In this document: positions 1 to 64,000 of the stretch, piece after piece
Layout of the letters: every line of letters begins with the position of its first letter
Numbering within the stretch: the stretch's first letter is position 1
Origin: Escherichia phage vB-EcoP-XT18
Sequence record: OR757434.1
Direction: 5' to 3' (one strand)
DNA length: 64,000 nucleotides
The notes under the pieces: model-generated
Databases searched by the model: none
Seen by the model: the letters and a program-made list of their open reading frames with translations, nothing else
Told to the model about the DNA's origin: nothing
Made by a program: the position numbers and the translations under genes

Positions 1-885
1 GTGTTGCGGCTTCTGTTGAACATTAAGATTCCATATCCGTGGAAGACTCTGAATGAGATGACCTTCGGTATTCGATGGGGGGAGGTGGTAGCAATCGGTG
101 GTGGTGTAGGTAGTGGTAAAACACTAATTGCTCACGAACTGGTTGCTCATCTGTGCTTAGAGCATGGTTTTAATGGGGGTGGCTTCTTCTTGGAAGAGAA
201 GGTAGGCATGTCTGTTAAGAACATCGCTGGTAAGTCAGCATCAATTCCTTTCCACCGACCTGATGTTGAATATGACGAGGAAGATTTGCGTAATGAAGCA
301 CTTCGTTATGCAGACAAATTCTTCTTGTATGACAACTTTGGGCAGAACGAATGGGAAGACATTAAACAGTGTATCCGTTTCTGGGTAGTTGAAAACCAGT
401 GTAAGTTCATCATTCTTGATAACATTACCGCTCTGGTATCTCATTTAACACCTTCAGAGATTAACACTGAAATCAGTAAGATTGCTTCCGAGCTTGCTGG
501 TATGTGTAAAGAATTAGACTTTACCGCTTTCGTGCTATCTCACCTTAATGCTCCGGCAGGTGGTGCTCCTCACGAAGAAGGTGGACAGGTACGTGAAGTA
601 CAGTTCACTGGCTCTCGTTCTCTTATGCGTTGGTGTCAGTGTATCATTGGCTTTGAGCGTGATAAGCAAGCTGACGGCTTAGCTAAGAACCTCTCAGTCA
701 TTCGATTATTGAAAGAACGTAACTACGGTCAGACTGGTGTCTGTTATACTAAGTATATCAGTGAAACCGGTAGACTTGTAGAAAGGGAAGACTTTGAAGT
801 TGATGAAGATAATCCATTCGTTTTAACTAACGGAGAGGATGCAGCTTCTCTCGTCAACCAAGCAGATGGAGCTTCACCGTGGTAA
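1..885 (+). CDS. DNA primase/helicase, C-terminal DnaB-like helicase domain (5' end lies outside the window)
   Basis: Walker [10 protein letters not shown]; ORF open from base 1; layout like the helicase half of T7 gp4. Confidence 0.8.
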
Positions 886-1433
886 AGAAAAAGAAAGTGT
901 TTGCATTTGATATCGAAAGTAATGCACTATACGATGACATAACTAAAGTATGGTGTATTTACATTTTCGATGTTGAAACTGGTGAAAGGTGGGGCTATCG
1001 GCCTCACCAAATTGAAGATGGGATTCGTAAACTTACAGAAGCTGATGTGCTCGTTGGTCATAACATTATTGACTTTGACTTACCTGCTCTGAAAAAGATG
1101 TATCCCTCTTTGATTAAATATAATTTTAACGTCTTTGACACTTTATGTCTTAGTCGATATCTTAAACCTGACCGTATTGGTGACAGTCCTGAGTACCCGA
1201 AAGGTGACCCTAGACATGGCCCAAGAGGTCATGGCTTGAAGCAATGGGGTGAGTTCTTAGAGGAACTTAAAGGTGATTACGGTGAGCAAGAGGAAGCATG
1301 GGATGCTTTCACTGAAGATATGTTTACTTATTGTGAGCAGGACGTTAACTTAACCGTTAAGGTTTATAAATACTTGTGTGAACTCACAGGATTTGATCCT
1401 TACGACCCACCTTCATTATATTGGAAAATGTAA
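879..1433 (+). CDS. Family-A DNA polymerase, 3'-5' exonuclease domain only (part 1 of a split polymerase)
   Basis: [19 protein letters not shown] and YCEQDV resemble Exo I/II/III motifs and the T7 gp5 N-terminus; ORF stops at the exo/pol boundary. Confidence 0.8.
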
Positions 1434-1434
1434 A

Positions 1435-2796
1435 ATGATTGTTATCCCGATTAACCAAATTGAAGATAAGGTTGCTCAACAACCCGATATCACTGTTGGT
1501 CGTCATTTCATTGAACAGTTGATTAACAACAACTTGGTTCCAGACGGTATCTGTCCCATCATTACTGGTGGGGCTGTTCGTGATGCTGTTATTAATAATA
1601 CAGCTCCGCACGACATTGATATCTTTATCGTCAGAGGGCAAACACCAAGAACACAAAACACTTTCACTTCAGTGGGCCGTTGGCAAGCTCTTGGGAGTGA
1701 ACTTGAAAGCAATGTGAAAGAGTGGCTTGAGTCACAAGATATTGAGTATTCATCTCTTCTTGCTGAAGCTACAGATGAGCCATACGCAGGGACTTCTCGA
1801 TTAACATTCACTGATATCATTGAATTTCAGTGGCATGGAACGCGAATCCAATTCATGTTTAACTATCCCACCTCTATCGAAGAGGTTCTAGATAATTTTC
1901 CTATGATGTGTCGTGGTGCTATGACTCTTGATAAGCTATTCATGACCATTCATGGATATTTGGCTATGACTTCTCCAATTCCAGTGGTTGTGACTGATCG
2001 AGAGATTAAATATGTCCACAAGAAGTGGCCTAATTCACAGGTGCTAAGGTTCCAAACCCCGGGAGTTGCTTTTCATTATATGGCACATGCTCGGCAACAA
2101 CCCATACCTCAGATGGTCAGGGATCTGGTTAATAACCAAGGTCAAGTATATCTTATTGGCGACACAGCAAGTCCTCAATATTGTGTTGACCAAGACATGA
2201 GTCGATTCTTTGGAATCCCTTATGAAGAAATTCAGTTAATGTCAAGTGTTAATGGATCTAGTCGGATTAGTGCGTATTGGTCTGAAGGGTTGACAAACCT
2301 GACAACTAACACAGGAGGAGATCTCCTTGGTCGGGAAGAAGAACCTAACCGACACAATGCAATTGAAGGGGTTTTTGTAGCCCCTGCAATGCGCCGAGCA
2401 CAAGAGTCACGAAATCTAAGCTCTACTCGTAGAACATCTTTTGAAGAAACTCTTGGTGTTACTAGCGATTCATTTGAGCGGTGGTTGTCTAGACGTTCTA
2501 ATGGTCAATCAAATGGTTTGACTGTTAGCCGTCACCAGTTCTCTGGTCAGAGTTTAGCTGTTGGTGATAGCAACGCACCTGTTATGGCTGTGTGGACCGA
2601 TGAAGGTGTGGCCCAAGATGTGGTAAGTAGTCTTGATGTCCCTTCTCATGGTGAATTAGCTGAGACCGTCAGCCGCAATCTCGCTGATCGGTTTGTTGCT
2701 AACAACCCTGAAGTATTAGAGCCTCAAACCCGTACAGTTCGGTTTGCCGATGAAGCAGGTCGTGGAATCTCTTTTGACATGGAAACAAACAACTAA
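1435..2796 (+). CDS. Pol-beta superfamily nucleotidyltransferase, CCA-adding enzyme / poly(A) polymerase-like head domain
   Basis: GGAVRD followed by HDIDIF matches the class II tRNA nucleotidyltransferase signature; C-terminal half is S/T/R-rich and looks disordered; start ATG overlaps the exo-domain stop. Confidence 0.55.
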   Translation: MIVIPINQIEDKVAQQPDITVGRHFIEQLINNNLVPDGICPIITGGAVRDAVINNTAPHDIDIFIVRGQTPRTQNTFTSVGRWQALGSELESNVKEWLESQDIEYSSLLAEATDEPYAGTSRLTFTDIIEFQWHGTRIQFMFNYPTSIEEVLDNFPMMCRGAMTLDKLFMTIHGYLAMTSPIPVVVTDREIKYVHKKWPNSQVLRFQTPGVAFHYMAHARQQPIPQMVRDLVNNQGQVYLIGDTASPQYCVDQDMSRFFGIPYEEIQLMSSVNGSSRISAYWSEGLTNLTTNTGGDLLGREEEPNRHNAIEGVFVAPAMRRAQESRNLSSTRRTSFEETLGVTSDSFERWLSRRSNGQSNGLTVSRHQFSGQSLAVGDSNAPVMAVWTDEGVAQDVVSSLDVPSHGELAETVSRNLADRFVANNPEVLEPQTRTVRFADEAGRGISFDMETNN

Positions 2797-2805
2797 GGAA
2801 TAAGA

Positions 2806-3339
2806 ATGAGTTTACTAGGAAGTGTTGAACTGCATGATGTAATTGACAATGGCTATCTGGATGCGGAGCATAAGTATGTTAACGCTGCTAGTGTGGATAT
2901 CCGTATTGGTGATACTATCCTTGTTGAAGAACAGGCTGATGGCATCGTTGATATTGATGCGAAAGAGAATCTTCAGTGGAAGGAAGTAAAAATCCCTGAA
3001 GAGGGCTTGGTTATCACTCCGGGTCAGTTCTTCTTGGCTCACTCTATGGAGGAGTTTAATCTTCCAGATAACATCTCAAGTCTGTTTGTTCTGCGTTCGT
3101 CTATGGCTCGTTGTGGTTTGAACCACCTTCACGCCGGTTGGGCAGATGCAGGATTTAATAGCAGTAAGCTGACATTTGAATTCCATAACGTAACCAAGCA
3201 CCACAGTTTACGAGTTCGTGCTGGTATGCGTGTTGGTCAGATGGTGATGTTTGAGCACTCTCATGCAGGGGAACATTCCTATGCAGTGAAGGGGCGTTAT
3301 AATAACTCTGAAGGTGTAGTTGCATCTAAAGGTGTGTAA
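2806..3339 (+). CDS. dcd: dCTP deaminase
   Basis: ASVDIRIGDT, RSSMARCGL and YNNSEGVVASKG align by eye with E. coli Dcd motifs. Confidence 0.8.
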   Translation: MSLLGSVELHDVIDNGYLDAEHKYVNAASVDIRIGDTILVEEQADGIVDIDAKENLQWKEVKIPEEGLVITPGQFFLAHSMEEFNLPDNISSLFVLRSSMARCGLNHLHAGWADAGFNSSKLTFEFHNVTKHHSLRVRAGMRVGQMVMFEHSHAGEHSYAVKGRYNNSEGVVASKGV

Positions 3340-3546
3340 ATGACTGAAGAAGAGTTCCAAGAACTGAAAGGTTTGACTACCGAGGTTCAATTAAAAGCTA
3401 TGACATTTGGTCGAGCATGTCATCAATTTGATATATGCGTCGAAAGCAGTAAAGAAGCTTGTAAGAGCTATATGGATAAGAAGCACCTTGAATGGGGTAA
3501 AGCCTCTAACGATCTTTATAACTATATGAAGGGTTTAGTAAAATGA
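3340..3546 (+). CDS. hypothetical protein
   Basis: ORF in operon context. Confidence 0.4.
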   Translation: MTEEEFQELKGLTTEVQLKAMTFGRACHQFDICVESSKEACKSYMDKKHLEWGKASNDLYNYMKGLVK

Positions 3547-3740
3547 AAAAGTGGATTGTTCGTGTACATGATGATATGACTGGAGACTTGGTAGCTGTAG
3601 ATTTTATTAACACTCGAGAACACGCCCGTAGGGTCAAAAACCAATACAAGTCTACTTTTAGACTCAATAAGGTTACAATAGGAAAAGCTATTGTGAATAA
3701 CGAAGGTGCTCTTTTTGCCAACAGCAAGGTTTATTATTAA
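3543..3740 (+). CDS. small basic protein, paralog family A member 1
   Basis: shares W..V...TR.EAR..KK...VYY pattern with 3740-3949, 3959-4159 and 6501-6710. Confidence 0.45.
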   Translation: MKKWIVRVHDDMTGDLVAVDFINTREHARRVKNQYKSTFRLNKVTIGKAIVNNEGALFANSKVYY

Positions 3741-3949
3741 TGAGACCAATCACTATGAGACAGTTTTGGTTAGCAAAGATTAAGTGGGCATCAGGTGGTA
3801 TGACTATGACTGCACTTCCTACTCGTCAACAGGCTCGAGATTTTAAAAAGACTATGCTTACTGGTGACGTGGTCAATAGTATCAGTATCCATAAGGCCAA
3901 GGAGTATTCTTCTGGTCGTGTTTATATCAGCGGAAAGGTACATTACTAA
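3740..3949 (+). CDS. small basic protein, paralog family A member 2
   Basis: paralog pattern, ends VHY. Confidence 0.45.
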   Translation: MRPITMRQFWLAKIKWASGGMTMTALPTRQQARDFKKTMLTGDVVNSISIHKAKEYSSGRVYISGKVHY

Positions 3950-3958
3950 TGAAAAAAG

Positions 3959-4159
3959 ATGTGGGCGATTCGTGTTGTTTGGGATCTTGATCAACACACG
4001 AGAAAAGATAGCATCAAATTGTTTGACACTCGCAAAGAGGCTCGTATTGCTAAGAAACAGTTGAAGACTCTGGGCACAATAGTAAAAAGCGCTGATATAC
4101 ATCGCTGGTACGAAGACCCTAACTCGGGTTCTTTTATGTCTAAAGTAATTTATTACTGA
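3959..4159 (+). CDS. small basic protein, paralog family A member 3
   Basis: paralog pattern, ends VIYY. Confidence 0.45.
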   Translation: MWAIRVVWDLDQHTRKDSIKLFDTRKEARIAKKQLKTLGTIVKSADIHRWYEDPNSGSFMSKVIYY

Positions 4160-4183
4160 TTGGTAGTAGATATGGTAACTCTC

Positions 4184-4192
4184 AAATGTATA
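4184..4192 (+). promoter_or_regulatory. AAATGTATA, variant of the recurring TAATGTATA putative phage-sigma promoter motif
   Basis: motif about 40 nt upstream of the 4232 start. Confidence 0.3.
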
Positions 4193-4231
4193 TAGAGTAC
4201 AATAAGAATTTGTATTTTACAGGAGAGAGTT

Positions 4232-4558
4232 ATGTTAGATTTGAGTAAAGTGGCCCCGCCCACTGAAGAGATTACAAAATCCAAGGTGATGCAACAGTTT
4301 TATCATCGTGATATGCTTGGTCGCTTTATCAAGAATCGTGATGTTGTTGCTTGGTCTATTGGTAATCAAGGATATCTGTTGAAGGTTCTTCAGGTTACAG
4401 GTTCAACTGCTAAGCGAGTTAAGGTGTATGACCCTGAAATGGGGCGTTCTAAGTCAGTAGACCCGCAGAACTGCATCGTAATTACCCAGCAGGTGATAGC
4501 AAATCTAGAAAGAAATGTAGCAAACTCTACTGAGTTAGAAGGAGAAGACCCTAAGTGA
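4232..4558 (+). CDS. hypothetical protein
   Basis: ORF with GGAG-type RBS. Confidence 0.45.
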   Translation: MLDLSKVAPPTEEITKSKVMQQFYHRDMLGRFIKNRDVVAWSIGNQGYLLKVLQVTGSTAKRVKVYDPEMGRSKSVDPQNCIVITQQVIANLERNVANSTELEGEDPK

Positions 4559-5049
4559 TTCCAAAGGAATTGGAAGGGAAGATTGATGTAACAGAGGATG
4601 GTAGAGTATTTACTATAAAAAGTGGAAGGTTTTTAACCCTCCACACTAATGGTGCCTATTACAGAGTTACTATTTACTTTCCTGAAGGATTAAAGAATTT
4701 CTATGTCCACAGGCTGGTTGCTAGTAAGTACATACCGAACCCTGATAATCTTCCATGTGTCAACCATAAGGATGGCAATAAACTTAACAATCATAAAGAT
4801 AATCTTGAATGGTGTACCCACCGAGAAAACTCTCAACATGCATCATCATTAGGTCTGATGGTACAGAGGTTTGGAGAAGACAATCCGCAGTCTAAACTTA
4901 CTCTAGAAGATGTAGAGTACTGTAGGAGAGTTTATATCCCTCGAGATAAAGAGTTTGGAGGCTCTGCCCTTGCAAGACGTTTTGGTGTCTCTCAGCAAGT
5001 GATATCAAAAGTTCTACTTAATCAAACTTGGAGGGAATATAATGCATAA
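4555..5049 (+). CDS. HNH homing endonuclease with C-terminal HTH
   Basis: VNHKDGNKLNNHKDNLEWCTHRENSQH; paralog of 41312-41824. Confidence 0.8.
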   Translation: MIPKELEGKIDVTEDGRVFTIKSGRFLTLHTNGAYYRVTIYFPEGLKNFYVHRLVASKYIPNPDNLPCVNHKDGNKLNNHKDNLEWCTHRENSQHASSLGLMVQRFGEDNPQSKLTLEDVEYCRRVYIPRDKEFGGSALARRFGVSQQVISKVLLNQTWREYNA

Positions 5050-5605
5050 GAATGTTTTTGATTTACCTGAGATTGGTCGTGCCGAATATAATATGTTAGA
5101 CCGATCAGAGCTTTCAATCTCTCGCCTTGAAACAATGCAGGGTATGATTAGTGGAAACAGCCTAGAACACATCCTGAGCTGCTTACAAGCTAACATAGAA
5201 CTCTTGCATATCAAAGCTAAAAACTACCATTGGAACGTCTCTGGTGCAGGATTTCAGGGTGTTCATGGTATGTTTGATGAGCTGGAAGATTACGCACGAC
5301 AAGTAGGAGATCGTATTGCTGAACGTATGCGTTACCACTGTGTTAAAGTGGACGCCACAGCAGCCAATTATCTCTCCCATGCTTGGTTCTCAGAGGGTAA
5401 TGCTGACCTAGATATGGACGGTATGCTCTCTGATATGTGCATGACCTTGATGTGTATTATTGAGAAGATGGATGAGTTTGATGGTGATTTAGCCACTTAT
5501 CCAGTTGATCAGAGTATGCTTCAAGAAATTAATGAAGGTCTTGGCAAGTATTGCTACTTCGTCAAGAGCAACATGTCCCACTCAAGTGGCGATGTGTCTT
5601 ACTAA
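5042..5605 (+). CDS. Dps/ferritin-like protein
   Basis: KNYHWNVSGAGFQGVHGMFDELEDYARQVGDRIAER resembles the Dps core HWN..G..F..H..F.E....D.IAER. Confidence 0.6.
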   Translation: MHKNVFDLPEIGRAEYNMLDRSELSISRLETMQGMISGNSLEHILSCLQANIELLHIKAKNYHWNVSGAGFQGVHGMFDELEDYARQVGDRIAERMRYHCVKVDATAANYLSHAWFSEGNADLDMDGMLSDMCMTLMCIIEKMDEFDGDLATYPVDQSMLQEINEGLGKYCYFVKSNMSHSSGDVSY

Positions 5606-5666
5606 AAACCTCCGCCCTGTCTCCTAACCCGAGGTGGGGCGAACTTATTTATAAGGATATAGATAT

Positions 5667-5846
5667 ATGTTATCAGCAATCGTATGGGGTATTTGGGCTG
5701 TCTTTATTGGTGGTGGTATCTATTGGGCTTCTGGCAAGCTTATTGAAGAAACTCCTGACAAGAAAGGTGAGATTCAAACAGCATCAACCATCATGGTTGT
5801 CGTAGCTGTTGTTATCCCATTCCTGCTTCACCTCCTGACTGCATAA
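5667..5846 (+). CDS. small membrane protein (59 aa, below the ORF-track cutoff)
   Basis: ATG with AAGGA RBS; two hydrophobic segments; the overlapping track ORF 5551-5805 is in another frame and less plausible. Confidence 0.4.
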   Translation: MLSAIVWGIWAVFIGGGIYWASGKLIEETPDKKGEIQTASTIMVVVAVVIPFLLHLLTA

Positions 5847-5855
5847 GGGTTTGAT

Positions 5856-6041
5856 ATGATTTCACTGATTGTGTGGGCCGTGTGGTCGTTAATAGTTGGT
5901 ACTGTTATATATAAAGCTCGAAATTTAGCAATTAAAGAAAACCCAGCAGAAGAGGATGTTAAAGCTATCAAGCTAGGCAGTGTTGTTCTGGTACATTTTG
6001 CTATAACACTACCTCTTGTTATTATTCTTTGTATGCTATAA
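5856..6041 (+). CDS. small membrane protein
   Basis: two hydrophobic segments; similar to 5667-5846. Confidence 0.4.
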   Translation: MISLIVWAVWSLIVGTVIYKARNLAIKENPAEEDVKAIKLGSVVLVHFAITLPLVIILCML

Positions 6042-6231
6042 GGAAACCAAAGAGTGAAACTAAACCTACCTGAAGAATTACAAGCACATGCCATTATCGT
6101 TAGTGGCTGTGTGATGGGTCTTGGTCAAACAAAGAAGATTGCTCATGACTTAGCAAAAGGTCAGTATAAATCTTTTATTGTTGTTCCTGCTACCCAACGT
6201 CATATCAACCTGTTTATTAACAAGGAATAGA

Positions 6232-6504
6232 ATGTCTAAAGTGATTAAGTTTTATAGCGATCAGTGTGCTCCATGTAAAGCAATGGCTCCTACCTTTGAG
6301 AAGGTTGTTAAGGAGTTCGATGTAGAAGTAGAAGAGATTAACATCCTTGAAGGTGATGGTCGTGAACAAGCTGTTAAGTATGGTGTAAGAAGCATCCCTG
6401 CTTTCGTTGTACCTGACCGTAATAGTGGTGCACACTATAGTCTCTCTGGTATGCAGACCGAAGCAAACCTGAAAGCATTCTTAACTACTGCCCTAGGTGT
6501 TTGA
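6232..6504 (+). CDS. thioredoxin-like protein
   Basis: CAPC active-site motif in thioredoxin-fold context; ATG at 6232 has an RBS, track start 6178 is probably too far upstream. Confidence 0.65.
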   Translation: MSKVIKFYSDQCAPCKAMAPTFEKVVKEFDVEVEEINILEGDGREQAVKYGVRSIPAFVVPDRNSGAHYSLSGMQTEANLKAFLTTALGV

Positions 6505-6710
6505 TTATGAAAAAATATTGGACGGTGGTATATTACCTCTACCAAGACCCGGCTATACCTGTTACAGAGCACTTTGCTACTCGTAAAGATGCTCGCCGTT
6601 TTAAGAAGGCTCTTAAGATGTCTCCAAAGATTTATAGTAAAGTAAGCTTACATAAATCAACATTGTCAGAGAAGGGAACCTTAGTGGTTTGTTATGTAAA
6701 AGAATATTAA
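6501..6710 (+). CDS. small basic protein, paralog family A member 4
   Basis: TRKDARRFKKAL...VKEY pattern. Confidence 0.45.
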   Translation: MIMKKYWTVVYYLYQDPAIPVTEHFATRKDARRFKKALKMSPKIYSKVSLHKSTLSEKGTLVVCYVKEY

Positions 6711-6725
6711 TAAGGAAATTCACGG

Positions 6726-7217
6726 ATGAATGATATTGATCCATCAATAAAAGAAGCTCTTGATTATGACCCTTTGACTGGAGATTTCCGATGGGTTAAA
6801 ACTTATGGAAAAGGGCGCAAAGGGTCTATAGCTGGTTCTATAAATACCAACGGGTATTTGAGAATCGTTTATAAAGGTGTTAGGTATTATGCTCATCGAC
6901 TTGCTTACTGGTGGGACACTGGATTGCTTCCTGAAGAAGTGGACCATGTAGACCGCAACAGACTAAATAACAAAAGAGAGAACCTTAGAGGGACTACTAG
7001 GTCAGGGAATGGACTCAACAAAATAGCCCAAAGTAACAACTTATCAACCGGAGTGATTGGAGTAACTCTTCATAGAAGGAAAAGTGGCTCTATTGCTTAC
7101 CGGGCGGTATTCAAATCTAAGCACATAGGACTCTTCTCAACTATAGAAGAAGCCTCTAAAGCATATAATAAAGTCAAGGAGACTTATATAAATGACAATC
7201 AAAGCTTCACTAATTGA
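6726..7217 (+). CDS. HNH homing endonuclease
   Basis: VDHVDRNRLNNKRENLR HNH core. Confidence 0.75.
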   Translation: MNDIDPSIKEALDYDPLTGDFRWVKTYGKGRKGSIAGSINTNGYLRIVYKGVRYYAHRLAYWWDTGLLPEEVDHVDRNRLNNKRENLRGTTRSGNGLNKIAQSNNLSTGVIGVTLHRRKSGSIAYRAVFKSKHIGLFSTIEEASKAYNKVKETYINDNQSFTN

Positions 7218-7839
7218 TAACTTCGGTTCCGACCTTACTGTGGTCAATGCTGCTCGTGTGACTATGGGGGTAGAAAGAGAGGAGTTGAAAGAAAGTGATA
7301 CTCGGCTTATTAACTTCCTAGCTCGAGAGCGACACGTAAGCCCTTTTCGCCACCCACAAGCTAGCTTCAGATGCGAAGCCCCTATAGCAATTGCACGTCA
7401 GCTACAGAAGCATCAAGTTGGTTTTTCTTGGAATGAGATGAGTCGTAGATATAAAGATGGAGCAGTGGATATTTTTATACCTAAAGAAATCTTCTCTCGC
7501 CCCGATGATCTACATTCGGGTTCTGGAACACTCCTTGAAGGAGATGAAGAGGTAAAGGCTTTAGCTTTGTTTAACTCTGCATATGAGGCATCTCTTGCTA
7601 GTTATGATGAATTAATTAAGTTCGTAGCTCCTGAACAGGCTAGATTTGTTTTACCTCAAGGTATGGTAACTACTTGGTACTGGACTGGTTCTTTGTATGG
7701 CTGGTTTGAGTTGTGTCGTCAGCGACTATCCTCCCATGCTCAGTATGAAGTTCGAGTGTTTGCTCAATCTCTGGATGAAGAGATGGCTAAACTCTACCCA
7801 ATCTCGTGGGCAGCTCTGAAGAAAACTTTGGAGAGTTAA
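7192..7839 (+). CDS. thyX: FAD-dependent thymidylate synthase (ThyX-like) with variant active-site motif
   Basis: by-eye alignment to ThyX (VNAARVTMG, SHAQYE); canonical RHR-x7-S appears as KHQ-x8-S. Confidence 0.7.
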   Translation: MTIKASLIDNFGSDLTVVNAARVTMGVEREELKESDTRLINFLARERHVSPFRHPQASFRCEAPIAIARQLQKHQVGFSWNEMSRRYKDGAVDIFIPKEIFSRPDDLHSGSGTLLEGDEEVKALALFNSAYEASLASYDELIKFVAPEQARFVLPQGMVTTWYWTGSLYGWFELCRQRLSSHAQYEVRVFAQSLDEEMAKLYPISWAALKKTLES

Positions 7840-8024
7840 TGACACATAAAGTGTGTAGCTTCTGTAAGAAAGAGAAGACTATCATCAACTTCAAACCTAA
7901 TCCTGTAACTGGTCTGTCTCATGTTATGTGTCACTCTTGTAGGATATATCTTGAAACAAAGCACACCATTAACAGGTTGCATTATTATCACCCAACAACA
8001 TTCAAATTTAAGGTTGTTAAATGA
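7839..8024 (+). CDS. small zinc-ribbon protein
   Basis: CSFC...CHSC; ATG overlaps the thyX stop. Confidence 0.4.
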   Translation: MTHKVCSFCKKEKTIINFKPNPVTGLSHVMCHSCRIYLETKHTINRLHYYHPTTFKFKVVK

Positions 8025-8224
8025 AAACATTATGGACTCTTGACTGTCAAGATGATGACGGAGAGCGTTGGACTTGGAAATATTTCCTAGGGAAACCAAC
8101 ACCCGAGAACCCTGCTTTGGATTGTGCTTCATATGAAGATGCTAAGAAGCTGGTAAATGGAGAAAAGGTTTGGTCTCCGGATAATGAAGTTCAGTACTTT
8201 TTAACAGAACGGAAATTTTCATAA
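8021..8224 (+). CDS. hypothetical protein
   Basis: ORF, translationally coupled. Confidence 0.4.
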   Translation: MKTLWTLDCQDDDGERWTWKYFLGKPTPENPALDCASYEDAKKLVNGEKVWSPDNEVQYFLTERKFS

Positions 8225-8547
8225 TGATTGACGGTAATACATTTAGGACTTCAAATGGAAGTGAAATAAGTCCCGCTGAAGTGATTAATCGGCACAGAAG
8301 GCAATTGATCATCCATTCCTATTTGTATTACTGGTTGGATGACCCTATCTGGTCTGATGATAAATGGCAACAAGTTGCTAACGATTTGGTTGAGTTGCAA
8401 GCCTTGTATCCAGAGCCTACCGGAGTCTTTGACAATGAGTTCAAAGATTGGGATGGTTCTACAGGGATGCATCTCCCACATAACGAAGCTGTTGCTTGTA
8501 TGGCGACAGCTGTTTACAGACTTCATAAAGAGGTTAACTTCGCATGA
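8224..8547 (+). CDS. hypothetical protein
   Basis: ORF. Confidence 0.45.
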   Translation: MIDGNTFRTSNGSEISPAEVINRHRRQLIIHSYLYYWLDDPIWSDDKWQQVANDLVELQALYPEPTGVFDNEFKDWDGSTGMHLPHNEAVACMATAVYRLHKEVNFA

Positions 8548-8744
8548 GCGTAGTTTATGTTCTAGAAAGATATGCTGAAGATCACAACAGTATTGTTGCC
8601 ATATTTAAATATGCCCCAGATGTTGAGGATATTTTGAATGTGACTCACTTAACTAATGTTGATAAAATCAAAGACCTCATCAGGAATGACAATGCCCACA
8701 TAGGTGACTCTCTGTGGTCTCTTACCGAATGGACATTGTGGTGA
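8544..8744 (+). CDS. hypothetical protein
   Basis: ORF. Confidence 0.4.
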   Translation: MSVVYVLERYAEDHNSIVAIFKYAPDVEDILNVTHLTNVDKIKDLIRNDNAHIGDSLWSLTEWTLW

Positions 8745-8926
8745 AGTGCTCTAGGTGTGAAGGAACAAACCTTCATTTAAGTAACAAGGTTATCAGAGAG
8801 CTTGCCAAAGGCTCTCCAACCAAAGGGAAGAACAAACGATTTACTAACGTCAGGGTTTATACAGCAATCTGTAAAGACTGCTTAACTACTGAGTGTCATT
8901 ACGAAGAAATTGGAGAGCGTAAATGA
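8714..8926 (+). CDS. small Cys-rich protein
   Basis: CSRC...CKDC...ECH. Confidence 0.35.
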   Translation: MVSYRMDIVVKCSRCEGTNLHLSNKVIRELAKGSPTKGKNKRFTNVRVYTAICKDCLTTECHYEEIGERK

Positions 8927-9660
8927 GTCGTCGTCAATCACGGAAAGAATCACGGAAAGACCTTCGTCGGGAAGCACTTGTCACTCGTAAGGGTAAGCGC
9001 GAGTTTGAAGAGGTGGTTTTAGCAAAGCCTGTAGTCCCTCAGAACCAGTTCCAGTCTGAACTGCTCAATGCTATCAAGACTAAACAAGTTGTGTTCACAG
9101 ACGCTCCTGCGGGCTGCGGGAAGACCTTTGTAATCACTTCCACAGTTATTGATGCACTGAAGAGTGGTAAGATTCAGAAGATCATTCTGAGTCGCCCTTC
9201 TGTTGGCATGGGTAACTCACTTGGGTTGCTTCCGGGAGGAATGCGTGAGAAATTTGAACCATATCTGATGCCAATCATTGATGTTATTACTCAGAGATAT
9301 GGTAAGGGGTTCTATGAATGCCAGCTCGGTAATAGTAACATTGAGTTTGTACCTCTGGAGTATCTCCGTGGTCGTTCTTTCAATGATGCTATCGTTATCG
9401 TTGATGAGTTCCAGAACACCACTAAAGATGAAGCCTTCTCAATCATGACTCGATTGGGAGAAACCTCTCAGCTGTTCTGCATGGGTGATACAAACCAGCA
9501 TGATATGCGTGGTCGTGAGAGTGGTCTTACTTGGGCTACTAACTTTATTGATGAACATGATCTGTATGAGTTCGCTGAGATTGTAGACGGCGAATCAGAT
9601 GACATTGTTCGTTCTGGTTTCTGTAAAGCTATTGTTAAAGCAATGGAAAAGAAAGCTTAA
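8923..9660 (+). CDS. phoH: PhoH-like ATPase
   Basis: Walker A APAGCGKT, Walker B IVIVDEFQN. Confidence 0.8.
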   Translation: MSRRQSRKESRKDLRREALVTRKGKREFEEVVLAKPVVPQNQFQSELLNAIKTKQVVFTDAPAGCGKTFVITSTVIDALKSGKIQKIILSRPSVGMGNSLGLLPGGMREKFEPYLMPIIDVITQRYGKGFYECQLGNSNIEFVPLEYLRGRSFNDAIVIVDEFQNTTKDEAFSIMTRLGETSQLFCMGDTNQHDMRGRESGLTWATNFIDEHDLYEFAEIVDGESDDIVRSGFCKAIVKAMEKKA

Positions 9661-9671
9661 ACAGTAACTTA

Positions 9672-9680
9672 TAATGTATA
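9672..9680 (+). promoter_or_regulatory. TAATGTATA, putative phage-sigma-dependent promoter
   Basis: motif about 35 nt upstream of the 9717 ATG; same 9-mer recurs upstream of other genes on both strands. Confidence 0.45.
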
Positions 9681-9716
9681 CTCCTTAGTGTACACTGATA
9701 TATTAAGGAGTTTTAA

Positions 9717-10040
9717 ATGGCAGACCATGTAGGAAAGAGAGATTATGCACAAGAAAGACGTACCGCCATCGCAAGGGGTGAAACGGGAATTGGTAGCAAG
9801 AGCGGAGATGCTCAGCGCCACCGTGCACGTCGCATCGTTGAAAAGCGCGATGGAAAAGCTGCTGTCAGAGGTAAAGACGTTGGACACAAGCGAGCCATCA
9901 AGTCAGGAGGCTCTAATGCGTCAAGCAACTTACGTGTTGAAACAGTCAGCGGAAATCGTTCAGCTGGCGGCAAAAGTGGAGATCGAGCTGGGAAGGCAGC
10001 TGGCGCTGCTAAGCGAAAAGGAGCTTTAAGCTCCTCGTAA
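9717..10040 (+). CDS. basic Gly/Lys/Arg-rich protein, possibly nucleic-acid binding
   Basis: AAGGAG RBS 6 nt before the ATG; an alternative frame 9745-10029 is also open. Confidence 0.45.
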   Translation: MADHVGKRDYAQERRTAIARGETGIGSKSGDAQRHRARRIVEKRDGKAAVRGKDVGHKRAIKSGGSNASSNLRVETVSGNRSAGGKSGDRAGKAAGAAKRKGALSSS

Positions 10041-10044
10041 TATG

Positions 10045-10075
10045 AGGCTACCCAAATGGGTGGCCTTTTCTTTTA
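10045..10075 (+). terminator. rho-independent terminator
   Basis: 9-bp stem AGGCUACCC/GGGUGGCCU with one G-U, then UUUCUUUUAU. Confidence 0.6.
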
Positions 10076-10108
10076 TATAAACCGAATTAAACTTCTTAGG
10101 TAATAACT

Positions 10109-10357
10109 ATGTCTATTGTAAAAACTGTAACTATTATTGATGTAATGACTGTCCGTCTGGTTAAGTGGAAATTCACCAACAATCATGGCATTGCTAATCT
10201 CATTGCAAACCAGATTGGTCATAACCCAAAAACAGCTCGTACTAACGTAATCCTCCGTGGTGCTGATGGGAAGTTCATTTCTTATAAGAATAAAGATGTA
10301 GAGAAAGAATTCCGTGTTGCAGTAGAAAACCTCATCCCATTCCCTAAAGGAGTTTAA
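10109..10357 (+). CDS. hypothetical protein, tandem paralog 1
   Basis: shares KTART.V.LR...GKFISY....PFPKG with 10359-10634. Confidence 0.5.
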   Translation: MSIVKTVTIIDVMTVRLVKWKFTNNHGIANLIANQIGHNPKTARTNVILRGADGKFISYKNKDVEKEFRVAVENLIPFPKGV

Positions 10358-10358
10358 T

Positions 10359-10634
10359 ATGAATAAATTAGCTATGGTTCAGATTCGAGACATATACCCT
10401 AACCATCCGGAGAAAACTTGGTCTTATCTGTTGACTGAAAGCAAGACTATTGACACATATCTTGCAGGGGTTGACACTATCCCAACCAGTATCACATTGC
10501 TCCCTCACAAAACAGCCAGAACCCATGTGATGTTACGTGACAGCAAAGGTAAGTTTATCTCTTATCGAGATGCTCGAATCAATAGCGAAATTAAATCTGC
10601 TATGGAATCTTTAACGCCATTCCCAAAAGGTTGA
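10359..10634 (+). CDS. hypothetical protein, tandem paralog 2
   Basis: paralog of 10109-10357. Confidence 0.5.
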   Translation: MNKLAMVQIRDIYPNHPEKTWSYLLTESKTIDTYLAGVDTIPTSITLLPHKTARTHVMLRDSKGKFISYRDARINSEIKSAMESLTPFPKG

Positions 10635-10797
10635 GTGATGAAAGAATACATTTACGTAGGAAAGCGCTGGGTCGGTGATGAATGGGAAGGTGGATACAGC
10701 GTTGTGAAAGCTTTTAAGTCTGAAGAAGATGCTAAGGCGTGGGTCTTAAAAGATGACGTTGGTGAGAGAACTTACATTGAAGTAGAGGTGGAGTAGA

Positions 10798-11214
10798 ATG
10801 CCATTACCAGCTAGACATCAAAACAGATTCCTAGTTCTCAAGTGGGATGATATCGAAATGAATCTCACTGAACACGAACTTGATTTGTTCCATGAACTGT
10901 TGTCAGAGATTCGCTCTGGTATCCCTGATCGTCAGTATGTAGTTATCAGTGATAAGCACCCTCAAGAGTTTGAAGAAGTTTGGGGTATGAAGTTAGCTTA
11001 TATCCAGAGAGCTATTCGAGAAAGAGAAGAAGTCGCTAACCAAAGGGTTGTGGCCCATTTAGTACGAGAGCAACCTCGTGAAGCTGGGGCTAACCATGCA
11101 CCACCTCCTCCTCGTACAGTTATCAATGGGATGGTTAGGGCTTATAGTGACGAAGCTACCATGTTAGATGTGGTAGAAGATAACCAAGCATTTACAGATT
11201 TACTTTACCAATAA
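10798..11214 (+). CDS. hypothetical protein
   Basis: ORF immediately upstream of the polymerase-domain gene. Confidence 0.45.
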   Translation: MPLPARHQNRFLVLKWDDIEMNLTEHELDLFHELLSEIRSGIPDRQYVVISDKHPQEFEEVWGMKLAYIQRAIREREEVANQRVVAHLVREQPREAGANHAPPPPRTVINGMVRAYSDEATMLDVVEDNQAFTDLLYQ

Positions 11215-11230
11215 TTTAAAGGAGTATAAA

Positions 11231-13075
11231 GTGAGCAACCCGGACGCTCTCCCATTTTTGACAGAGATGACTGTCGCTGATATAATCTCTAAGCAAGCGA
11301 AGCACGGAGTGAGTTTCAACCGAAGAAATGCTCGGTGGTATGTTCACCTCCTTAAAGAGATTATTGTTAATATTGACAAAGAACTGATTCCTCTCTTACC
11401 TAAGATGCGATTAGATGGCTCTACTTACATGAAACCATTTAAGAAGTCTGGAGCTTTACAGAAATGGCCTCAAGCCTATTGTGATAGAGTTGGACTTAAG
11501 AGAGAAGACATTGGTGGAGCATTCACCTGTGTTGAATACGTAGACTTTGACCCATCGAAAGATGCACGAGTTAAAGAAGCCCTTATGGATGAGGGTTTTC
11601 TTCCTCCAGAGTTTAACGTATCAAAGAAACCTTGGAATACTTTTGAAATCAAGAAAGATATGCGAAAGTATGGAACATACCAAGCATGGTATTCAGCTTG
11701 GATGCGAGGTAATGCTAAACAGAAGCAGACAGCCGAGATGGTTGACGCTGATATTAGGAAGTTCTTAGAAAAGCATTTTAGGTTTAAGACTAAGAACTAT
11801 ATGAAGGCTTATGTATTTGGTTTAGGTTTAAATCCTAACCGACGTAGACCTATCACTTTTGACGAGATTAAGATAGCACTAGCTACCTCAAACAAGTGGC
11901 CTACAGCTCCTACAAACCTCGAGGAGACTCTTGAAGAAGGGTTAGGGGGTGAGTTAGGAAGTGTCGGAAGTTTGCTTAAGAGACGCGTTGTAGCGGCTCA
12001 CAGGCTAGGTCTTATCAGTGGACTAATAGCAAAGGAACGCGAAGATGGTAAACTTTCGGCAGAAGCTAACAGCTGCGCTACGCCGACTTTTCGATTCAAA
12101 CATCGTATCGTGGTTAATATTCCCTCCCGTGGTTTGTTTGGTCATGAGTGTCGCAGTTTGTTTGAGTCTGACTATAACTCAGATGATGATCACTCTCGTC
12201 CTTTCGTTATTACTAACGTTGTTCCTGATGGTTGTTATATACGAAAAGGTACTAACGTAATTTACGAGAAAGGTAAGCCGGGGAAGAAAGATAAGCCTGT
12301 AGGTGCTTACAAATATTACATACCCGCTGGTAAAGAAGTATTCTTAGGGTATGATGGTTCTGGGTTAGAGTTGCGTATGCTGGTACATTATCTAGTAAAA
12401 GAGTGCCTTGATATGATGGAGGAGGCTAAACTAGAAAATGACAAAGTTAAATATCTAAGAGCTGAGAAAGGCTTAGAAGCTGCCTATACATACAGAGATG
12501 TACTGCTGTCTGGTGATATTCATTCCCACAATCAGAAACTCGCTGGGCTTCCAACTCGTGACAATGCAAAAACCTTCATCTATGGATTCCTGTATGGAGC
12601 AGGAGCAGCTAAAATTGGGGAAATAGTTGGAGGGGGTGCTCAAGAAGGTGAAATTCTTAGAGAGCGATTCTTAGCGGAATGTCCTTGTATTCCTATCGTA
12701 CTGGAGAGAGTTCAGGCCCGAGCGGAATCAGGCACTTTGGAAGGTGTGGATGGTCGTAAGTTAACTATGAGACGAGATGCTACTGGTAAGGTTATGGTGC
12801 ATAAAGCACTGAATACTCTACTTCAGAGTGCAGGTGCCATTGTCATGAAGTACTCTATTCTGTTTACAAACAAATGGGTAGAGCAGCAGAATATTAGAGG
12901 AAACAAAGTGATCGATTATCATGATGAAGCACAGTGGTCTGTCAACCGTAACGACGTTGATAAAATGAAGAAGATAGCTGAGACTTGTGTTAAGAAGGCA
13001 GGTGAATATCTAAACATGCACTGTGAACTAGCTTCTGATTGTAAAATCGGATTGAATTGGATGCAAACTCACTAA
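11231..13075 (+). CDS. Family-A DNA polymerase, polymerase domain (part 2 of the split polymerase)
   Basis: GYDGSGLELRML, SGDIHSHNQKLAGLPTRDNAKTFIYGFLYGAG and DYHDEAQ correspond to T7 gp5 motifs A, B and C. Confidence 0.85.
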   Translation: MSNPDALPFLTEMTVADIISKQAKHGVSFNRRNARWYVHLLKEIIVNIDKELIPLLPKMRLDGSTYMKPFKKSGALQKWPQAYCDRVGLKREDIGGAFTCVEYVDFDPSKDARVKEALMDEGFLPPEFNVSKKPWNTFEIKKDMRKYGTYQAWYSAWMRGNAKQKQTAEMVDADIRKFLEKHFRFKTKNYMKAYVFGLGLNPNRRRPITFDEIKIALATSNKWPTAPTNLEETLEEGLGGELGSVGSLLKRRVVAAHRLGLISGLIAKEREDGKLSAEANSCATPTFRFKHRIVVNIPSRGLFGHECRSLFESDYNSDDDHSRPFVITNVVPDGCYIRKGTNVIYEKGKPGKKDKPVGAYKYYIPAGKEVFLGYDGSGLELRMLVHYLVKECLDMMEEAKLENDKVKYLRAEKGLEAAYTYRDVLLSGDIHSHNQKLAGLPTRDNAKTFIYGFLYGAGAAKIGEIVGGGAQEGEILRERFLAECPCIPIVLERVQARAESGTLEGVDGRKLTMRRDATGKVMVHKALNTLLQSAGAIVMKYSILFTNKWVEQQNIRGNKVIDYHDEAQWSVNRNDVDKMKKIAETCVKKAGEYLNMHCELASDCKIGLNWMQTH

Positions 13076-13451
13076 ATTCAGAACTGAAAGATTGGAATAC
13101 AAATGAACTAGTCTTATTGATTAGTTCATAACAAGGAGATTGAAGTGGAAGAGATGCAATCGGATTGGTGTTATCGTCAGAGCGCCATCTGTAATGAACA
13201 AGGACGTCCTGATGAAGCTGAGTTTTATTTAGAACTCGCTGAACTATGGAAAGAGAGAGAGGAAAAGAATGACTGCAACTGAATTGAAAGAAACCATGTC
13301 CACTGAAGAAGGTAAAGCTTTCTTCCTAACTCAAGTACACTCTATGGGTAAAGATGCCCTTCGCCAAGCAGTCGTTGAGCTTACTGGTGTAGTGATTGAC
13401 TTGAGTATTGAAAATGAAACACTTGAAGCTAAAGTAAAAAGTTAAATAAGA

Positions 13452-13476
13452 AGCTGCCTTAGGGCGGCTTTTCTTG
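13452..13476 (+). terminator. rho-independent terminator
   Basis: AGCUGCC-UUAG-GGCGGCU then UUUCUUG. Confidence 0.5.
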
Positions 13477-13491
13477 TCTAAAGGATTTGAC

Positions 13492-13884
13492 ATGAATATT
13501 GGTTTAGATTACGATGATACTTACACCTCAGATAAGAAGCTGTGGCGCTCTGTGGTGGCATTAATGCAAGCTAAAGGTTATGATGTACGTTTTGTAACTT
13601 ATCGCTTTGCAGAGCCTAATGGATATGATAATCACGACATTAAGATTGATGCAGAGTGTTTGCAAATTCCTATCATCTTTTGTAATGGTGTGCAGAAGGA
13701 TGAGGTTTGTCGACAGTTAGGTTTCTTTGTAGATATCTGGATTGACGATTTCCCTGTTGGAATCCCCAAAAAGGACCACCTAGATGGTATGCTGAAGGGT
13801 GTAAGACTTAATGACCTTAGGGCAGCACCTCCTGTAGAAATAGCCGCTCCTGTGTACTCTGAAGAGCCTCTGGTGATTCGATGA
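13492..13884 (+). CDS. HAD-like phosphatase or nucleotidase
   Basis: DYDDT fits HAD motif I (DxDxT); IWIDDFP fits the acidic motif; ATG at 13492 has an AAGGA RBS. Confidence 0.45.
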   Translation: MNIGLDYDDTYTSDKKLWRSVVALMQAKGYDVRFVTYRFAEPNGYDNHDIKIDAECLQIPIIFCNGVQKDEVCRQLGFFVDIWIDDFPVGIPKKDHLDGMLKGVRLNDLRAAPPVEIAAPVYSEEPLVIR

Positions 13885-14048
13885 AAAAGTATAGTGTATG
13901 GTTTAACGAGGTAGAAGAAGGTTTTGATGAAGTTGGTGGATGGGTTAATATCCTAAACACTGATGATATAGAAGAGGCCGAGAAGTGCGCCCTAAACTAT
14001 AACTCTGGATATTATGAAAGAAATTGGGAATACGAGGAAGAAGTATGA
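13881..14048 (+). CDS. small acidic hypothetical protein (55 aa)
   Basis: ATG overlaps the upstream stop (ATGA); below the track cutoff. Confidence 0.3.
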   Translation: MKKYSVWFNEVEEGFDEVGGWVNILNTDDIEEAEKCALNYNSGYYERNWEYEEEV

Positions 14049-14266
14049 TTTGGATTCACACTTATAGAATTGGAAAGAAAGGGCTTACTACTGTTCACAC
14101 ATCTGAAGACAGTGCTAAAGCATCTCAGGCTGTACTGAAAGGAAAGATCACACCTTATGTAGTCGCTGAAGAAAAGAAAAGTCCTCCGGTTCTAGAATAT
14201 CTAGGAACAGGTAAGGCTTACACAGCACTGGATGTTATTAACAACAAACAAGGAGATGTGGTGTAA
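14045..14266 (+). CDS. hypothetical protein
   Basis: ATGA coupling; ORF. Confidence 0.35.
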   Translation: MIWIHTYRIGKKGLTTVHTSEDSAKASQAVLKGKITPYVVAEEKKSPPVLEYLGTGKAYTALDVINNKQGDVV

Positions 14267-14483
14267 AATGGAATACATTGATAAATACTCAAGTGAAGAT
14301 TCAAAAGACGCTGAAGTTTTGTTCGTACTGAAAACAGACTGTTTAGAACATGGACAGCTTATCAACTTTATTGAATTGGCAAAACTTAAAGAAGAAATTG
14401 ATCAACTATACAGTGATGAGCAATCCAGATTACTTTCCTTGTCCCTGCTAGGTGACTTAACCTGTGATGGTTGCATGATATGA
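14232..14483 (+). CDS. hypothetical protein
   Basis: ORF. Confidence 0.3.
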   Translation: MLLTTNKEMWCKMEYIDKYSSEDSKDAEVLFVLKTDCLEHGQLINFIELAKLKEEIDQLYSDEQSRLLSLSLLGDLTCDGCMI

Positions 14484-14953
14484 TAGAAGATCTTCTGGAT
14501 GAGTTCTTTGTTTGTGATTTATCATCTGGGAAAGTGTTCTGGAGAATTCACAACGGAACAAAATGCAGGCGGGGTGACGAGGCAGGAACTTCAAAAAAGG
14601 ATGGAAGAGTGCTTATTCGATTGAAAGGAAGAGCCATTTACAGATACCACATCATTTGGTATTTTGCTAATGGTGTTTTACCTAAAGATCAAATAGATCA
14701 CATTGATCGAAACCCTTCCAACGATTCCATAGGCAACCTTAGAGAAGTTAACAACGAGAATAATTCTTGGAACAAGGGTTTGAACTCTAACAACACATCA
14801 GGAGCTAAGGGCGTATACCTCAATTCAAGAGGGAAGTACATAGCCAACATACATATTAGAGGTAAAACTAAATACCTAGGAACTTTCTCAACCCTAGAGG
14901 AAGCCGTCTCTGTTAGAAACAGAGCGGAGGAAGATCATAAATTAACTACCTAA
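14471..14953 (+). CDS. HNH homing endonuclease
   Basis: IDHIDRNPSNDSIGNLREV HNH core. Confidence 0.75.
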   Translation: MHDMIEDLLDEFFVCDLSSGKVFWRIHNGTKCRRGDEAGTSKKDGRVLIRLKGRAIYRYHIIWYFANGVLPKDQIDHIDRNPSNDSIGNLREVNNENNSWNKGLNSNNTSGAKGVYLNSRGKYIANIHIRGKTKYLGTFSTLEEAVSVRNRAEEDHKLTT

Positions 14954-14962
14954 GAGGTCTTT

Positions 14963-15601
14963 ATGGCTGAAGTTTATTTTGCAGGAGATGGTCACTTAGG
15001 CCATCGAAACATCTGTAGTTTTCGTAAGCAATTTAAAAACATCGAAGAACATGACAAAGCAATTCTGGCTGCTTTTGACCACGTAACCAAACGTGATAAA
15101 GTTTTCTTTACCGGTGATTGGGTGTTTGAAAAGTATGCCCTTGACATCATCGCTGAAGTTAGAGGAGAGAAGCATCTGGTCTTAGGAAATCATGACAGAT
15201 TAGAACTTCTCCCTGATATGATGAAAGTCTTCCGTAGAATCTCTGGTGACTTTAAATATAAAGAGTTTTGGGTAACTCATATTCCTATTCACTCTGATGA
15301 AATGAGAGGAAAGTATAATATCTATGCTCATACTCATAATTCTACTATCAGAGATTGGAGATACTTTTGTACTTCTATGGAACAGATTGATTACAGAGCT
15401 GTGTCTCTGCAAGAAATTCGTAAAGAGTTCGCTGCAAGAAAAAGCATTTTAGAAACTACATTATTTCCAGTGGGAGATAAAAGTAGAGAGCAATTGGATG
15501 AAATCCGAAAGAAGATTCAATTAGAATCTCAAGCAGAATCTAACTTACTTTTTCAGAGAACAGTAGAACAAACTAGTTTTAAAGGTCTTTTAGAATGGTA
15601 G
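14963..15601 (+). CDS. calcineurin-like metallophosphoesterase
   Basis: GDGHLGH, FTGDWV, LGNHD and HTH metal-ligand motifs. Confidence 0.6.
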   Translation: MAEVYFAGDGHLGHRNICSFRKQFKNIEEHDKAILAAFDHVTKRDKVFFTGDWVFEKYALDIIAEVRGEKHLVLGNHDRLELLPDMMKVFRRISGDFKYKEFWVTHIPIHSDEMRGKYNIYAHTHNSTIRDWRYFCTSMEQIDYRAVSLQEIRKEFAARKSILETTLFPVGDKSREQLDEIRKKIQLESQAESNLLFQRTVEQTSFKGLLEW

Positions 15602-15867
15602 AAGTTATTGTTTTAAGTTAAGTTTTCTTTTGATTTTAATAGAGAATCAAAGTCCTAGGAGTCCTCAACCTAAATCAAGGATTTCCTCAATTCTCTATTT
15701 TTATCTCGCAGGTGTCTCCTGCCCTTCGGTACTTGCAAGGGTTACGATGATTGCCCAATATACAAGCCTGCAATAGCTTTACTAGCTATACAATATATAC
15801 ATTACTAGTGTGTTATATCTACTACCAAAGATACTTATATTATATAGTACCCTTATCGGTATAAGCG

Positions 15868-15876
15868 TAATGTATA
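15868..15876 (+). promoter_or_regulatory. TAATGTATA, putative phage-sigma-dependent promoter
   Basis: in the 330-bp intergenic region upstream of 15935; an inverted copy lies at 15795-15803. Confidence 0.45.
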
Positions 15877-15934
15877 CTATACATAACCGCTCAAAGAGAG
15901 CAACAATCTTTCAAATTAAATAAGGAAATTAATA

Positions 15935-16681
15935 ATGAGCATGATCCCAACTATCGCAACTTCTTCTCGTAAATCCAACTACGATATTATCCCTGATGGT
16001 GAATATGAAGCACGTATCGTTCGTGTAGTAGGTTTGGGTGTTCACAATCGTGATCCTTGGGTTGACCCGAAGACCAAAGCAGTAACTCCTAAGAATCCAG
16101 CTTTCCGTATGGATTTGGCTTTCGAGCTGATTGGTGTTGATGCTACTGGTAAAGATTCCGATGGTAAGGCATTAGAACCACGTCCTGCTTGCCAGTTCAA
16201 GAGTTATGATGTAAACCCACGAGCTAAGAACTCTGGTATTCTTGATCTCTGCAAGATGATTGACCCAAGCATTCAAGCACTGAAAGGTGATCTGTCTTGG
16301 TTTAAGGATGTGTTGTTAGGTCAGCCTGTTAACATTCTGGTTAACTCCTACACTAACAAAGCTGGTGAAGTTAAAAACTCCATCAAGACCATTTCTCCAA
16401 TCCCAACCAAATATCGTGCAGCAGTTGGTGAAGCTCGCAGTCCTCTGGTATTCTTCGAACCGTATGCGGAAACCGATGAGAACGTAGCATCCTATCAACT
16501 GATGTTCCCGTTCCAGCGCAACCTGCTTACTCAAGCTAATGACGCTAAGAACATGCCTCTGGCTGGTCGTGAAATTACTCGTGCTTCTGAAACAGAGCAG
16601 AAAGAAGCTACTCCTTCAATCCCTACGATTGATAAAGAGCCTGCTTCTACTTATGAAGATGACAACGACAGCCCATTCTGA
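15935..16681 (+). CDS. hypothetical protein, possibly ssDNA-binding
   Basis: acidic C-terminal tail ending in Phe (YEDDNDSPF), as in T7 gp2.5; promoter-gene-terminator cassette. Confidence 0.3.
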   Translation: MSMIPTIATSSRKSNYDIIPDGEYEARIVRVVGLGVHNRDPWVDPKTKAVTPKNPAFRMDLAFELIGVDATGKDSDGKALEPRPACQFKSYDVNPRAKNSGILDLCKMIDPSIQALKGDLSWFKDVLLGQPVNILVNSYTNKAGEVKNSIKTISPIPTKYRAAVGEARSPLVFFEPYAETDENVASYQLMFPFQRNLLTQANDAKNMPLAGREITRASETEQKEATPSIPTIDKEPASTYEDDNDSPF

Positions 16682-16702
16682 TAACTCTCCTTGTTATAGC
16701 TT

Positions 16703-16726
16703 AGCCACCTTCGGGTGGCTTTTTTC
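16703..16726 (+). terminator. rho-independent terminator
   Basis: perfect stem AGCCACC-UUCG-GGUGGCU then UUUUUU. Confidence 0.75.
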
Positions 16727-16738
16727 GTTGGAGTCAAT

Positions 16739-17089
16739 ATGCAAAGCACTTTAAGTGATAATCTAGGATTTGTTATCTTCTCTGCTCTGGTGTTCTTTGG
16801 TGGTATGAAGTTTAATGAGTACAGAACAGACAGTAACAATCTGGATAAAGAAAAGCATCAACAAGAGTTAGAGATTGAAAGAAGTAAGGCAGCTGATGAA
16901 GTTGCTCAGAGAGTTCTTACCGGTTTATCCAACTGGAAGAAGAACACGGAAACCGTTTATAAAGAGATGCATTATGAGAAAACTAAACCAGTTTTTTATA
17001 ATGTCTGCGCTAGTGATGACTACATCCGCATGTTCAACGAGCGACAGCAGCAGGCAATCGATGCCCTTACCAACAAACCTAAAAGCTGA
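16739..17089 (+). CDS. i-spanin (Rz-like)
   Basis: N-terminal TMD LGFVIFSALVFFGG, periplasmic coiled coil, single Cys; overlapped by the next gene. Confidence 0.55.
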   Translation: MQSTLSDNLGFVIFSALVFFGGMKFNEYRTDSNNLDKEKHQQELEIERSKAADEVAQRVLTGLSNWKKNTETVYKEMHYEKTKPVFYNVCASDDYIRMFNERQQQAIDALTNKPKS

Positions 17090-17230
17090 ATGTAGGGTTG
17101 ACCTGCCTCTTTTAGAGAGTGCTCAAGGAAAGGCACTAGCCACTACGTTGGAGTGGTATCAGGACCAGTACACAGAATGTGCTGCTAATCACAATGGATT
17201 GTTAGAAGCTCTGAAAGAGCGTGGAGTAGA

Positions 17231-17234
<4 letters not shown>
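16974..17234 (+). CDS. o-spanin (Rz1-like lipoprotein), overlapped architecture
   Basis: starts inside the i-spanin gene in another frame; lipoprotein-like signal ending TSAC; Pro-rich with conserved Cys. Confidence 0.5.
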
Positions 17235-18720
<1,486 letters not shown>

Positions 18721-18730
<10 letters not shown>

Positions 18731-19335
18731 GTAATGAGCCTAAACCTTTAGTAGTAATTCTTAATGGGCCTCCGGGTTGTGGTAAGGATACGATAGCTGA
18801 GGAGTGGTTACTAAAATCCCACATTGCGTCTTATTCTCGTTATATTAAATCATTTAAAGAGCCTATGTACAAAGTCGCCTCCGCAGCATTAGGTTTGAAC
18901 TTGGAGGATTTTCTGGAGTTTTATAAAGATCGAAACTGGAAAGAAAAACCTAGGCCTGAATGGGGAGGTAGGTCTGTCAGAGATTTAATGATTTCCACAA
19001 GTGAAGATTACTTAAAACCTATGTTTGGTAAGAACTACATGGGAACCCAAGCAGTAAATAGTATCAAGTCAGAAGGAAGGAATCACAATGATGTTATCCT
19101 GTTTACTGATGGTGGGTTTGAAGCAGAGGTGAGAGAGCTAGAAAAGTCTTTCAATGTAGTAGTAGTTCAAGTTCACAGGAATGGTTGTGATTTTTCTGGA
19201 GATTCTAGGAATTATATTGAAGGGGAGCAGTTAGAAACTTGTACATTATCCAACAATCGAACTATTTCGGAAGCTCGGTACTACTTGGATTGGATTATAG
19301 CTGAAAATAGAGATAAAGTTTATGGAAGAAGTTAA
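18721..19335 (+). CDS. P-loop kinase, probably deoxynucleoside monophosphate kinase
   Basis: Walker A NGPPGCGKDT; resembles T4 gp1 dNMP kinase by eye. Confidence 0.55.
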
Positions 19336-20140
19336 GCTCCCTGAAGTAGCTATAGTGGATGCTGACGTTCTTCGATATGAAGTGGGTGCTCTTACTCAGG
19401 AGCATCCCTTCCTTGACACAGGACGTGTTCCAGTTGATTACAATTTCATGATTGAACGACTTCAGTACAAGATAGATACTATAATTGCTCGATCAGGTTG
19501 CAGTAAGGTTGTGTTCTACTTCAGCGAAGGTGGTAACTTCCGTTTCGATGTTGCTAAGCAGCAAGACTACAAAGCAAACAGACCTCCCGGAGAAAGACCT
19601 TTCCACTGGCAAAACGTTGGTGATTACATTAAAGGTAAGTATGAATACATAGATGTATTTGGGAGAGAGGCTGATGATGCACTAGCTGAAAGGCAACGTA
19701 GGGATAAGAACACTATCATCTGTACTAGAGACAAGGATTTGTTGATAACTCCCGGATGGCACTACCGTTGGGCTTGTGGAGAAAGACAGAAAGAAGTTCC
19801 TCCTCACTATGTATCTGATTTAGTTTCATGGCAAAACTTCTTCTATCAGATGCTGATTGGAGATGGTACAGATAATATCCCCGGATGTGGAGAACGTAAA
19901 GAAGTTATGTGGGGCGGTAAGCTTCAGCTTCGACGTCAAGGTGTTGGGAAGAAGGCAGCAGCTAATCTATTGGCTGGTGTTACAGATAAGTGGACCATGT
20001 ATCATATAGTACGAATGGAATATTATAAGAGATTTGACATTGAAGATGAAGAGAAGATGCTTGAAAATGCTCGTCTGCTCTTTGTTGGTCAGACTCCGGA
20101 AGACCTGTTCGACTGGACATGGTTAAACAAATCTTGGTAA
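19322..20140 (+). CDS. 5'-3' exonuclease / flap endonuclease
   Basis: VAIVDADVLRYEVG, YKANR, READD and TRDKDL match the FEN/T7 gp6 family. Confidence 0.7.
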   Translation: MEEVKLPEVAIVDADVLRYEVGALTQEHPFLDTGRVPVDYNFMIERLQYKIDTIIARSGCSKVVFYFSEGGNFRFDVAKQQDYKANRPPGERPFHWQNVGDYIKGKYEYIDVFGREADDALAERQRRDKNTIICTRDKDLLITPGWHYRWACGERQKEVPPHYVSDLVSWQNFFYQMLIGDGTDNIPGCGERKEVMWGGKLQLRRQGVGKKAAANLLAGVTDKWTMYHIVRMEYYKRFDIEDEEKMLENARLLFVGQTPEDLFDWTWLNKSW

Positions 20141-20153
20141 TAAGGATATTATA

Positions 20154-20345
20154 ATGGGTAAATTTGATTATCGTTCATATGATGAAAACTCCTCCAATCG
20201 TGAATCTCGTAAAGAGCAGCGTATTAAATACAGTCATGAATTAGGAAATCGCTATATTAAAGAAAAGCGTGAAAAAGTATCACATCGAGTAGATAAACGT
20301 GTATGGGAAGAAGATGATATGAGTATAGGTTATGGCGAAGGCTGA
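20154..20345 (+). CDS. hypothetical protein
   Basis: ORF. Confidence 0.35.
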   Translation: MGKFDYRSYDENSSNRESRKEQRIKYSHELGNRYIKEKREKVSHRVDKRVWEEDDMSIGYGEG

Positions 20346-20733
20346 GAAGACACGCTGTAGTGGAATGTGGACTGAAGCTCGTTACAACTCTTTCATCAAG
20401 TCAGGGATTCGTTCTCTGACTAGAAAGTGGAAGCCCATGTTCGATGCACTAGCAGACGCCAAGACAGAGCAGAAGGTTAATCCAAAGACAGGAAGACTGG
20501 CAATGCACTTTAAGTGTGCCATGTGTGGTTCTGACCACCCTGTAAAGGATATGGCTATTGACCACATAGAGCCTATAGTTCCTCTTGACCATGAAGCAAC
20601 TTGGGATGAAATCATCTCTCGTGCTCTGTGTGAGAAAGAAGGTTTTCAGGTTCTGTGTAAAGACCCTTGTCATAAGATTAAAACAAAAGAAGAGAATGAT
20701 GCAAGAAAACAATTCAAAAAAGGAAATGAGTGA
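20332..20733 (+). CDS. HNH-type endonuclease
   Basis: CAMCG...IDHIEPI...CKDPCHK. Confidence 0.55.
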   Translation: MAKAEKTRCSGMWTEARYNSFIKSGIRSLTRKWKPMFDALADAKTEQKVNPKTGRLAMHFKCAMCGSDHPVKDMAIDHIEPIVPLDHEATWDEIISRALCEKEGFQVLCKDPCHKIKTKEENDARKQFKKGNE

Positions 20734-20953
20734 TGATCAAAAATCTACGCAACAAGTGCTTCGCTTTCGCTATCGCAATTGGAGAGGCGAGGTTGCTGAC
20801 CGGTCCGTTATTCCACTCCGAACCTCCGTTGCTAGCTCCCGTTTTCATAACGGTGGCAAACCTTGTTGGATTATGACAGCGATAGATATAGAGAAAGATG
20901 AGATTCGAGAGTTCAAACTCTCTGACATTATTCAGTATTACGATTTAATCTAG
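20729..20953 (+). CDS. hypothetical protein
   Basis: ATG with AAAGGAA RBS inside track ORF 20585-20953. Confidence 0.35.
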   Translation, partial: SDDQKSTQQVLRFRYRNWRGEVADRSVIPLRTSVASSRFHNGGKPCWIMTAIDIEKDEIREFKLSDIIQYYDLI

Positions 20954-21390
20954 GAACTGACATGATCACACAAGCAGATAAAAATAAACTCTTCGACTTA
21001 ATCCACGATCTATTAGAAGCTCAGAGCTTTATTGATAATGTCGAGACTTGGGAGATGGAAGCAGCTGGAAAAGCTTTTGATGAAAGCGAAGAGAAACTTA
21101 CTAATTTTATAAACACAATCTAGGAGGGTGTATGAATGAAGGAGTTGTTATTCTTGGCAGTAAATCAGATTGGTTCTACGGAGGCATCTCAGGATGCTTT
21201 GAAGATGAACATCCAGACTTCTGAAGAGAATTGGGATGTATGACGAATTTGATGGTTTTTGAAAAGATAAAACAGAGCAAAATTGATATGATGAAAAAGT
21301 TCAAAGCGGCTTATGATAAAGCTGTTAAAGAAGGAACTATCACTTACAAGAAAATCTAGAAATAAATAAAGCCCCTTCCAAGGAGGATTA

Positions 21391-21756
21391 ATGGGAACAT
21401 GGAGGTTTAGAAAAACAGAGCCATCTAATGTTCGTGGTCTTTGTGTTTTGTGCAACAAGAACCCTCAGAAATCAAAGGGTGGTGGAAAGTTTGCACCCTT
21501 GTGCTCTCCTTGTAATAAAAGAGAGTATGAGAATATGGATGCACACAGAGAGCGTACTAGAAGGTATAAATCACCATATGTAGACTTTAAGAAAGAAGTG
21601 TGCGAGATGTGCGGTTTCATCCCTAAACACACTTGCCAATTAGATGTAGATCACATAAATGGTAACCACAAAGATAACAGAGAAGAAAACCTTCAAACAC
21701 TTTGTGCGAACTGTCACAGACTGAAAACGTTTACCAATAAAGATTGGGGACGTTAA
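21391..21756 (+). CDS. HNH endonuclease
   Basis: CEMCG...DVDHINGNHKDNREENLQTLCANCH. Confidence 0.75.
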   Translation: MGTWRFRKTEPSNVRGLCVLCNKNPQKSKGGGKFAPLCSPCNKREYENMDAHRERTRRYKSPYVDFKKEVCEMCGFIPKHTCQLDVDHINGNHKDNREENLQTLCANCHRLKTFTNKDWGR

Positions 21757-21762
21757 ATAATA

Positions 21763-21800
21763 AAGCCCTCTTGGATTTCTCCTTGAGGGCTTTTCTTTTA
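21763..21800. terminator. bidirectional terminator at the convergent junction of the plus and minus modules
   Basis: 8-bp stem AAGCCCUC/GAGGGCUU flanked by an A-run and a T-run. Confidence 0.5.
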
Positions 21801-24800
21801 TCACTCCTTAGGTCGAACTCTTACACGGAGTCTCGATTGACGCTTACTGCGTTCAAGCTTCTCTGACAATGAGCCACGTTTAATCTTCGGCTTCCCTTCG
21901 TCATTAAACTTCTCCAAGAACTGCAAGTACTCAGTACGATTCGTTGTCTTGTAAGAAGGAATCTTAACATCAGGGTTCTCTTCAATCACACGTCTCATCT
22001 TCGCTACATCATCCCTGCCAAGCAACTTACTCTTAGCCTGTTCAGCTGTAGAACCAAAGATCTTCTCCAGTGCTCTGGATTTGTTACCACCTGCGGAAGA
22101 AGCACCAAGTTTAGCAATAGCAGAATAATCATCAGCACTAAACCAAGCTACCGGATTATCGCCATACTTCTTCTTGTTTTCAGCAGCAGTCTGCAATGCA
22201 CGTACAAAGCGACGGTTGTTACCAGCCTTATCTGCACCATGAACCCTGTCTAAAACTTCAGCCACACTAGCTAACTCATCCAAGCTCTTCCCACTCAAGA
22301 AAGCTTTCTCTACTTTATCAGCAAAGACTTCTTCCTGCTGCTTAATACTTTCCAAGATATCAGAATTTGCTTGAGATTTTTCATCGTCAGGCAGAGCAGA
22401 ACGAATCTTCTCCATCTCCATCTCTTCCTCTTGCAGTTTCTTAATATCAGAGTCAACCTTCTGAGCTTCCTCAATAGCCTTCCTAGTATCCGAATCCAAA
22501 TTATCAATCTTACCTTCAGTATCTCCAGTAACCTTAACAATCTCTTTCTCGATAGGAGTCATTGATTCGTACTTCTTAGCAAACTTCTCAACATCAGCCT
22601 CGATACGAGAACGAGCATTCTGATGTTCAGTTGGAGTCATAGGCTTCTCAAGAAGTGCATAACGGTTATCCATGTAGGAACCAGCAAACGCTTCAGCATC
22701 CTCTCTAGATATGCCCTTATCTTCCATAGTACGCACCAGACGGCGATGAATGTCATCACGTTGACGTTGTACTGCCATAAGGTCATTCTCACGCTCTTGG
22801 GCCGCTTTAAGCTCTTCACTGCGCTTAACTCTCTTGTCCACATCAAACTTACGGTTCATCTCTTCCGCTTGCTCATACATCTTGTTCCACTTGGCCTGAC
22901 GAGCATCTTCCTCTGCATCAGTTAAACGACGCTGACGATCAAGGTAATCTGACTCGGCGTTGTGGATACGTTCAATGTAACTACGGAACTTCTCTGGAGG
23001 AACTGGAGAGTTCTTGTCATGGTGAGCAGCCAACTGTTTCAATGTACGAGATTCCTGAGCCTCACGAACAGGTTTAGGTAAACCTTCCATCATCTTCTCA
23101 ATCTCACTCTTCTGAGCTGCAATAGCCTCTAGAGTTTTACGTTCATTCTCAACAGCAGCCTTAGCATCTGAACGAGCCTGAGCTTTGTTTTTCAGAGTGG
23201 CAAGACGTTCTTCACGAGCCTGTAAATGCTTAGCAGCAGCTTCATACTGAGAGTTCTTGTTAGCTTTGTTGAAGGCATTCACTTCTCTGTTATAGGTGTT
23301 AATAAACCCATCCCAAACATCCTTCATCTGACCAACTTCCAAAGCCTCTTCTCTACCAGCCTTCTCTGAAGATTTAAACTTCCCATCTACATAATCATTC
23401 ATCAGCTTACGCATAGCATCTTTCTGAGCAGGACGTAAAGGTTCTGAATCAATCAAAGTGTCAATCTCAGACTGAAGCTCTTTCTTCTGGTCAACCAGTT
23501 TAGGAGCATCTTTCTTATCAAAAGCTTTGTTCTCTTCTAGAGCTTGTTGATACAGTCTATCAAACTCATCCTCACGCTGCTTCTGATACAATCTTTCAGC
23601 ACGACGTTTCAGACTATCCAAGTTAGTAACGTTCCCACCTAAACCTTTCTCTTCAGCACGTAATGCCTTAGTAGCAATATCTTCTGGCAGACCACGTTCC
23701 TTAACCCATTCAGCAAAATTAGTTCGTACAGTGTTGTTCTTAGCAGTAGCAATACCTTGCTGAGAAGACAACTGGTTACGAGCCATTTCTTCATGACGTT
23801 CAGTGTTGATAGCATTATCTTCCTGACGAATACGACGCATCAATTCCTTAGGATCACCTTTATAAGCCAAGAAGTTTTCAGCAGTAGCTTTAGCCTTAGC
23901 AGCCTTAGAGTACAGAGAACGAGCAAAGCGTTCTGCACGATCTTTAGTAGCCTGACGAGCAGCACTAGACATAGCAGCTAAACGTTCTACACCACTTGCC
24001 GGTTTAACGTCCTGTACAGCTTCCTTAGGAGCTTTAGGAGCACGGGCAGGTAATGGCTCAGCTTTGACTGTTGGTTCCTCTACGGTTGGTTCTGGAGCCT
24101 GTGCGGCCTCTTCTTGAGCACGTTGCTGTTCCATTGCACGACGTTCCTCTAAAGGGTTACGAGCAGGGAGAGGTTCAGCCTGTGGAGCTTGTTCGACCGG
24201 AGCTTCTTGAGCCTGTGCTGCCTCTTCTTCAGCGCGACGCTGTTCAGCCTGACGGATAGCACGTCTTTGCGCAACTAAATCACGAGCTGTAAGAGGGGTT
24301 TCTTGAGGAGCAGAAGAAGAAAGATTTTCTTCCGTCACAGTACTAGAAGAAGGCTCCCGAACCGGTTCGGTTTCTACGTCATTTTGCGTCTTAAATTTAA
24401 TGTCACCAACAACTGGTTCTTCTTCCATTTTAGCACGAGCTTCATCAGCAGTAGACTTAGCACGAGCAACTTCCAAATCACCACGAGCCAGAGAGCGGAT
24501 AGCTTCACTGTTAGATTCTTGTTGCTTAACACGTTGAGAGCGAGCACGCTGAGAAGAGAAGCGATTCAGAGCATACTTAGCAGCACCGAGTGTGTTCATA
24601 ACCAGACTAGGAGAAGAAGCCTCACGGAATCCATCATCAGTCAGGGACGTCCAACCACGGTCTTGGTTGCTCATGAACTTAGCTGTATTATTCAGAGTGT
24701 AAGCATCTTGAATAGGATTAAAACCTTCAGGCATACCTTTCAGTTTCTTCAACCCACCAATAGCTTTCTTCATCTCTGGAGAAACATTATCAGCCATCTT

Positions 24801-26222
24801 CTGTAGTTCAGCAGCTTTCTCTACAAAGTTATTAAAGTCTTCACCATCACGAGCTTTGAATCGATTTGCTTCATTGTAGAAAGTCTTGTAAGCATCAATG
24901 AAATCACGGTCAGCTTGTGTACGGTTCTTAATGTCAATCGGACTACCAGTAAAATCACCAGAAGCTCGGAGAGAAACTAACTCACGATCAAGATTATCCA
25001 GAACATCTGTAAGAGCTTTAGTGTTATCCTTTGTGTAATCAGCCATTGCATCTTTCATAGCAACAGCTTGCTTCTGGTTGTGCTCGTTATCAGCGAATGC
25101 TTTACCACGAACTTTAGAAGGAGAAGCCAAAGGATTGAGGCCAGGAATGTTAGAATGTTCTTTCTGAACAGAAGCAGCTTTCTCGGCACGAGCTTGGTCT
25201 GTATTAAGGATGCGCTGAGCAGCAGGAGAGTCTACAGCAACAGCATCTGTGATACGGAATCCGTTCTCATCCAGAAGGTTAAGGGCAGAAGCGGCGTTAG
25301 CAGTTTCAGCTTTAGAGTATGCTTCTTTCAGCTCATCAATGTTCTTAGCACTACGAATTAATTCATCATCAGCAGCAATGTCAGTCTTTGCATACTCTGG
25401 AGTATTCTTAAAGACAGCAGAATCTGGACGACTAATCAAACCATGGACACCACCAACTGCACCACCGAATGCAGCACCCATAGCGCCTTCTTCAATAGCA
25501 CCTTCTAAGACATTAGAAAAGGTTGTGTCATCACCATGTTTGTTCTGAGCTTCAGCAGCACCTACAAGAGCACCACCTTTAGCACCAGCCACTGCGTTAC
25601 TAGCAACGTTCTGACCAATACGACCAAGTGTAGACTCAGCTGTACCAACAGCACCCGGAAGGATTCTCTGAGCTGCATAGTTAGCACCACCAACTAGAGC
25701 GGCATCCAGAACAGACTTATCTTCTCCCTCTTCAGGAGTTTGGTCTGCATATGCACGACCTGTCTCACGACCTGCAATGATAGCAGCGGCAGCTAATGGG
25801 TTAGCAACAGTCAAACCAATATCACCAACAACGCCAGCATATTGCCCAGCAGTTTTACCAATCCCATCCTCAATCTTATCCATACGATCTTTCAGAAGGT
25901 TCTGAGAGTTCTCTTGGATACGCTTACCATAACTAGTTTGTGCTCCAGCTAGATTCTCACCAATCTCAACTAAACCACCAATACCTTTAGCAGCACTAGC
26001 TGCAATGTTTGCACCACCAGATTGAAGAGCATTTGACACACCTTGAGCAAACTCACCTATAGCACCACGTTCTTCTTGTTGTGGTTGTGCTACTGGTTGT
26101 TCCTCAGGAATAGAGCCACCTGCTGCCTTATATTGTTCTCTCATTTGAGCTTGACGCTCCGGAGAGGCATTCAGATACGCAGGAGCTTTGGAAGCTTCTT
26201 CCCACGGTTTAATGTTAGCCAT
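21801..26222 (-). CDS. large internal virion / DNA-ejection protein (about 1473 aa)
   Basis: long Ala/Gly-rich N-terminus then extended coiled coil; start reassigned to the ATG at 26220-26222 with AAGGAG RBS (track start 26267 lies inside the promoter motif). Confidence 0.5.
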   Translation of the reverse strand: MANIKPWEEASKAPAYLNASPERQAQMREQYKAAGGSIPEEQPVAQPQQEERGAIGEFAQGVSNALQSGGANIAASAAKGIGGLVEIGENLAGAQTSYGKRIQENSQNLLKDRMDKIEDGIGKTAGQYAGVVGDIGLTVANPLAAAAIIAGRETGRAYADQTPEEGEDKSVLDAALVGGANYAAQRILPGAVGTAESTLGRIGQNVASNAVAGAKGGALVGAAEAQNKHGDDTTFSNVLEGAIEEGAMGAAFGGAVGGVHGLISRPDSAVFKNTPEYAKTDIAADDELIRSAKNIDELKEAYSKAETANAASALNLLDENGFRITDAVAVDSPAAQRILNTDQARAEKAASVQKEHSNIPGLNPLASPSKVRGKAFADNEHNQKQAVAMKDAMADYTKDNTKALTDVLDNLDRELVSLRASGDFTGSPIDIKNRTQADRDFIDAYKTFYNEANRFKARDGEDFNNFVEKAAELQKMADNVSPEMKKAIGGLKKLKGMPEGFNPIQDAYTLNNTAKFMSNQDRGWTSLTDDGFREASSPSLVMNTLGAAKYALNRFSSQRARSQRVKQQESNSEAIRSLARGDLEVARAKSTADEARAKMEEEPVVGDIKFKTQNDVETEPVREPSSSTVTEENLSSSAPQETPLTARDLVAQRRAIRQAEQRRAEEEAAQAQEAPVEQAPQAEPLPARNPLEERRAMEQQRAQEEAAQAPEPTVEEPTVKAEPLPARAPKAPKEAVQDVKPASGVERLAAMSSAARQATKDRAERFARSLYSKAAKAKATAENFLAYKGDPKELMRRIRQEDNAINTERHEEMARNQLSSQQGIATAKNNTVRTNFAEWVKERGLPEDIATKALRAEEKGLGGNVTNLDSLKRRAERLYQKQREDEFDRLYQQALEENKAFDKKDAPKLVDQKKELQSEIDTLIDSEPLRPAQKDAMRKLMNDYVDGKFKSSEKAGREEALEVGQMKDVWDGFINTYNREVNAFNKANKNSQYEAAAKHLQAREERLATLKNKAQARSDAKAAVENERKTLEAIAAQKSEIEKMMEGLPKPVREAQESRTLKQLAAHHDKNSPVPPEKFRSYIERIHNAESDYLDRQRRLTDAEEDARQAKWNKMYEQAEEMNRKFDVDKRVKRSEELKAAQERENDLMAVQRQRDDIHRRLVRTMEDKGISREDAEAFAGSYMDNRYALLEKPMTPTEHQNARSRIEADVEKFAKKYESMTPIEKEIVKVTGDTEGKIDNLDSDTRKAIEEAQKVDSDIKKLQEEEMEMEKIRSALPDDEKSQANSDILESIKQQEEVFADKVEKAFLSGKSLDELASVAEVLDRVHGADKAGNNRRFVRALQTAAENKKKYGDNPVAWFSADDYSAIAKLGASSAGGNKSRALEKIFGSTAEQAKSKLLGRDDVAKMRRVIEENPDVKIPSYKTTNRTEYLQFLEKFNDEGKPKIKRGSLSEKLERSKRQSRLRVRVRPKE

Positions 26223-26260
26223 AACGTCTCCTTTTATAAATAAAAATGTCCTACCCCCTA

Positions 26261-26269
26261 TATACATTA
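26261..26269 (-). promoter_or_regulatory. TAATGTATA, putative phage-sigma-dependent late promoter
   Basis: minus strand reads CTATAATGTATATAG about 35 nt upstream of the 26222 ATG. Confidence 0.45.
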
Positions 26270-26289
26270 TAGAAGGCAGGACTTAGGTC

Positions 26290-27945
26290 TTATTGAGCGA
26301 ACCAGCTGGTGTCTTCAACAGCTGATAAAGCACCGTTTAGTTTAGGATTGGTTGCTGCACCACCAACTGCCTCTTCTGCCTGTTCAGAGAAAACACCGAG
26401 TGGGTCATAGAAACCACCAGAAGGAATTGCACGGTTAACCAATGCAGTAGCCCTCTTCTTATCCATACCTGAACCAATGTACGCTTCGATAGTAGCTCTC
26501 TTAGCATCAGCAACACCTTTCATTGCAGATGTATGACCAACATTAGCCTGCTTACGGGCATAAGAAAGAGCAGAGTCAGTAGGACGCCATCCTGACTTAA
26601 GAGCAAACTTGTTGCCAACACGAATGAAGATTGATGGGTCTTCTGCGAAGTGTCCCAAGTCTTCTTCGGTAAGGGAACGAGTAGCACCGATTTCAGCCCT
26701 TGCGGAGTTCATGATAGCCTGCATGTAAGCAGAACGAGCTGTCTGGTAGTCTTTATCTTTAACTGCTTTGTCAGCCAAATCCAAGTCTTTGTTGGACTGG
26801 TTAAACAGACCACCTTTCTCTGCCCACTGCTTAGCAACTGTACCTTCAGCTGTGTTCTGAGCAAGACGAACTTCTTTCGGGTTAAAGTTAAAACTCTGAG
26901 CAACTTGTTCAGCACGTTCAGCCTTAACTTTATCACGATAACCAATCAACTCTTTCTGACGTTCAAAGTTCATGTCAGTTCTCTTTTCAGCAGCACGACG
27001 AGTTTCCTCAGCACGTTCACGCATAGACTGCTCTTGAATCTGTTGACGTCTATCCCATTCAGCATTCTGACGTTCTTCACGAGCAGCATACAGAGCTTCC
27101 TGTTGAAGAGGGTCTTTAGCTTTCATCTTCAGAAGAGAAGGATCACCCTGAGCTATAGCAGCTGCAATTGAGTCTTGAGAGAAACCTTGTTCAATCAGAG
27201 CATCACGGTTAGCTTCCAGTTGCTTTTTAGTCTCATCTTGATTAGCCATCCCCTGACCAATCTGGAATGCTTCGATAGGAGATTTACCTGACATGATAGA
27301 AAGACCTACACCCATTAAACCTGTATAGAAACTAGAGTTCTGATAGAAAGGTTCTTTCTGTAACTTCTTCCAAGCTTCTGAAGGATCTTTAGCTTTTGCA
27401 ACTTGCAAGATATCATTGTTAACACGCTCTTGATCTTTAGTACGAGTAGCAGCAGCCATTCCGTCACCGGTGTCTTGTCCTTGAGCAAGAGTATTAACAA
27501 CACCTTGTGCTTGTTCAACCTGAGAAGGAGTAAACTCCATAGGACCAGTTTCTAGTGGCTTGGCAGGAGGTGTCACCGGAAGAGGGTCACTAGGCATAAG
27601 TCCAGCATCCTGCAAACCTTGATCAGTAGATAAATTAGGATTAGCTGCTACAGGGGCTGGTGCTCCAATGTCAATACCCTGAAGACTTGTTGGGGTTCCT
27701 TGATTCTGTTGTTCCATAAGACGTTGCTGGAATCCCGGATTCATCATAGCATTCTGATCTTCTTCTGCCTGAGAGACAAGACCTGCGAGAGATGAAGGTA
27801 CAGCAGGACGCTGGTACATAGAAACATCCGCTGTCTGAGTAGGTCTAGCCATATAAGGAGAGGCCGAAGCCGCTCCCGGATTAACACCGTAGAAAGTATT
27901 TCTCGGGTCACGACTTCTGACCTGAGCGTAAGTTGTCTGTTGCAT
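26290..27945 (-). CDS. internal virion protein
   Basis: 551-aa ORF in the late operon, coiled-coil rich. Confidence 0.4.
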   Translation of the reverse strand: MQQTTYAQVRSRDPRNTFYGVNPGAASASPYMARPTQTADVSMYQRPAVPSSLAGLVSQAEEDQNAMMNPGFQQRLMEQQNQGTPTSLQGIDIGAPAPVAANPNLSTDQGLQDAGLMPSDPLPVTPPAKPLETGPMEFTPSQVEQAQGVVNTLAQGQDTGDGMAAATRTKDQERVNNDILQVAKAKDPSEAWKKLQKEPFYQNSSFYTGLMGVGLSIMSGKSPIEAFQIGQGMANQDETKKQLEANRDALIEQGFSQDSIAAAIAQGDPSLLKMKAKDPLQQEALYAAREERQNAEWDRRQQIQEQSMRERAEETRRAAEKRTDMNFERQKELIGYRDKVKAERAEQVAQSFNFNPKEVRLAQNTAEGTVAKQWAEKGGLFNQSNKDLDLADKAVKDKDYQTARSAYMQAIMNSARAEIGATRSLTEEDLGHFAEDPSIFIRVGNKFALKSGWRPTDSALSYARKQANVGHTSAMKGVADAKRATIEAYIGSGMDKKRATALVNRAIPSGGFYDPLGVFSEQAEEAVGGAATNPKLNGALSAVEDTSWFAQ

Positions 27946-27958
27946 ATTTATCTCCTAA

Positions 27959-28927
27959 TTAAGAACTAGCCATCCCGCCAATCACCCCTCCAGCCAAGGC
28001 ACCCCAAGGACCAAAAGAAGAGCCAGCTGCTGCACCACTCATAGCTCCACCAAGGAAACCACCTTTGCCACCAGATGTTTTAGTAGTTGTAGTTTGTCCG
28101 AGAGCACCGTTAAGTACACCTGCTGCACCTAGTTGGTTGTTAATGTCCTGCCATCCCCAGTTAGCTGCGTTCTGAGCATTCTGGTAGGCATTATCATATT
28201 CATTCTGTTGTTGCTGTTGTTGCTGCAACCCTGCATTCCATTGATTCATCATTTGCTGTTGAGACAAATTAGCACCTTGCTGGCCTAAGTTAGAAAGATT
28301 AGAACCGATAGTAGAAAGACCTGAGAGAGCAGCTGCCTGATTCTGCCTATTACCAGAGAGGATGCTTTCAGCTTGACTAATAGCTGAGTTATAGGCGCTA
28401 TTGGTAATATCTGTTGCTTGTCCTTGCATCTGATTCAGAGCATCGCCTTGAGCGAAAGATTTAGCCATACGAGCACCTGAACCCTGCTGACCAGCATACT
28501 GTTGAGCTAACTGAGGCAAAGCATTACGTGCTAGGTTCTGTTGAACTTGTTCGTTATTAGCTGTAATAGCTGCTTGCACAGCATCGTCATCATACAATTG
28601 ACCAGCAAGAGCACCAATCTGTTCTCCAGTAACCCCACCTTGTCCAGAAAGGCTCTGGTAGCCTTTATAGGCATTATCTAGATAACCCAACCCTTGGCCT
28701 GCTGCATCCATGTATTGTTGTGAGAGAGTCCCTAGAGCACCAGATTGTGCCAAGTTGTTAAGAGCTTCTGTCTGGTTGTTATTAAACCCTACATTGTCAC
28801 GATAAACATAATCCCCTGAACTAGTATTACCAATCTGCTGGTTAAGCTGGTCAATATACTGTTGAATGTATTCAGGGCGAATCATTTGAGAAGTAGTCTT
28901 ACTACCCCCGCCTCCGAAAAGTCCCAT
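27959..28927 (-). CDS. Gln/Asn/Gly-rich virion protein
   Basis: low-complexity Q/N/G-rich ORF in the late operon. Confidence 0.4.
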   Translation of the reverse strand: MGLFGGGGSKTTSQMIRPEYIQQYIDQLNQQIGNTSSGDYVYRDNVGFNNNQTEALNNLAQSGALGTLSQQYMDAAGQGLGYLDNAYKGYQSLSGQGGVTGEQIGALAGQLYDDDAVQAAITANNEQVQQNLARNALPQLAQQYAGQQGSGARMAKSFAQGDALNQMQGQATDITNSAYNSAISQAESILSGNRQNQAAALSGLSTIGSNLSNLGQQGANLSQQQMMNQWNAGLQQQQQQQNEYDNAYQNAQNAANWGWQDINNQLGAAGVLNGALGQTTTTKTSGGKGGFLGGAMSGAAAGSSFGPWGALAGGVIGGMASS

Positions 28928-28939
28928 ATTAAATCTCCT

Positions 28940-29992
28940 TTAGTTTGCTCCGAATGCCCCTAAGACCCCACCTAAGATATTATTACCCGTTGTGGATAAC
29001 CAGTTAGACTGACCTTTCTGTTGAGAAAGATTAGAACCTCCAATCATAGGACCAGCCATTCCAGATTGCCCACCTGAGTTGTTATAGGAACTCCAAGCAT
29101 TCTGAGTCTGTTGGTTAGGAGAGAAAACTCCCATACGACCTGCAATACCCAAACCAGTGATACCAGCACCTAGGAGCTGTTGTCCAGTATTAATCCCCGG
29201 AGCAGCATTCTTAATCGTGTATCCAGCCATAGGACTTACACTATTTAGTACATTAAGCTGATTGTTAAGCTGATTCCATCCATACTGCTGAGAGCCGATA
29301 GCATTCTGCCAATTAATATCAGCCTGAGCTTGGGCTTGTTGCTGTTGCAGATTGCCAGCCATGAGTTGATTCTGAATGGCCTGTTGAGTTGCCTGAACAC
29401 CTTGAGCACCTAGGTTGAGGTTCTGTCCAGCTAGACCGGATTGAGCACCAAGTAACCCTCTCTGGAAGTTCTGATCTTGTTGCAAAGCACTTACACCCAT
29501 ATTCTTGCCACTGATAGTACGAGACAGGTTTGTATTAGCACCATTCAAAGCAGCCCCTTGAGCCGCAGCCCTACGGAGAGAACCAGAATCAGAGCCATTG
29601 CCAAGAGAGACATTAGAAGCTGCTTTGCTAGTAGCTTGTGCAAGAGCTGAGTTGTTTAGTCCTTTACTAAAGTTATTAACACCCTCAGCCGTAACTCCAC
29701 CACCATTGACAATATTCTGATACTGTTGAGCAAGAGAGTTGAGTTGGTCCAAACCTTGCTGTGTACGAGGTGTGTACATATCAGCTAATTGCTTTTGAGT
29801 TGTAGAAGCTGCTAAGTTATTCAGAGCACCTTGTTGGTTGCCATTAAACCCAGCCAGCTGTTGGGAAATAAATCCCTGATCGTTGTTCTGCATATTCTGA
29901 GCATTAGCAACAATCTGCTTCAGCAGGGCATCAACCTGAGAGGAAGGAGCCACTGTGGTTTTGCTAGAAGCTGATTTTCCAAATAAAGACAT
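28940..29992 (-). CDS. Gln/Asn/Gly-rich virion protein
   Basis: low-complexity Q/N/G-rich ORF in the late operon. Confidence 0.4.
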   Translation of the reverse strand: MSLFGKSASSKTTVAPSSQVDALLKQIVANAQNMQNNDQGFISQQLAGFNGNQQGALNNLAASTTQKQLADMYTPRTQQGLDQLNSLAQQYQNIVNGGGVTAEGVNNFSKGLNNSALAQATSKAASNVSLGNGSDSGSLRRAAAQGAALNGANTNLSRTISGKNMGVSALQQDQNFQRGLLGAQSGLAGQNLNLGAQGVQATQQAIQNQLMAGNLQQQQAQAQADINWQNAIGSQQYGWNQLNNQLNVLNSVSPMAGYTIKNAAPGINTGQQLLGAGITGLGIAGRMGVFSPNQQTQNAWSSYNNSGGQSGMAGPMIGGSNLSQQKGQSNWLSTTGNNILGGVLGAFGAN

Positions 29993-30011
29993 AAGTCCTC
30001 CTTAACGATTA

Positions 30012-30794
30012 TTACTTAACACCAATGCTAGCCAAACGTCTGAGCACTGCTTGTGTTTGTGGACTGTACTGAGAACCTGCTGCATGAGGTGTACTCACTC
30101 TCTGAACTGTTTGAGAAGTAGGAGGTTTACCAGCAAGCATAGCAGCTACTCCTAATACTGCATTACCAAAGTTCTGTTGAGGCTTCTGGTCTTCACCTTC
30201 CTGTACTTCATCAGAGTAAAACTCTACCGGATTACCACCTAAAGCACCTGTCTTAGAAGCAGAAATCTCTGCCTGAGTTGGAGCTTGTGCAGCCTTCTCT
30301 CTATTTAGATTTTCTGGATTAAACTGGTTGACCGGTTGGACAGCTTGCAAAGCTCCAATAGGGTTAGCAATCTGAGAAGCTGCATCACCATAGAAAGGGA
30401 GAAAATGTTTGTTGTTCATTGAATCAAGAGCCTGAGGGGTAAACCCTCTTTTACCAGCGAACATCTGCTTAGCACCACCTATACCTTCTGAATAACCAAC
30501 CATTGCTTTCTTAACATCACCATTAAAAGCCTTTAAGTTATCTCTAATATAACGAGCACCCATGTCAATATTTTTTGCTGGGTCCAGTCTATCTTCCAGC
30601 TTATATCCATAGTCTTTAGCCAACCCTTTACTGATCTGCATTAAACCTACAGGACCAGTTCCAGAGGCCACTTTAGGACGTCCACTAGACTCTCTTTGGA
30701 TTACAGCATGAATCAAAGCAGCTGGTATTCCATACTTCTTTGAAGCCTGTTGAACCATTGGGTCTAGTTCTTCAATACCCATTTTAATTGCCAT
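30012..30794 (-). CDS. virion-associated lytic transglycosylase (SLT domain)
   Basis: ESSGRP...GLMQI resembles the SLT catalytic motif. Confidence 0.65.
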   Translation of the reverse strand: MAIKMGIEELDPMVQQASKKYGIPAALIHAVIQRESSGRPKVASGTGPVGLMQISKGLAKDYGYKLEDRLDPAKNIDMGARYIRDNLKAFNGDVKKAMVGYSEGIGGAKQMFAGKRGFTPQALDSMNNKHFLPFYGDAASQIANPIGALQAVQPVNQFNPENLNREKAAQAPTQAEISASKTGALGGNPVEFYSDEVQEGEDQKPQQNFGNAVLGVAAMLAGKPPTSQTVQRVSTPHAAGSQYSPQTQAVLRRLASIGVK

Positions 30795-30806
30795 AATATC
30801 TCCTTG

Positions 30807-31838
30807 TTATAGTCCAGCAAAAACCTTAGCTGCATTCATTACAGGAACTGATAGATTAACTACAGTGTCAGCTCCTAGGTCGTAATTTTGATCCCACTGA
30901 AATAGGTATCTTCCATAGCCAGTTCCTATGCTAGAGCCGCTCATTGTGTGAGATCTCATTTGCTGATATCTCCATCCACTACCTTGGCCTTTTATTGCAC
31001 CTATTCCAGAAGTAAGAGGTATCATAGGATACGACATTCCAGTGTTACCACCACCTGAACCTATAAAAGTATCTACAGTGAAAGGTGTTCTGTTAGTAGA
31101 GAAGACGCACTGAGTGGTGCCCGGAGAGTAGATATTCAAACCCCCGTTATGCTCAGGAACGCCAGCTCCGTTGCAGAATACGGCAATCCTCACAAAGACG
31201 GACCCTCCTTCATTAGTGTTTCCGTTGACATAAGGCCTATTCTGATAGACTCGAATAATCCTGTCATCAGATGTGTAAGATAAACCAACCCCTCCATCAG
31301 ACCAATTAGCAAATACAACAGCATTGGTCATATTGAACCCACCAATATTTGGTATCTGAAGGGAGTTGTTTATGGTCCCCTGCCAAGCCCAAATACATTG
31401 ACCAACAACCCCACTATCCGATATTGAGAAGTAGTCTGCTGTATTGGAAAAGGTAATTCCATAATTCCTATCCGCTCTAGGCCATATTTGGTATACGTTG
31501 AACCCACAGTCGAACAGAGGGTTACTACCTGGGTTCTGATTCAGAGTGACTCTAAAAGAGGAGTTGTTTTCTACGTAGATATCATTCACACAATAAACAT
31601 CAGGAACTAGGTTAGGAGGGACTTCCCATTGCCAGCATAAAGAACCAGTAGGAACAATAACTATCTGACCACTGCCATCCCACCCACTAATAGGGAAAGA
31701 CCTCCCTGCCCCGTTAAAGTTAAAACTTCCTCTTATACTATTCTTGAACTGAGGGAAAGTACTTCCACTGTCTATGAAAAGAGGGGCTGGTGTAGCTGGT
31801 CCCGGCCCTACCGGTTGTGTCCAAATTCCATATGCCAT
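30807..31838 (-). CDS. structural protein
   Basis: ORF in the late operon. Confidence 0.4.
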   Translation of the reverse strand: MAYGIWTQPVGPGPATPAPLFIDSGSTFPQFKNSIRGSFNFNGAGRSFPISGWDGSGQIVIVPTGSLCWQWEVPPNLVPDVYCVNDIYVENNSSFRVTLNQNPGSNPLFDCGFNVYQIWPRADRNYGITFSNTADYFSISDSGVVGQCIWAWQGTINNSLQIPNIGGFNMTNAVVFANWSDGGVGLSYTSDDRIIRVYQNRPYVNGNTNEGGSVFVRIAVFCNGAGVPEHNGGLNIYSPGTTQCVFSTNRTPFTVDTFIGSGGGNTGMSYPMIPLTSGIGAIKGQGSGWRYQQMRSHTMSGSSIGTGYGRYLFQWDQNYDLGADTVVNLSVPVMNAAKVFAGL

Positions 31839-31839
31839 A

Positions 31840-32808
31840 TCACCAACTCCCTATCCTAATTCTCAGAGCACCACTTCCATCATAGAAGTCTATCCTGTTT
31901 CCATTCATCCATAATTGTGCCCCACCTGTGCCACCCATAACGAAATCACCTCCAACAGTAAACCTCCAGTTAGTACCTGACATTGTACCAGCAGTTATTT
32001 TATCAGCAGACAAACTTTGAATCTGAGCATTGGTGATTGATACGTTGGTAATCTGCCCCCACTCAATAGTAGCAGTTGCAATTTGAGCAGAGGTGATAAC
32101 TACGTTAGTGATATCAGCAAACTCCATAACAGCTCTACCGTTCTCAACTCTGAATGGGGTACTTCCTGACGTGCCATCAGATACCACAAACTTATCAGCT
32201 GTTACTTGGAACTGGCTTATAGTGCCATTGTTTGTTAGCTTTACCCCTGCTGTCTTGCCGTTTACTGTGGAATTAACACCCCAAGTAGCCTCATACTCGG
32301 TGAGCTTCATATACTGAGATGCACTTCCTGTGCCATTAGTGAGATCAGATTGAATAAGAGCTATCTCTTGTCCTTGGTCGTTAACAATCCCTTCGACAGT
32401 TTGGATAGATGCTGTATTTCCTTCTATAGACGTTTTGATACCGGACACAGTTGAATCCAGCTTGACAGGAGGACTAACAGAATTATCCCAAATGTCATCA
32501 GTGGATAGATTACCCATTTGTGTTATGATATCTGCAATGGCAGTCTCAATCTCTGTAGTAACACGGTTCTCTAGTTCATCGAATTGTAAATTCATAGCAT
32601 GAAGAGCTTTAATACGAACATCAATCTCCTCATGGATTTCATCTATAGCTTGGAACATTTGATTAGTTGCAGTACTGATATTCTGGAGTTCATCATATAT
32701 TGCAACGTTGTTAGTTTCTACACTCTCAGAGGTGTTTAGAAAACCCACACTATAAGGTTGTGTTGTGTTGTTTCTTCCGGTATTCTTACGAAAGCCACCA
32801 GCACCCAT
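31840..32808 (-). CDS. tail-fibre-like structural protein
   Basis: ORF in the late operon; C-terminal Thr/Gly-rich repeats. Confidence 0.4.
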   Translation of the reverse strand: MGAGGFRKNTGRNNTTQPYSVGFLNTSESVETNNVAIYDELQNISTATNQMFQAIDEIHEEIDVRIKALHAMNLQFDELENRVTTEIETAIADIITQMGNLSTDDIWDNSVSPPVKLDSTVSGIKTSIEGNTASIQTVEGIVNDQGQEIALIQSDLTNGTGSASQYMKLTEYEATWGVNSTVNGKTAGVKLTNNGTISQFQVTADKFVVSDGTSGSTPFRVENGRAVMEFADITNVVITSAQIATATIEWGQITNVSITNAQIQSLSADKITAGTMSGTNWRFTVGGDFVMGGTGGAQLWMNGNRIDFYDGSGALRIRIGSW

Positions 32809-32820
32809 ATAACCTCCTTC

Positions 32821-32852
32821 TTATAAACAAGAAAAGGGAGCACGAAGCTCCC
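32821..32852 (-). terminator. rho-independent terminator (minus strand)
   Basis: GGGAGC-UUCGU-GCUCCC then UUUUCUUGUUU on the minus strand. Confidence 0.55.
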
Positions 32853-32858
32853 TTAGTA

Positions 32859-35816
32859 TTATCTTCGCCCGCCAACAGCAAATTCAATAGTTAGGCCATT
32901 GATAGCTGCATTACTGTTAACATCATTATCTATAACATTATAGAATAGATACGGATGGTTCAGTCGGACACCTACATGTCTGTCCACACCAATCGTATAA
33001 GACTTTTCACTGTGAATATGTCTATCTTCCTGATCAGAATACTGACTACCGCCAGCTTGGAATATATAGGTACCTGACCCTGTTACTTGTGGACGGAATC
33101 GGTTTATGTGCTTCTGATTCCATTCGTTAGTTACATTGTCAAAATCTATACCAGTTCTTTCCAGTTTCATCTCTAAAGGCTTCCTGACAACAATATCATT
33201 CAACCTATCGAATGAGTAGTCATAAGGACCTACATCCACTTGGTAAAAGCCTTTCATCCAAGAACCTACTACAGTGACTCTCTGACGGAAGTTAGTAGAA
33301 TCCTTTCTCCACACAAGTTCACTGATTGAAGGGTCATCCCAAGTATACTCTTGGAAATCCACCCAAGTAGGACCTTTCTCTAGAGTTGGAGGATCAACTA
33401 AACCGATACAATGAGAGAATGGGATTGTACGGAAAGACCATGTATCAAACTCATAGTTCCATACAGCGGCTTTAGTACAAGCAAAACTCCCAGCAGGCTC
33501 TCCGGGTCCAACATAGAGAATCCACACTTCCTTCTTATCTTGATGTAAGTGAACCTTAGTGGCTAAAGGGTTTACTAAACAGATTTCGTTGATAAGCATG
33601 TTCTTGACCCTGTTGGATGCAATAGATTTCTTAGTTGCACCATTGTGTAGAATAACATCATTCTGAGTAACAACAAAGTGACTGCTCTCAACTTCAACCA
33701 CACACTCAGGAGCTAAGATTCCAGAATCGTTGAAGAGCTTCTTGAACATTAGTGGTTGATATGTGTTGTTAGTTGGGGATCCGATGTAAGTCTCAAACTC
33801 TGTGTAGATAAATAAGTAATCCTTAAGAGGAAGAATCTCAACTAAACTACCGTTTGAGTCAGCTAAATCTATATACCCAGCATATCCATTTTCCAGAGCC
33901 TCAGTCTGACCTACAACGTTTGCCGCTAAGTCTGAAGTCACATATCTATCGTAAGCAAAATCATCCCATAAAGTAGGTGCCTTATTCTCATTAGCGTAAT
34001 TAGACCAGCGAAGGCGAAGAGGATAGTGAGTGGTAACCCCTGATGCATTAGACTCTCGCATATTAAGAGCAAATAGGCGATTATTAAATGCACGAATCCT
34101 TTCGCACTTCCAGTTATATTTTACAACAGATGGGTTTCCGTTAGCATCAACTATCGTCTGCTCCCCCCACCCCGGAAGATCTGTGAAGTACTCAGAGGCA
34201 AACTCTTTTACTTGAGGGGTTTCGTAGTGAGTGGTGAATACTGCGCAGTTAGAAATAATCGTATTGTACCAAGGATATTCCTCAAACGCTTCATAGTCTC
34301 TACGAGCTACCTGACTAGCAGTACAGGTTATCTTCACTTTGCCAGTCTTAATAGCAGTTAAGGTAAAGGAAGGCCCAGTAGTGGAAGTAGAGGATACATA
34401 TCCCGGCTGATCTACCACCCAATTATAAAGATAGTCTCCTTCAGGGAATGCCGTTGCAGTTATTACTAATTCATCTCCAACATCAATTTCAGTATCCACA
34501 ATGTCAAGAGTTAAAGTTTCAAGTTGAGCTGACCTTGACATAACTGCATTTAAAGAATAGGCTTCGACTCCATCAACCATAGAATAGTCATAAAAAGGGT
34601 TGCCCTCTGACATAGCCGAAGTGTCGATACCTGAATCCGTAGAACTCGGTTCTTCAGGAGGAGCTGATGCAGCAGCAAAAAGGGTTCTACTTGACAGCTC
34701 AACTCTAACACTACAGGTAGCTGTCCTCTCACCTTCTTCCGTAGTTGCTGTTATAACTGTGAACCCAGCTGTGAGTCCAGAGATAGTACCTTGAAGACCT
34801 GTTCCAGAAACAGTAGCAATATTTGGATTAGAGGAGGTCCAAGTTATTTTCTGATTTGCAGCATTTGATGGGATTAAACTAGCATACAAGACATATGACG
34901 CCCCACGGTTAATTTGTAAATCTGTTTGACTCAAAGATATACTGTCAATTTGATTAATAACACTAACAGAACATTCTGAGGTCTTAGACCCATTGCTTGC
35001 AGTTATTAGTGCATTACCTACTCCTTGAGCGGATAAAACTGCTGTAGTAGTATCACCGTTAGGAGCTACAGAAATAATGGCTGGGTTAGAAGAAGTCCAT
35101 GTTAGAGGGGTCTTACTGGATGTTGCTGTAAGTGTGGTTGTTCCGCCTTTACGGAGTTGGACAGAGTCCCGGTTAAGGAAGATACCAGAATCAGAATCAA
35201 CAACCCTTACGGAGATGCTGGCAGTCACAGAATCATCTTCATTAGAGACAGTGACAGTAAAGCTGCCCTCATTAGATAAGACACTCAATGTAGCTTTCTT
35301 ACTATCATCAGGATCAACTAGTATTGAACCATAAGAAGGATTACTAACCTCCCACACAAGAGATGGTGTAGTAACACCCTCCGGAAGAAGAGATACCTCA
35401 AGAGTCTTGCTTTCATTAAAATTCATAATGACAGACGTTTCTTTAGGGATGATCTCCGTTAGTACAGGATTTATCTTAACATAAGACACAGCTTTTTTGG
35501 TGACTGTAGCCACTCTTCGACTAACATCAATCATAGATTCGTTGTTCAGTCTAAAAATACTCTTATCTGTACCTACCAGCAAGAAGCTATTGTTAGCGCT
35601 AAAGTAGTCAAAAGGCATTGAAGCGAATGATAATGGTTTTATTTCTTTATCACTCTCAACGTAAGAAAGAGGGGCAGAGCCCCCCGTTTTAAACACACGC
35701 TGTTCTACAAACCGAGCATTGATTGCATTAGTGAATGCATTAGGAGCCAGATCTGTAGGAGATTGGTCGGCAATAACACCAACCGCACCCAAAGATTTTA
35801 TTGGGTAGAGAGCCAT
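32859..35816 (-). CDS. large structural protein with three Big_2-like Ig domains
   Basis: repeats of the form ITWTSSNP..ATV......G...ITA typical of bacterial Ig-like group 2 domains. Confidence 0.5.
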   Translation of the reverse strand: MALYPIKSLGAVGVIADQSPTDLAPNAFTNAINARFVEQRVFKTGGSAPLSYVESDKEIKPLSFASMPFDYFSANNSFLLVGTDKSIFRLNNESMIDVSRRVATVTKKAVSYVKINPVLTEIIPKETSVIMNFNESKTLEVSLLPEGVTTPSLVWEVSNPSYGSILVDPDDSKKATLSVLSNEGSFTVTVSNEDDSVTASISVRVVDSDSGIFLNRDSVQLRKGGTTTLTATSSKTPLTWTSSNPAIISVAPNGDTTTAVLSAQGVGNALITASNGSKTSECSVSVINQIDSISLSQTDLQINRGASYVLYASLIPSNAANQKITWTSSNPNIATVSGTGLQGTISGLTAGFTVITATTEEGERTATCSVRVELSSRTLFAAASAPPEEPSSTDSGIDTSAMSEGNPFYDYSMVDGVEAYSLNAVMSRSAQLETLTLDIVDTEIDVGDELVITATAFPEGDYLYNWVVDQPGYVSSTSTTGPSFTLTAIKTGKVKITCTASQVARRDYEAFEEYPWYNTIISNCAVFTTHYETPQVKEFASEYFTDLPGWGEQTIVDANGNPSVVKYNWKCERIRAFNNRLFALNMRESNASGVTTHYPLRLRWSNYANENKAPTLWDDFAYDRYVTSDLAANVVGQTEALENGYAGYIDLADSNGSLVEILPLKDYLFIYTEFETYIGSPTNNTYQPLMFKKLFNDSGILAPECVVEVESSHFVVTQNDVILHNGATKKSIASNRVKNMLINEICLVNPLATKVHLHQDKKEVWILYVGPGEPAGSFACTKAAVWNYEFDTWSFRTIPFSHCIGLVDPPTLEKGPTWVDFQEYTWDDPSISELVWRKDSTNFRQRVTVVGSWMKGFYQVDVGPYDYSFDRLNDIVVRKPLEMKLERTGIDFDNVTNEWNQKHINRFRPQVTGSGTYIFQAGGSQYSDQEDRHIHSEKSYTIGVDRHVGVRLNHPYLFYNVIDNDVNSNAAINGLTIEFAVGGRR

Positions 35817-35825
35817 ACTTCCTCC

Positions 35826-36629
35826 TTAACTAATACGTCTCCAGATATATGCTGCACGGAAAGGTGGTAGCGTATTTATAGGTTGACGAGATACGTCATC
35901 ATAGCCAAATGTTGCATTGCCAGTGATAGAGTGGGTGTGGGTATCAGAACTTGTTACAGCAGAATATCCACTACCTGGACTGTACCAGTTAGGTGAGCTA
36001 TTATGACCACTTGCATCTCCACGTCCAAATGATGTAGTGTGTGAGTGTGTATAGTTAGAAAGAGAAAAACTTGAACCAGAGATTGTAGTCAATGGCAGGT
36101 TCTCTGTCTTAACTGTGTTGTAAACACGACCACCTGTAGCACCAGCAGTAAACTCCACACGCTGAGCATTAGGGACTGTCCCATCAGGGTTCACAACCCC
36201 AGCACCCATGATAACACCAGTAACTGCTGTCCAGATACCAAACCCTAAAGATGTAGAATCTCCAGGGTTAATATCTTCCTCAGTGATGTAATAAGACCCA
36301 ACCCTGTAAATCTTATTCTGCATCCAGTTGAGCATAAAAGATTCCATTTGAGCTTTGGTGGTAAAGTCGCTATTACCAGTACCTGCTGTACCGTTCTTAA
36401 TCATCAGACCACCAACATCCATATAGTCACCAGCAAAAGAGATCTTGTCAGAGATGGCGGCTAGTGTATCAGAATCTACTGTCATAGGCTCAGTTAAGTT
36501 GGGGAATGTGTTCTGTAATACTTGCTTAACTAGGCGCAGCTGGGCTGCACCTTCATAGATATAATCTCTATCACGAGGATAGAGAGGGTTTAAGTCGGTA
36601 ACTACTACCGCATTAGTTTCAATAGCCAA
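35826..36629 (-). CDS. tail-fibre-like structural protein
   Basis: ORF in the late operon; Gly/Ser/Thr-rich C-terminus. Confidence 0.4.
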   Translation of the reverse strand: MAIETNAVVVTDLNPLYPRDRDYIYEGAAQLRLVKQVLQNTFPNLTEPMTVDSDTLAAISDKISFAGDYMDVGGLMIKNGTAGTGNSDFTTKAQMESFMLNWMQNKIYRVGSYYITEEDINPGDSTSLGFGIWTAVTGVIMGAGVVNPDGTVPNAQRVEFTAGATGGRVYNTVKTENLPLTTISGSSFSLSNYTHSHTTSFGRGDASGHNSSPNWYSPGSGYSAVTSSDTHTHSITGNATFGYDDVSRQPINTLPPFRAAYIWRRIS

Positions 36630-36641
36630 GAGGCACCTCCA

Positions 36642-37133
36642 TTAATATTTACCTTCGGTATAAAGATCAGCTTCTGCAACCCTTCTGTTATGAAGACCCT
36701 GACTTCTCTGCTTCACTCCCTTGACCGTTATCTTATCCCAACGAAGAAATTCAGAATATACATCCCCTTTAACGTCTCCATTGATAACCTTCCTTAACTT
36801 AGATGTGCTCAAAGCCCCACTACCAACATTAAAGTTGAAAGAGGTGAGTGCATCAAACTCATGAACTAGCAAAGGAACCTTTATGTTCTTCTGAGTAGCA
36901 CGAACAGAGTCTTGTGTGTCTCTATCTAGCAGAGCTAGACAATCCTCTATAGAATACGTTAATCCTTGTCTAACCGGATAACCATTCATATCGCGCGTAG
37001 CCCCTACACATATCGTCCAGATACCTGCGGAATCTTTATAAGCCTTAGTTCTCATACCCTCATGCTTCATGATAAATTCAATTCCAGCTGGGCTTAAGTT
37101 TAATTGTACAGGTGGCAATGCGGCGTTATCCAT
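36642..37133 (-). CDS. lysozyme (T4 lysozyme-like, GH24)
   Basis: FIMKHEGMRTKAYKDSAGIWTICVG matches the GH24 catalytic region. Confidence 0.75.
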   Translation of the reverse strand: MDNAALPPVQLNLSPAGIEFIMKHEGMRTKAYKDSAGIWTICVGATRDMNGYPVRQGLTYSIEDCLALLDRDTQDSVRATQKNIKVPLLVHEFDALTSFNFNVGSGALSTSKLRKVINGDVKGDVYSEFLRWDKITVKGVKQRSQGLHNRRVAEADLYTEGKY

Positions 37134-37162
37134 TTCTAACCTCCTTTTGTAGTCCCTTTAGA

Positions 37163-37381
37163 TTAAGGTAATATCTTTCTCAGAGCGTTAGATTCAGCAT
37201 CAGGACAAATAACAACTAAGTTATTTTGAATTATTCTCTGCTTACATTGAGAACTAAGTTTCTCTACTGGAGCAGGGATATTTACTAATGGGTGAACTGC
37301 ACCTACAGGAACTGCGGTCGACACCACAACACCTGCACCTAAACACACCAAACCATATGCAGCTTGTTTCATCATTTTCAT
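37163..37381 (-). CDS. small membrane protein, possible holin
   Basis: single 23-aa hydrophobic segment; directly upstream of the lysozyme. Confidence 0.3.
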   Translation of the reverse strand: MKMMKQAAYGLVCLGAGVVVSTAVPVGAVHPLVNIPAPVEKLSSQCKQRIIQNNLVVICPDAESNALRKILP

Positions 37382-37496
37382 TTAAGTGTCTCCTATATAT
37401 TAACCTCTTGAGATATATTAGTTTCATTACCCATCAAGAAAAGGTACTGCTAAAAATTCTTGATGGGCTGTTCTTATCACATATAGAGTATCAAGA

Positions 37497-39569
37497 TCAT
37501 ATCAATCCATAGATGATGTTGTGAAGAACACACCCCCCAACTGCGCCACCTATGTTGAAATTAATTTCAGCCTTACTGGACCCTGGAGGAACTGAATCAA
37601 TAACAGCATAGAAACTGAACGAGTTGTTACTAGGTATGTAATATCCAATAGACTCAGAAACTGCATTACCTGCTGAATCTAGAAACCTAATAGATGCTAG
37701 TGTAGTGGTTGTATTCTTAGCCCAAAAACCAAACTGAAAGTATCTTCCGGGATGACACTCACTCACTGATTGGGTGAAGTTTGCCGAGCTAGTCGTATCT
37801 GGGACACCAAAAGAGAATGATGTGTTAAACATAGGAGACGAACTCGGAACATCATTGGGTTGAGAAACTGACACTACCCCTGATCCTGTTTGACTAAATG
37901 TCCAGTTAGATGTATTTAAGAATTGCCCGGAACCATTACTAAGACTATTAATGTAAGGGCTTACAATAGATCCAAGATCCCACCTACTTAAGACAAAACC
38001 AGCTCTAGGGTAACATCCGTTAGACACAACTCTCTTACTATCACCGCCGATGAGTTGGCGAGTAGGGAAACCAGTGGCTAGAGTATTGTTGCCATACAGA
38101 GGTAGAGAGCAGTTTGTCAGAGAAACAAAACCATCCCCATTACTTACTATAGGGACAGAACTAAAACCTACAGGGACCAAAATTGTCGAATCTTTTATGC
38201 TCAATCTCGAACTACCATTAACAGAAAAAGAAACAAAAGACTGATCCGGTTGATACTCAATGTTCCCATTAGAAAAAACAACTGTGGCGTTGTCTGTCAT
38301 TATAATGGTTGGGTCAAAATATCCAGACTTTTTCCCAGCAGGAAGTGAACACGTATCAAAGATGAATTGTCCATTCTCAAAAGTAAAAGGTCCTCCGTTA
38401 TCCACGCACCAGCAGTGATTGAACTTTATAACTTCTCCAGAGTTCGCTCTTGATTTAAAAACAACCGTGTCCGTAAAGCTTCTACTTATTGCACATTTGT
38501 CAAAAAGGATCCTATATGAATTATCAAGGAATTCAAGACCAGCTGTTGAGATAAAACCACAATTTTCTATCCGAACTTCCGACACCTCCCCACTATCAGT
38601 CCCTCCAATTACAACCTTTCTGGCACCTAGACCAACAAAGGACACTCCTGATATCTTAGCTGTTGAAGAAATCGAATCTCTAAGCCCATAATCTGTGTTT
38701 GAATTTATAATCTTCAAGAAATATTGACCTGTTGCTCCAGCCCCTTCCTGAAGCTTACAATTATTATAGCCTATCAAGGCTCCTTTAGAAACGTCAATAG
38801 CTATCTCAGATAATACGGATCCAGAAGTTGGAACTATACAATCGTAACCAGAGGAGTTCACTTTGTTGATATAAACAGCAATATCCCCGCTGCCAGTGTA
38901 GCCTGCATCAAACACAGAAGCTTCTCCAGAGAATAGCAACCTCTTCCATTTTACAGAAACTCCACTGAAAACCACCACCCCATCAGCTGTTTCTGAATTG
39001 TCTATTGCTACAAACACACCCCCTCCCATATTAGCCCCTTCGACATAAGATCTTACAAAGACTTTGTCACCTACAGAAGCTCCCTCTAAGGTCTGAAGTT
39101 GTTCAATAGAGGGGAGATCTCCAATAAGATTAAACCCTGTAGGCAGGCCTAGTTCTTGAGAGACCACATTAGATACCTGACCTAATGCCACTGCTTCGTC
39201 ACTCTCAACGGCGTTTGGTATACGTATAGGTTGAGAAAAAGTTACCTTATTTGTCATCGAAGTAATATCTGAGTTAGCCCCACTCTTAGCCGCAACCAGT
39301 GCGAGCCTTGCCGTGTCCGGAGAAGAGGCTCCTGTACCACCTTTCGAAATAGGAACAATATTTTCTACAGAAACATCACCTAATCCTAAATTAGATCTAG
39401 CAATAGTAGTATTAATTGCTCCTGTACCACCTTTCGAAATAGGAACAATATTTTCTACAGAAACATCACCTAATCCTAAATTAGATCTAGCAATAGTAGT
39501 ATTAATTGCTCCTGTACCACCTTTCGAAATAGGAACAGGCTCCTGTACCACCTTTCGAAATAGGAACAA
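37497..39569 (-). CDS. tail fibre, C-terminal portion (gene appears split by a frameshift in the repeat array)
   Basis: begins with identical 30-aa tail-fibre repeats (SKGGTGAINTTIARSNLGLG); overlaps the upstream ORF by 68 nt. Confidence 0.6.
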   Translation of the reverse strand: MFLFRKVVQEPVPISKGGTGAINTTIARSNLGLGDVSVENIVPISKGGTGAINTTIARSNLGLGDVSVENIVPISKGGTGASSPDTARLALVAAKSGANSDITSMTNKVTFSQPIRIPNAVESDEAVALGQVSNVVSQELGLPTGFNLIGDLPSIEQLQTLEGASVGDKVFVRSYVEGANMGGGVFVAIDNSETADGVVVFSGVSVKWKRLLFSGEASVFDAGYTGSGDIAVYINKVNSSGYDCIVPTSGSVLSEIAIDVSKGALIGYNNCKLQEGAGATGQYFLKIINSNTDYGLRDSISSTAKISGVSFVGLGARKVVIGGTDSGEVSEVRIENCGFISTAGLEFLDNSYRILFDKCAISRSFTDTVVFKSRANSGEVIKFNHCWCVDNGGPFTFENGQFIFDTCSLPAGKKSGYFDPTIIMTDNATVVFSNGNIEYQPDQSFVSFSVNGSSRLSIKDSTILVPVGFSSVPIVSNGDGFVSLTNCSLPLYGNNTLATGFPTRQLIGGDSKRVVSNGCYPRAGFVLSRWDLGSIVSPYINSLSNGSGQFLNTSNWTFSQTGSGVVSVSQPNDVPSSSPMFNTSFSFGVPDTTSSANFTQSVSECHPGRYFQFGFWAKNTTTTLASIRFLDSAGNAVSESIGYYIPSNNSFSFYAVIDSVPPGSSKAEINFNIGGAVGGCVLHNIIYGLI

Positions 39570-39701
39570 TATTTTCTACAGAAACATCACCTAATCCTAA
39601 ATTAGATCTAGCAATAGTAGTATTAATTGCTCCTGTACCACCTTTCGAAATAGGAACAATATTTTCTACAGAAACATCACCTAATCCTAAATTAGATCTA
39701 G
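39328..39701 (-). repeat. perfect 90-bp tandem repeat array (about 4 full units plus a 31-nt partial unit) inside the tail-fibre gene
   Basis: units at 39328, 39418, 39539 and 39629; truncated 30-nt unit plus one G at 39508-39538. Confidence 0.85.
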
Positions 39702-40563
39702 ACCCCTCTGCCGTGGAAGAACCCGTACCGCCTTGGAGCAGAGAGAGAGGTGTGGTTAGACCTGAGAGGGAGGTAATATCTGAGTTAGAGCCACTCTTAG
39801 CTGCACCGGTAATCTGCTCAACAGTATAGTCTCCGGCCTGCGGTGATACAACACCTGTCCGTGAGTTAAAACTGGAAACCACCTGTAAAGAAACTTCTCC
39901 TGTTTGAGCAACACCTCCATTAAGAGATACTGACCGAACAGAGGGGATTAGATTAGCAATGTCAACCATTGAGGTTCTATACAGCCCACCAGAGTCCTTA
40001 TCTACGAAAAAACCATAATCATCCGACACAGGAATACCAACAGGAGTTTCCCCAATGTCTGAAATTGTACCATCTGTTCCGTCACGACCCGGCTTCCCTT
40101 CTGGAATACCAAAAGAGAATACACCAGTTGTATTGTCATAGGAACCCGTTGCCAAACTACCTGGGGGTAGTAGCGTCGTCTGTACCGTCATATTAGAAAT
40201 AATATCAAGCTGTTCTAGGACTTGCTGCGTTGCTTCTCTTGAAAGATCTGTAGCTGCATTTGTATTGTCAATAGCCTGTCCCGTAGACTGAATAAGACCT
40301 AGAAGAGTCTGATTCTGTGCTTCAAAGTCTTCTTTAAGTTGCTTAATGTCAGACTCTAGCAGGAACCCTTGAGCGTATAGACGTTCTACCTCAGCAAGAA
40401 TCTCATCTACTGAAGAATATTTAGTCTGGGATAACAGCGCCCAATATTTAGCATCAGCTGCATACTCAGCCGCTGATTTATAAGCACCAATTGATCCTTC
40501 TGTAGCACCAAATTGGCCTACATTATTCACCGCTGTAGGTGCTGAATTGTTGTAACTGATCAT
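39502..40563 (-). CDS. tail fibre, N-terminal portion (ends 20 codons after the partial repeat)
   Basis: same 30-aa repeats at the C-terminus; reading frame leaves the repeat frame at 39538. Confidence 0.6.
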   Translation of the reverse strand: MISYNNSAPTAVNNVGQFGATEGSIGAYKSAAEYAADAKYWALLSQTKYSSVDEILAEVERLYAQGFLLESDIKQLKEDFEAQNQTLLGLIQSTGQAIDNTNAATDLSREATQQVLEQLDIISNMTVQTTLLPPGSLATGSYDNTTGVFSFGIPEGKPGRDGTDGTISDIGETPVGIPVSDDYGFFVDKDSGGLYRTSMVDIANLIPSVRSVSLNGGVAQTGEVSLQVVSSFNSRTGVVSPQAGDYTVEQITGAAKSGSNSDITSLSGLTTPLSLLQGGTGSSTAEGSRSNLGLGDVSVENIVPISKGGTGAINTTIARSNLGLGDVSVENIVPISKGGTGACSYFERWYRSN

Positions 40564-40572
40564 ATTATCTCC

Positions 40573-41349
40573 TTATACACGAGAAGTACGAATACCATAA
40601 ATATCAGGCAAGCTGCTCTGAAGCCGAGTCATGTTATTCGGAATTGCGATAGGTGAACCTGAGTACTCTTGTTTCTTATTCTGCTCTACCATTTCATCAA
40701 GGATAGCTTTTCCTAATGCTGACCATTTCTGAACTCCGTTGTCATCTTGAACAAACAAGCAAGCATGACGTAGAGTAAAGTACAGAAGAAGTTCTGGTGC
40801 GATAGTAAGAATAGCACTAGTGTCTGTGTCTTCATGGAATTCCGGTGGGTCTGCATAATAACTAAGAATTACTGAGTTTTCTGCTGGAATCAAAGGACTT
40901 CCATCATCAGGGTAATACGGAGTGTCTGCTTCGATGCTAGGATAGAAAATGAAACGACTACCGAAACGAGCAAAGTTAACAGGTTGATTGTTCCAATGAG
41001 ATGGGTTAATTGTTCCATGCTGTCTACGATAGCTAATCTCTTCAGGAGATGTTACTTGGAAGATTGTACCATCTTTGGCTCTCATCATCCATTGAGCTTC
41101 TAAGTAATCAGGAGGAATGTAAGCTACTCCATCTTTAATATCTAAATACACTTCTTTTTCCAGAGGAGGGATACGTAAATTACGATAAATCTCTTTCTCT
41201 GCAAAGTTAATAAAGTTTGGAATTTGATTAACAAATTCGTCATCGTCCCTATCTGCCCAGAGGGCCACGGCCTTCTTTAGCCACCCATAGGTATTGATGG
41301 GGTATTGAACGTCAGGCAACATAGGATACCTCCTTCCAGTTTGTGCCAT
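40573..41349 (-). CDS. structural protein, possible head-tail adaptor
   Basis: ORF between the capsid region and the tail fibre. Confidence 0.35.
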   Translation of the reverse strand: MAQTGRRYPMLPDVQYPINTYGWLKKAVALWADRDDDEFVNQIPNFINFAEKEIYRNLRIPPLEKEVYLDIKDGVAYIPPDYLEAQWMMRAKDGTIFQVTSPEEISYRRQHGTINPSHWNNQPVNFARFGSRFIFYPSIEADTPYYPDDGSPLIPAENSVILSYYADPPEFHEDTDTSAILTIAPELLLYFTLRHACLFVQDDNGVQKWSALGKAILDEMVEQNKKQEYSGSPIAIPNNMTRLQSSLPDIYGIRTSRV

Positions 41350-41824
41350 TGATTATCAGGCTTATTGTACTTGAAGAGACTCCAAACTTCCTAGCTAAAG
41401 CTCTAGCTCCGAACTGTCTGTCCCTCGGTTTATAGTTCTCTAAACAGAAAAGAACTTGTTCTTTAGTAAGTTTGGAATTAGGGTTATCCTCAAGATTTCT
41501 TGGTGTTGAGAGTTTTGTTTCATAAGCATGTACACAGTTTTCTTGTTGAGTACACCACTCTAGATTCTCAATCCTGTTATCATCTTTTATTCCATTCTTA
41601 TGGTTGACATAATCCTTCCCTTCTACTTTAGGAAGAAAGAGTTCAGCTATGACCCTGTGCTCTAGGTACGATTTCTTCTTGAAGGTTAGTACACGATATC
41701 CCTTATTATTAATACATCCAGCACGTTGCCCTTTCTGTTTATTGAATATGTTACTCATAGACCAGAAAAGATGCCCTGTATTTGGGTTATATGTAAAAGC
41801 TCCTCTGAAATCTGGCATTGCCAT
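41312..41824 (-). CDS. HNH homing endonuclease with C-terminal HTH, free-standing inside the late operon
   Basis: VNHKNGIKDDNRIENLEWCTQQEN; own promoter motif upstream. Confidence 0.75.
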   Translation of the reverse strand: MAMPDFRGAFTYNPNTGHLFWSMSNIFNKQKGQRAGCINNKGYRVLTFKKKSYLEHRVIAELFLPKVEGKDYVNHKNGIKDDNRIENLEWCTQQENCVHAYETKLSTPRNLEDNPNSKLTKEQVLFCLENYKPRDRQFGARALARKFGVSSSTISLIINGTNWKEVSYVA

Positions 41825-41857
41825 AGGTTGTCCTCCTTGTTATATGTAGACAAAGAA

Positions 41858-41866
41858 TATACATTA
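41858..41866 (-). promoter_or_regulatory. TAATGTATA, putative phage-sigma-dependent promoter
   Basis: minus strand reads GTGTAATGTATATTC about 35 nt upstream of the HNH start. Confidence 0.45.
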
Positions 41867-41889
41867 CACACTAGCTTGTATAGGTCTTA

Positions 41890-41920
41890 AAACGAAAAAA
41901 CCCCGCCCGAAGGCAGGGTC
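41890..41920 (-). terminator. rho-independent terminator (minus strand)
   Basis: CCCUGCC-UUCG-GGCGGGG then UUUUUUCGUUUU on the minus strand. Confidence 0.65.
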
Positions 41921-41925
41921 TAATT

Positions 41926-42474
41926 TTAAGCAGCAGGTGTTACACCTGTGAATTCACAAGTGGCTGTTACAAGAGGTTTAGTCTCGTGTGTAGCTGTAAC
42001 AGAGACTGCACCCGTAGCAGTATCAGCAAGAGTCAAAAGACCAGCTGCACTAACAGTGCCCGCTTCCGGAGGAGTTACCTCAAAAGTATAGTCACTTCCG
42101 GTAGAGTTTGTTGCTGTAAACATAGTAGAGAATGCGGTTGTTGATCCACCCACCTTCCCTGAAATCGGACCTCGGCTAACAAGGGTAGGTTCAGGGTCAG
42201 CAATAGCTGAGATCGTAGATGTACCGGATTTACCACCTTTAGTAGCTTTCACTGTAATCGGGGTTTCTTGCGACGCACTCGGTGCAGTATACAGTCCAGA
42301 AACAGAAATAGCCCCACCACCCTCAACGGACCAAACAAATCCAGTTGTTGATGTGGAGCTATCACTCATTTGTGCTGTAGCTGTAAACTGCTGAGTAGCC
42401 CCCGTCGGAAGGCTTGCAACCGACGAAGGACTAACAGTTATGGTATCTACTGTTACGCCGCCACTGCCTTTCCC
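41926..42474 (-). CDS. Ig-like (Big_2) C-terminal extension of the capsid protein, reached by -1 frameshift
   Basis: -1 frame is open from the slippery site to the stop at 41926; the Big_2-like sequence VTVDTITVSPSSVASLPTGATQQFTATA begins upstream of the first Met. Confidence 0.6.
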   Translation of the reverse strand, partial: GKGSGGVTVDTITVSPSSVASLPTGATQQFTATAQMSDSSTSTTGFVWSVEGGGAISVSGLYTAPSASQETPITVKATKGGKSGTSTISAIADPEPTLVSRGPISGKVGGSTTAFSTMFTATNSTGSDYTFEVTPPEAGTVSAAGLLTLADTATGAVSVTATHETKPLVTATCEFTGVTPAA

Positions 42475-43514
42475 GCAGCAGTGAACAGAACACCGGAAGC
42501 ATACGGGTTGCGGTGACGCAGACCAACTTCCATCTCAATCATCCATTTTTCGTAAGAACCATCTTTAGCCAGTTCAGTACGTTTCGGAGCACGCAGAACC
42601 ATCTGAGTCCAGTCAGCGCTACGGAAGAAGTAAACTGCATCGGTAGGCATCCAACGGTTAACGATGATTTTGTAGCTCTGGCCCAGCGGGTCAGTGATGC
42701 TGTTAACTTCGTAAATGAACTGCTTGGTGTTTTCAAAGATACGCTTACGTGAACCCTGAGTATTTTCTTGCAGACCAGCGAAGATCTTAGCATGAGCCGG
42801 GTTAATCATGATGATATCTGCTTCAGAACCAGCGGTGTACAGTTGCAGAGTCATATCAAAGATATCTGCTTCATCAAAGCCGATGTTAGTAGCCGGGTTA
42901 GAAGCGTTCTGTGCAACTTTAACAGTGATTGCACCAGTATCCGGGTCAGCAGGACCATTCTTGGTCTTGTCAACAACGCCGCCAGCCAGACCACCGTGAG
43001 CACACAGGAACTGGAATGCACCAGTCTTACGAGCTGCATGGGTGTCGTTCTTGCCAATCTGATCTGGGTCAGCGGCAGAGTTAGTCAGGTATTGGTCAGC
43101 CAGAACGTCGGTACGAGCCTGACCAGACAGAAGGATTTTCTCGAGGTCACGCTTGATCTCTTTACCTTTCTTCTCCAGCTGGTACATCAGTTCGCGACCA
43201 CGACCGTAGTTAGCGGTGGTGTTAGCAGTGTCAGAAACACGAACAACCTTACGCAGAATCTGAGTAACGTTAGACTTGATAACAGTCGGTTTCATTTCGC
43301 CGTCTTCAGCACGAGAGCCTTCGACGTGTGCGTTATTACCATCAACGCTTGCCAGTGCATCGGTCTGCCAGCTAAAGATAGTCTGGTTGATAGACTCTTT
43401 ACCGGTCATGGATACGAACGGGGTATCCTGAGGGGACAGAACAGAAATCCAGTTAGCAAAAGAAAGTTTTTTACCATTCTGGTCATACGATACAAATAAA
43501 GTTGGATTAGCCAT
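42453..43514 (-). CDS. major capsid protein
   Basis: 353-aa ORF directly after the scaffold gene; gene order and size. Confidence 0.7.
   Translation of the reverse strand: MANPTLFVSYDQNGKKLSFANWISVLSPQDTPFVSMTGKESINQTIFSWQTDALASVDGNNAHVEGSRAEDGEMKPTVIKSNVTQILRKVVRVSDTANTTANYGRGRELMYQLEKKGKEIKRDLEKILLSGQARTDVLADQYLTNSAADPDQIGKNDTHAARKTGAFQFLCAHGGLAGGVVDKTKNGPADPDTGAITVKVAQNASNPATNIGFDEADIFDMTLQLYTAGSEADIIMINPAHAKIFAGLQENTQGSRKRIFENTKQFIYEVNSITDPLGQSYKIIVNRWMPTDAVYFFRSADWTQMVLRAPKRTELAKDGSYEKWMIEMEVGLRHRNPYASGVLFTAAGKAVAA
42468..42474 (-). promoter_or_regulatory. -1 ribosomal frameshift slippery heptamer G_GGA_AAG
   Basis: GGGAAAG lies 5 codons before the capsid stop; same heptamer as the lambda G/GT frameshift site. 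Confidence 0.55.
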
Positions 43515-43555
43515 GTTATGTTAGCTCCTATACTATTAAATAATTAATTTGTCGA

Positions 43556-44641
43556 TTAATCTACGAGGAATTTGAATGCGTCTTCGTGACTAACGCGACC
43601 CTCTGCGAATGCCTTGGCAACCTTAGCGTTGTCTGGCTTATTGGAAGTACGAGACTTTGCAGCATCAGACTTCACAACCTTGCGTGGAGCACCGGGACGT
43701 TTAATCTTAGCCATCACCTGCTGCTTACCTTTATCAAATTGGTATGCTTTATGGAGAGCTAGGAAAATAGACGGACGGTTTTCCTTCAATACTTCTTCTT
43801 CAGTAGCACCTAAGTCAATTGCATATTGCATTAAGTTTTGATATAAGTTTTCATCCCAATTTGGAATCTCACGTTTCAGAATATTAACGCACTCAATACT
43901 TTTGGCTTGGAAAGCTTCCTGTTCTTTAGCTGCTGCTTCCTGCTTAACACGCATCTGAGCCTGTTCAAGCTGGTTACGACGAGCTGTGTACTTCTCTAGG
44001 AAACGTTTGTTTTCAACATATGCTTGAGGATCTTCTACTGCAAGCTTGTCCCAATCAAATCCGTTGTAATCTTCAATTACTCGGTCTGCTTCTAAAGACG
44101 CTAATTCTAATACATCCTTCAAACCTACTACACGTTCCTCAAATGCTTCCATGTGACGCTGAAGAGTTGATTCTCGTTCGGTCATGTCAGCACCAGTAAG
44201 ATAGCCATTGGAGAGTTCTTCAATAGTCATCTCACGTCCATCAGGAAGGGTGATAACGGTTTCGTAGTCTACATCAAAGACCTCACCATCACCGTCAGCA
44301 GAATCATCTTCATACCCTGCATCGCTTGAGTCTTCCTCTTCTGCTTCAGTGTTTTCATCACCTTCATCAGAGTCATCCCCATCTTCTTCGACTTCGCCTT
44401 CCTCATCATGATCTTCCCAACCATCTTCATCTTCGAACTTAAGCTCATCGCTTTCACCGAGAAGGTCGGTATCAAAGTCGAAATTGTCACCGGTATCTTC
44501 CGGGAACTCATCGTCAATGTCCACTTCTGGTTCTTGTTCAGATTCTAATCGACCAAGTTCTTCTTTAAAAGAACCTTTCAGGTCATCCAGTTGGAGGAAA
44601 GATTTAAAATCGTTCGGGTCAATATAATTATCTTGTGGCAT
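43556..44641 (-). CDS. scaffolding protein
   Basis: highly acidic Asp/Glu-rich N-terminal half, helical C-terminus, between portal and capsid. Confidence 0.6.
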   Translation of the reverse strand: MPQDNYIDPNDFKSFLQLDDLKGSFKEELGRLESEQEPEVDIDDEFPEDTGDNFDFDTDLLGESDELKFEDEDGWEDHDEEGEVEEDGDDSDEGDENTEAEEEDSSDAGYEDDSADGDGEVFDVDYETVITLPDGREMTIEELSNGYLTGADMTERESTLQRHMEAFEERVVGLKDVLELASLEADRVIEDYNGFDWDKLAVEDPQAYVENKRFLEKYTARRNQLEQAQMRVKQEAAAKEQEAFQAKSIECVNILKREIPNWDENLYQNLMQYAIDLGATEEEVLKENRPSIFLALHKAYQFDKGKQQVMAKIKRPGAPRKVVKSDAAKSRTSNKPDNAKVAKAFAEGRVSHEDAFKFLVD

Positions 44642-44877
44642 TATGAAACATCTCCTGCACTATTGATAGCAGCTTTTATGACCTCTTTTAAGCTACCCAC
44701 CATTTTATACTTTTGATAACAATCTTCGCGTTTCTTATTCTCATGAGGTTCAGTTTGAACTATCTCTGTCATGAGTCTTTCTTTCAATGCCTCTAATGCT
44801 GCGTCAAGACTGCCGTTAAGATTGAGAGCCGCCAAAGCGGCGGCGTGCTCTTTATTGAATTGATGCCTAATGTTCAT
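44641..44877 (-). CDS. hypothetical protein
   Basis: small ORF between portal and scaffold. Confidence 0.35.
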   Translation of the reverse strand: MNIRHQFNKEHAAALAALNLNGSLDAALEALKERLMTEIVQTEPHENKKREDCYQKYKMVGSLKEVIKAAINSAGDVS

Positions 44878-44886
44878 TCGACGTCC

Positions 44887-47130
44887 TTACTTTTTACTTC
44901 CAAGACGTTTGCCTGGAATCCGTGAATCTTTGAGAGAAGCTTGTTGCTCTTTCTTAGTTACATTTGCTTCTTTCTTCTGGAGTTCCAAAGTTTTATCCTG
45001 AACACGAGATTGCTGAACAATCTTCTCTTGGTCAACCTGATGTTCCATAACCATCTGCAATTCTTTCAGTACAGACTCATACTGACGGACCTGCTGTTGC
45101 ATAAGAGCTAACTTGTGCTTAGCTTGTTCCAGAGTTGCATTGTTATCTTCTTTACGGTTTTCCAGAGTCATAGCATCTGCTGCATTTTCTTGCTTGAACT
45201 GCAACTCTTCCTGACGCAGACTTAATTCATCCGCAGCTTTCTGCTGTTCGAATGTAGTACGTTCACGCTGGTCGAATGCATCAGCAATCATCTTCTGAGA
45301 AGAAGCCTGTACGTTCTCAACCTGTGCTTTAGTCATCTCGAGCTGGAGGATTTCCATCGGAGACGGCTCAGGAGGCTGATACTGTTCCAGAGGCAGTAGG
45401 TATTTGTGAGTGTCTTTAATACCCATCAACTCAAAGATCTGTGCAGTCATGTAACGGTCTTGCTCCAAACCGAAGAGAGGTGCTAACTGTGCATCTGCTG
45501 CAATCAGCTGCTTCAAGCTAATCAGTTTCTGTGCACGTTCTGCTTTTTCATTAGGAGAGATAGCTACAACAACTTGAAGATTGTGACGAGCTGGTAATTG
45601 TTTCGGATTTACCTGAACCATACCACGAGGGGTTTGTACCTCAATAGGAACTTCACCATTTTCTCTGATAAGGCTATAAATACCACGCATCAATTCAACC
45701 ATACCATTGTGAGCAATGTTACGACATACCATACGGAGACGGTTCTGTGCAGCATTCATCATCAAGCCTACGGTTGCATAAGCGTTATCGTTCTTAAACA
45801 CATCAGGGTTGATACCCATGCCAAGTTTAGTTACACCAGTACGTGTCTCTTTAAGCTCCTCAGACATACCTAGGAGGCCATCAATACCTTGAGGTAGGTT
45901 ATGGTATGGGAACAGGTCGATAGCGTCCTGACGTTCCATTTCAACCACTCCACCGGGACGGTTATCAAGCAGAGAGCGACGATCGTATGCACCAACAAGA
46001 GCTTTGTATCGACCATAGTTAGCATTGTTGACGTTATCAATATAACCACGAACTAACGCGGTACGTAAATCCTGAATATCTTTCGTAATGTCATAGACTG
46101 ACTGACCATAGAAGGAACCCGGAATCGGATACGGACAGAAGGTTACAAACGGAATGTGAGTTACTTCTTCAGTGTGAAGGATATGCTCACCAGCTTGAAT
46201 AACCTGATAGAGTTTAGATTCTTTATTCTTATCTAGAACACCAGTACGGATGTAGTGCTCATAAACCCAAACCATAGTAGCGATATCTTCAGTATCTGTG
46301 CCAATGTCAGCATCAATGTCCTGACGCCAGTCAGTACGAGACCAAGCAACTGTAGATTGAGTGGTATCCATCGTGTCTGTCCAGTCATTAAATGCTTCAA
46401 TCTCATCTTTAGGGAAGCCCATAGCAACCAGATCTTCTTTAGAACGACGTACACGATGACAGAAATATTGTGCATCTGCAAAAGAGGTAGCATGTTCATC
46501 AACAAAGATTTGCTCTGAAGGAACATATTCAACTTTCACACGTTTAACAGTTTGTTCATAAGTAACTTTAACATCTACTGTACCGTCTTCATTTTCTTCA
46601 GTGAAGATTTCCAGATTCTTGAGTCCACCAGCTTCTAATCCCTGAACATATGCAGCCAACGCTTCCGGTGGTACACCTTCAGCTTCTTCAGTTTGAGTAG
46701 AAGTGTGCTCATCCCAATAATACTTGATAAAAGAGTTACGAGTAACTAGACATTCTTGTGCAGCAGAGGAGATAATATTGTATCCCGGATTGTCACGCAG
46801 AAGAATTTGGTTAACTAGTTTAGTTGCTACATCAGCAGCATCAGAGTCCTGTTGGTTATCAGCTACAAAAGTAACTGCTTCATCACCAGAACAGAATACG
46901 TTAATAATATCTTGCAATGTACCGTTAACGGATTCCCAAACAGTACGATCTACCCAACTAGAGCTGCCAGCAGTTACTGGTGCAGGTAAGTTACCATAGA
47001 AATATTCCCAAGCTTCACGAGCATAGCCCTTAACAGCCATGTCAACGTAACCTTGAGCGTAATTAAAACGACGTTGAAGGTCAACACGTAACTCGTCCAA
47101 CACCTCTTCACTATATTTTTGCTTAGCCAT
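44887..47130 (-). CDS. portal protein
   Basis: 747-aa ORF after the terminase; long C-terminal coiled coil as in the P22 portal barrel. Confidence 0.7.
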   Translation of the reverse strand: MAKQKYSEEVLDELRVDLQRRFNYAQGYVDMAVKGYAREAWEYFYGNLPAPVTAGSSSWVDRTVWESVNGTLQDIINVFCSGDEAVTFVADNQQDSDAADVATKLVNQILLRDNPGYNIISSAAQECLVTRNSFIKYYWDEHTSTQTEEAEGVPPEALAAYVQGLEAGGLKNLEIFTEENEDGTVDVKVTYEQTVKRVKVEYVPSEQIFVDEHATSFADAQYFCHRVRRSKEDLVAMGFPKDEIEAFNDWTDTMDTTQSTVAWSRTDWRQDIDADIGTDTEDIATMVWVYEHYIRTGVLDKNKESKLYQVIQAGEHILHTEEVTHIPFVTFCPYPIPGSFYGQSVYDITKDIQDLRTALVRGYIDNVNNANYGRYKALVGAYDRRSLLDNRPGGVVEMERQDAIDLFPYHNLPQGIDGLLGMSEELKETRTGVTKLGMGINPDVFKNDNAYATVGLMMNAAQNRLRMVCRNIAHNGMVELMRGIYSLIRENGEVPIEVQTPRGMVQVNPKQLPARHNLQVVVAISPNEKAERAQKLISLKQLIAADAQLAPLFGLEQDRYMTAQIFELMGIKDTHKYLLPLEQYQPPEPSPMEILQLEMTKAQVENVQASSQKMIADAFDQRERTTFEQQKAADELSLRQEELQFKQENAADAMTLENRKEDNNATLEQAKHKLALMQQQVRQYESVLKELQMVMEHQVDQEKIVQQSRVQDKTLELQKKEANVTKKEQQASLKDSRIPGKRLGSKK

Positions 47131-47164
47131 CTATTCTCTCCCTCGGTTGATAGCTTAAATAAAA

Positions 47165-47200
47165 GAAGGGAGGACAAACCTCCCCTCTTGTTTTTCTTTC
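47165..47200. terminator. hairpin terminator between terminase and portal genes
   Basis: GGGAGG-ACAAA-CCUCCC with U-rich flanks on both strands. Confidence 0.45.
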
Positions 47201-47356
47201 TAGCTGCACTTAAGGTAGCAAATCACCTGAATTTCTTAACCATAAGACTAAAAGGGAGGTCGTAGCCTACTCTCCCCAACAAGCCGCCAGAATGCTTGTC
47301 CCCTACACTAGAAAGACCAATTTCTGGCCTAAGTCTCTCTAGAAACTCTTAGGATT

Positions 47357-48898
47357 TTAGTAGCTCTGATTCCATCTGCTTACGTTTGCCTCATACAAAG
47401 AAGCGCTTCCGTAGCTAACATCATGCTTAGAGCGACCACGATGTGTAACAGAGCACGCTGAATAGCGCATTGCATCCATTAAGTCATCATGTTCTTTAAT
47501 AATCTTACCAACCTTACGGTGATATCTAGCTTTCTCTTCGAATAGCTTAGCGTTAGCGGCTGTGTTAAAGACTTTAAAGCGTCCACTCATCATTCTTTCT
47601 CGGATATCTGTGATTCCCGGTTCTACAAAGAAGTTCTTTTTACCATCCATTCCAATTTTGTTGTAGAAGGTCTCACTCTGTACGTTAACTCCTGCATTCT
47701 TATAGAATTGAGCAACAGATGAGCCACTACCTTTCTCAGTATTGTCCGCATCATGCGGTAGGATGACAGGAATCCACTGACCACGACCATTAATAGCTGG
47801 AGCATGATACACTGGAGTAAAGCCACCTTCTTTATATGAGTCGTAAACATAGATAGTATCCGTGTTTGCATCGTAAGCTGTCCAAACAGCAGCAGTTGGG
47901 TGATCAATACCAATATCAATTGCACAGACACGTTTCCACGTATCAGGAATTTCGAATGGTTCACATTTAATTGTGTCATCCGATACATCATATATCAAAC
48001 CACTTCCTAACAATGGCATACCTTTTGAACGCATCTCTAACTGCCACGCTGGAATACCTTCAGTCATATCTTTTATATCTTGGTCAGTGATGTGTCCACC
48101 TAGGTCTGCATGAGCATCCCACCAAGAAGCATTCTGGAAATACAGAGAACCTGTGTTCTCATCTCCTTCACCTTTCATAAATTTATCTACCAGTTCAGTT
48201 AAACCGTTCTCTGGTGTAGCTGTAATTGTAACTAGACCTTTAGTTGTGAGTGTACGTGTGACGCACTGTGCGAATATAGCCATAGACTCGTATGGATCTT
48301 CTTCGTCTAACCAAATGTAGTCAACTGTTGCACCCATCAATGTGTGTTCACCCTGTTGGGTTGAACGGAATTCTAATGTACTTAAACCGTCAAACTCTCC
48401 TCTCTCATTTTGATGTTTGATTTGTACGATTTGAAGTTTGTTACCATCTCGTTCTATCGTATCAATGACGATAGCATCACGAGGAATGACACCTGTCCCT
48501 AATAAATTTGTATCCTTTCCGATAGGTGTACCAAACAATTCCTTTTGCAATACTTTCCTTGTGGAATCCCCTGTAATACCAACTGCCCATGCTAAGATAG
48601 GTCTTTTAAATTTATATCCTGTCCACCAAGTTGGGTAGCGACCTGTGACATGACAAGCAAACTCGTATGCCTCGCTATAAGATTTACCAACACGGTTCGC
48701 TGCACACAAGAATCTAAAGCGATGCTTCAATCCTGCTGCATAAAATTTCTTTTGGAAGTCATACGCCTTGAAAGACAAAATCTTATTATACTTCCTCCAT
48801 TGGTCACGCTCTTTCAACATATTCAATAGTGCTTTCTTTTCGTCTACACTAAGGTTGTTACCAGTTAGAGCTTCATAAATTTGTTTATCTAATGACAT
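47357..48898 (-). CDS. terminase large subunit
   Basis: Walker A-like AANRVGKS; size and position upstream of the portal. Confidence 0.75.
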   Translation of the reverse strand: MSLDKQIYEALTGNNLSVDEKKALLNMLKERDQWRKYNKILSFKAYDFQKKFYAAGLKHRFRFLCAANRVGKSYSEAYEFACHVTGRYPTWWTGYKFKRPILAWAVGITGDSTRKVLQKELFGTPIGKDTNLLGTGVIPRDAIVIDTIERDGNKLQIVQIKHQNERGEFDGLSTLEFRSTQQGEHTLMGATVDYIWLDEEDPYESMAIFAQCVTRTLTTKGLVTITATPENGLTELVDKFMKGEGDENTGSLYFQNASWWDAHADLGGHITDQDIKDMTEGIPAWQLEMRSKGMPLLGSGLIYDVSDDTIKCEPFEIPDTWKRVCAIDIGIDHPTAAVWTAYDANTDTIYVYDSYKEGGFTPVYHAPAINGRGQWIPVILPHDADNTEKGSGSSVAQFYKNAGVNVQSETFYNKIGMDGKKNFFVEPGITDIRERMMSGRFKVFNTAANAKLFEEKARYHRKVGKIIKEHDDLMDAMRYSACSVTHRGRSKHDVSYGSASLYEANVSRWNQSY

Positions 48899-49059
48899 AC
48901 TTCCTCCAGTTTAAAAATAGAAAAGGGAAAGTCCCTTCGTCAAAGAACCTCCCCTCTCCACTACAAGGGTACACTGCAAAAGAACATCGTGGCAATAAAA
49001 CTATAACAACCCTTAGATTGCTAATCAGATGATCTTCGACAGCTCCCTGTTTCCTTTAA

Positions 49060-49533
49060 TTAACTCTCGTCCGCTTCCTCCCCCTTTTCAGCGTCCTCAG
49101 AGTTGTCTTCTTCTGGAGGCATAACGTCGATACCAAGTGCTCCAGTCAAGAAGTCCTTGATTTGTGCATTCAATGATTCTTCGTTAATTACATTCTCTTC
49201 CTCAATCTTAACTTCAACAGAGGCCGCCTTAGGATATACCAGATCTGCAACTTTTGATGCAGCCTTGAATCTAAGATCAGGTGGAATATTAGGATCTTCG
49301 TAAATTTGAATTAACACTTCATCAGGAGACAAATGACTTGCAGCAACACGGTCCAACATTAATTGTGTCAGTTTACCTCTACTACCTCTGGGTCGTCCGA
49401 ATTTATTTCCCTTTTGAAACTTCCCATTGCTTGGGTTCATACCACGGCCTTCAAGTTCTTCCGTTACTCCGGGTAATCTTCCTGTAATCTCAGCTACCTG
49501 TGCAGGTGTGAGTTCTCCGTTTTCTCCAAACAT
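49060..49533 (-). CDS. putative terminase small subunit
   Basis: directly upstream of the large subunit; basic GNKFGRPRGSRGK segment and acidic C-terminus. Confidence 0.4.
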   Translation of the reverse strand: MFGENGELTPAQVAEITGRLPGVTEELEGRGMNPSNGKFQKGNKFGRPRGSRGKLTQLMLDRVAASHLSPDEVLIQIYEDPNIPPDLRFKAASKVADLVYPKAASVEVKIEEENVINEESLNAQIKDFLTGALGIDVMPPEEDNSEDAEKGEEADES

Positions 49534-49555
49534 TTTATACTCCTTCTACATTATC

Positions 49556-49585
49556 AACAACACAAAAAGCCTCCCAAGGGAGGCA
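49556..49585 (-). terminator. rho-independent terminator (minus strand)
   Basis: GCCUCC-CUUG-GGAGGC then UUUUUGUG on the minus strand. Confidence 0.55.
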
Positions 49586-49589
49586 AACA

Positions 49590-50222
49590 TTACTTACAAT
49601 CACCAACGGACAGGTTAAACATCTTACCTAAAGTAACTATCTCACCCTCCCACGGAAGTTCTACACCCTTCTCTTCCTCTAAAAGAATAGAGCCGTCGAC
49701 CAAAAATTTTTCGTAGTCTCGCAGTGCGTCGTCTACTAACTCACTCTTGTGAATCCACGTAATTGTTTCTGTACCATCTTCTTCGATTCGAACATCACGA
49801 TGCCATTCATCTTTAGAGGTAATGTAATCATGGAGCATTTCATATTCAGCTTCTTCAATCATCTCAATCATTGCACGAGCATAGTCAGGAAGGTGATCAT
49901 GTTTAGTAGATTCATATTCAACTACTTCCAGAGTAGATGGTTGTGTTTTAGTTTTAGAGTTAGGGCGAGTAGTATGAATCAAATCTAACATGTTTTTGTT
50001 CTCCGTAATATTTGGTTTAAGAATACTTCCACTATACAAATCTTGTACAGCCAGTCCTGAGATGTTTCCCATAGTTTCTAAATGTTGTAAGCTACAACCA
50101 GAGCGACATAGCTGTGAATTATACTCGTTAAGGTCCATCGCTTGGGTGTGGAAAGGAGAGCCAGAAGGGAAACTACCTCCATAAATACCTTCCATGTTAC
50201 GTGCGATTATTTGATTATTCAT
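49590..50222 (-). CDS. hypothetical protein
   Basis: ORF at the head of the late operon. Confidence 0.45.
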   Translation of the reverse strand: MNNQIIARNMEGIYGGSFPSGSPFHTQAMDLNEYNSQLCRSGCSLQHLETMGNISGLAVQDLYSGSILKPNITENKNMLDLIHTTRPNSKTKTQPSTLEVVEYESTKHDHLPDYARAMIEMIEEAEYEMLHDYITSKDEWHRDVRIEEDGTETITWIHKSELVDDALRDYEKFLVDGSILLEEEKGVELPWEGEIVTLGKMFNLSVGDCK

Positions 50223-50469
50223 CTGTCTCTCCCTTGCTGTAATCTTTATACGTTTCTACTTTGTAAGTGCAGAATGCTCTAAAGAAGAGCCAACCTAAGC
50301 TACTCACATCAATGGTAATATCGAAATCTGTTTCATCATCTAGGTCAACAAGACGACCTAAGCATGTAGCTTCCATCCCATCTTCAGAGTCACTATTGAC
50401 TACGAAAGCGTATGTCTCCGTTCTGAACCGAGGCACTATCTCTGATAAAAAGTCTAATACTAAATTCAT
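50215..50469 (-). CDS. hypothetical acidic protein
   Basis: first ORF of the minus-strand operon, with AGGAG RBS. Confidence 0.45.
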   Translation of the reverse strand: MNLVLDFLSEIVPRFRTETYAFVVNSDSEDGMEATCLGRLVDLDDETDFDITIDVSSLGWLFFRAFCTYKVETYKDYSKGETDE

Positions 50470-50495
50470 AACTCTTCTCCTCTGAATAAGAGTAT

Positions 50496-50622
50496 AAAGG
50501 GCTAGTCATATCTAACCCGTAAAGGCCACGTCATCAAAGATGACTACCTCATACTAACAACCCGTGTACTCTGAAGTAAAGGGCATGTCATAAAGGCACC
50601 CTCATGTTAAGGCCATGTCATT
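50496..50622. repeat. four iteron-like direct repeats, AAAGGSCAYGTCAT
   Basis: copies at about 50496, 50521, 50578 and 50608, just upstream of the late operon. Confidence 0.6.
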
Positions 50623-51009
50623 AGTCATACTTGATACATCTTGCTATAGAGAAGCAGATGAATAAACAGAAGACTATTACTAACCAAAAGATTATTTCCA
50701 TTAAGACCTATCCACCCACGTACTGAATCTCAACTTACCACATTCCTTACACTTCCATGTTGATAGGTAGAGACCGTGTATTCTTTCATCCCCGTAAGCT
50801 TTACGAAGAAGGTAGTAATTGTGCTTACACTTCATCCGTCTAAATACTTTAATTAGATTCATTAAGTTCTCTCTTAAGCTTATATATAACAGTTCAAAAT
50901 TCTGATTTGACCGAGTGGGGCTAGGCCCTCTGCGGCGAATTGTTAAAAAGGGGGAGTCCTCAAATAAAAAATGGTTATTGGCAATGCCTTTACACCTTCT
51001 TCCACGTTC

Positions 51010-51450
51010 CAACCTTTCCCCGTGCCTACTCCCCGTAATTATTCCCCCGTGTATACTACCCAATACATTACCTACCCGTTTATTTAGTTCCCCTTTACTG
51101 AATGGATGAAAGGCTAGCACTGTATAGGCCAACTGATTAGTCTGCTAATAATGCCATTAATGATGGTCACCACTCCCCATAGTTTGAGTGTAAATAGTTT
51201 CAATAGTGATTGTTATGAGTGCAATAATGATGTATGTATTAATTAAGTGGATGATTGTGTTTCTTTTAATAATTTCTTTTAATTACTTTCTTTTTCAGCG
51301 TGCATGAGCGTAGCGAATGGTCTTTGATGTTTGAGTTATACAATTATTTAAGTGGTATATTATTACCGCACTATCTGGCAATGTTCCCCCGTGGTCTGTC
51401 CTGCGGTTGTATGTTCCCCGTCCTATAGAGATAGTAGAAATATTTTACCC
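51010..51450. repeat. dispersed YCCCCGT short repeats in an ORF-poor AT-rich region
   Basis: at least seven copies (51014, 51028, 51041, 51070, 51393, 51415, 51443). Confidence 0.45.
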
Positions 51451-51725
51451 GTAGGACTTGCTTTCTTTATTAAGAAGTAGTAAATTGTATTCATCGAAGC
51501 GAAGCAGTGATGCAAAGTAGCTAGATGGTAGTAAGCTCCATGAAGGATAATCGTCCTAAGTAGTGGAGAATGTTTAAAGATAAGGACTCTGCGATTGACT
51601 GGTGAAAGCTGGAACACTATCGAGTCAGTGAAGAGGCCAACTGAGCAATGGCCCTACGTATAAAAGAGAAATACGTGCTATCTTGTGAAACATGAAACCA
51701 AATACACATCAATGAGGATTCACAA

Positions 51726-52217
51726 ATGGCTAAGGTAATGCAGGTAGTTAATCTGGCAAGCTATGTACTGGTTGCCGCGATCGGTGTTAGTGCACTGGTA
51801 ACATCTCTTTCTGATAAGGCTATCGCTAGTCCAGCTCCTGCAACTAATGCCGCTGATGTTTTCGCTAGTTCCATTAATAAAGGTTGGATGATTTGCAACG
51901 GTGCGGATAGTGACGGCAATACCATCGCGTTAAAGATGAAATTTAGTAACGTAACAAATGAAGGCGTTCTCTTTCAATCTAAGACGTTGGACGGTCAGCC
52001 TAACAGTGATCTGGTACTCAAGCGTGCTGATAATGATGCGGATATGGTGACGTTCGGCACTGTACAACGTTATGAAGACGTTAAAGCTGTTACCAATCTT
52101 GTGAGCTACGGTCCGGTCAATGAGTCGATGATTGCTACCACTGTTTACAATAACGCTGATAATGCTGTTTACACTGTTCACGTTAATCTAGCCAACTGCA
52201 TCAAGGCCAGTAAATAA
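51726..52217 (+). CDS. secreted protein with signal peptide
   Basis: hydrophobic N-terminus followed by an A-x-A-like cleavage context. Confidence 0.45.
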   Translation: MAKVMQVVNLASYVLVAAIGVSALVTSLSDKAIASPAPATNAADVFASSINKGWMICNGADSDGNTIALKMKFSNVTNEGVLFQSKTLDGQPNSDLVLKRADNDADMVTFGTVQRYEDVKAVTNLVSYGPVNESMIATTVYNNADNAVYTVHVNLANCIKASK

Positions 52218-52243
52218 ATAACCTATTCTTGGGAGTGTAAAAC

Positions 52244-52495
52244 ATGGCTATCAAAGAAGTTAAATTATCTAGCGGGTTTTCTTGTTTTGTTTGTGATACT
52301 TTTATTGCGTTCAGCTTGAAAGAAGATGATGTGATAATCCCTGCCGTTGCTTTTTGTTCCATGAGTTTTAACGAGGCCAAAAAATGGCTTCAATTGGTGC
52401 GCATTGATATTAATCGCGATGACTTCCGATCAATCTATGTTGACGGTGATTTGTCGCTTTCTGGTCTTCTTGAGATTGATTTGCCTAAATGGTGA
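52244..52495 (+). CDS. hypothetical protein
   Basis: ORF. Confidence 0.35.
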   Translation: MAIKEVKLSSGFSCFVCDTFIAFSLKEDDVIIPAVAFCSMSFNEAKKWLQLVRIDINRDDFRSIYVDGDLSLSGLLEIDLPKW

Positions 52496-52506
52496 GGGAT
52501 TGATTC

Positions 52507-52716
52507 ATGGTCAATGGCGTTGTTGTTAATGATAGCGTAACTATCTTTGATAATGTTGTGTCAGTTGCAAGTAGTCGCGGTGAAAGTCGTGTACCGCTTG
52601 CCATATTGTGCAACCTTTCGGAATTTAGCGCACGAATTACGGTTGCTTATTTAGGCGGCACTTTATCCGGCCCTGAATATGTATCTATGCTCAAATACAA
52701 TAAGGAGTGGTCTTAA
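52507..52716 (+). CDS. hypothetical protein
   Basis: ORF. Confidence 0.35.
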   Translation: MVNGVVVNDSVTIFDNVVSVASSRGESRVPLAILCNLSEFSARITVAYLGGTLSGPEYVSMLKYNKEWS

Positions 52717-52979
52717 TGGCTAAAGAGTACAGCTTTACCATCCCGACTCATAACTATGGTGAGATTGATTTCTCATACACTGATAACTCTGACATGTGTT
52801 TAATCCTGTTTACTAGTGGCGATAAGACTAATGCGGTTGAATTTCCTGCCGTTGCTCTAATCATGGATGACGTTATAGCAGGTCAGTATCTGGCGCAACG
52901 TGGGATTCTCCTTTCTCTGGAAGAGATCGAACTACTTAGCGTAGCAGTTTTTGGTGAGGGTAACAGTGATGATTCATGA
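52707..52979 (+). CDS. hypothetical protein
   Basis: ORF. Confidence 0.35.
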   Translation: MVLMAKEYSFTIPTHNYGEIDFSYTDNSDMCLILFTSGDKTNAVEFPAVALIMDDVIAGQYLAQRGILLSLEEIELLSVAVFGEGNSDDS

Positions 52980-53159
52980 CTATTTTTGGCGGTGCTTATT
53001 CGTTGTTACAGTGGCGTCATTCGTCGCTGATATGCTTTATTCTTACATCCTTTGAGGTCCGGTTGTGTTATTTCTGTTTTTGTTTGTCGTTGGCTTCATT
53101 TCTTTAAACTATTTATTGATTGTTGCCGCTTTCGATATTCTTAAACTTATTATTGAAGG

Positions 53160-53534
53160 TTGATTACTATGTGGTTTATTAAATTCGTCGTTAAAACGGT
53201 TGTAGGCTTTTTTCTGGTTGTTCTTCTGTTGGGTGTCCTGCTATCAGCTATGGGTAGCGTTAAGGCTGCAACATTTTCCCCTGCTACGGTTGACGGCTTG
53301 CAATGTACCTACCTTGTAGAAAACTATTCGACTGGTAAAAAGTCACCTAAGGTTATTATTTTACATGTAAATGATTTCGAGCATGTACAATCATACGCTA
53401 AGACTATTCAGCTAGTGAATGAAACCACTGGCAAACAAATCACGGTCGATCACTTGATGCGCTCGTCGTTGACGCTCTTTGACGAGTCTATGAATGAAGT
53501 AGAATCCGGTAACGGTCAGTGTGTAAATCCTTAA
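53160..53534 (+). CDS. membrane-anchored or secreted protein
   Basis: N-terminal hydrophobic segment. Confidence 0.4.
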   Translation: MITMWFIKFVVKTVVGFFLVVLLLGVLLSAMGSVKAATFSPATVDGLQCTYLVENYSTGKKSPKVIILHVNDFEHVQSYAKTIQLVNETTGKQITVDHLMRSSLTLFDESMNEVESGNGQCVNP

Positions 53535-53613
53535 TCCTTGTGGGCCTGTTCTTTTTGACCATTGTCGGTGCAATGGGCCTTTTCTATGCTGTCATAATGT
53601 TAGGAGTTTAAAA

Positions 53614-53937
53614 ATGAAGAAGTTAATCGTTGGCTTGGCTGTTGGTTTGTCTTTGTTTGCTGGTAGTGCTAGCGCATACATGAAATGCGGAAGCATTGGA
53701 GTGGTCACAGCCTCTAATGGTGCTAAAAATCTCACCGCTTTAGGTAAGACTTGGTCCGCTACTGAGGTTATCACTTTAGAAAATGGCTTAAAGGCTGTAA
53801 TCTATGATAACCGGAAAGATGGTTCAATTCTTCGGGTTGTTCCTACGGAAGATGGGAAAACGGTTGCCATTATCTATTATCGAGATGCGGAATCTAATCT
53901 TAATGGTAATCCTGTGCTTTCCGGTATGTGCCGATAG
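53614..53937 (+). CDS. secreted protein with signal peptide
   Basis: MKKLIVGLAVGLSLFAGSASA signal peptide. Confidence 0.45.
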   Translation: MKKLIVGLAVGLSLFAGSASAYMKCGSIGVVTASNGAKNLTALGKTWSATEVITLENGLKAVIYDNRKDGSILRVVPTEDGKTVAIIYYRDAESNLNGNPVLSGMCR

Positions 53938-53965
53938 TCTATCTGATGCTCTAAATCCTTCCTAT

Positions 53966-53990
53966 AAGCCTCCTAGTGAGGCTTTTCTCA
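53966..53990 (+). terminator. rho-independent terminator
   Basis: AAGCCUC-CUAGU-GAGGCUU then UUCUCAUUU. Confidence 0.55.
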
Positions 53991-54149
53991 TTTCTAAGGT
54001 GATTGTATTCCTTACCCTCCTTTAGCTCATTGTGATGCGTCTGAGAGCGTCAAATAGTGCTTTACAAGCCTGTTTTAGTATGTTATTCGCGTGCGCGTTC
54101 CTTTACCTACTCCTCTACGAAAAAGTTTAAAATAATTTGCTTTGCCCTA

Positions 54150-54177
54150 TTGCATTACTCACTGGTTGGCGTATACT
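54150..54177 (+). promoter_or_regulatory. sigma70-type early promoter (TTGCAT-16-TATACT)
   Basis: -35 at 54150-54155, -10 at 54172-54177; boxA-like element about 50 nt downstream. Confidence 0.45.
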
Positions 54178-54224
54178 TCAATTCATCGGGTACGATGAAA
54201 AACATACAAGGCAAGAAATTGCCC

Positions 54225-54234
54225 CGCTCTTTAA
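54225..54234 (+). promoter_or_regulatory. boxA-like element CGCTCTTTAA
   Basis: identical to the core of rrn and lambdoid nut boxA. Confidence 0.5.
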
Positions 54235-54273
54235 AAATCAGGCTAGAAAGTGAAAAAATACTTGAAAAAGTAT

Positions 54274-54301
54274 TTGACAACTGGAAAGCCTAACCTATAA
54301 T
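54274..54301 (+). promoter_or_regulatory. strong sigma70-type early promoter (TTGACA-16-TATAAT)
   Basis: consensus -35 at 54274-54279 and -10 at 54296-54301; A/T-rich upstream region. Confidence 0.7.
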
Positions 54302-54333
54302 GAGCATAAGTCAGCGATGACGTGAAACATCCC

Positions 54334-54343
54334 CGCTCTTTAA
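54334..54343 (+). promoter_or_regulatory. boxA-like element CGCTCTTTAA
   Basis: about 35 nt downstream of the promoter. Confidence 0.5.
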
Positions 54344-54420
54344 AAACTTATCATCTTGCCCTTTCGCATAGATTCAAGCGAGATAAGGGAAAAGAATAAA
54401 AGAAGATGATAAAAAAGAGG

Positions 54421-54449
54421 TTGCAAACGTGGTTAAGGTAGTTCATACT
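54421..54449 (+). promoter_or_regulatory. sigma70-type promoter candidate (TTGCAA-17-CATACT)
   Basis: -35 and -10 hexamers with 17-nt spacer. Confidence 0.35.
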
Positions 54450-54610
54450 AACCACAAGTTAACAAAACAACGTTAACTAGTTCCCAAGTCAACGTATCGC
54501 GGGAAAGGTGGCACATAGTGCAGCGAGTAGTTCGGGAGTAGGCGCCCCGTTAATGAATAAGTAAGCCTTTAATGATGCAGTGATTAGCAGACACTATAAA
54601 AGGCTAAAAA

Positions 54611-54620
54611 CGCTCTTTAA
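54611..54620 (+). promoter_or_regulatory. boxA-like element CGCTCTTTAA (full context ACGCTCTTTAACAA)
   Basis: closest of the four copies to the rrn boxA sequence. Confidence 0.55.
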
Positions 54621-54726
54621 CAATATGGATCATAAGTTTAAGCCTTATCGCTTAATCTTCAATCAAATAAAGCTGGTTGATATATCCTCCCAATAGCGGG
54701 AACGACGAAAAAGATTAAAAAAGCGG

Positions 54727-54755
54727 TTGACAGCAAAAACATCATGGTCCATAAT
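54727..54755 (+). promoter_or_regulatory. strong sigma70-type early promoter (TTGACA-17-CATAAT)
   Basis: -35 at 54727-54732 and -10 at 54750-54755; A-rich upstream region. Confidence 0.65.
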
Positions 54756-54847
54756 GAGCGTACTCACTAGGCAAATCACCGCTTCAGTGAAAAGCGAAAC
54801 AACGGCTTACAGTTGCGTAGCGTGAGAAAGCACGCTGACAGATTTAC

Positions 54848-54857
54848 CGCTCTTTAA
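54848..54857 (+). promoter_or_regulatory. boxA-like element CGCTCTTTAA
   Basis: about 95 nt downstream of the promoter. Confidence 0.5.
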
Positions 54858-55530
54858 TAATTTAAACGTCCCCATATATCGGTTAAATATGCTGGAAGAT
54901 AATAACCATCGGAAAGCATACCAGATAAAACGGCGTAAAACTCCCTAAACCATCAGGGTAAACAGTTTTACAATCCCTTAACTGGAAACGTCACCACTGA
55001 TAAGCGGATTCATTGAGTACACGCAACGGTTTAAGCTAATCGCCCACGGTTAAGGGTAGCGGCGGCCATCGCTAACACGGTGCTACAGTGAAATAAGTTA
55101 ATCAGGGCAGACAAGTCCGACGAAATAACGCTCAATTGAGAGCGGCGGGGGATGGTTAAAGGGTAGCAAATTGCTATTTAACAATAAGGTTTAGTGTGAA
55201 CGTTTACGATGCGAACGGCTTGAGATTCGTCTTATGATGAAAGTACATAGTCGGTTTATGTAGTAAACTCGCCGAAAGATATAAAACGCCGGAATAATAG
55301 GCGGTTAGTGACTCTTTCGCAATAGTATCCCATAGTGGGCGATGACTAGCGAAAGAGAGCTGATATAAAAGGATAGGCGGGAGCGAAAGCAAAGTAAACG
55401 ATATTGCCGACGGTTACATCAATGTAACTAATTAGAGTCGGACGCACTGCCTTATTGTGGTGATTGATCATCGCTATCAGGTCGGCTTGGTTTATAGCGA
55501 CTAATTAAAGATACCAGTTGAAACACCACG

Positions 55531-55578
55531 GATAAGGGGGCGGCAAGGTTAACTCCTGACAAGACCGCCCCCCTTATC
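55531..55578 (+). other. long GC-rich hairpin (13-14 bp stem, 21-nt loop) in the early leader, possible RNA processing site
   Basis: GATAAGGGGGCGG ... CCGCCCCCCTTATC inverted repeat. Confidence 0.4.
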
Positions 55579-55679
55579 AATAATTACTTAACAATGAGTG
55601 ATTATCGATAAGTCAATGGCGACTTAAAAAGCTCATAGAGAGCGGGGCATAGTGCCCTTACAATTGAAAGGTGAATATC

Positions 55680-56579
55680 ATGGCTAAAATTTTTAATCTG
55701 GTTAAAGAATCTGGTTTTAACGCACTGGCTAACAACATTCGCAGCAATAACGCGGCGATCAAACAAGATGTTTCTAATTTTCTGTTAGGGCACTTGCAGC
55801 ACTTCCGTAGCAATGGTAAAAAGCTGGACGTATTGCAGGCGGCGGTCGATTTTCTGTTAACCGAACGTTTCCGCGATATGGATGTGATTGCCACTGCAAT
55901 TACTTTCCTGACTCCGATCAAGTTTAACACCGATGCGGCAAATGGGCGTAAGAAGTGGATTAATCTGGAAGGTGAAGCGAAAGCGAAAGAAGATGCGAAA
56001 GAAGCGCAAATTAAGGCCAAAATGGAACAAAACCGAGCTCGCTGGTCAAATGCTTTCGAAAATTTTGCCCTCGGTCGTGAAATTGAAGTCGATAATCCTA
56101 ACTTTTACAAAGGTTGCAATGACAACGTGGCGGCCCACCTTCAAATCCCGGCGAAAAATAAGGAAGATTTTAACCAAGATATTTACGCCTTAGTTGAACG
56201 CTTGAATGCAATCCGTATTGAAGCCAAATTGCTGGCTGATGAGCGCAACGGCGCTACCAGTGATAATACTATTGCCTTGAGTGAAGAAGTGGGGAAAGTT
56301 AAAAAGTCCTTTGATTCACTCATCAAGAAAGTCACGGCTTCAACGGTAGCGATCTCTGACGACTATCTGATGAACGCATCAAGCAAGGAGCTGGAATCAC
56401 TTGATTCATATGCCGATGAAATGGAATCAACCATCGCAAAAATGCAGGAAAAATTGGATAATCTGCGCGGTCGTATCTCTTCAACAGTTGCAATCCGTAC
56501 CGAACAAGCTGCGAAAGAAGAAGAGGAAGAAGTATTGCGTAAAGCGGCTGAGATTATGGCGGCACGTCAGGCGGCATAA
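55680..56579 (+). CDS. first early protein, helical, unknown function
   Basis: ATG at 55680 with AAAGG RBS; E. coli-like codon usage; terminator follows. Confidence 0.5.
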   Translation: MAKIFNLVKESGFNALANNIRSNNAAIKQDVSNFLLGHLQHFRSNGKKLDVLQAAVDFLLTERFRDMDVIATAITFLTPIKFNTDAANGRKKWINLEGEAKAKEDAKEAQIKAKMEQNRARWSNAFENFALGREIEVDNPNFYKGCNDNVAAHLQIPAKNKEDFNQDIYALVERLNAIRIEAKLLADERNGATSDNTIALSEEVGKVKKSFDSLIKKVTASTVAISDDYLMNASSKELESLDSYADEMESTIAKMQEKLDNLRGRISSTVAIRTEQAAKEEEEEVLRKAAEIMAARQAA

Positions 56580-56601
56580 GTAAGACAATCTAAATAAACA
56601 T

Positions 56602-56636
56602 AAGGCGCTATCTTAACGGGTAGCGCCTTTTCTTTT
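56602..56636 (+). terminator. rho-independent terminator
   Basis: 9-bp stem AAGGCGCUA/UAGCGCCUU then UUCUUUUAU. Confidence 0.6.
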
Positions 56637-56681
56637 ATCAGTGCATTGATTCAGTGCATTAATCAAAGAATCTAATCAAAG

Positions 56682-56909
56682 GTGATGATCATGTTAATTA
56701 CGCATACCACGATTTATAGGAATCTTGTCAACGGTCAACATTACCGCCTATCTAAAAAGTATGGCGTTGAATGTAAATGTGTTATTACCGGTGAATGGTA
56801 TCCGTCGCCAATGAAGATTGAAACGTTGGAACGTGACGCTGTTAGTTATGTTATCACGCAAGAAACAACGTTAGGCCGTATCTTAAGAAAGCTGGGATTA
56901 AGAAAATGA
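56682..56909 (+). CDS. hypothetical early protein
   Basis: ORF. Confidence 0.4.
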   Translation: MMIMLITHTTIYRNLVNGQHYRLSKKYGVECKCVITGEWYPSPMKIETLERDAVSYVITQETTLGRILRKLGLRK

Positions 56910-57130
56910 TATTCAGTAGCAATTTTGGCAAGTGTCCTATTTGTGAGAAACATCGCAGCACGGGAAATCATCGAAAATGTAGTAAGATATTACAGCGTCA
57001 ACGTGATAACAATCATTGGGATACTGTACACACTAATCAGCGTAAAGAAGAAGTTAGAAAAATGGCTGTTAAAGCATCATTTGCTCAATCCACCCGTATT
57101 GAACACATTCAAAGGTATCAAGCATTATGA
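56906..57130 (+). CDS. small Cys/His-rich early protein
   Basis: CPICEKH...H..C; overlapping frame 56925-57137 is less likely. Confidence 0.35.
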   Translation: MIFSSNFGKCPICEKHRSTGNHRKCSKILQRQRDNNHWDTVHTNQRKEEVRKMAVKASFAQSTRIEHIQRYQAL

Positions 57131-57336
57131 TCACTAACATTTCAGAATTTAAGAAAGCACCTTCCCGCTTGTTAGGCCGTCGTGTAGTATATCTTTATAG
57201 CAACAAAGGTAAATGTACAACCGGAAGAATTACAACGGTGAGTAGTGCCAATAAGAAACTACTAAAATTATGTGTAGCTATGGATGACGGTACAATCCTG
57301 CTACGCAGTTGGAAGTCATTTAGTTTACTCGATTAA
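57127..57336 (+). CDS. hypothetical early protein
   Basis: ORF. Confidence 0.4.
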   Translation: MITNISEFKKAPSRLLGRRVVYLYSNKGKCTTGRITTVSSANKKLLKLCVAMDDGTILLRSWKSFSLLD

Positions 57337-57405
57337 GTTATTTGTTCAAGCCTATCGACTTGATGGGCTTGCCCGATATAACTTATCACTGAAAGGAATA
57401 AGATT

Positions 57406-57849
57406 GTGGCTAAATCTAAAATCAGCATGAAGGGCGGGCGTTGTTTTTCTATCTCTGAACTGGAGAAAGAGAAGCCGAAGGCAACCAATCACGTCAGTAA
57501 GCGCAGTTTAAAACGTCGTGCTGCAAAGGCTGAAGCTGAATCTCATATCCCTTCTAGTGTGGCAAAACGTGTAGGCCATCGCGTCCATCGTGCTGATGCG
57601 TTATTGTTAGCCGATCACAAACGTTCTTTATTACAGAGCGGGGGAGCTAAAACAGAAGAGGAGAAGAAGTTAGAAATCTTCTGTAATGGTCGCACCCGTG
57701 GTAAACAGAAATTTAAAGGTAGCACGAAAGACCCGCAGGCTTTTCCTAAGACAAGTCAGTGTGCACCTGATGTATTCTACGCAGATAGCAAACACAAATG
57801 GGGAGTTGAAAAATACATTGACCCCATCAAAGAGGCAAGGGTTAAGTAG
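57406..57849 (+). CDS. basic early protein
   Basis: Lys/Arg-rich ORF with RBS. Confidence 0.45.
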   Translation: MAKSKISMKGGRCFSISELEKEKPKATNHVSKRSLKRRAAKAEAESHIPSSVAKRVGHRVHRADALLLADHKRSLLQSGGAKTEEEKKLEIFCNGRTRGKQKFKGSTKDPQAFPKTSQCAPDVFYADSKHKWGVEKYIDPIKEARVK

Positions 57850-57929
57850 TAGGAATATAGTCCCCTCTTTTAGTACTATGACGCTCTTTCTATCGCGTCG
57901 TGCCTTCTCCCCATTTGAAGCTTCCGCAT

Positions 57930-57955
57930 AGCCGCCTTTGAGCGGCTTTTGTCGT
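57930..57955 (+). terminator. rho-independent terminator
   Basis: AGCCGC-CUUUGA-GCGGCU then UUUGUCG. Confidence 0.5.
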
Positions 57956-58014
57956 TGCCGTAAGCGCATTTACGAGTGTTTTTACTGCAATAGTCATGTA
58001 TTGCTTTCAGGTTT

Positions 58015-58042
58015 GCCCCGGCTACGGCTGGGGCTTTTTTAT
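58015..58042 (+). terminator. strong rho-independent terminator
   Basis: 8-bp stem GCCCCGGC/GCUGGGGC then UUUUUUA. Confidence 0.7.
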
Positions 58043-58089
58043 GCCCGTAAAACAGGAGGTAGCAAGTTCTGATAACAACGGCCCAGCTA

Positions 58090-58479
58090 ATGTTGACATT
58101 GACTATTTATTATGAGGCAGGGGACCAGCCAACCGCATGTAAAGCTATGGTTGCGGATACCGTGATAAATAGAATGGCTCAACGAAAACTGACCGCTGAA
58201 CAGGTGATAAGACAAAAGAACCAGTTTGAGTGGATTCCGGTACTATTAAAACAGGAGAAACCTTATAAACGTTATGTAAAGCTGGTTCGTGATAAAAATC
58301 CGATGACTAGGCAAACCATTGGAGAAAGCGAGCGACTTGCTAAACGTGCCCTTAAGAAGAATTATGTTCCTCTGTATAGTGGGACTTACTTTCAGAGTAA
58401 GAGCGAAGGGGTGCCAAAATGGTATGCCAATCCTATGTATTGTGGTGATTTAGTGTTCGATAATAGCTCTAGGGAATAA
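58090..58479 (+). CDS. SleB/CwlJ-like cell-wall hydrolase domain protein
   Basis: YYEAGDQPTACKAMVADTVINRM ... QFEW resembles the Hydrolase_2 signature. Confidence 0.45.
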   Translation: MLTLTIYYEAGDQPTACKAMVADTVINRMAQRKLTAEQVIRQKNQFEWIPVLLKQEKPYKRYVKLVRDKNPMTRQTIGESERLAKRALKKNYVPLYSGTYFQSKSEGVPKWYANPMYCGDLVFDNSSRE

Positions 58480-58678
58480 TCACTAGTGCCAGATTTGACA
58501 AACTAAATTCCTTTATAAACCAACCACTTAGTAAATTTATTGAAAAAGATGGTAGTATTCTGGGACTATGGGTAATGCTCTGTATATAGACCCTTTGAAA
58601 ATTTCTTAGAAAATAAGTTTACTAAATATAACTTACTTAAATAATATTACTTTTAATCTCTGATAAAGGGTAAATAAT

Positions 58679-58975
58679 ATGACTTTAGAAGTATATAAAT
58701 TCCTTTTTGTAAGCTGTTTAACTATCAGCGTTATAGGATTTATTGTTCTCAGAAACAAAGCAGCAAGCTGGGAGAGAATGTATAGATCTCTAGTCCGAGT
58801 GGATGAGATGTATAATGAGAAAGTTAAAGCAACGCTTAATGATCTTATTATGCAAGTAGAGGACAGAAACAAGCGTCTTCAGAATCTCAACCATGAAGTA
58901 TTGCGCCTTGCTCGTGCTAATGAAGACTTGCGAGTAGCTATTGCTAAACAGCAGGAGATTAACAGTGAAAGTTAA
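58679..58975 (+). CDS. membrane-anchored coiled-coil protein
   Basis: N-terminal TMD then heptad-rich segment. Confidence 0.4.
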   Translation: MTLEVYKFLFVSCLTISVIGFIVLRNKAASWERMYRSLVRVDEMYNEKVKATLNDLIMQVEDRNKRLQNLNHEVLRLARANEDLRVAIAKQQEINSES

Positions 58976-59198
58976 TATTAAGCCTGATCATACTACACTT
59001 CGTTTAAATAACATGAGGCCGGGTGCTCTGTTTCATTTTAAAGGTTCTCTCTATATCAGAACCGGATTAACAACTGACTATCACGTCAATTGTGTTAACG
59101 TGGTTTCTGGAGAGCTTATTGTTATCAGCAAAAACGAAGTCTGCCAAGTGCGCAATGATCTCCACATAACTAACATCGAGGCTAAAGATGAAGATTGA
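58941..59198 (+). CDS. small early protein, paralog family B
   Basis: shares L..G(D/S)(V/L)F core with 59188, 59446, 60419 and 62457 ORFs. Confidence 0.4.
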   Translation: MLNSRRLTVKVNIKPDHTTLRLNNMRPGALFHFKGSLYIRTGLTTDYHVNCVNVVSGELIVISKNEVCQVRNDLHITNIEAKDED

Positions 59199-59445
59199 TC
59201 TTGAATTAAAAGACCCAGACCTTACAGTGGGTGATTTAAAGCTTGGAGATGTGTTCCAAGTTAAAGCTACACGCGTCGATCATTATTTGGTTGTTAGTTT
59301 ATTCACTCCACACGTAACCGAGTCGAACAGGAAAGATTCTGGAACAGTTGTGCTTGGTTTAAGAACTAATCAGGTTATGAAGCTCAATTCAAAACTTCCT
59401 GTAATCCTTATCCCAGATGCAGTAATTACTAATAAAGGTAAGTGA
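59188..59445 (+). CDS. small early protein, paralog family B
   Basis: DLKLGDVFQVK. Confidence 0.45.
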   Translation: MKIDLELKDPDLTVGDLKLGDVFQVKATRVDHYLVVSLFTPHVTESNRKDSGTVVLGLRTNQVMKLNSKLPVILIPDAVITNKGK

Positions 59446-59664
59446 ATGGAAATTAAAGTGGTTGATTATCCTAAATATGCAAATGCAGAAGACGTTAAGG
59501 GTGGTGATGTTTTCTCTTACGATAAACGTTTCTGGCTGATGCTAGAAGATAAAACCCTTGATGGTTTGTGTAAGGCTGCTAACTTGAGCAGTGGTTATGT
59601 TGAAGTCTTCGGTCTATCAACCACTATTATGCCACGTCCTGATCTGTGTTTATCCCAAAAGTAA
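59446..59664 (+). CDS. small early protein, paralog family B
   Basis: DVKGGDVFSYD. Confidence 0.45.
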   Translation: MEIKVVDYPKYANAEDVKGGDVFSYDKRFWLMLEDKTLDGLCKAANLSSGYVEVFGLSTTIMPRPDLCLSQK

Positions 59665-60171
59665 CACCGACTTATAGCCCTTGTGTTTACCAGAGGGCTA
59701 TGTGAGGGTGTTCCTCATTAACTTATTAATTCAGGCATATGCCACACCGCTAGGGAGAGCTTGCTCAAACATCCGGTGCTAGACTAAAACCTGTTAATTT
59801 TCGAAAGACTTTCCGGTATGTAGGGGTACGTATTGGTTTGGGATTCAGGAGACTTCCTAGGGGTAGGGAGTCTTCACCAGTTGGAATAAGAGATAGCTCT
59901 AGAACCTGAACTCTTAGGCAGAGAAGGTCGGCAATGAGTACGCGGTCAGGATTAGTCTACTGACTAGGGCTATCCCTTATATCAACTGGCAATAATGCCT
60001 CCACTAACAAAGAGAGATAGGTATGAAAGTATCAACCAAACGTATGAACCGCCCTGAGCGTATGGATGCAGTAGCTAACGGTGCTCTGAAACTGGAAGGC
60101 TTCTGGGTTCATGCAATGTCGGCTATTCGTAACAAGCAAGGTAATTGGACATATAACAGTTAATAAATAAA

Positions 60172-60200
60172 AGGCTGCCTTCGGGCGGCCTTTGTTGTTT
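60172..60200 (+). terminator. rho-independent terminator
   Basis: AGGCUGCC-UUCG-GGCGGCCU then UUGUUGUUUU. Confidence 0.65.
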
Positions 60201-60245
60201 TAATTAAGGGACAACTCTTACTTAAACTAACAAGAGGAAGCTCAA

Positions 60246-60419
60246 ATGTCTAAGCAAACAATCAAGAATACACAAGCTGGTTACTCTTATGTTAACTCTC
60301 CTTGCTGTGGTGCTCGTGTTAATCTGGTTAAGGAAGAGGTTCGTATCGTTCAGCGTGGCGCTACTGTTGTTCGTTCATGCTGTGTCTGTGGTAATGATAT
60401 TTTTATCAAAGGTAAAGTA
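60246..60419 (+). CDS. small zinc-ribbon protein (57 aa, below the track cutoff)
   Basis: CCGA...CCVCG; RBS present. Confidence 0.35.
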
Positions 60420-60643
60420 TGATTATCGTCCACTCTGAACCTAAAGATAATACTTTTGGTAGTCTACGTAATGGTGATGTATTCTCTCTAGAAATAGACG
60501 GGGATACAAAACCTCCTTTATACATGAAGGTTATGCACAGACATGCTATCTGTATAAAGAATCCTGAAACAAGATTCACCTTTGATAGAACTTGCCCTGT
60601 CAAATACTATCAAGCTACCCTAAATGTTAGGAGAGTAGGATGA
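60419..60643 (+). CDS. small early protein, paralog family B
   Basis: SLRNGDVFSLE. Confidence 0.45.
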   Translation: MIIVHSEPKDNTFGSLRNGDVFSLEIDGDTKPPLYMKVMHRHAICIKNPETRFTFDRTCPVKYYQATLNVRRVG

Positions 60644-60891
60644 AAAACTTCCAAGCTGCACCAATAACTAAAGCGATCGCAGTTAGTGATGTGATGATGA
60701 CTGTTCCTCTGAACACTCGTTACATTGCAATTGACAAGATGGGTTATGTATGGGCTTGGAAGATTAAGCCTAGCTATAACGCATTGTTTGACGAGTTTGT
60801 TTGTACTGGTACTTACAGTCCTACATTCTTGGGTTTATTTGGAGAGTTTGAAGGTCAGTATAAAATCATTACTCTCCCTGCTTGTGTTTGA
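60640..60891 (+). CDS. hypothetical protein
   Basis: ORF. Confidence 0.4.
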   Translation: MKNFQAAPITKAIAVSDVMMTVPLNTRYIAIDKMGYVWAWKIKPSYNALFDEFVCTGTYSPTFLGLFGEFEGQYKIITLPACV

Positions 60892-60896
60892 GGTTC

Positions 60897-61132
60897 TGGT
60901 GAAGACTAAAGAGGTTAAATATTTTGGTGAAGTTATTAAAATAGGTAACTCTATAAGATATTTAGCAACTGATAGCAACGGCGAAGTGTATGGGTTTACT
61001 CATAAGCCAGAAATTCGTGGGTATGCTTGGGCACTCCCTTATGGAACTCCATTCGAGACTGGAGGGGCTGTTTATCTTAATGATAATGGACCTCTGTTTG
61101 GGTGGAAAACATCTCTCGTTGAGGTGGTATAA
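60897..61132 (+). CDS. hypothetical protein
   Basis: likely GTG start within track ORF 60725-61132. Confidence 0.35.
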
Positions 61133-61307
61133 TTATGTTCAAGTGGTTTAAATATCTCTTCCATCTCCATGAGTGGGAGACAATCAAAGCGGTTAGTTTA
61201 AATACATACAATGAGTTTGGTAAACTGGAAAGTACCGGAACTCGTTACATACTTCGATGTAAAACATGTGGTCATATCACTAAGCGGGATATGATCTAAG
61301 AGGTGTT

Positions 61308-61517
61308 ATGTTCTTTCGTAAGAAAAAGCCCGAAGATTCTGGATGTAAACATGAGTGGGTGATCACTGAAAACTTACATATCACTCACGCTAAAGACACT
61401 CCAGTTGAAGCGAAAGAGTCTCGTGTATCTCGTGTCTGTAAACGCTGTTTGAAAATAGAACAGCATAAAGTCCCCGGTCATATAGGTCATGATGTGGCCT
61501 TGCGTATCTTCAGTTAA
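61308..61517 (+). CDS. hypothetical protein
   Basis: ORF. Confidence 0.4.
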   Translation: MFFRKKKPEDSGCKHEWVITENLHITHAKDTPVEAKESRVSRVCKRCLKIEQHKVPGHIGHDVALRIFS

Positions 61518-61535
61518 ACAAATTCAGAGGTTAAT

Positions 61536-61844
61536 GTGAAACAAAAGCATTTTATCATCTCAACCTTACTACTAATGACAACCATTGGTATCATCTCTGT
61601 TAATAGTGCAGAGATTGGGGTTAAGTATCAGAGTGTTCAGCAATGCACTCTTAAAGAGCATAGCTTAACTGGTATCAAAGAATCTCATGGTATGGTAAGA
61701 GATGGGCTTCTGTTTGTAGAAACAACTTCTGGTAATCGTGTCATGGCTACTGATGGCAAAGAAACAAAGTATGCCTACTTCCCTGATACAACAGGCTACT
61801 ACACTTTTGAAGAGAAGGATTGTAAGAAGTCTTTCTCTTTATAA
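61536..61844 (+). CDS. secreted or membrane-anchored protein
   Basis: N-terminal hydrophobic signal-like segment. Confidence 0.45.
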   Translation: MKQKHFIISTLLLMTTIGIISVNSAEIGVKYQSVQQCTLKEHSLTGIKESHGMVRDGLLFVETTSGNRVMATDGKETKYAYFPDTTGYYTFEEKDCKKSFSL

Positions 61845-61853
61845 ATAAATCAA

Positions 61854-61928
61854 GTCCCTATAGTTAAAAGGATATAACAGATTTCTTCTAAAAATCCATT
61901 CTAGGTTCGAGTCCTAGTGGGGACGCCA
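61854..61928 (+). tRNA. tRNA-Arg (anticodon UCU) with encoded CCA
   Basis: hand-folded cloverleaf: 7-bp acceptor stem with one G-U, D arm GTTA/TAAC, anticodon stem GATTT/AAATC with loop CTTCTAA, T arm CTAGG-TTCGAGT-CCTAG, discriminator G. Confidence 0.8.
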
Positions 61929-61948
61929 AATCAAATAGGAGGTGTGTT

Positions 61949-62248
61949 ATGAGTTGGGGTGGTGTAATATCCTTAATCTGTATCTTCCTTGTCTGTGTGG
62001 CCCTTACAGGCTGCGTACAGAGCCGTCCTGATAGATGGTGTGCAGTAGCAGTGGATGGTATTTGTGTATCTCGCTGGCATAAAGGTGAGAAGGTTCCTTC
62101 TGGTGAAATTGATATGCGCTGGAACGGAGCAACCTGCTCTAATGCTAACCCTTCTATCAACGAAGAGAAGTCTACGCCAGACAATGTTGTGATTGATACA
62201 GCGTTGTGGTGTGGTGGCTCTACGACTACAACCGGTAAGGAGTGGTGA
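61949..62248 (+). CDS. lipoprotein, candidate superinfection-exclusion protein
   Basis: signal peptide ending in lipobox LTGC. Confidence 0.45.
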   Translation: MSWGGVISLICIFLVCVALTGCVQSRPDRWCAVAVDGICVSRWHKGEKVPSGEIDMRWNGATCSNANPSINEEKSTPDNVVIDTALWCGGSTTTTGKEW

Positions 62249-62249
62249 T

Positions 62250-62447
62250 ATGAATTACACGTCTACAAAGGTGTTAATTGATTCGATTAATAACACCTCA
62301 GAAGCTGTACAGGAGCGTTTAATACAAGATGTAAGCAATGATATTAAGTTCTTTGTTAAACGCCGCCTGTTAGGTTCTAAGGCTTATTACAGAGCTAAAG
62401 CTGAGTTAACTAAGAGAGTGTTTCTCTTACACGGCTTGGTGTATTAA
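62250..62447 (+). CDS. hypothetical protein
   Basis: ORF (track 62193-62447, first plausible ATG at 62250). Confidence 0.35.
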   Translation: MNYTSTKVLIDSINNTSEAVQERLIQDVSNDIKFFVKRRLLGSKAYYRAKAELTKRVFLLHGLVY

Positions 62448-62456
62448 GGAACTCGT

Positions 62457-62678
62457 ATGAAATTAGATTCTAAACAATCCCTTAAAACTGTTGAACTGTC
62501 CACACTGCCAAACGGAAGTATTTTTGGTCATGATAAACACTTCTGGATTAAAACAGACTACTTGAACGATGGGTATATTACCTGCGTCAACCTTTGGAAT
62601 GGTTCAGTGGATGGCTATCGCCCTAGTGCAAAAGTAGTCCCTCAGCCTGATGCAAAGGCTATAGGTTTAGTTTATTAA
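62457..62678 (+). CDS. small early protein, paralog family B
   Basis: TLPNGSIFGHD. Confidence 0.45.
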   Translation: MKLDSKQSLKTVELSTLPNGSIFGHDKHFWIKTDYLNDGYITCVNLWNGSVDGYRPSAKVVPQPDAKAIGLVY

Positions 62679-63213
62679 GGAGTTTATATGAGCTGTTTTG
62701 GTGGTGGTGAAATAGATGACGATTATGACATGGAATCCAACGGTACATGTCCTGATTGTGGGTGTGAAACATTTGATGGAGTGTCAGTATATCCTGCCTG
62801 TAGTTATTCACCAGTAGTTTGTAAAACATGTGGAGATCAACCTTGTGATCAGTCCTGTTAAGAGGTTTTATGACTGAAGAATTTTTAAAGTGGTTTGGAA
62901 ATACCTTCAAAGAATATCTATTCTCTCCAGAAGACTTTGAAGAGCTGAAAACCTACACTTGGTTGGCTTGGAGAGATAGCCGACGAGAGATGAATAAGTA
63001 ATATCGTGAAGGATTCTTACGAGAGTCCTTTGAGATAGGACTTCAGATCTCCTATCAAACTAACATTCACGTAACTAGCCCATAAGGGCGTTACCCTTTA
63101 ATAACCCAGCCCACTAAGGGGGCGGGAGTTTAGTGCTGGATTTAGCATAACGCTTATTCCTACAAAGGCATCCGATTGTTAGATCTTACATGCAATATTA
63201 ATTAATAGGATAA

Positions 63214-63240
63214 GGGAGGATTCGTCCCCTCCCCCTATTT
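63214..63240 (+). terminator. weak hairpin terminator
   Basis: GGGAGG ... CCUCCC then CUAUUUAU. Confidence 0.3.
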
Positions 63241-63650
63241 ATAAATTATCAGGAGGGTGCATTAGCTGATTAGCTGTAGAAGGGAGGCTGATATCTACAG
63301 CGTGGCCCAGAGTTAGTGTACTCTCCTGATGAGTAGATACCTCATCACGGTAAGCTGTGGAATAATCTTTACAGAAGTTACTTAAAGTAGCCTGTACGGC
63401 CCTCAGCAAAGAGTCCGGACGATATCTGAGTGACTTTAAAAACAGATGGAGCCAGGTGGAATCCCTGGCAATCAATTACAGGTATAGCTTATGAGGCTAA
63501 TTAATGCAGAGCCTATGGTAAAGCAGTCGCCCGTGGTCAAATGACCGTATGCCCATTGGGTGCATCCCTTTGGTGATGGCTAGGGAGTCCGAGCGTAGGT
63601 CCGAACCCTACACCTGTAACCAAATCAAACAATATCTAATTGGAGGATGT

Positions 63651-63962
63651 ATGAAAGCTCGAAGAACTATATGGACTCCGATGCAGATTGAAAATCTTCG
63701 GAGACTAATCAAAGAGTACTCTGTTCAAGAGGTTGCTCAGATTATGAATGTAACGGAGAATGCAGTTAATACAGCTTGCACTAAGTTTGGTATATCAAGA
63801 GCTGCAATCCGAGTCAAGTGGTCTAAAGAAGAAGACCAGTTCCTTATCCGTAATGCTGGGTTCATGTCTATTCAGAGAATGGCTGACATGCTCGGTAGAA
63901 GCTATGCTGCTGTACAGAACAGGGCATGTATGCACCTTAACATTAGCCTTAAACTTAAATAG
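63651..63962 (+). CDS. Myb/SANT-like double-HTH DNA-binding protein
   Basis: two W...EE/Q..L.......Q.MA..LGRS..AVQNRA-type repeats; ATG at 63651 with GGAGG RBS inside track ORF 63549-63962. Confidence 0.45.
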   Translation: MKARRTIWTPMQIENLRRLIKEYSVQEVAQIMNVTENAVNTACTKFGISRAAIRVKWSKEEDQFLIRNAGFMSIQRMADMLGRSYAAVQNRACMHLNISLKLK

Positions 63963-64000
63963 GAATCAATATGAAAGTTAACGAGTTAAATAGAACTACC

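Follow-up and report, generated by a model that had tools for sequence, protein, structure and literature searches.

The window analyzed here, a stretch of 64,000 nucleotides from Escherichia phage vB-EcoP-XT18 (sequence record OR757434.1), appears from homology to contain a genome-end junction, at which the 193-bp direct terminal repeat (DTR) of the genus Kuravirus is present as a single collapsed copy (probability about 0.93). The DTR itself is already known for the genus, from phiEco32 since 2008 and from about 30 phages since 2023 (PMC9965538), and is not a new feature. As an explanation of the region as a whole, a collapsed DTR junction that would be cut in the manner of T7 at YT/AGCC sites, with short repeats forming a putative binding-site array, is quite likely to be correct. 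A preliminary description of positions 50640-51725 (the flagged span; all positions are those of the window) had suggested, from the short repeats found there, a possible genome-end or packaging region, and this proposal is borne out by the homology of 50923-51115 to the 193-bp DTR of phiEco32.

Homology searches assign the flagged span and its surroundings to the phiEco32-like coliphages (genus Kuravirus, subfamily Gordonclarkvirinae); a 1.4-kb query matched 80 phage records, with the best match, phage XT73, at 97% over the whole query. The plus strand carries the genes of the window up to ~22 kb; the coding strand then switches to minus as far as 50469 and returns to plus at 51726, which makes the flagged span the divergent gap between two arms. 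The earlier placement of the region between a late operon and plus-strand genes agrees with this layout, as a minus-strand late/terminase arm and plus-strand genes flank the gap. The minus-strand neighbors are homologues of phiEco32 genes 4, 5, and 6, followed by the large terminase, in the same order as in phiEco32; the genes adjacent to the junction belong to PHROG families without known function (one labeled just "ABC transporter") and returned no Pfam hits. The early gene at 53160-53534 has a legacy "terminase" label in XT73 and phiEco32, which was set aside, being without Pfam support. The sole Rfam match in the whole window is a tRNA-Arg at 61854.

The genome-end assignment starts from the linear record of phiEco32, in which the first 193 nt are identical to the last 193 nt. 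On alignment to the reverse complement of the window, nt 1 and nt 193 of phiEco32 correspond to window 51115 and 50923, respectively, a stretch of exactly 193 bp:

50923-51115, minus strand: DTR homologue, single collapsed copy, located by alignment to both phiEco32 ends.

Beyond this stretch, one window flank runs on into the unique sequence of the phiEco32 right end and the opposite flank into that of its left end; because both flanks continue into the two ends of phiEco32, the window would hold the genome-end junction, with the terminal repeat present once, as in a circularized or collapsed assembly. Such a junction corresponds to the one between successive genomes in a replicating concatemer. 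No second DTR copy was found in the window, and a single mid-window copy is the expected picture where an assembly collapses the repeat. T7-like concatemers hold one repeat copy, and short-read assemblies place the repeat mid-contig (PMC10438801). The position of the DTR, between right-end early genes and left-end small genes and terminases, is also the same as in Kuravirus. From 51116 rightward come two conserved blocks that contain candidate host-type promoters, together with an AT-rich tract, and then the early genes. On the other side, from 50922 leftward, the small early gene(s) precede the late operon, which opens with the candidate small and the large terminase subunits. As compared with phiEco32, the early side of the window beyond ~51470, together with the first early gene, is of a different mosaic type.

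Records of related phages point to the same ends. A search with the 193 bp recovered the DTR in 87 phage records at 85-100% identity, including SU10, Paul, and YF01; identity to the window is 100% in XT32, 97% in XT73, and 85% in phiEco32. Seven linear records (IMEP8, LAMP, Paul, WFI101126, YF01, SU10, and phiEco32; 10 accessions when RefSeq copies are included) have as their first base the one aligned to window 51115, and in several further linear records the start is one base later. The stretch is annotated as a direct terminal repeat in the Paul and YF01 records, and in those of phiEco32 and YF01 the full 193 bp is found twice, once at each end. The YF01 ends were mapped by whole-genome nanopore reads and the Paul ends by PhageTerm, and those of phiEco32 are also reported to have been mapped experimentally (PMC9965538); for SU10, the ends appeared as sharp drop-offs in 454 reads, and its authors deduced that they are blunt (PMC4281155). 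The preliminary description had named termini mapping elsewhere as grounds for giving up a genome-end role, and this is the case in no relative with mapped ends. Other packaging modes can be judged through the same relatives. Cos packaging, with complementary single-stranded ends and no duplication, is at odds with their full 193-bp ends and with the blunt ends of SU10, and pac/headful packaging, with permuted molecules and no fixed ends, is at odds with the one fixed start base given by independent records and methods.

The DTR is crossed by a long minus-strand ORF (50701-51132) that had been dismissed as largely spurious. That judgment holds for its 5' two thirds, which run across the DTR and in relatives are broken by insertions, but not for its 3' 162 nt, which encode a conserved protein. 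Two small genes are present on this side of the repeat:

50701-50862, minus strand: 53-aa CxH...CxxC zinc-ribbon-like protein (PHROG 7696, E = 3e-16).
50621-50701, minus strand: 26-aa hydrophobic mini-ORF (MEIIFWLVIVFCLFICFSIARCIKYD), the start of which overlaps the zinc-ribbon gene stop.

The zinc-ribbon-like protein is 58% identical to its phiEco32 homologue and is annotated in XT73; its gene is the first inside the left genome end and corresponds to SU10 CDS1. Among the 12 phages compared, the mini-ORF occurs only in the window, SGF2, and TH38.

The edges of the repeat were compared in a junction alignment of the window with 11 relatives, including the distant Bas92 and Bas94 (13 rows, as phiEco32 contributes two end fragments). 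The DTR is 192-193 bp long in all 11-12 relatives despite identities of 80-100%, and 193 bp long in the window. Both of its boundaries fall in one register of one hexamer, CT/AGCC on the late strand (GGCTAG on the plus strand), where the slash marks the predicted cut:

51112-51117, minus strand: left-end boundary hexamer CT/AGCC (GGCT/AG on the plus strand), predicted cut 51115/51116.
50919-50924, minus strand: right-end boundary hexamer CT/AGCC, predicted cut 50922/50923.

At the left boundary, 9 of 12 sequences have CT/AGCCTTTC, with the variants AT/AGCC in Bas91 and TH38, and also YF01, and CT/GGCC in MN03. At the right boundary, 10 of 12 have CT/AGCCCCA, with CC/AGCC in 172-1 and CT/AGGC in phiEco32; most phages share CT/AGCCCCAC there. 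We consider it moderately likely that YT/AGCC is the cleavage signal. A cut at the center of the CTAG palindrome would produce blunt ends, which would fit those deduced for SU10. The degeneracy of the boundary hexamer in some phages (the four variant forms above) is an observation that runs against a cleavage signal.

Within the DTR, conservation is concentrated in three blocks: the first eight bases, the stretch carrying four copies of the motif ACGGGK, and a CTCCCCCTTTTTA box:

50944-50956, minus strand: C5T5A box, reading CTCCCCCTTTTTA on the late strand and located 21 nt from the predicted right-end cut.

In the conservation profile, the C5T5A box ranks among the most conserved blocks of the DTR, and it was also singled out in the papers on SU10 (PMC4281155) and YF01 (PMC9965538). 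The Kuravirus literature compared here, primary phiEco32 papers aside, contains no mention of a one-strand ACGGGK array or of the shared CT/AGCC hexamer.

The repeats that had drawn attention to the region were described as at least seven copies of YCCCCGT in two clusters. The clusters are present, but the count is not: exact YCCCCGT occurs six times in 50640-51725 (at 50789, 51017, 51030, 51044, 51386, and 51415), in every case on the plus strand. The true repeat unit appears to be the shorter CCCGT, or ACGGGK on the late strand, where the consensus is roughly YACGGGKR. In the gap (50470-51725), this core occurs 10 times on the plus strand and not at all on the minus strand, as compared with ~0.29 predicted from its frequency in the remainder of the window (Poisson P about 1e-12 for the clustering, in a post hoc test). 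The ten copies span 50516-51452, with 8 of the 10 inside the flagged span; four lie in the DTR, three in right-end unique DNA, and three on the left:

51017-51079, minus strand: DTR cluster of four ACGGGK (D4 51017-51023, D3 51030-51036, D2 51044-51050, D1 51074-51079), spacings 13, 14, and 29.
51386-51452, minus strand: right-end cluster of three ACGGGK (R1 51386-51392, R2 51415-51421, R3 51447-51452), spacings 29 and 31.
50789-50795, minus strand: G1, an isolated ACGGGGA in the zinc-ribbon gene, within the codons for an invariant AYGDE.
50515-50565, minus strand: two ACGGGT, L1 (50560-50565) and L2 (50515-50520), just left of the flagged span.

L1 and L2 sit within a series of ATGAC(A/G)TGGCCTTTA-like units that occupies 50500-50640, and the conservation of G1 may stem from coding alone. 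The spacings of the two clusters (13, 14, 29, 29, and 31 bp) are not in phase with the helix, an observation that weighs against a packaging role for the repeats.

If the gap were ordinary intergenic DNA, the repeats would be a chance or compositional effect, and the count of YCCCCGT over the whole window is indeed not significant (10, as compared with 4.95 expected; 5 of 100 shuffles reach 10). The local clustering is nonetheless evident, with 6 of the 9 plus-strand copies of YCCCCGT inside 1.1 kb, as is the complete strand polarity. Moreover, all ten copies of the core occur at the same aligned positions in essentially all of the 11-12 relatives, and they persist there through divergence of the flanks and small shifts. 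D1-D4 are kept in 13 of 13 aligned sequences; in Bas92 and Bas94, D3 and D4 are displaced by 1-2 nt with the ACGGG core kept. In the right-end cluster, the copies persist while the intervening sequence differs completely between phage groups, and SGF2 and TH38 have a fourth copy. Together with the exact homology of the region to mapped genome ends, these data make a chance origin scarcely tenable. Conservation is also higher in columns of the motif (0.95) than in the remaining non-coding columns of the junction (0.83; P = 0.004). This difference, the conserved positions, and the retention of the motif through divergence and shift suggest that it is under selection as a DNA, or possibly RNA, element.

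The layout of the array resembles that of T7, a likeness to the terminal-repeat motifs of T7-like phages that the preliminary description had remarked upon and that stands up to comparison. The left 700 bp of T7 contain 11 copies of CCTAAAG, on one strand only, of which three are inside the terminal repeat of 160 bp and the others beside it. T7 and Kuravirus thus share a short exact terminal repeat with unique ends, a 7-bp-class motif iterated on one strand inside and beside this repeat, and host-type early promoters (candidates, in the window) that point inward a few hundred bp from the early-gene end. The phage-encoded terminase that belongs to T7-type packaging is also present, clear for its large subunit and marginal for its small subunit (E = 0.018). 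The two systems nevertheless differ in several respects. Their junctions have no sequence similarity; T7 genes share a single orientation, whereas those of Kuravirus point away from the junction on either side; and Kuravirus has no phage RNA polymerase, relying on the host polymerase and the phage sigma factor gp36, whereas T7 has an RNA polymerase of its own. Processing of T7 concatemers is reported to depend on T7-specific promoters and signals near the ends. To our knowledge, the function of the T7 CCTAAAG arrays is unsettled, so that the analogy carries over layout rather than mechanism.

It is mainly on this shared layout that a packaging role for the repeats can be argued. By analogy, the ACGGGK copies are most likely candidate binding sites for a phage protein that would mark or organize the genome ends. 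A function of the whole array in packaging or end recognition, as opposed to one in transcription or replication, is possible, at somewhat less than even odds.

The region is also a divergent promoter region, and the repeats might instead be transcriptional or leader-RNA elements, either regulator sites or 5'-leader motifs, in which case the genome-end identity would stand unchanged. The authors of the SU10 genome predict host-type promoters between the DTR and CDS1 and upstream of the rightmost gene. A scan of 50300-51900 with a strict host-type promoter consensus returned 0 sites, as compared with 5.3 expected in shuffles; the window lacks the TTGACA promoter of SU10 and is of a different mosaic type at its first early gene. 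A relaxed scan returned two candidates, and a third element was compared with gp36 promoters:

51353-51361, plus strand: candidate extended -10, TGgTATATT, directed toward the early arm, within a 93-98% conserved block.
51220-51228, plus strand: second candidate extended -10, TGcAATAAT, pointing into the early arm, in a highly conserved block.
51062-51070, minus strand: low-confidence match to the gp36 element, TAATGTATT, with GGAACTA 14 nt upstream.

The extended -10 sites are candidate early-arm promoters on the strength of their sequence, and R1-R3 lie 25-90 nt downstream of the one at 51353-51361. The gp36-like element is located in the DTR just upstream of D2-D4; its AATG is invariant in relatives, and the 14-nt spacing to its upstream element is the same as at two late promoters. 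A role in transcription or at the RNA level keeps some probability, since R1-R3 would lie in the early leader, and D2-D4 in a late-strand leader if the gp36-like element is real.

Other observations speak against this alternative. The three late promoters of SU10 correspond to TAATGTATA-type sites of the window at 26261, 41858, and 49545, and the SU10 authors list none at the position of the gp36-like element. In the window, the gp36 element is matched no more often than expected by chance, and little weight can for this reason be placed on TAATGTATT, which is retained only as a low-confidence candidate despite its suggestive spacing. A consensus RNA fold of the early leader from 11 phages contains two short hairpins whose pairs never vary, and so provides no covariation support, and searches of 50400-51800 against Rfam returned nothing at the gathering threshold or at E up to 1. 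A single motif would, in addition, have to work both as ACGGGG in late RNA and as CCCCGU in early RNA. The analogous CCTAAAG array of T7 is not known to be transcriptional. On balance, we regard a transcriptional or leader-RNA role for the repeats as unlikely.

The AT-rich tracts noted in the preliminary description are likewise present to the right of the DTR:

51200-51299, no strand: AT-rich tract, 24% GC, of differing length among relatives.
51260-51294: 13-bp tandem repeat TTTCTTTTAATWA x2.6, inside the AT-rich tract.

This arrangement, in which short iterated motifs adjoin a tract of 24% GC with a 13-bp tandem repeat, would be compatible with a replication origin, the ACGGGK copies acting as iterons for an initiator and the AT-rich tract as an unwinding element; the cumulative GC skew also reaches its minimum at the junction region. 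The switch in skew, however, coincides with the switch in gene strand and is explained without an origin. Origins of the iteron type combine phased iterons of 17-22 bp, an AT element, and an initiator gene. Of these, the AT-rich tract alone is present: the units here are 7-8 bp long, the spacings listed above are out of helical phase, and no initiator-like gene is adjacent. Four of the copies, moreover, lie inside sequence with an established terminal-repeat role, and the AT tract varies in length among relatives. A replication origin at this site is very unlikely.

Returning to the packaging reading, the window encodes the large terminase subunit and a candidate for the small one on the late strand:

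47357-48898, minus strand: large terminase subunit, 513 aa (Pfam Terminase_6N, 4.5e-15; Terminase_6C, 4.1e-14).
49060-49533, minus strand: candidate small terminase subunit, 157 aa, with PaP3-type profile matches.
49545-49553, minus strand: late promoter TAATGTAGA, just upstream of the small-terminase candidate, matching SU10 table S2.

The small-terminase candidate is 42-48% identical to counterparts in three more distant prolate podophages. When a profile of these four sequences was searched against the PDB, the two best-scoring structures were the PaP3-type small terminases 6w7t and 7joq, both with a marginal E = 0.018; a PDB search with the single sequence returned noise only. The YF01 paper obtained the same small-terminase result by HHpred. 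The "cos" 20-mer of the PaP3 small terminase was tried as a guide to the binding site and rejected, as the left 1.9 kb of the PaP3-like phage Delta does not contain it; the repeat of phage Delta, 182 bp long, is unrelated.

By analogy with T7-type phages, the terminase would recognize the junction on concatemeric DNA and cut at two YT/AGCC sites exactly 193 bp apart. DNA synthesis would then duplicate the DTR, so that each packaged genome would have it at both ends. A concatemer with one repeat per junction, duplicated in packaging, is also what previous authors deduced for Kuravirus (PMC4281155; PMC9965538). Since the right end of the genome harbors the early genes and the promoters that point inward, it is probably the first to enter the cell, and the left (terminase) end would be the one packaged first.

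Comparison with more distant prolate podophages suggests which of these elements are widespread. In Proteus phage 3H10_20 and Salmonella phage PKM.Hi.22.6 (Grimontviridae, C3-morphotype), the large terminase is ~60% and the small-terminase candidate 42-48% identical to those of the window. The equivalent divergent gap of 3H10_20 contains CT/AGCC, followed by CCCCCTTTTA-N18-CT/AGC 281 bp apart, with three copies of ACGTGAA between the sites, near the first of them, in place of ACGGGK. PKM.Hi.22.6 contains CCCCTTTTTA-N17-CTAGCCCC and no clear iterated array. In both phages, a C5T5A-like box stands 17-18 nt upstream of the CTAGC site. Grimontviridae thus differ from Kuravirus in their iterated motif, which is ACGTGAA or absent, and in their predicted repeat lengths. 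Proteus phage Privateer has been reported to have a "novel ends type". These two examples suggest, from sequence, that the arrangement of cut site and box may be older than the genus Kuravirus. Because the box is kept in the distant relatives and ACGGGK is not, the C5T5A box is the better candidate for the primary small-terminase site. The loss of ACGGGK from relatives whose small terminase is still 42-48% identical is also an observation against a packaging role for that motif.

A scan of IMG/VR for CCCCTTTTTA-N14-22-CTAGCC returned 67 hits, by a rough estimate not above the level expected by chance and mostly on contigs unlike Kuravirus in size, and was uninformative. Pantoea phage TacPo2, in which CTAGCC is followed by a C5T4 box, was considered and rejected, as its arrangement is not mappable onto the Kuravirus layout.

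A more speculative reading, and one that is somewhat unlikely to hold jointly in all its parts, is that prolate podophage families share a compact terminase code consisting of two direct YT/AGC(C) cuts, a C5T4-5A box, and a lineage-specific motif. The two cuts would set the length of the repeat, the box, 17-21 bp inside the right-hand cut, would be the dock of the small terminase, and the lineage motif would be ACGGGK in Kuravirus and ACGTGAA in Privateervirus. If such a code exists, the ends of Grimontviridae genomes would be predictable from sequence, and a terminal repeat of 281 bp is predicted at L087 3506-3786 in 3H10_20.

For this phage, the results imply that the assembly in the window is circularly permuted with a collapsed DTR. 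The true linear genome should begin at window 51115, reading downward, should have 50923-51115 at both ends, and should be 193 bp longer than the collapsed assembly. The annotation should also be corrected, in that the long ORF 50701-51132 is not real, while the 53-aa zinc-ribbon gene and the 26-aa membrane mini-ORF are. Current understanding of phage packaging is unchanged, and the main value of the finding is practical. Modest new details are that both boundaries share one hexamer, that the length is constant at 193 bp, and that the one-strand array of ACGGGK is conserved; they provide leads as to how the terminase recognizes and measures its cut sites, and the same details could help to place genome ends in related phage families.

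The stretch at positions 3504-3790 of Proteus phage 3H10_20 (MT740244; L087 coordinates) shares its architecture with the Kuravirus repeat, the 193-bp direct terminal repeat whose homologue lies in the window: a CT|AGCC site (3504-3509) is followed by three copies of ACGTGAA, and CCCCCTTTTA-N18-CT|AGC lies at 3757-3789, the two sites being 281 bp apart. This correspondence predicts, from sequence, a terminal repeat of 281 bp in 3H10_20; the ends of the genus to which this phage belongs have been reported in the literature as a "novel type." In Salmonella phage PKM.Hi.22.6 (OR053651), the arrangement CCCCTTTTTA-N17-CTAGCCCC at about L014 3265-3296 is much like the Kuravirus repeat at its inner end, and there are two alternative candidates for its partner site, ATAGCC about 230 bp upstream or CTAGCC 1.75 kb upstream (L014 1545).

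At the left end, the conserved zinc-ribbon ORF (window 50701-50862, minus strand) corresponds to positions 253-417 of phiEco32 (NC_010324), in a frame that agrees with the start of SU10 CDS1. Gene 1 of the phiEco32 record is annotated at 296-496, out of frame with this conserved ORF, and therefore looks mis-framed in the reference annotation. Two further features lie at this end:

Window 50621-50701, minus strand: strongly hydrophobic mini-ORF of 26 aa, its ATG overlapping the zinc-ribbon gene stop codon
Window 50500-50640, read on the minus strand: array of 5-6 ATGAC(A/G)TGGCCTTTA-like units, directly upstream of the gene-4 homologue

Because the 80-bp segment carrying the mini-ORF is restricted, among the 12 phages compared, to the window, SGF2, and TH38, the mini-ORF behaves like a small accessory insertion. 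The array contains the inverted repeat GTCATCtttGATGAC and shows no match to the consensus of the phage sigma factor gp36. A similar array, with units ATGACATGGCATG, occupies the equivalent position in Pantoea phage TacPo2 (about L084 6150-6250).

Within the structural arm, on the minus strand, we also observed a family of direct repeats at window 39232-39701, in which four copies, each about 169 nt long, overlap with a period of 90 nt (once 121 nt); it is probably a repeated protein domain.

Two features of the early side are as follows:

Window 51726-52217, plus strand: first early gene, 163 aa
Window 61854-61928, plus strand: tRNA-Arg (anticodon TCT), early/middle arm

Other Kuraviruses likewise carry a tRNA-Arg in the early/middle arm. 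Homologues of the early gene at 53160-53534 (plus strand) in XT73 and phiEco32 are labeled "terminase," which looks like a legacy mis-annotation; the protein has no match in Pfam.

About 30 nt downstream of the candidate early promoter, CCGTGGTCTGTCCTGCGG and then TTGTATGTTC (window 51389-51406, plus strand) make up a conserved hairpin-like element that overlaps R1, one of the ACGGGK repeat copies. The element may act as an attenuator or as a site for a protein; as the pairs of the predicted hairpin are invariant, they give no covariation signal either way. The first early gene matches the phiEco32 gp128 family (290 aa) only in the C-terminal part of that family (129-290), and over the 250 bp that precede the gene the sequence differs among three groups of relatives. 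Judged from these comparisons, the early arm is mosaic at its start.

Follow-up and report, generated by a model that had tools for sequence, protein, structure and literature searches.

The window analyzed here, i.e., the whole 64,000-nt stretch of Escherichia phage vB-EcoP-XT18 DNA (OR757434.1), belongs to a phiEco32-like podophage of the Gordonclarkvirinae. Positions 54000-55679 had been described in the original prediction as an ORF-free early locus where sigma70-type promoters are each followed by a boxA-like element, and the elements claimed there all have coordinates correct to within a base or two. We refine that description in one respect: the main feature of the locus is the RNA, not the promoters. 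The order boxA, RNA, gp124 and terminator is conserved in the window and in its relatives. The cassette lies near one genome end, and a terminator is annotated in SU10, SU7, and 4E8 at the place equivalent to 53966-53984. The features, all on the + strand, are the following:

53966-53984, +: terminator-like hairpin and T-run of the intrinsic type, closing the upstream early gene block
54150-54177, +: promoter P1, weak sigma70 type, TTGCAT-16-TATACT, read from the sequence
54226-54236, +: boxA 1, GCTCTTTAAAA, with the hairpin GGCAAGAAATTGCC adjoining on its 5' side
54274-54301, +: promoter P2, TTGACA-16-TATAAT, 12/12, with an A-rich tract upstream, conserved in relatives
54335-54345, +: boxA 2, GCTCTTTAAAA
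54421-54449, +: promoter P3, weak, TTGCAA-17-CATACT, read from the sequence
54612-54622, +: boxA 3, GCTCTTTAACA, matching the extended E. coli rrnB boxA at 14/16 positions
54727-54755, +: promoter P4, TTGACA-17-CATAAT, 11/12, with the A-tract AAAAAGATTAAAAAAGCGG upstream
54780-54815, +: two small leader hairpins (54780-54796 and 54800-54815)
54819-54836, +: boxB-like hairpin AGCGUG-AGAAAG-CACGCU, ending 12 nt before boxA 4
54849-54859, +: boxA 4, GCTCTTTAATA, followed almost directly by the domain I closing helix
54861-55160, +: RNA domain I (helices 6-20), closing helix 54861-54873 / 55148-55160
55039-55047, +: 5' strand of the inter-domain long-range helix, AUCGCCCAC, partner 55335-55343
55181-55458, +: RNA domain II (helices 22-32), closing helix ACAAUAAGG (55181-55189) / CCUUAUUGU (55450-55458)
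55257-55267, +: conserved unpaired motif UAUGUAGUAAA
55335-55343, +: 3' strand of the inter-domain helix, GUGGGCGAU
55457-55529, +: RNA domain III, composite stem GUGGUG (55457-55462) / CACCAC (55524-55529) with more covarying helices inside (helices 8-10 of the cross-group model)
55537-55658, +: 3' hairpin series 55537-55571, 55573-55612, and 55631-55658 (helices 36-41 of the first model, 11-13 of the cross-group one)
55666-56579, +: Shine-Dalgarno region (GAAAGGTGAAT) and first gene, a phiEco32 gp124 homologue of 299 aa
56602-56629, +: strong intrinsic terminator, 12-bp stem and T-run, ending the RNA-gp124 unit

Promoters, boxA motifs, and the gp124 gene

The two near-consensus and two weaker promoters that had been claimed could all be located and are of the sigma70 type. 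Promoter-like sites in the region amount to 8 against 10.4 by chance and, since this total is not above chance, it is the two near-perfect matches and their conservation that speak for the promoters. The TTGACA of P4, from which transcription would start near 54762, is invariant in 26 of 26 relatives, and in most of the distant relatives a TTGACA promoter precedes the last boxA by about 100 nt. The TATACT of P1 was found again, with its context, upstream of the first boxA in relatives, while many relatives have, instead of P3, a TTGACA promoter 40-50 nt upstream of the corresponding boxA. Sigma70 promoters were also reported in the corresponding spacer of SU10 and phiEco32 (PMC4281155).

The claim of a boxA-like element after each promoter was borne out in four cases out of four, by exact, strand-specific matches that always lie downstream of a promoter. 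The sequence CGCTCTTTAA occurs exactly four times in 64 kb (54225, 54334, 54611, and 54848), on the + strand only and within 630 nt; allowing one mismatch, it has 11 matches vs. 4.27 expected, a count reached by none of 100 shuffles. All four motifs match exactly the gamma-proteobacterial consensus GYTCTTTAANA, which has six matches in the window vs. 0.53 expected and constitutes the functional 11-nt boxA consensus (PMC5725501). As calculated from the coordinates, each of the four boxA starts 34-163 nt past the end of the −10 hexamer of its own promoter, on the + strand. The match to the extended rrnB boxA is closest for boxA 4, where GCTCTTTAATAATTTA is identical at 15 of 16 positions to rrnB GCTCTTTAACAATTTA.

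In 26 relatives the boxA core is invariant, matches GYTCTTTAANA and is present in 3-6 copies each, amid mosaic flanks that are replaced by unrelated sequence from one relative to another; the copy number changes through gain and loss of modules. The last two copies hold their distance from the gp124 start codon in all 26, with boxA 3 about 1060-1070 nt before it (CGCTCTTTAA match at −1057 to −1074) and boxA 4 about 830 nt before it (−826 to −837); in distant relatives the last boxA lies at −870 to −936. Distant uncultivated relatives, whose flanking gene is just 46-70% identical, carry two to three consensus-matching copies, on the + strand only, in eight of nine loci, and the sequence of the ninth (L058), which shows one copy, is cut 85 nt upstream of its boxA. 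No further boxA was found elsewhere in the 6-11 kb of the distant loci, and the motif is still kept where the non-coding RNA is just 45-62% identical. An exact functional consensus, invariant amid replaced flanks and preceded by a boxB-like hairpin, argues in favor of the predicted role of these motifs as sites for host Nus factors. A putative fifth boxA, TGCTATTTAACAATAAGG (55171-55188), invariant in the close group, was rejected: it departs from the consensus at position 4, and its 3' half is a strand of the domain II closing helix, covarying in distant relatives. Position 4 is one of the two changed in the inactive C4T/T6C double mutant (PMC5725501).

The leader 5' of the last boxA contains further conserved structures. 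All 12 representatives have a hairpin ahead of the last boxA, with stems that are all different and end ~3-12 nt before the motif; in the window, this boxB-like hairpin (helix 4, with 3/7 pairs covarying in the close group) resembles the rrnB boxB GCUGAGAAAAAGC, and arrangement and sequence together recall the rrnB leader. In the small leader hairpins, CAAC/GTTG changes to CCAC/GTGG in PAS59 and in distant loci. Alignment of the leader across all groups (MAFFT and RNAalifold) gave no structure, with group C misaligned, and per-sequence folds were used instead. The conserved hairpin lies 5' of boxA and not 3' as in a lambda-type nut site, and 3' of the boxA motifs we found neither a GU-rich boxC nor any element similar to UGUGUGGG; directly after boxA 4 comes AAUUUAAACGUCCCC, one strand of the domain I helix. 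In the consensus fold boxA 4 is unpaired, save for one predicted, non-conserved pairing with the ribosome-binding site. A possible translational switch, where AUUUACC just 5' of boxA 4 would pair with the gp124 Shine-Dalgarno region (helix 5), was ruled out, as this pairing shows no covariation and is not conserved in distant groups. A 14-nt complementarity between the boxA 1 region and 55636-55649 was likewise set aside, since the local hairpins at 55631-55658 covary instead.

The gp124 protein gave no sequence match in Pfam or the PDB, its AlphaFold model (moderate quality, pLDDT 72.5) is helical with a long C-terminal helix, and no fold match was found outside its own family; the neighboring early proteins gave no informative family matches. 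A terminator follows the gene, with differing stem sequences, in eight of the nine distant loci examined, as it does in the window. Past the terminator the early genes go on in the same orientation, and in SU7 a promoter is annotated just beyond it.

The RNA between the last boxA and gp124

The locus had been called ORF-free, and indeed no + strand ORF of at least 30 aa is present between 54826 and 55670, nor is any ORF kept in all members among the close relatives. Substitutions in the spacer are spread over the three codon positions with no 3-nt periodicity (0.39/0.42/0.45, vs. 0.29/0.19/0.83 in coding sequence), and with neither codon periodicity nor an ORF common to all members protein coding could be ruled out. 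Some depositors annotated many tiny ORFs in this spacer, as in 101114BS3, and most close relatives have an ORF of 41 aa on the − strand. The non-coding stretch is conserved as much as the adjacent coding sequence or more (e.g., 0.865 vs. 0.744 in SU7).

The comparison of homologous sequences strongly supports the reading of the ~830 nt from the last boxA to the first gene (55680) as a conserved, highly structured RNA rather than an empty spacer, in line with the suggestion, now strongly supported by covariation, that the region may encode a long leader or non-coding RNA. In the close group, RNAalifold predicted 250 pairs, with 99.1% of cells paired; double changes occurred in 73 pairs vs. 4-9 in slid controls, a number that none of 500 shuffles attained. 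Across groups 45-90% identical to one another, 89 pairs were retained with 92.8% paired, and 61 of them had double changes vs. 15-28 in slid controls. These compensatory changes bridge up to 290 nt and, because G.U cells outnumber A.C cells by 707 to 23, the folded molecule is the + strand RNA.

Long-range helices organize the predicted fold. The domain I closing helix is present in 11 of 12 representatives with differing sequences, whereas that of domain II is invariant in the close group and covaries in the distant ones (ACAATTTGG/CCAAATTGT, ATAAATTGG/CCAATTTAT). Over 39 sequences, six positions of the inter-domain helix (helix 2 of the cross-group model) pair in all 39 and three in 38 (99.1% paired), with a C-G to U-A change in PAS59 and again in L057. 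In the cross-group alignment, the TGTAGT of the unpaired motif is invariant in all three groups, most sequences reading TATGTAGT and L048 TTTGTAGT. Further downstream, 14/17 pairs covary in the hairpin 55573-55589/55596-55612. A long hairpin had been claimed at 55531-55578, whose core GGGGCGG/CCGCCCC (55537-55543 with 55565-55571) stands, with 5/7 pairs covarying, while the outer arm GGATAA/TTATC is probably part of that neighboring hairpin instead. Hairpins 19, 30, 33, and 35 of the close-group model, which never varied, gave way to long-range helices when the distant sequences were included, the domain III composite stem taking the place of 33 and 35; the model was thus wrong where the close group does not vary, and its details may change again.

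The RNA had no covariance-model match to GOLLD, ROOL, OLE, group I and II introns, RNase P, tmRNA, 6S, and the rest of Rfam 15: at gathering thresholds, the Rfam 15 covariance models found nothing in the whole window but one tRNA, and with E up to 10 cmscan of 53900-56700 gave only sub-threshold scores of 12.5-19 bits to small unrelated families. Neither host RNAs nor any other E. coli sequence showed similarity to it, and we found no mention of the ~830-nt RNA in the literature searched. IMG/VR and metagenome pattern scans retrieved only members of the same subfamily, plus chance matches of 17-20-mers. Phage 7-11, a relative, has a non-coding leader of ~1 kb that is devoid of boxA, and gave a single weak blastn match of 75 nt.

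A putative Nus-dependent cassette and its alternatives

Taken as a whole, the locus is probably an rrn-style, Nus-factor-dependent and Rho-resistant cassette for the expression of a new large structured RNA co-transcribed with gp124 and, as judged from the comparison of sequences, it appears to yield a previously undescribed folded non-coding RNA at the very start of infection. The host sigma70 polymerase would start at two to six tandem early promoters, and the nascent RNA would expose a hairpin and then a consensus boxA roughly 30-160 nt from each start; NusB and NusE (S10) on boxA, with NusA, NusG, and SuhB, would turn the polymerase into the Rho-resistant, RNA-chaperoning form normally kept for rRNA. 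The modified polymerase would then cross, and help to fold, ~830 nt of untranslated RNA into a three-domain product with long-range closing helices and a helix between domains, before transcribing gp124 and stopping at the strong intrinsic terminator. We infer that the promoters are active early, that boxA is bound by Nus factors and that Rho is the threat, and the RNA itself may be the functional product, acting either in cis, as part of the gp124 mRNA, or in trans once processed. Anti-termination is likely directed against Rho acting on ~900 nt of untranslated RNA rather than at read-through into all early genes, because a strong conserved terminator follows the first gene and factor-independent rrn-type boxA complexes are reportedly inefficient at intrinsic terminators. 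As precedents, the complex formed on rrn resists Rho and assists the folding of RNA (PMC6614801), and boxA shields long untranslated CRISPR transcripts from Rho (PMC7665894). Against the Nus-dependent cassette speaks the fact that one boxA past all promoters would do, so that a boxA for each promoter is not accounted for; moreover, the RNA, being highly structured, should in itself be a poorer Rho substrate, boxC is absent, and the leader of phage 7-11 is without boxA.

The strong terminator right after gp124 and the early genes continuing in the same orientation would also fit a lambda-like processive anti-termination, where polymerase modified at boxA mainly reads through that terminator (and later ones) into the early genes and the 830 nt are a mere operon leader; the authors of the 7-11 study argued that phiEco32-like phages need some anti-termination (PMC8948821). 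Nonetheless, a mere leader leaves unexplained both the selection on it, stronger than on coding sequence, and the ~250 base pairs kept by compensatory changes; no lambda-style boxB lies 3' of the boxA motifs, and general family searches with the neighboring early proteins revealed no N-like protein. The promoter annotated in SU7 just after the terminator and the reported weakness of rrn-type boxA complexes on intrinsic terminators also count against lambda-like read-through, which we consider unlikely as the main function and, in any case, compatible with the Nus-dependent cassette rather than exclusive of it. The presence of 3-6 boxA per phage, each behind its own promoter and varying in number by module gain and loss, could instead suggest a sponge, with abundant early transcripts titrating NusB, NusE, and SuhB off the host rrn operons, which would contribute to host shut-off, and the RNA body being secondary. 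A role of boxA in cis is preferred, because the last two copies have fixed positions relative to the RNA body and boxA 4 directly adjoins the domain I closing helix in every lineage; phiEco32, furthermore, already has the sigma70 inhibitor gp79 (PMC8948821), and we regard titration as improbable.

A replication pre-primer or origin could look much the same, with strong promoters in tandem and, after them, a long structured transcript that is not translated, all near one genome end, the transcript forming an R-loop that primes phage DNA replication as in ColE1 RNA II or the promoter-dependent origins of T7 and T4. This is very improbable here, as the RNA passes directly into a ribosome-binding site, followed by a conserved gene, and is closed by a terminator, no locus-specific AT-rich unwinding element or skew switch was found, and the inter-domain helix, like the conserved unpaired motifs, points to a folded RNA and not a DNA hybrid. 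GC skew was discarded as evidence for an origin, since it merely follows the direction of transcription. Finally, the tiny ORFs annotated in 101114BS3 and the 41-aa − strand ORF of most close relatives might point to missed small protein genes, or else the locus might act at the DNA level only, through binding sites or a cruciform. Codon periodicity and an ORF kept in all members are lacking, however, and the compensatory changes extend over up to 290 nt, with a ratio of G.U to A.C (707 vs. 23) that excludes the other strand and double-stranded DNA structures, leaving hardly any room for either.

With regard to the function of the RNA made by the Nus-dependent cassette, our guess is that it serves host takeover or acts against host defence, perhaps jointly with gp124, because the RNA would be made first and in large amounts. 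The phage group is noted for its resistance to defence systems tested against it (PMC11990801). A bolder reading, which we put forward tentatively as possible though short of probable, is a new class of large functional RNA (a ribozyme, an RNP scaffold with gp124, a ROOL/GOLLD-like "ornate" particle, or a decoy disarming a host defence or RNA-handling enzyme), mass-produced in the first minutes by means of copied host rRNA transcription signals; if true, the first effector of host takeover would be an RNA and not a protein.

Large, intricately folded orphan RNAs of bacteria and phages are rare and mostly found in organisms that are hard to work with. The RNA described here occurs in E. coli phages that are common and simple to grow, some of them plating on K-12 derivatives (BASEL collection), and its expression signals (boxA, Nus factors, and Rho) have well-developed genetics. 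We know of no earlier case where the complete boxA system of rrn type is used by a virulent phage that has no adaptor similar to lambda N, and this would be, to our knowledge, the first. The cassette would widen a rule now emerging, by which bacterial transcripts that are long and untranslated depend on boxA to withstand Rho, and would offer a concrete, testable first step in the poorly understood early program of phiEco32-like therapeutic phages. It also flags a 0.8-kb "empty spacer" of the kind that annotation pipelines leave blank or fill with spurious ORFs.

Comparison with known systems

The cassette resembles the E. coli rrn leader, where tandem promoters P1 and P2 are followed by boxB-boxA-boxC and by assembly of an anti-termination complex of Nus factors, SuhB, and S4. 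Both have strong sigma70 promoters in tandem, A-rich upstream of the −35 region, and the succession of hairpin and boxA, and in both boxA comes just before the long-range helices of an RNA that is large, structured and untranslated; the match to the extended rrnB boxA is 15/16, and the hairpin loop recalls rrnB boxB. Unlike rrn, however, the element belongs to a virulent phage, has one boxA per promoter (3-6 copies) and no GU-rich boxC, shows a gap of 12 nt between hairpin and boxA in the window (~3-12 nt in the family, vs. ~2 nt in rrn), and gives a product that is not rRNA and is fused to a protein-coding gene. With lambda nutL and nutR it shares a boxA in a phage early transcript, which recruits NusB/NusE in lambda and is proposed to do so here. 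The lambda boxA is degenerate (CGCUCUUA), has on its 3' side a boxB hairpin bound by the N protein, and needs N, whereas the motifs of the window have the full rrn consensus and an upstream hairpin, with no N-like factor evident. HK022 put RNA and other cis anti-terminator RNAs are likewise phage early-transcript RNAs tied to termination resistance, as is proposed for the present one, but put is a ~70-nt two-hairpin element acting on polymerase without Nus factors, while the RNA described here is ten times larger and its boxA is a separate module.

Size (~600-800 nt), elaborate non-coding structure and many covarying helices are shared with GOLLD, ROOL, and OLE, the first two of which are often phage-associated (PMC12286853); in contrast to these families, with which cmscan with E up to 10 gave no match in sequence or structure, the hosts are those of coliphages and the RNA forms the 5' portion of an mRNA equipped with boxA modules. 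The boxA upstream of CRISPR arrays (Stringer 2020, PMC7665894) and of the suhB 5' UTR (Baniulyte 2017, PMC5725501), where it counteracts Rho, has the same 11-nt consensus and the same location early in a long un- or poorly translated transcript. Those are, however, host loci with a single boxA, whereas here the motif is phage-borne, present in multiple copies and placed before a complex folded RNA.

The locus and its promoter-boxA modules

The 53900-55700 segment of the window shares 100% identity with Escherichia phage vB-EcoP-XT32 and 76-96% identity with 96 further records (blastn), and all matching records are phiEco32-like podophages of the subfamily Gordonclarkvirinae. In phiEco32 coordinates the locus is the unannotated gp125-gp124 'spacer', situated some 2.8-4.8 kb from the right end of the genome. 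The SU10 genome paper reported three sigma70 promoters there, the same as in phiEco32 (PMC4281155); PMC8948821, PMC4281155, PMC4331800 and PMC11990801 were found to mention neither boxA nor Nus factors nor a non-coding RNA for the spacer, and the primary phiEco32 papers might comment on them.

Promoters of the locus
54150-54177, + strand: weaker promoter, TTGCAT-16-TATACT
54274-54301, + strand: near-consensus promoter, 12/12 consensus positions
54421-54449, + strand: weaker promoter, TTGCAA-17-CATACT
54727-54755, + strand: near-consensus promoter P4, 11/12 consensus positions

Both near-consensus promoters lie where the original prediction had placed them, and the stretch it called ORF-free holds no + strand ORF of at least 30 aa from 54826 to the first gene (55680). 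The 64 kb contain exactly four copies of the motif CGCTCTTTAA, all on the + strand and inside 54225-54857, and all four sites match the 11-nt gamma-proteobacterial boxA consensus GYTCTTTAANA (Baniulyte et al., PMC5725501). This consensus is matched six times in the window, the remaining two matches being isolated, at 47491 (+) and 61649 (-). The latter, exact match (GCTCTTTAAGA, 61649-61659, -) lies about 200 nt from a + strand tRNA-Arg(TCT) gene (61854-61928) and may be due to chance, since 0.53 matches are expected per window.

The 26 relatives carry three to six exact boxA copies each, every copy downstream of a TTGACA-type promoter. Relative to the gp124 start codon the last two are nearly fixed, with CGCTCTTTAA matched at -1057 to -1074 and -826 to -837. 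The upstream flank of a given boxA is often unrelated between phages and the 11-mer is exact throughout, so that the motif itself is conserved, not its neighbourhood; judged from these sequences, the promoter-boxA modules are under selection. The distant contigs share the layout, with two or three consensus boxA in the gene-free upstream region, on the + strand only, and none elsewhere in the fetched 6-11 kb (L058, truncated 85 nt ahead of its boxA, has a single copy). Their last boxA is 870-936 nt ahead of the start codon, in most cases with a TTGACA promoter about 100 nt upstream of it.

Module number varies from three to six among otherwise close phages, and whole modules are exchanged for unrelated sequence (54000-54760 and its equivalents in comparison loci L001-L027), a pattern pointing to frequent recombination or duplication of promoter-boxA units. 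A-tracts upstream of the promoters, e.g., AAAAAGATTAAAAAAGCGG before P4, may be UP-element-like. After boxA 2, a long hairpin (TTATCATCTT...AAGATGATAA, 54346-54418), kept behind a boxA in most relatives, would have a T-run behind it on the - strand and may therefore be a terminator of antisense transcription.

A structured RNA ahead of gp124

The RNA between boxA 4 and gp124 is present in 26/26 Gordonclarkvirinae genomes examined, a panel that includes an IMG/VR metagenomic contig (L006), also RNA-positive; by blastn, the locus is matched in each of the group's 97 deposited genomes, with query coverage of at least 80% in 79. It was additionally found in seven metagenome contigs and nine analysed Logan contigs (two deeper uncultivated clades), upstream of the gp124 homologue in every contig reaching that far. 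The uncultivated relatives retrieved through a gp124 protein search (amino-acid identity about 70% and 46-50%) had no close match that we could find among deposited phage genomes.

Nucleotide conservation of 54860-55679 equals that of the adjacent gene and is clearly higher in divergent genera (SU7, 0.865 vs. 0.744; 101114BS3, 0.885 vs. 0.750). Protein coding is excluded, as variable sites lack 3-nt periodicity (0.39/0.42/0.45, vs. 0.29/0.19/0.83 in the gene) and no ORF across the stretch is common to all members. The RNA matched no Rfam family, even at E up to 10, nor any E. coli sequence.

In the close group (26 sequences), RNAalifold predicted 250 pairs. Compensatory double changes occur in 73, as compared to 4-9 when partners were slid by 1-3 columns; an explicit count gave 99.1% of cells paired, and the observed values were reached by none of 500 shuffles. 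A cross-group set of 13 sequences from all three groups (45-90% pairwise identity) retained 89 pairs, 92.8% paired, with double changes in 61 (15-28 in slid controls) and a covariation score of 0.527 vs. 0.10 or less. G.U cells greatly outnumbered A.C cells (707 vs. 23), and the folded molecule is therefore the + strand RNA rather than the opposite strand or DNA. The evidence for structure being very strong, the 'spacer' is best described as specifying a large folded RNA, in line with the long leader or non-coding RNA of the original prediction.

Working structural model of the RNA
Leader, about 90 nt: three hairpins, then boxA 4
54861-55160: domain I, closing helix starting 1 nt past the 11-nt boxA match
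55039-55047 with 55335-55343: inter-domain helix of 9 bp, AUCGCCCAC with GUGGGCGAU
55181-55458: domain II, closing helix ACAAUAAGG/CCUUAUUGU
55457-55529: domain III
3' end, as far as the ribosome-binding site: three hairpins

The closing helix of domain I occurs in 11 of 12 representatives with differing sequences, while that of domain II is invariant in the close group and covaries in the distant groups. Across 39 sequences, six positions of the inter-domain helix pair in all and three in 38, and the same C-G to U-A change arose in two separate lineages. Conserved unpaired islands include UAUGUAGUAAA, AGCGAA and CUAAUUAGAG. Model details are provisional, because some never-varying hairpins of the first pass proved wrong and were replaced after distant sequences were added. 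The hairpin predicted at 55531-55578 is borne out in its G+C core; the outer arm is more likely part of the next hairpin. An apparent 'fifth boxA' inside the RNA is actually a helix strand.

The related Salmonella phage 7-11 (L029, 8865-9917) has about 1 kb of non-coding sequence with repeated AACGG-type motifs ahead of its first early gene, and no boxA in this leader. Four loci of uncultivated relatives (L048, L050, L052 and L053, about 1950-3500) carry an extra 1.3-1.5 kb or so without called genes upstream of the promoter-boxA modules. This stretch is kept between clades (L053 vs. L052, 68.6% identity over 1266 aligned columns), has no shared ORF and matches the window over only about 80-150 nt (about 50813-50962); perhaps it is a terminal region, or else a second non-coding element.

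Boundaries of the unit and neighboring genes

Terminator-like hairpins bracketing the unit
53966-53984: 5' bracket
56602-56629: 3' bracket, very strong

No + strand terminator-like hairpin was found between these two. In the window and in 8/9 distant loci, a G+C-rich hairpin and U-run of canonical form stand no more than about 25 nt past the gp124 homologue, with stem sequences differing between lineages, and the predicted RNA-gp124 unit ends after one gene. The gp124 protein is family-specific: neither Pfam nor PDB gave a match, nor did a fold comparison. Its structure model (pLDDT 72.5) is helical and has a long helix at the C-terminus. A second predicted hairpin (CAGTGCATTGATTCAGTGCATTAATC..., 56630-56681) stands right after the terminator, before the ribosome-binding site of the next gene.

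On the other side, a 107-aa ORF (53614-53937) with a signal-peptide/lipoprotein-like N-terminus (MKKLIVGLAVGLSLFAGSASA...) and no Pfam or PHROG match separates the gp125 homologue from the spacer. Of the fetched loci, which did not include XT32, only XT73 has it annotated, and in most relatives gp125 is followed directly by the terminator. The gp125 homologue (53160-53534), a 124-aa early protein, is labeled 'terminase' in PHROGs (phrog_13168) and many deposited genomes, which looks like a propagated mis-annotation because the protein is small and early-region; its neighbor of about 85 aa is likewise labeled 'DNA polymerase B region'.

Proposed function and comparison with known systems

As described in PMC6614801 and PMC5725501, boxA is bound by NusB/NusE, which together with NusA, NusG and SuhB render RNA polymerase Rho-resistant and aid rRNA folding; untranslated RNA is terminated by Rho, and boxA shields long untranslated CRISPR transcripts (PMC7665894). 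From this resistance and the CRISPR precedent we infer that the phage boxA elements would let the host polymerase complete roughly 900 nt of untranslated RNA and perhaps fold it. Transcription past the gp124 terminator into the early genes that come later, emphasized in the original prediction, is possible and less well supported, because the terminator is conserved, rrn-type complexes perform poorly at intrinsic terminators, and in SU7 a promoter is annotated just past this terminator.

In the E. coli rrnB leader (MG1655) the boxB hairpin GCCGCUGAGAAAAAGCGAAGCGGC comes first, then UGCUCUUUAACAAUUUA; the phage has AGCGUGAGAAAGCACGCU, 12 nt, then CGCUCUUUAAUAAUUUA, the extended boxA being identical at 15/16 positions. 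The boxB-like hairpin upstream of boxA 4 covaries within the close group, and every distant lineage has a hairpin ahead of its last boxA, with an unrelated stem and usually a purine-rich loop. A lambda-style nut site is ruled out, since there the hairpin sits on the other side of boxA. The phage differs from rrn in having no GU-rich boxC. As in rrn, boxA is placed immediately 5' of the first long-range helix. BoxA-dependent anti-termination is of a known kind, and so are large 'ornate' RNAs associated with phages, such as GOLLD and ROOL (PMC12286853). We found no description of the two combined in a virulent phage, where full-consensus, multi-copy rrn-type boxA modules would drive a new three-domain RNA of about 0.83 kb, in a system that is experimentally tractable.

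Follow-up and report, generated by a model that had tools for sequence, protein, structure and literature searches.

A single early gene of an Escherichia kuravirus follows host-like codon usage downstream of rrn-type boxA sequences and a conserved structured leader

In Escherichia phage vB-EcoP-XT18, a single gene (positions 55680 to 56579) departs from the codon usage of its genome in the direction of its host. The source phage is a Kuravirus (phiEco32/SU10-type coliphage) with 99.9% identity to Escherichia phage vB-EcoP-XT32; the 64,000 nucleotides of sequence record OR757434.1 that were analyzed are called the window below. The gene is the first ORF after the consensus sigma-70 promoters of a gene-free spacer, and it has its own terminator. 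We consider it probable that its host-codon bias is adaptive and has long been maintained, rather than being the trace of a recent transfer, and that the gene belongs to an immediate-early unit. The initial annotation had described a block of early genes with a common codon style, extending to about 58480; we find this style in one gene only, its neighbors being phage typical. The genes concerned, together with a tRNA gene discussed below, are as follows.

55680..56579, + strand: codon-outlier gene, 299 aa, pI 5.7 (mildly acidic), homologue of SU10 gp120 and SU7 gp105, phrog_13018
56691-56909, 56906-57130 and 57127-57336, + strand: three small basic ORFs with PHROG matches and phage-typical codons
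57406..57849, + strand: basic protein, 147 aa, pI 10.1
58090..58479, + strand: 129-aa protein with a predicted SleB/CwlJ-type cell-wall hydrolase domain (PF07486)
61854..61928, + strand: phage tRNA-Arg with anticodon TCT, which reads AGA

The outlier gene uses GCG, CGC, CTG, and CCG in 16/42, 6/16, 11/25, and 2/3 of cases, compared with 5%, 9%, 16%, and 15% in all other ORFs of the window (Fisher tests, p = 2e-10, 0.002, 0.001, and 0.06, respectively). In line with the first impression from the sequence, GCT (57%) and CGT (41%) are preferred elsewhere in the phage, where TTA and CTT stand at 23% each. Using a per-codon log-likelihood ratio (LLR) of the E. coli K-12 average table to the phage's own table, 55680-56579 scores +0.148 (z = 10.4, the genome-wide standard deviation of z being 2.1), ranking first among 107 ORFs and representing the clearest case of a better fit to the host table. 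It still ranks first (z = 9.7) among 129 genome ORFs, a set that combines the window ORFs with 22 genes from 12.6 kb of the genome outside the window. Its synonymous usage as a whole differs from that of the rest of the genome (G = 157, 41 df, p = 2e-15), and the host-rare codons AGA, AGG, ATA, CTA, and GGA are absent, with about 14.9 expected (P = 3e-8).

The shift is codon specific and not a plain rise in GC3, the A-ending codons GAA (0.86) and AAA (0.67) increasing along with GCG, CTG, and CGC. This joint rise agrees with E. coli tables built from K-12 genes. Overall, the favored codons are CTG, CGY, ACC, GAA, AAA, and GCG. The codon adaptation index (CAI) is 0.50, against a mean of 0.37, and under a table of highly expressed E. 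coli genes the ORF ranks about second in the window. Its profile is nonetheless matched more closely by the average of all E. coli genes than by highly expressed ones: GCG has a share of 38% in this gene, 38% in the average table, and 22% in genes for ribosomal proteins and elongation factors, while the two-fold NAY codons prefer T (GAT, 0.79; AAT, 0.56; TTT, 0.69), opposite to highly expressed E. coli genes.

Heavy use of GCG, CCG, CGC, and CTG, initially ascribed to all ORFs from 55680 to 58480, thus holds for the outlier gene and fails for the other five. The per-gene codon statistics proposed as a check separate the former from the genome and reveal no clear difference for the latter: LLR z values are 2.1, 0.1, 0.8, and 1.1 for 56691-56909, 56906-57130, 57127-57336, and 58090-58479, all phage typical, and the host-codon shift of 57406-57849 is marginal (z = 3.2). 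When the five ORFs are pooled, GCG accounts for 2/32 (p = 0.67) and CTG for 6/38 (p = 1). The bulk GC content of the interval 55680-58479 is unremarkable (0.42 to 0.44). Other features that had been read from the sequence were recovered: the basic protein is the product of 57406-57849, and the SleB/CwlJ-like hydrolase domain predicted in 58090-58479 passes the PF07486 gathering score (Pfam Hydrolase_2, residues 13 to 114, E = 8e-8, 33.3 bits versus a gathering score of 27). A SleB/CwlJ-type domain also occurs at the syntenic position in distant relatives.

The outlier gene is preceded by an unusual array of candidate signals, which are listed here in order.

53966..53984, + strand: terminator-like hairpin that closes the right-end cluster 51726-53937 and marks the beginning of the gene-free spacer
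54226..54237, + strand: boxA 1, GCTCTTTAAAAA, perfect consensus, matching the boxA of the E. coli rrnB 16S-23S spacer at 14/14 positions
54274..54301, + strand: sigma-70 promoter-like site TTGACA-16-TATAAT (12/12) preceded by A-rich sequence, predicted start at ~54308
54335..54346, + strand: boxA 2, GCTCTTTAAAAA, ~27 nt after the predicted start of the 54274 promoter
54612..54623, + strand: boxA 3, GCTCTTTAACAA, exact rrn boxA
54727..54755, + strand: sigma-70 promoter-like site TTGACA-17-CATAAT (11/12) preceded by A-rich sequence, predicted start at ~54762
54762..55679, + strand: untranslated, highly structured leader, ~918 nt from the 54727 promoter, preceding the outlier gene
54819..54836, + strand: boxB-like hairpin AGCGTG-AGAAAG-CACGCT, 12 nt upstream of boxA 4, as arranged in the rrn P2 leader
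54849..54860, + strand: boxA 4, GCTCTTTAATAA, ~87 nt after the predicted start of the 54727 promoter
56602..56639, + strand: intrinsic terminator directly after the outlier gene, 12-bp stem AAGGCGCTA..TAGCGCCTT followed by a T-run

The terminator at 56602-56639 makes the outlier gene a one-ORF unit, and the SU7 annotation places a terminator at the same site; both the SU10 and SU7 annotations have one matching 53966-53984. The 54274 promoter-like site is conserved in relatives. Relative to the ATG, the 54727 site lies near -950 in kuraviruses, SU7, and PAS59; in the two distant contigs that were scanned, it lies near -1010 (L006) and near -1040 (L005). For SU10, genes 120 and 121 were classed as early, and the spacer that separates them was described as containing three sigma-70 promoters (PMC4281155).

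Functional gammaproteobacterial BoxA elements follow the consensus GYTCTTTAANA (PMC5725501). Four perfect matches fall within a stretch of 634 nt on the + strand, and the whole window contains 6, against 0.53 expected (0/100 shuffles reach 6). The similarity to rrn extends to the flanks, boxA 2 with its flank being 17/19 identical to the rrnB leader GCTCTTTAACAATTTATCA and boxA 3 with its flank 19/21 identical to the rrnB spacer GCTCTTTAAAAATCTGGATCA. Since boxA 1 lies upstream of the 54274 promoter, its transcription in this phage is uncertain. Relatives carry 3 to 5 copies, boxA 4 keeps its position in 12/12 loci (-830 to -936 from the ATG), and the order of promoters and boxA elements is conserved in relatives, as judged from predicted starts. 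The boxB-like hairpin comprises six pairs, of which 5/6 show compensatory changes among seven sequences. Inspection of the sequence gave no convincing GU-rich candidate for boxC. A further boxA-like sequence at 55173-55184 (GCTATTTAACAA) is probably not a BoxA, as it has a mismatch at a critical C and its 5' half falls in a predicted hairpin.

The leader contains no + strand ORF of at least 40 aa, has an ordinary GC content (0.41), and ends in a Shine-Dalgarno sequence, AAAGGTGA, at 55666-55673. Alignment folding with RNAalifold yields a conserved structure that is 94 to 97% paired, compared with 35 to 43% in the slid control, and 37 of 50 pairs show double changes among 11 sequences. The MFE z score is -4.2. 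No match at E ≤ 1 was found for 53500-56000 in Rfam 15 (4,227 families, including GOLLD, ROOL, riboswitches, and leaders), and in four related loci only tRNAs reached Rfam gathering scores. The leader with its rrn antitermination-like signals and its large conserved RNA has not been reported previously.

Our preferred explanation joins these elements in a self-contained unit that would run from the sigma-70 promoters through the rrn-type boxA elements, one of them with its boxB-like hairpin, to the leader, the Shine-Dalgarno sequence, the ORF, and the terminator. Judging from the consensus promoters, the Shine-Dalgarno sequence, and the private terminator, the gene is probably highly expressed, and its first position after the promoters suggests that this occurs very early. 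Host ribosomes and the unmodified host tRNA pool would then produce the 299-aa protein rapidly and probably in large amounts, and translational selection is probably the cause of the bias. Synonymous sites of the ORF turn over freely yet stay confined to codons that E. coli decodes well, while the bulk of the genome uses AT-rich codons with the help of the phage tRNA-Arg(UCU). From their sequence, the boxA elements are candidates for recruiting the host NusB/NusE/SuhB complex, which would shield the long untranslated leader from Rho and might aid its folding.

A more far-reaching possibility, which we hold only tentatively, is that the whole cassette imitates a host rRNA operon. The A-rich-tract promoters and the boxB/boxA elements would load NusB, NusE, and SuhB onto RNA polymerase, the outlier gene being the translated tail of a transcript whose ~0.9-kb non-Rfam RNA is itself functional. 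As a decoy, this RNA could draw off Nus factors, RNases, or ribosomal proteins; it could also be an anti-defense RNA or a fold that gates translation of the ORF. A T5-like Proteus phage carries similar promoter-boxA modules in its pre-early terminal repeat, and such recurrence would make the module a general, overlooked device of virulent enterobacterial phages.

The bias of the ORF is conserved, recurring in eleven orthologues, down to 46% identity. The seven distant ones (L005, L006, and L018 to L022; 46 to 70% identity) are all outliers within their own loci (z = 5.4 to 6.8), with 0 to 1 AGA/AGG (AGR) codons, no ATA, and 0 to 3 GGA. Fourfold sites of the window gene and its L005 orthologue match at 34%, with 28% expected for unlinked draws, and are thus saturated. 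The conserved core of the bias is the avoidance of host-rare codons. The GCG excess is strong in Kuravirus proper and weak in some relatives (4/39 in L018), which leaves part of the signal unexplained by translation.

Synonymous sites could instead be constrained by RNA structure or protein-binding motifs that continue from the leader into the ORF, by mRNA stability (for example, the avoidance of AU-rich RNase E sites), or by a mutational bias that arises locally where host RNA polymerase transcribes very heavily. This is unlikely in our view, albeit with some points in its favor: the gene is joined to a highly structured leader, the GCG excess and T-ending NAY codons misfit classical E. coli translational optimization, and the first 30 codons show a lower synonymous variability (0.58 versus ~0.9 bits). 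However, synonymous codon entropy is even along the gene (0.85 to 1.1 bits) and remains high after codon 30, so that no fixed sequence or helix is conserved, and orthologues share one usage profile but differ in the codon that each places at a conserved Ala, Leu, or Arg. A regional mutational effect is at odds with the ordinary GC content of the leader and with the phage-typical ORFs after the terminator. Moreover, what is conserved at the core of the bias is the avoidance of precisely those codons that are rare in the host.

The arginine codons bear on another alternative, namely, that AGA and AGG are avoided solely because the gene is translated before the phage tRNA-Arg(UCU) exists, whatever its expression level. 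Elsewhere in the genome, 29 to 46% of Arg codons are AGA or AGG; the count is 0/16 in 55680-56579 and 0 or 1 in every orthologue. The tRNA gene lies 5 kb downstream, past the terminator, and the right-end genes 51726-53937 of the window are likewise free of them (0/14). We nevertheless regard timing alone as quite improbable. The AGR-free right-end cluster is not repeated in Bas90 (3/13) or SU10 (2/9), and the early ORFs 56691-61844, also upstream of the tRNA gene, use AGR at 29 to 40%; the immediate neighbors, which must equally be translated before much phage tRNA can exist, use it normally (29%). Conversely, late genes for abundant virion proteins avoid these codons, including the major capsid gene 42453-43514 (CAI 0.75, AGR 0/16) and the portal gene 44887-47130 (AGR 1/39); the 361-aa ORF 43556-44641 adjoining the capsid gene also avoids rare codons. 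Finally, the bias spans many amino acids beyond Arg. That presumably abundant products avoid rare codons indicates that translational selection operates in this genome, and the phage-typical early neighbors, set beside the late capsid gene, make expression level a better correlate than timing. The earlier suggestion of expression before phage functions take over is therefore plausible for the outlier gene, the first after the promoters and devoid of AGA and AGG, and does not extend to the block.

The protein itself matches nothing in Pfam, NCBIfam, or the PDB by sequence and nothing in the PDB or BFVD by fold. Its AF2 model (pLDDT 73) predicts a helical N-terminal region that leads into a long helix at the C terminus, in keeping with the mostly helical protein of about 300 aa initially described. 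The gene is present and syntenic in at least 75 Kuravirus records and in every distant locus fetched. Relatives number 42 among 5.8 billion clusters and 12 clusters among 1.8 billion representatives, and they occur only on kuravirus-like phage contigs, the long ones among these being of kuravirus size.

This distribution leaves little room for the "recently acquired mosaic module" of the initial annotation, that is, for a gene or whole 55680-58479 module of recent origin in E. coli, in a plasmid, or in a temperate phage of host-like composition that has yet to drift toward the composition of its present genome. The Ala profile (0.21/0.19/0.38/0.21) does resemble the E. coli average (0.22/0.22/0.38/0.19), as does CGC (0.38 versus 0.36), and the early region is mosaic in gene content, several BLAST matches being interrupted by insertions; but recent acquisition is largely refuted, and to us highly improbable, given that a search of 5,426 complete E. 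coli genomes gave no DNA match to the gene, that every named source of its relatives is a phage, that it occupies the same position behind the same leader in 12/12 loci, that the bias persists at 46 to 50% identity, a distance at which fourfold sites are saturated and amelioration should have run its course, and that the remaining five ORFs of the proposed module do not depart from the rest of the genome.

Long-maintained adaptation of an immediate-early gene thus being our preferred reading, the unit invites comparison with known systems. In the early region of T7, the strong host promoters A1 to A3 are followed by gene 0.3 (ocr), whose product is the first protein made. Similarly, stacked consensus sigma-70 promoters here precede the first early ORF near the genome end, and this ORF encodes a small-to-medium nonenzymatic protein. 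The promoters are, however, spread over ~1.4 kb and interleaved with boxA, with ~0.9 kb of structured leader before the ORF, and the 299-aa protein, lacking similarity to Ocr and with a pI of 5.7, is not an obvious DNA mimic.

The four perfect boxA copies, all on the transcribed strand, their rrn-like flanks, the covarying hairpin before one copy, and the long untranslated structured RNA downstream, which is pre-rRNA-like, are reminiscent of the E. coli rrn leader (P2-boxB-boxA-boxC, bound by NusB/NusE/NusA/NusG/SuhB). Unlike in rrn, the elements are phage borne and multicopy, precede an mRNA rather than rRNA, and lack a clear boxC. A phage boxA RNA that would control early transcription with host Nus factors also recalls lambda nut/N antitermination. 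The lambda boxA is the weaker CGCTCTTA variant and requires boxB and the phage N protein. The copies described here are, by contrast, of the full rrn type (for background on lambda, see PMC2800207). BoxA elements that precede CRISPR arrays (PMC7665894) or lie in the 5' untranslated region of suhB (PMC5725501) likewise stand at the start of a long untranslated transcript, and by analogy, those of the phage may prevent premature Rho-dependent termination. The former are chromosomal and single copy, whereas the latter are multicopy, in a virulent phage, and precede a structured RNA and an ORF. As a phage-encoded RNA of several hundred nucleotides with extensive covariation, the leader resembles GOLLD and ROOL, but it has no Rfam match and is contiguous with the ORF, so that it may simply be a 5' untranslated region.

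With regard to codons, the genome fits the model of Bailly-Bechet and Rocha, in which codon selection is combined with compensating phage tRNAs: it overuses AGA and carries the matching tRNA, and where a product is abundant, as with the capsid protein, its gene avoids codons that are rare in the host. The profile of 55680-56579 differs from this model in its closeness to the E. coli average. The link between AGA and tRNA-Arg(UCU) has already been published for this phage group as a genome-wide analysis (PMC9965538), while here, one early gene runs the opposite way. We found no mention of such a gene in the papers searched.

On the adaptive explanation, selection can keep one early gene on host codons over very long periods, even as its genome otherwise drifts to AT-rich codons with the support of a phage tRNA. 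The gp120-type protein, an ORFan conserved throughout the group, is probably the most important immediate-early product and a candidate for a role in host takeover or antidefense. In the BASEL study, these phages were found to resist restriction systems without any known inhibitor (PMC11990801), and we speculate that the gp120-type protein is linked to that resistance. If the boxA elements work, a lytic phage would use host rRNA antitermination directly, with no N-like adaptor, for a long untranslated RNA, and the roles of Nus factors outside rRNA synthesis would become testable in a simple infection system. Few structured RNAs encoded by phages are on record, and the leader, in turn, extends their list by a large one with covariation.

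Codons were counted in the 107 ORFs called by strand block in the window, and each ORF was scored by a per-codon log-likelihood ratio (z) of an E. coli K-12 average table, from 39 ordinary annotated genes, against the phage's own table, leave-one-out; a second K-12 table came from 30 annotated ribosomal-protein, elongation-factor and rpoA genes. The initial annotation had proposed that the ORFs across 55680-58479 share E. coli-like codons that set them apart from the rest of the phage. Per-gene statistics bear this out for the first of them, a 299-aa ORF at 55680-56579 (+ strand; hereafter the outlier gene), whose ratio of +0.148 (z = 10.4) ranks first of 107. It still ranks first of 129 (z = 9.7) when 22 genes absent from the window are added from Escherichia phage vB-EcoP-XT32, which is 99.9% identical over the interval. 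The codons GCG (16/42), CGC (6/16), CTG (11/25) and CCG (2/3) compare with 5%, 9%, 16% and 15%, respectively, in the remaining window ORFs pooled (Fisher P = 2e-10, 0.002, 0.001 and 0.06). For Ala, Arg, Leu, Thr, Glu and Lys, codon choice is close to the E. coli average table, and the host-rare codons AGA, AGG, ATA, CTA and GGA are absent, against about 14.9 expected (P = 3e-8). The other five ORFs do not stand out, with z of 2.1, 0.1, 0.8, 3.2 and 1.1 (genome-wide standard deviation, 2.1), and pooled they use GCG in 2/32 and CTG in 6/38 cases, so that a block with a shared codon style is ruled out by both per-gene and pooled tests. Therefore, the signal is real but belongs to one gene.

About 75 further Kuravirus genomes, SU10, ES17 and Bas90 among them, match the same interval at 93 to 94% identity; these phages are phiEco32-like C3 podophages with genomes of about 77 kb. 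In XT32, Bas90, SU10 and SU7, its six ORFs are all annotated as hypothetical; the homologues of the outlier gene are SU10 gp120 and SU7 gp105. In Bas90 (L002 6339-7392) and some further kuraviruses, a "tail protein" ORF of about 0.9 kb and a small ORF are additionally inserted between the basic-protein and Hydrolase_2 genes (57849-58090 in the window). The early region is mosaic in gene content and not in codon usage. Between the late (-) block and the divergently oriented right-end early (+) block lies an intergenic region of 590 bp (51133-51725), where the physical genome end and a 193-bp terminal repeat are expected from comparison with SU10 and phiEco32, in which case the window reads across joined ends.

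The spacer upstream of the outlier gene (53938-55679; 1.74 kb) has zero genes in the XT32 and Bas90 annotations and, beyond 54293, no + strand ORF of at least 40 aa. The features that bear on expression are as follows.

53966: terminator-like hairpin ending the preceding gene cluster
54274: sigma-70 consensus site (12/12)
54727: sigma-70 consensus site (11/12)
56602: terminator-like hairpin directly 3' of the outlier gene
61854-61928: phage tRNA-Arg(UCU)

The promoters and flanking terminators make the outlier gene a one-ORF unit behind the window's strongest host-type promoters; the SU7 annotation likewise places a terminator immediately past gp105. At 55556-55584, a third promoter-like site (10/12) is probably spurious, being within a conserved covarying hairpin and not found as such in relatives. 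A 78-aa ORF (54057-54293, + strand), which overlaps the first boxA element of the spacer and runs to the 54274 promoter, is unannotated in XT32 and Bas90 and is probably non-coding in the window; SU7 and PAS59 have an annotated 66-aa ORF near the equivalent place.

Presumed expression level is the best correlate of the bias, early timing being an added factor, since genes of presumably abundant products avoid rare codons whereas the early neighbors do not. Indeed, this avoidance is common to the capsid gene, the adjoining 361-aa ORF (43556-44641) and the portal gene, and is not seen in the early ORFs adjoining the outlier gene. In every other genome block, AGA and AGG make up 29 to 46% of Arg codons, and the genome-wide link between AGA and tRNA-Arg(UCU) has been published for this phage group (PMC9965538). 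The only comparable outlier in the window, and the second strongest, is the major capsid gene (42453-43514, - strand; Pfam SU10_MCP), with a CAI of 0.75, CTG 18/22, CCG 8/13, GCG 3/38 and AGA plus AGG 0/16, a shift in the direction of highly expressed E. coli genes. Nor are all genes in the 5 kb nearest the genome end free of AGA and AGG, an idea that was considered and rejected: the count is 0/14 in the window's right-end genes but 3/13 in Bas90 and 2/9 in SU10. Elsewhere, an ORF without a Pfam match (15935-16681) has zero of the five host-rare codons, AGA and AGG included, and an XT32 gene (69209-70015 of its record) is free of AGA and AGG. A TerB-domain ORF is a second host-like codon outlier in two loci of distant orthologues, L005 (19045-19473; z = 5.7; CTG 11/18) and L006 (15894-16322; z = 4.9; CTG 15/16).

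Not all of the bias fits translational selection. GCG usage in the outlier gene (38%) equals the E. coli average and lies above the highly expressed set (22%); GAT, AAT and TTT are favored over their C-ending partners, and the GCG excess is weaker in some relatives. The conserved core of the bias is host-rare codon avoidance together with CTG and CGY, and the GCG component lies outside this explanation.

The initial annotation had also suggested a recently acquired mosaic module. This is contradicted by the lack of a match in the E. coli genomes searched and by bias and synteny that are held in 7/7 distant loci at 46 to 70% orthologue identity. In all seven, the orthologue has the same position, a long gene-free stretch being followed by the orthologue, several small ORFs and a 140- to 153-aa ORF, with a Hydrolase_2 protein further downstream in six. 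Each orthologue is the host-like codon outlier of its own locus (z = 5.4 to 6.8; AGA plus AGG 0 to 1, ATA 0, GGA 0 to 3). At conserved residues, fourfold sites of the window copy and the L005 copy (49% identical) match in 34% of cases, where independent draws would give 28%, so that synonymous sites are saturated. Orthologues differ in the codon used at conserved Ala, Leu and Arg positions but retain the overall usage profile. Such a profile, conserved despite codon turnover, points to selection on codon choice rather than to foreign DNA that has yet to ameliorate or to a nucleic-acid element maintained within the ORF. RNA structure or fixed motifs in the coding sequence were rejected on the basis of synonymous codon entropy, which is even along the gene except for lower values in the first 30 codons. 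Host origin was likewise rejected: blastn (word size 11) found no match in 5,426 complete E. coli genomes, and protein searches placed relatives on phage-type contigs only, with 42 relatives among 5.8 billion clusters (every source name given being a phage, the long contigs about 77 to 96 kb), 12 clusters matched by profile among 1.8 billion representatives, and close relatives only in IMG/VR. Overall, the codon signal first described stands, its interval was drawn too wide, and one of its two explanations was wrong.

Outside the interval 55680-58479, the spacer holds a cluster of rRNA-operon-type boxA elements. The CCGCTCTTTAAAAA-type repeats reported there by a repeat finder are matches to E. 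coli rrn boxA. Allowing at most one mismatch, GCTCTTTAACAA occurs five times across 54226-55184, on the + strand only, and six times in the whole window, against 0.6 expected (0/100 shuffles reach six). Four copies (54226-54860, + strand), interleaved with the consensus sigma-70 promoters, are perfect matches to GYTCTTTAANA, the functional boxA consensus of Baniulyte et al. (PMC5725501). A fifth boxA-like site (55173) was rejected; it has a mismatch at a critical C, and half of it falls within a predicted helix. The similarity to the real rrnB extends into the flanks, at 19/21 positions to the 16S-23S spacer boxA region for one copy, 17/19 to the leader boxA region for another and 14/14 for a third. 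Two copies are located about 27 and 87 nt past predicted transcription starts, and a hairpin with compensatory changes lies just 5' of the latter, reminiscent of the rrn P2-boxB-boxA arrangement. Every relative examined has three to five same-strand copies, one of them 830 to 936 nt before the ATG, and zero on the opposite spacer strand. In L005 (6955-10000), L006 (6983-10000), L018 and L019, all loci of distant orthologues, the gene-free stretch extends over about 3 kb, close to double its length in the window, and the boxA and leader part is only its final 1.4 kb or so; the first 1.5 kb may hold the genome terminus.

The leader that runs between the 54727 promoter and the ATG (54762-55679, + strand) comprises about 918 untranslated nt and appears to be highly structured. 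For its last 240 nt, RNAalifold predicted 73 pairs from six sequences, 22 with double compensatory changes; here and below, the pairs were counted on the same alignments used for structure prediction. In this region, 97% of cells pair, against 38 to 43% with partners slid, and 22 pairs covary, against 3 to 5 in controls; because the sequences are related, the shuffle control is generous and the slid-partner control is the stronger one. With eleven diverse sequences, double changes occur in 37/50 pairs, pairing is 94% against 35 to 42%, and the covariation score is 0.60 against 0.08 to 0.10. The preceding 455-nt block yielded 127 pairs, 48 with double changes, and the window's own leader sequence has a folding z of -4.2. 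Rfam 15 gave no match to the leader, which may represent a large, new phage RNA or a complex 5' UTR. A predicted long-range helix, in which the Shine-Dalgarno region pairs with a segment 225 nt upstream of it, would occlude the Shine-Dalgarno sequence; it is invariant, so covariation cannot test it. If the boxA elements act here as they do in rRNA, CRISPR arrays and suhB, they would shield the long untranslated leader from Rho and might aid its folding.

In an AF2 model built from a 19-sequence alignment (pLDDT 73), the encoded protein (299 aa, pI 5.7) is helical toward the N terminus, has a few short strands and forms one long helix at the C terminus. Searches gave only subthreshold coiled-coil noise in Pfam, no match in NCBIfam and designed coiled coils (E > 0.2) in a PDB profile search; with the model, Foldseek found no match in the PDB (best E = 0.6) and only its own family in BFVD. 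None of these searches provides a credible lead to function.

Clustered boxA elements also occur in other phages. A scan of viral contigs for one 16-mer shared with rrn boxA matched at least 120 contigs, which alone is little informative; among the 120 matches listed, several have two to four same-strand consensus copies inside 1.5 kb. One such group, among the matches listed, is the T5-like (Demerecviridae) Proteus phages PM135 and Stubb. Upstream of the pre-early genes A2 and A1, the Stubb terminal repeat (NC_048086.1, 1648-3030) has three consensus promoters (2179, 2886 and 2973; two of them 12/12), each with a boxA about 45 to 50 nt downstream of it. A further Stubb boxA, on the opposite strand, precedes a divergent gene, and contigs L053 and L035 are also listed for a Stubb-type promoter-boxA pre-early module. 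Contig L112, which matched nothing in the phage collection, has four same-strand copies in 600 nt (10579-11200), and a boxA pair 487 nt apart recurs in about a dozen contigs (L030, L045, L054, L065 and similar) among the matches listed. Our literature search, which covered papers outside subscription journals, found none that combines phiEco32, Kuravirus or T5 pre-early genes with boxA. Taken alone, the codon result neatly illustrates how a known force can act on one early gene; what adds interest to the locus is the rRNA-operon-like leader that precedes this gene, and virulent enterobacterial phages may carry the promoter-boxA module widely.

Follow-up and report, generated by a model that had tools for sequence, protein, structure and literature searches.

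A diverged family of small proteins with a predicted SH3-like barrel in the early region of Escherichia phage vB-EcoP-XT18

Within the 64,000 nucleotides of phage vB-EcoP-XT18 analyzed here (the window), five small ORFs resemble one another around a short motif, and the locus raises the question of whether they are copies of one protein family and, if so, what such a family might do for the phage. Inhibitors that serve host takeover or anti-defense come mainly from small proteins made early by phages, most of which are unannotated. The window derives from a Kuravirus (phiEco32-like) coliphage and is 100% identical to vB-EcoP-XT32 over the part compared. The five ORFs, labeled A to E, each have an ortholog in phiEco32 and a match to a PHROG group (E values of 1e-31 to 1e-41):

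Paralog A, 58965..59198, + strand: 77 aa, GTG start; ortholog of phiEco32 gp115; PHROG 16423
Paralog B, 59188..59445, + strand: 85 aa; ortholog of phiEco32 gp114; PHROG 9955
Paralog C, 59446..59664, + strand: 72 aa; ortholog of phiEco32 gp113; PHROG 6570
Paralog D, 60419..60643, + strand: 74 aa; ortholog of phiEco32 gp109; PHROG 10911
Paralog E, 62457..62678, + strand: 73 aa; ortholog of phiEco32 gp104; PHROG 6570

All five ORFs and the motifs reported for them in an earlier note on this DNA were found on the + strand, namely NMRPGALF in A, DLKLGDVF in B, DVKGGDVF in C, SLRNGDVF in D and TLPNGSIF in E. The order in which that note gave the motifs was out of step with the coordinates, since NMRPGALF belongs to the ORF that it began at 58941 and not to the one at 62457. 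The start at 58941 is itself disfavored. An AGGAG ribosome binding site at 58951-58955 precedes the GTG at 58965, the XT73 annotation of this gene is a 234-nt CDS, and PHROG 16423 covers residues 9-85 of the long form that begins at the TTG at 58941. Because of the ribosome binding site, the annotation in relatives, and an N-terminus that then falls in register with the other copies, GTG 58965 is most likely the true start of A, the TTG form being probably too long. The first 11 nt of B are also the last 11 of A, and the stop codon of B is followed by the start codon of C with no gap.

Formal pairwise alignment, by which the earlier note had proposed to judge the family, gave a mixed answer. 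Smith-Waterman comparison with 500 shuffles yielded z scores of 11.2 for A-E, 13.8 for C-E, 4.3 for B-D and 3.1 for C-D, with no significant similarity in the remaining pairs among A to E; copy-to-copy identity was 18-27%. Since those remaining pairs were non-significant, only A, C and E came through outright. Paralog C gave a phmmer E value of 7.8e-8, and a single-sequence word-indexed search with paralog E returned close orthologs only. Profile comparison recovered the other two copies. Using hhalign, B matched the A/C/E profile (90%, E = 1.4e-6, 72 columns) and also a broad family profile built from 135 sequences with B and D left out (96.8%, E = 3e-10, 72 columns end to end), while D matched the broad profile at 71.6% (E = 3.5e-5, 56 columns, residues 9-71); reversed-sequence controls stayed at E values of 0.03 or higher throughout. 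When the family HMM was run against the 453 window ORFs, the E values were 4.7e-25 for E, 7.8e-19 for A, 2.8e-17 for C, 3.5e-5 for B and 3.7e-3 for D, with 1.5 for the next-best ORF, and an hhalign search of every early + strand ORF gave A to E 70-99.5% probability and the next ORF 3.9%.

It is very improbable that B, D or both are non-homologous and merely have a short, convergent N-terminal motif in common with A, C and E. Such a reading would account for the non-significant pairwise tests in most pairs with B or D, for the mere 35 columns that align between D and a profile of A, C and E only, and for the lack in D of the invariant second glycine, but not for the profile alignment of B over its whole length or that of D over residues 9-71. 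In addition, phiEco32 gp98 bridges the D group (HMM match 2.8e-8) and the family (4.5e-7), PHROG 9955 is also matched by nine distant family members, and PHROG 10911 is likewise matched by distant members. An AlphaFold2 model of D (pLDDT 89.8) shows the strand order of the family, although it is not independent evidence because the alignment behind it included family members. From these sequence comparisons we regard A to E as true diverged copies of one family, with B and D as remote members, D as the most diverged, accessory copy and E as the most central. Among other neighboring ORFs, paralogy spotted by eye proved marginal (z of 3.1 and 4.3, with none at blastp E < 0.01).

The family is larger than the five members first proposed. 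At its end the window can be placed exactly on XT32 (100% identical to the window where compared), in which the family HMM identified nine copies, the count for this phage, and the sixth copy begins inside the window:

Paralog F, first 10 codons (MKVNELNRTT), 63971..64000, + strand: cut by the window end; 84 aa in XT32

Copies G, H and I lie within about 1.4 kb beyond, the HMM E values in XT32 being 5.7e-12 (F), 1e-10 (G), 3.4e-4 (H) and 7e-14 (I). Some of the copies sit in tightly packed arrays that are probably translationally coupled, namely A-B-C within the window and F-G-H shortly past its end. PhiEco32 also has nine copies (gp95-98, gp104, gp109 and gp113-115), EP335 has 11, and the close relative XT73 has eight, C being missing. 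In the slot after the regulator gene, phiEco32 has a copy like D but XT32 a different one, and D occurs in just 22 phage records compared with 66-70 for A, B and C. Both the number of copies and their identity change from one close relative to the next.

For all five copies, dN/dS against the phiEco32 and EP335 orthologs was 0.07-0.34 (A 0.14-0.16, B 0.15-0.34, C 0.12-0.13, D 0.07), so that each copy is kept by purifying selection; at 18-27% mutual identity, the copies are old duplicates. A selfish or neutral spread of dispensable filler ORFs, which the variable copy number, the absence of D from most relatives and the lack of any phenotype on record might suggest, is hardly credible given this selection on every copy, the conservation of lengths and reading frames across genera, and the persistence of the family in phages of the N4 and PaP3 types and in many from metagenomes.

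As judged by sequence, the family is not specific to Kuravirus. N4 gp21 and PaP3 ORF.65 are members (HMM E values of 1.1e-18 and 1.8e-7; Foldseek TM of about 0.75) and are small standalone proteins within non-structural gene blocks, as here, although the gene for N4 gp21 comes downstream of those for RNAPII instead of right at the beginning of the genome. One copy was found in each phage on scanning the whole PaP3 genome and the first 22 kb of N4, whose genome has 70 kb, and ZC03 gp79 is also single-copy. Metagenomes contributed 656 cluster representatives. Genuine fusions carry 2 to 5 copies and include two-copy fusions and an SprT-like protein with five (P0089). Five other candidate fusions, repeat proteins rich in beta structure that match over short parts only, were treated as spurious: P0092 (Big_5) and P0111 (DUF7507) had no stretch at a domain E value of 0.01 or below on re-scan, and P0096, P0185 and P0220 had short partial stretches only. 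Two loci from a consensus-sequence search (L009 and L010) were marginal and pattern-driven, and their ORFs (E of about 0.01-0.03) are non-members. The broad alignment contained no stretch conserved enough to seed a locus search.

The earlier description of the family as uncharacterized held up. Its PHROGs (6570, 16423, 9955, 10911, 7832, 8365, 7431, 34455 and 12612) are all annotated as "unknown function", and whereas PHROGs divides these proteins into at least nine separate groups, several of which are matched at once by distant family members, the present analysis places them in one superfamily with one fold. There was no meaningful sequence match to the family in Pfam, NCBIfam, PADLOC or the PDB (the best PDB sequence had E = 0.04 over a 19-residue stretch), no homology to a characterized host-takeover or anti-defense protein in Pfam, NCBIfam or PADLOC, and nothing relevant in the literature searched for paralogy, toxicity, anti-defense or N4 gp21 function.

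Each copy stands alone as a protein some 70-85 residues long and is predicted to fold as a five-stranded, SH3-like small beta-barrel; the five strands of the predicted barrel are antiparallel, and it closes within about 60-70 residues. Across the 135 members, nearly all conserved positions are hydrophobic core residues or turn glycines, and the loops and termini are near-random. In B the beta2-beta3 hairpin is longer by an insertion of some 11 residues, and the conserved second glycine is missing. The shared L..GDVF core on which the family was first proposed is present, but in the models it corresponds to a turn glycine and a core phenylalanine entering the first barrel strand, and is a structural element rather than an evident functional motif. 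A second set of positions is polar and semi-conserved in the 135 members (D21, K32/R, T33 in 83%, D34 and N45) and adjoins the invariant G20 and G49. Most members are acidic, with a median pI of 5.1. The SH3-like barrel is a functionally promiscuous fold, so that it points weakly to function.

The orthologous block of phiEco32, which host RNA polymerase transcribes at an early stage, belongs experimentally to the early class (PMC8948821; PMC4281155), and by analogy this class is carried over to the XT18 copies, which would then be expressed early. A consensus scan placed three near-consensus sigma-70 promoter-like sites upstream of the paralogs and on the same strand; these and two hairpins are pattern matches:

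Candidate sigma-70 promoter-like site, 54274-54301, + strand: 12/12 consensus
Candidate sigma-70 promoter-like site, 54727-54755, + strand: 11/12 consensus
Candidate sigma-70 promoter-like site, 55556-55584, + strand: 10/12 consensus
Terminator-like hairpin, 58015-58034: upstream of the A-B-C array
Terminator-like hairpin, 60170-60193, + strand: separates the A-B-C array from D

The three sites probably correspond to the early promoters already reported in phiEco32 and in SU10 (SU10: PMC4281155). In the same scan, terminator-like hairpins intervene between the sigma-70-like sites and the copies.

The reading of function that we favor, at a probability of roughly 40%, is drawn from this context: the paralogs may be a diversified set of binding modules, expressed early, that serve host takeover or anti-defense, the kind of role suggested in the earlier note. 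Each would be made at the start of infection as a small, stoichiometric protein-binding module, with the conserved hydrophobic core as a stable scaffold and with specificity lying in the hypervariable N-terminal arm, beta2-beta3 hairpin of varying length, beta4-beta5 loop and C-terminal tail. If the variable elements carry specificity, different copies would have different targets, and would bind and modulate or inhibit different host or host-defense proteins. In keeping with this, conservation is concentrated in the core and the turn glycines while loops and termini vary, copy number turns over between relatives, the orthologous block is early in phiEco32, and the acidity of most members suits the binding of proteins more than that of nucleic acids. 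Since N4 gp21 and ZC03 gp79 are single-copy, multi-copy diversification is not general to the family. The Gordonclarkvirinae withstand restriction-modification systems although they have no known inhibitor of them (PMC11990801), a circumstantial observation that is compatible with anti-defense genes as yet uncatalogued.

A different role, as RNA-, ribosome- or RNAP-associated factors that redirect early translation or transcription by attaching to the ribosome or to the beta subunit of RNAP, is suggested by barrels such as KOW, EF-P domain I, uL2 and Tudor (CarD, UvrD C-terminal), but we consider it unlikely. Foldseek and a resembling NL.TG pattern had raised a homology to EF-P that was then rejected, the hhalign probability against the E. 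coli EF-P sequence being 0.6%. A to E had no Pfam match to PF08207 (EF-P/eIF5A N-terminal), and one of the 135 distant members reached E = 0.0012, which fails the curated cutoff. EF-P carries a post-translationally modified lysine, K34 of PGKG, in its beta3-beta4 loop; the family has neither a conserved lysine nor a PGKG there, and its matching hairpin differs between members in both length and sequence. Furthermore, the KOW-like domain of EF-P/eIF5A is part of a three-domain factor, whereas the paralogs stand alone. The likeness to the Tudor-like barrels of CarD/TRCF-RID and the UvrD/PcrA C-terminus and to the VapX antitoxin is at the fold level only, the family having no Pfam match to any of these, and no toxin partner gene is evident beside the copies.

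The semi-conserved D21, K32-T33-D34 and N45 could point to a shared ligand instead of diversified targets. The family might then, for instance, act as a sponge that takes up a small molecule or signaling nucleotide, or bind a single conserved host protein, with the paralogs as dosage or specificity variants that use the polar patch. Retention of these residues beside G20 and G49 in very diverse members agrees with this, and the tandem fusions might be expected of oligomeric binders. We nevertheless think it improbable: within XT18 the K-T-D is kept in E only, A having R-T-G and B, C and D lacking it, the polar positions may just stabilize tight turns, and there is no similarity to known sponges.

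If the paralogs are instead diversified binding modules, as we prefer, an extreme form would be a repertoire of hypervariable mini-binders on a fixed SH3-like scaffold, each copy neutralizing a different defense or host factor and the 8-11 copies together aiding the broad resistance of the Gordonclarkvirinae to restriction-modification and other defense systems; this more specific proposal is quite doubtful.

Other lytic phages also carry small, fast-evolving, multi-copy genes at their early end, with copy number varying among relatives. The present family follows the same pattern, but it and its fold are absent from the curated libraries and literature searched. Nothing is therefore overturned, since lytic phages are expected to carry multi-copy small early gene families. 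What changes is that at least nine unlinked, function-less PHROGs merge into one superfamily with a confident predicted fold, found in the model phages N4, phiEco32 and PaP3 and at 8-11 copies per genome in Kuravirus-like phages. Because K-12-infecting kuraviruses exist in the BASEL collection, the copies form a concrete, tractable target set, and if the mini-binder repertoire were true, the 650 or more metagenomic clusters would constitute a large untapped reservoir of natural inhibitors.

The five small ORFs and the motifs quoted for them in the earlier note were all confirmed in the window sequence:

58965..59198, + strand, paralogue A
59188..59445, + strand, paralogue B
59446..59664, + strand, paralogue C
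60419..60643, + strand, paralogue D
62457..62678, + strand, paralogue E

The TTG start at 58941 previously given for A is probably too long. GTG 58965 fits better, since an AGGAG lies 9 nt upstream, XT73 and phiEco32 annotate the same start, and the PHROG 16423 alignment begins at residue 9 of the long form. With this start, all five proteins open M-K/E/I-hydrophobic and carry G-x-x-F at residues 19-23. The phiEco32 orthologues of A to E are gp115, gp114, gp113, gp109 and gp104, all labeled "hypothetical". The ATG of B overlaps the last codons of A by 11 nt, that of C immediately follows the B stop, and that of D overlaps the ORF upstream by 4 nt; this tight packing suggests translational coupling. 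Upstream, a 98 aa ORF (58679-58975, + strand) overlaps the start of A with its 3' end. Several related records label it "DNA helicase", probably a propagated misannotation, since 98 aa is far below helicase size.

A to E form one paralogous family, as had been proposed. Smith-Waterman alignment against 500 shuffles gave z=11.2 for A-E, 13.8 for C-E, 4.3 for B-D and 3.1 for C-D, with no significance for the remaining pairs. Among the window's 453 ORFs, phmmer linked C to E (7.8e-8) and A to E (8e-5) and gave no significant match for B or D. Using orthogroup profiles (88 homologues sorted by orthogroup; reversed controls ≥0.05), hhalign joined A-E (1.4e-9), C-E (1.8e-9), A-C (7e-5), B-C (4e-4, 59 columns) and C-D (2e-4, 24 columns). 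B matched a merged A/C/E profile end to end (90%, E=1.4e-6, 72 columns). We also built a broad family profile of 135 sequences, without B or D, from an exhaustive profile search that yielded 656 representatives at E≤1e-3. It matched B at 96.8% (E=3e-10) and D at 71.6% (E=3.5e-5, residues 9-71). As an HMM it placed A to E in the top five of all 453 ORFs (B 3.5e-5, D 3.7e-3, sixth ORF 1.5), and hhalign on every early ORF gave 70-99.5% for A to E and 3.9% for the runner-up. Transitive links further support B and D: nine distant members match the PHROG of B and two that of D, and phiEco32 gp98, found by the D-group HMM at 2.8e-8, itself matches the family at 4.5e-7. That B, D or both are unrelated to the family is thus very improbable.

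Two further likenesses were seen among adjacent + strand ORFs nearby. ORFs 60640-60891 and 60899-61132 have a common RY(I/L)A.D..G.V....KP stretch and are possibly another, older pair of paralogues (Smith-Waterman z=4.3, a score reached by 2 of 1000 shuffles; no significance by blastp). ORFs 61135-61299 and 61308-61517 both contain a zinc-ribbon-like HEW...C(K/R).C and are marginally similar (z=3.1). Mini-ORFs rich in Cys also occur at 60246-60422 and 62688-62861.

The family count of five proved too low, as scanning with the family HMM found nine copies in the phage (counted in XT32, 100% identical where compared). Counts in relatives and the additional copies are as follows:

phiEco32: 9 members (gp115, 114, 113, 109, 104, 98, 97, 96, 95)
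XT73: 8 members, C missing
EP335: 11 members
XT32: 9 members
from 63971, + strand, paralogue F (MKVNELNRTT...), 9 nt past a regulator gene and cut by the window end at 64000
~64222-65418 (extended coordinates), paralogues G, H and I, within ~1.4 kb past the window end

F to I, the additional members in XT32 (10950-12397, - strand of the locus examined), sit just downstream of the regulator gene, and F-G-H make a second densely packed array. A to E are real genes under purifying selection, with dN/dS of 0.07-0.34 against the phiEco32 and EP335 orthologues. Neighboring copies are not each other's closest kin, so the duplications are old. Immediately downstream of the D5-like regulator gene, phiEco32 has a D-like copy (gp98, 10595-10825) where XT32 has another paralogue, F, which suggests cassette replacement within the family. 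At E≤1e-8, A, B, C and D were found in 68, 70, 66 and 22 records of the phage collection. Orthologues of A and B are far more divergent than those of C and E (identity mostly 90-95%). For A they form two groups, with identities of 95-99% in 5 records and of 60-80% in 63; A and B are evolving much faster than their neighbors.

Megablast of 58000-63000 matched 99 phage records, all Kuravirus-like (Gordonclarkvirinae) from E. coli and Shigella. XT32 is 100% identical across 58000-61782, and the window end aligns base for base with its record, which is circularly permuted and reverse-complemented relative to the window. The surroundings of A to E are as follows (promoter- and terminator-like sites are pattern matches only):

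52000-64000, + strand, early block, continuing beyond the window end and round to the window start, where it joins the middle (replication) genes
~22000-51000, - strand, late genes (GC skew and annotations)
54274-54301, + strand, sigma-70 promoter-like site upstream of A to E, 12/12 consensus
54727-54755, + strand, likewise, 11/12 consensus
55556-55584, + strand, likewise, 10/12 consensus
58015, terminator-like hairpin
60170, terminator-like hairpin

All three near-perfect sigma-70 matches fall within 1.3 kb and are probably the strong early promoter cluster reported for phiEco32 and SU10. A to E would be early genes by analogy with phiEco32. The early genes include, like those of phiEco32 and EP335, a tRNA-Arg (anticodon TCT; 61854-61928, + strand), followed by a 99 aa ORF (61949-62248) that relatives annotate as "putative phage lipoprotein".

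The family is widely distributed. Nearly all of the 656 cluster representatives are standalone proteins of 63-90 aa. Tandem fusions are genuine, with several 2x proteins, and the sole multi-domain architecture found was a 478 aa bacterial protein (MFV0249145.1, Tenacibaculum sp. MAG) with an N-terminal SprT-like metalloprotease domain and then five tandem barrel copies (each i-E ~1e-7 to 1e-8). Among cultured phages, consensus tblastn found members in Kuravirus-like, Proteus (Privateervirus), Cronobacter C3-type, Pseudomonas ZC03 (N4-like) and Aeromonas 59.1 phages. Two copies lie side by side in Proteus 3H10_20, and one within the 40 kb scanned of ZC03. N4 gp21 (E=1.1e-18) and PaP3 ORF.65 (E=1.8e-7) are also members. 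A similar amidoligase/COOH-NH2 ligase/glutamine amidotransferase/S6-glutaminyl-transferase-like module shares a transcription block with members in Kuravirus (phiEco32 14693-18190), Proteus Privateervirus (24707-31809) and Pseudomonas PaP3 (32292-39596).

Modeling predicts, with good confidence, an SH3-like small beta-barrel. AlphaFold2 with an A/C/E alignment gave E five strands (22-25, 28-37, 40-45, 51-54, 59-62; pLDDT 86.4, pTM 0.72). D, in a model that depends on the family alignment, showed the same strand order (pLDDT 89.8, pTM 0.78) and extra predicted strands at both termini. Foldseek against BFVD returned dozens of small uncharacterized phage proteins (TM 0.7-0.87). The sole PDB match was EF-P/eIF5A (E>0.01, TM ~0.5); this kinship was rejected (hhalign 0.6%, no sequence link), and no sequence link was found between the family and PDB chains. 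Across the 135 members, the informative columns are the hydrophobic core (I3, L14, L17, F23, Y30, I31, C43, V44, L46, F54, V60, A66, V68, I70) and the turn glycines G20 and G49. L..GDVF, earlier described as a shared core, is a structural motif and not evidently a functional one. The N-terminal arm, beta2-beta3 hairpin, beta4-beta5 loop and C-terminus are near-random in sequence and variable in length; B has an ~11-residue insertion in the hairpin and D one ahead of beta2. Acidic proteins predominate in the family (median pI 5.1); A to E span pI 4.9 to 9.1.

We favor, at a probability of about 0.4, small binding modules in which variation of the loops and termini would direct each paralogue to a different target, in host takeover or anti-defense; the earlier note's proposal of such a role is a reasonable candidate. 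It is unlikely that these are KOW/Tudor-like ribosome- or RNAP-associated factors. Binding of a shared ligand through a semi-conserved polar patch (D21, K32, T33, D34, N45) is less probable still, and duplicates without function, given purifying selection on all five, are very improbable. The family was rightly called uncharacterized: it has no curated annotation, with no Pfam match for A to E or any of the 135 relatives, none in NCBIfam or PADLOC, division among at least nine PHROGs, each of "unknown function", and, in literature searches, neither an account of the paralogy nor functional data on any member. It is an uncatalogued superfamily, familiar in kind.
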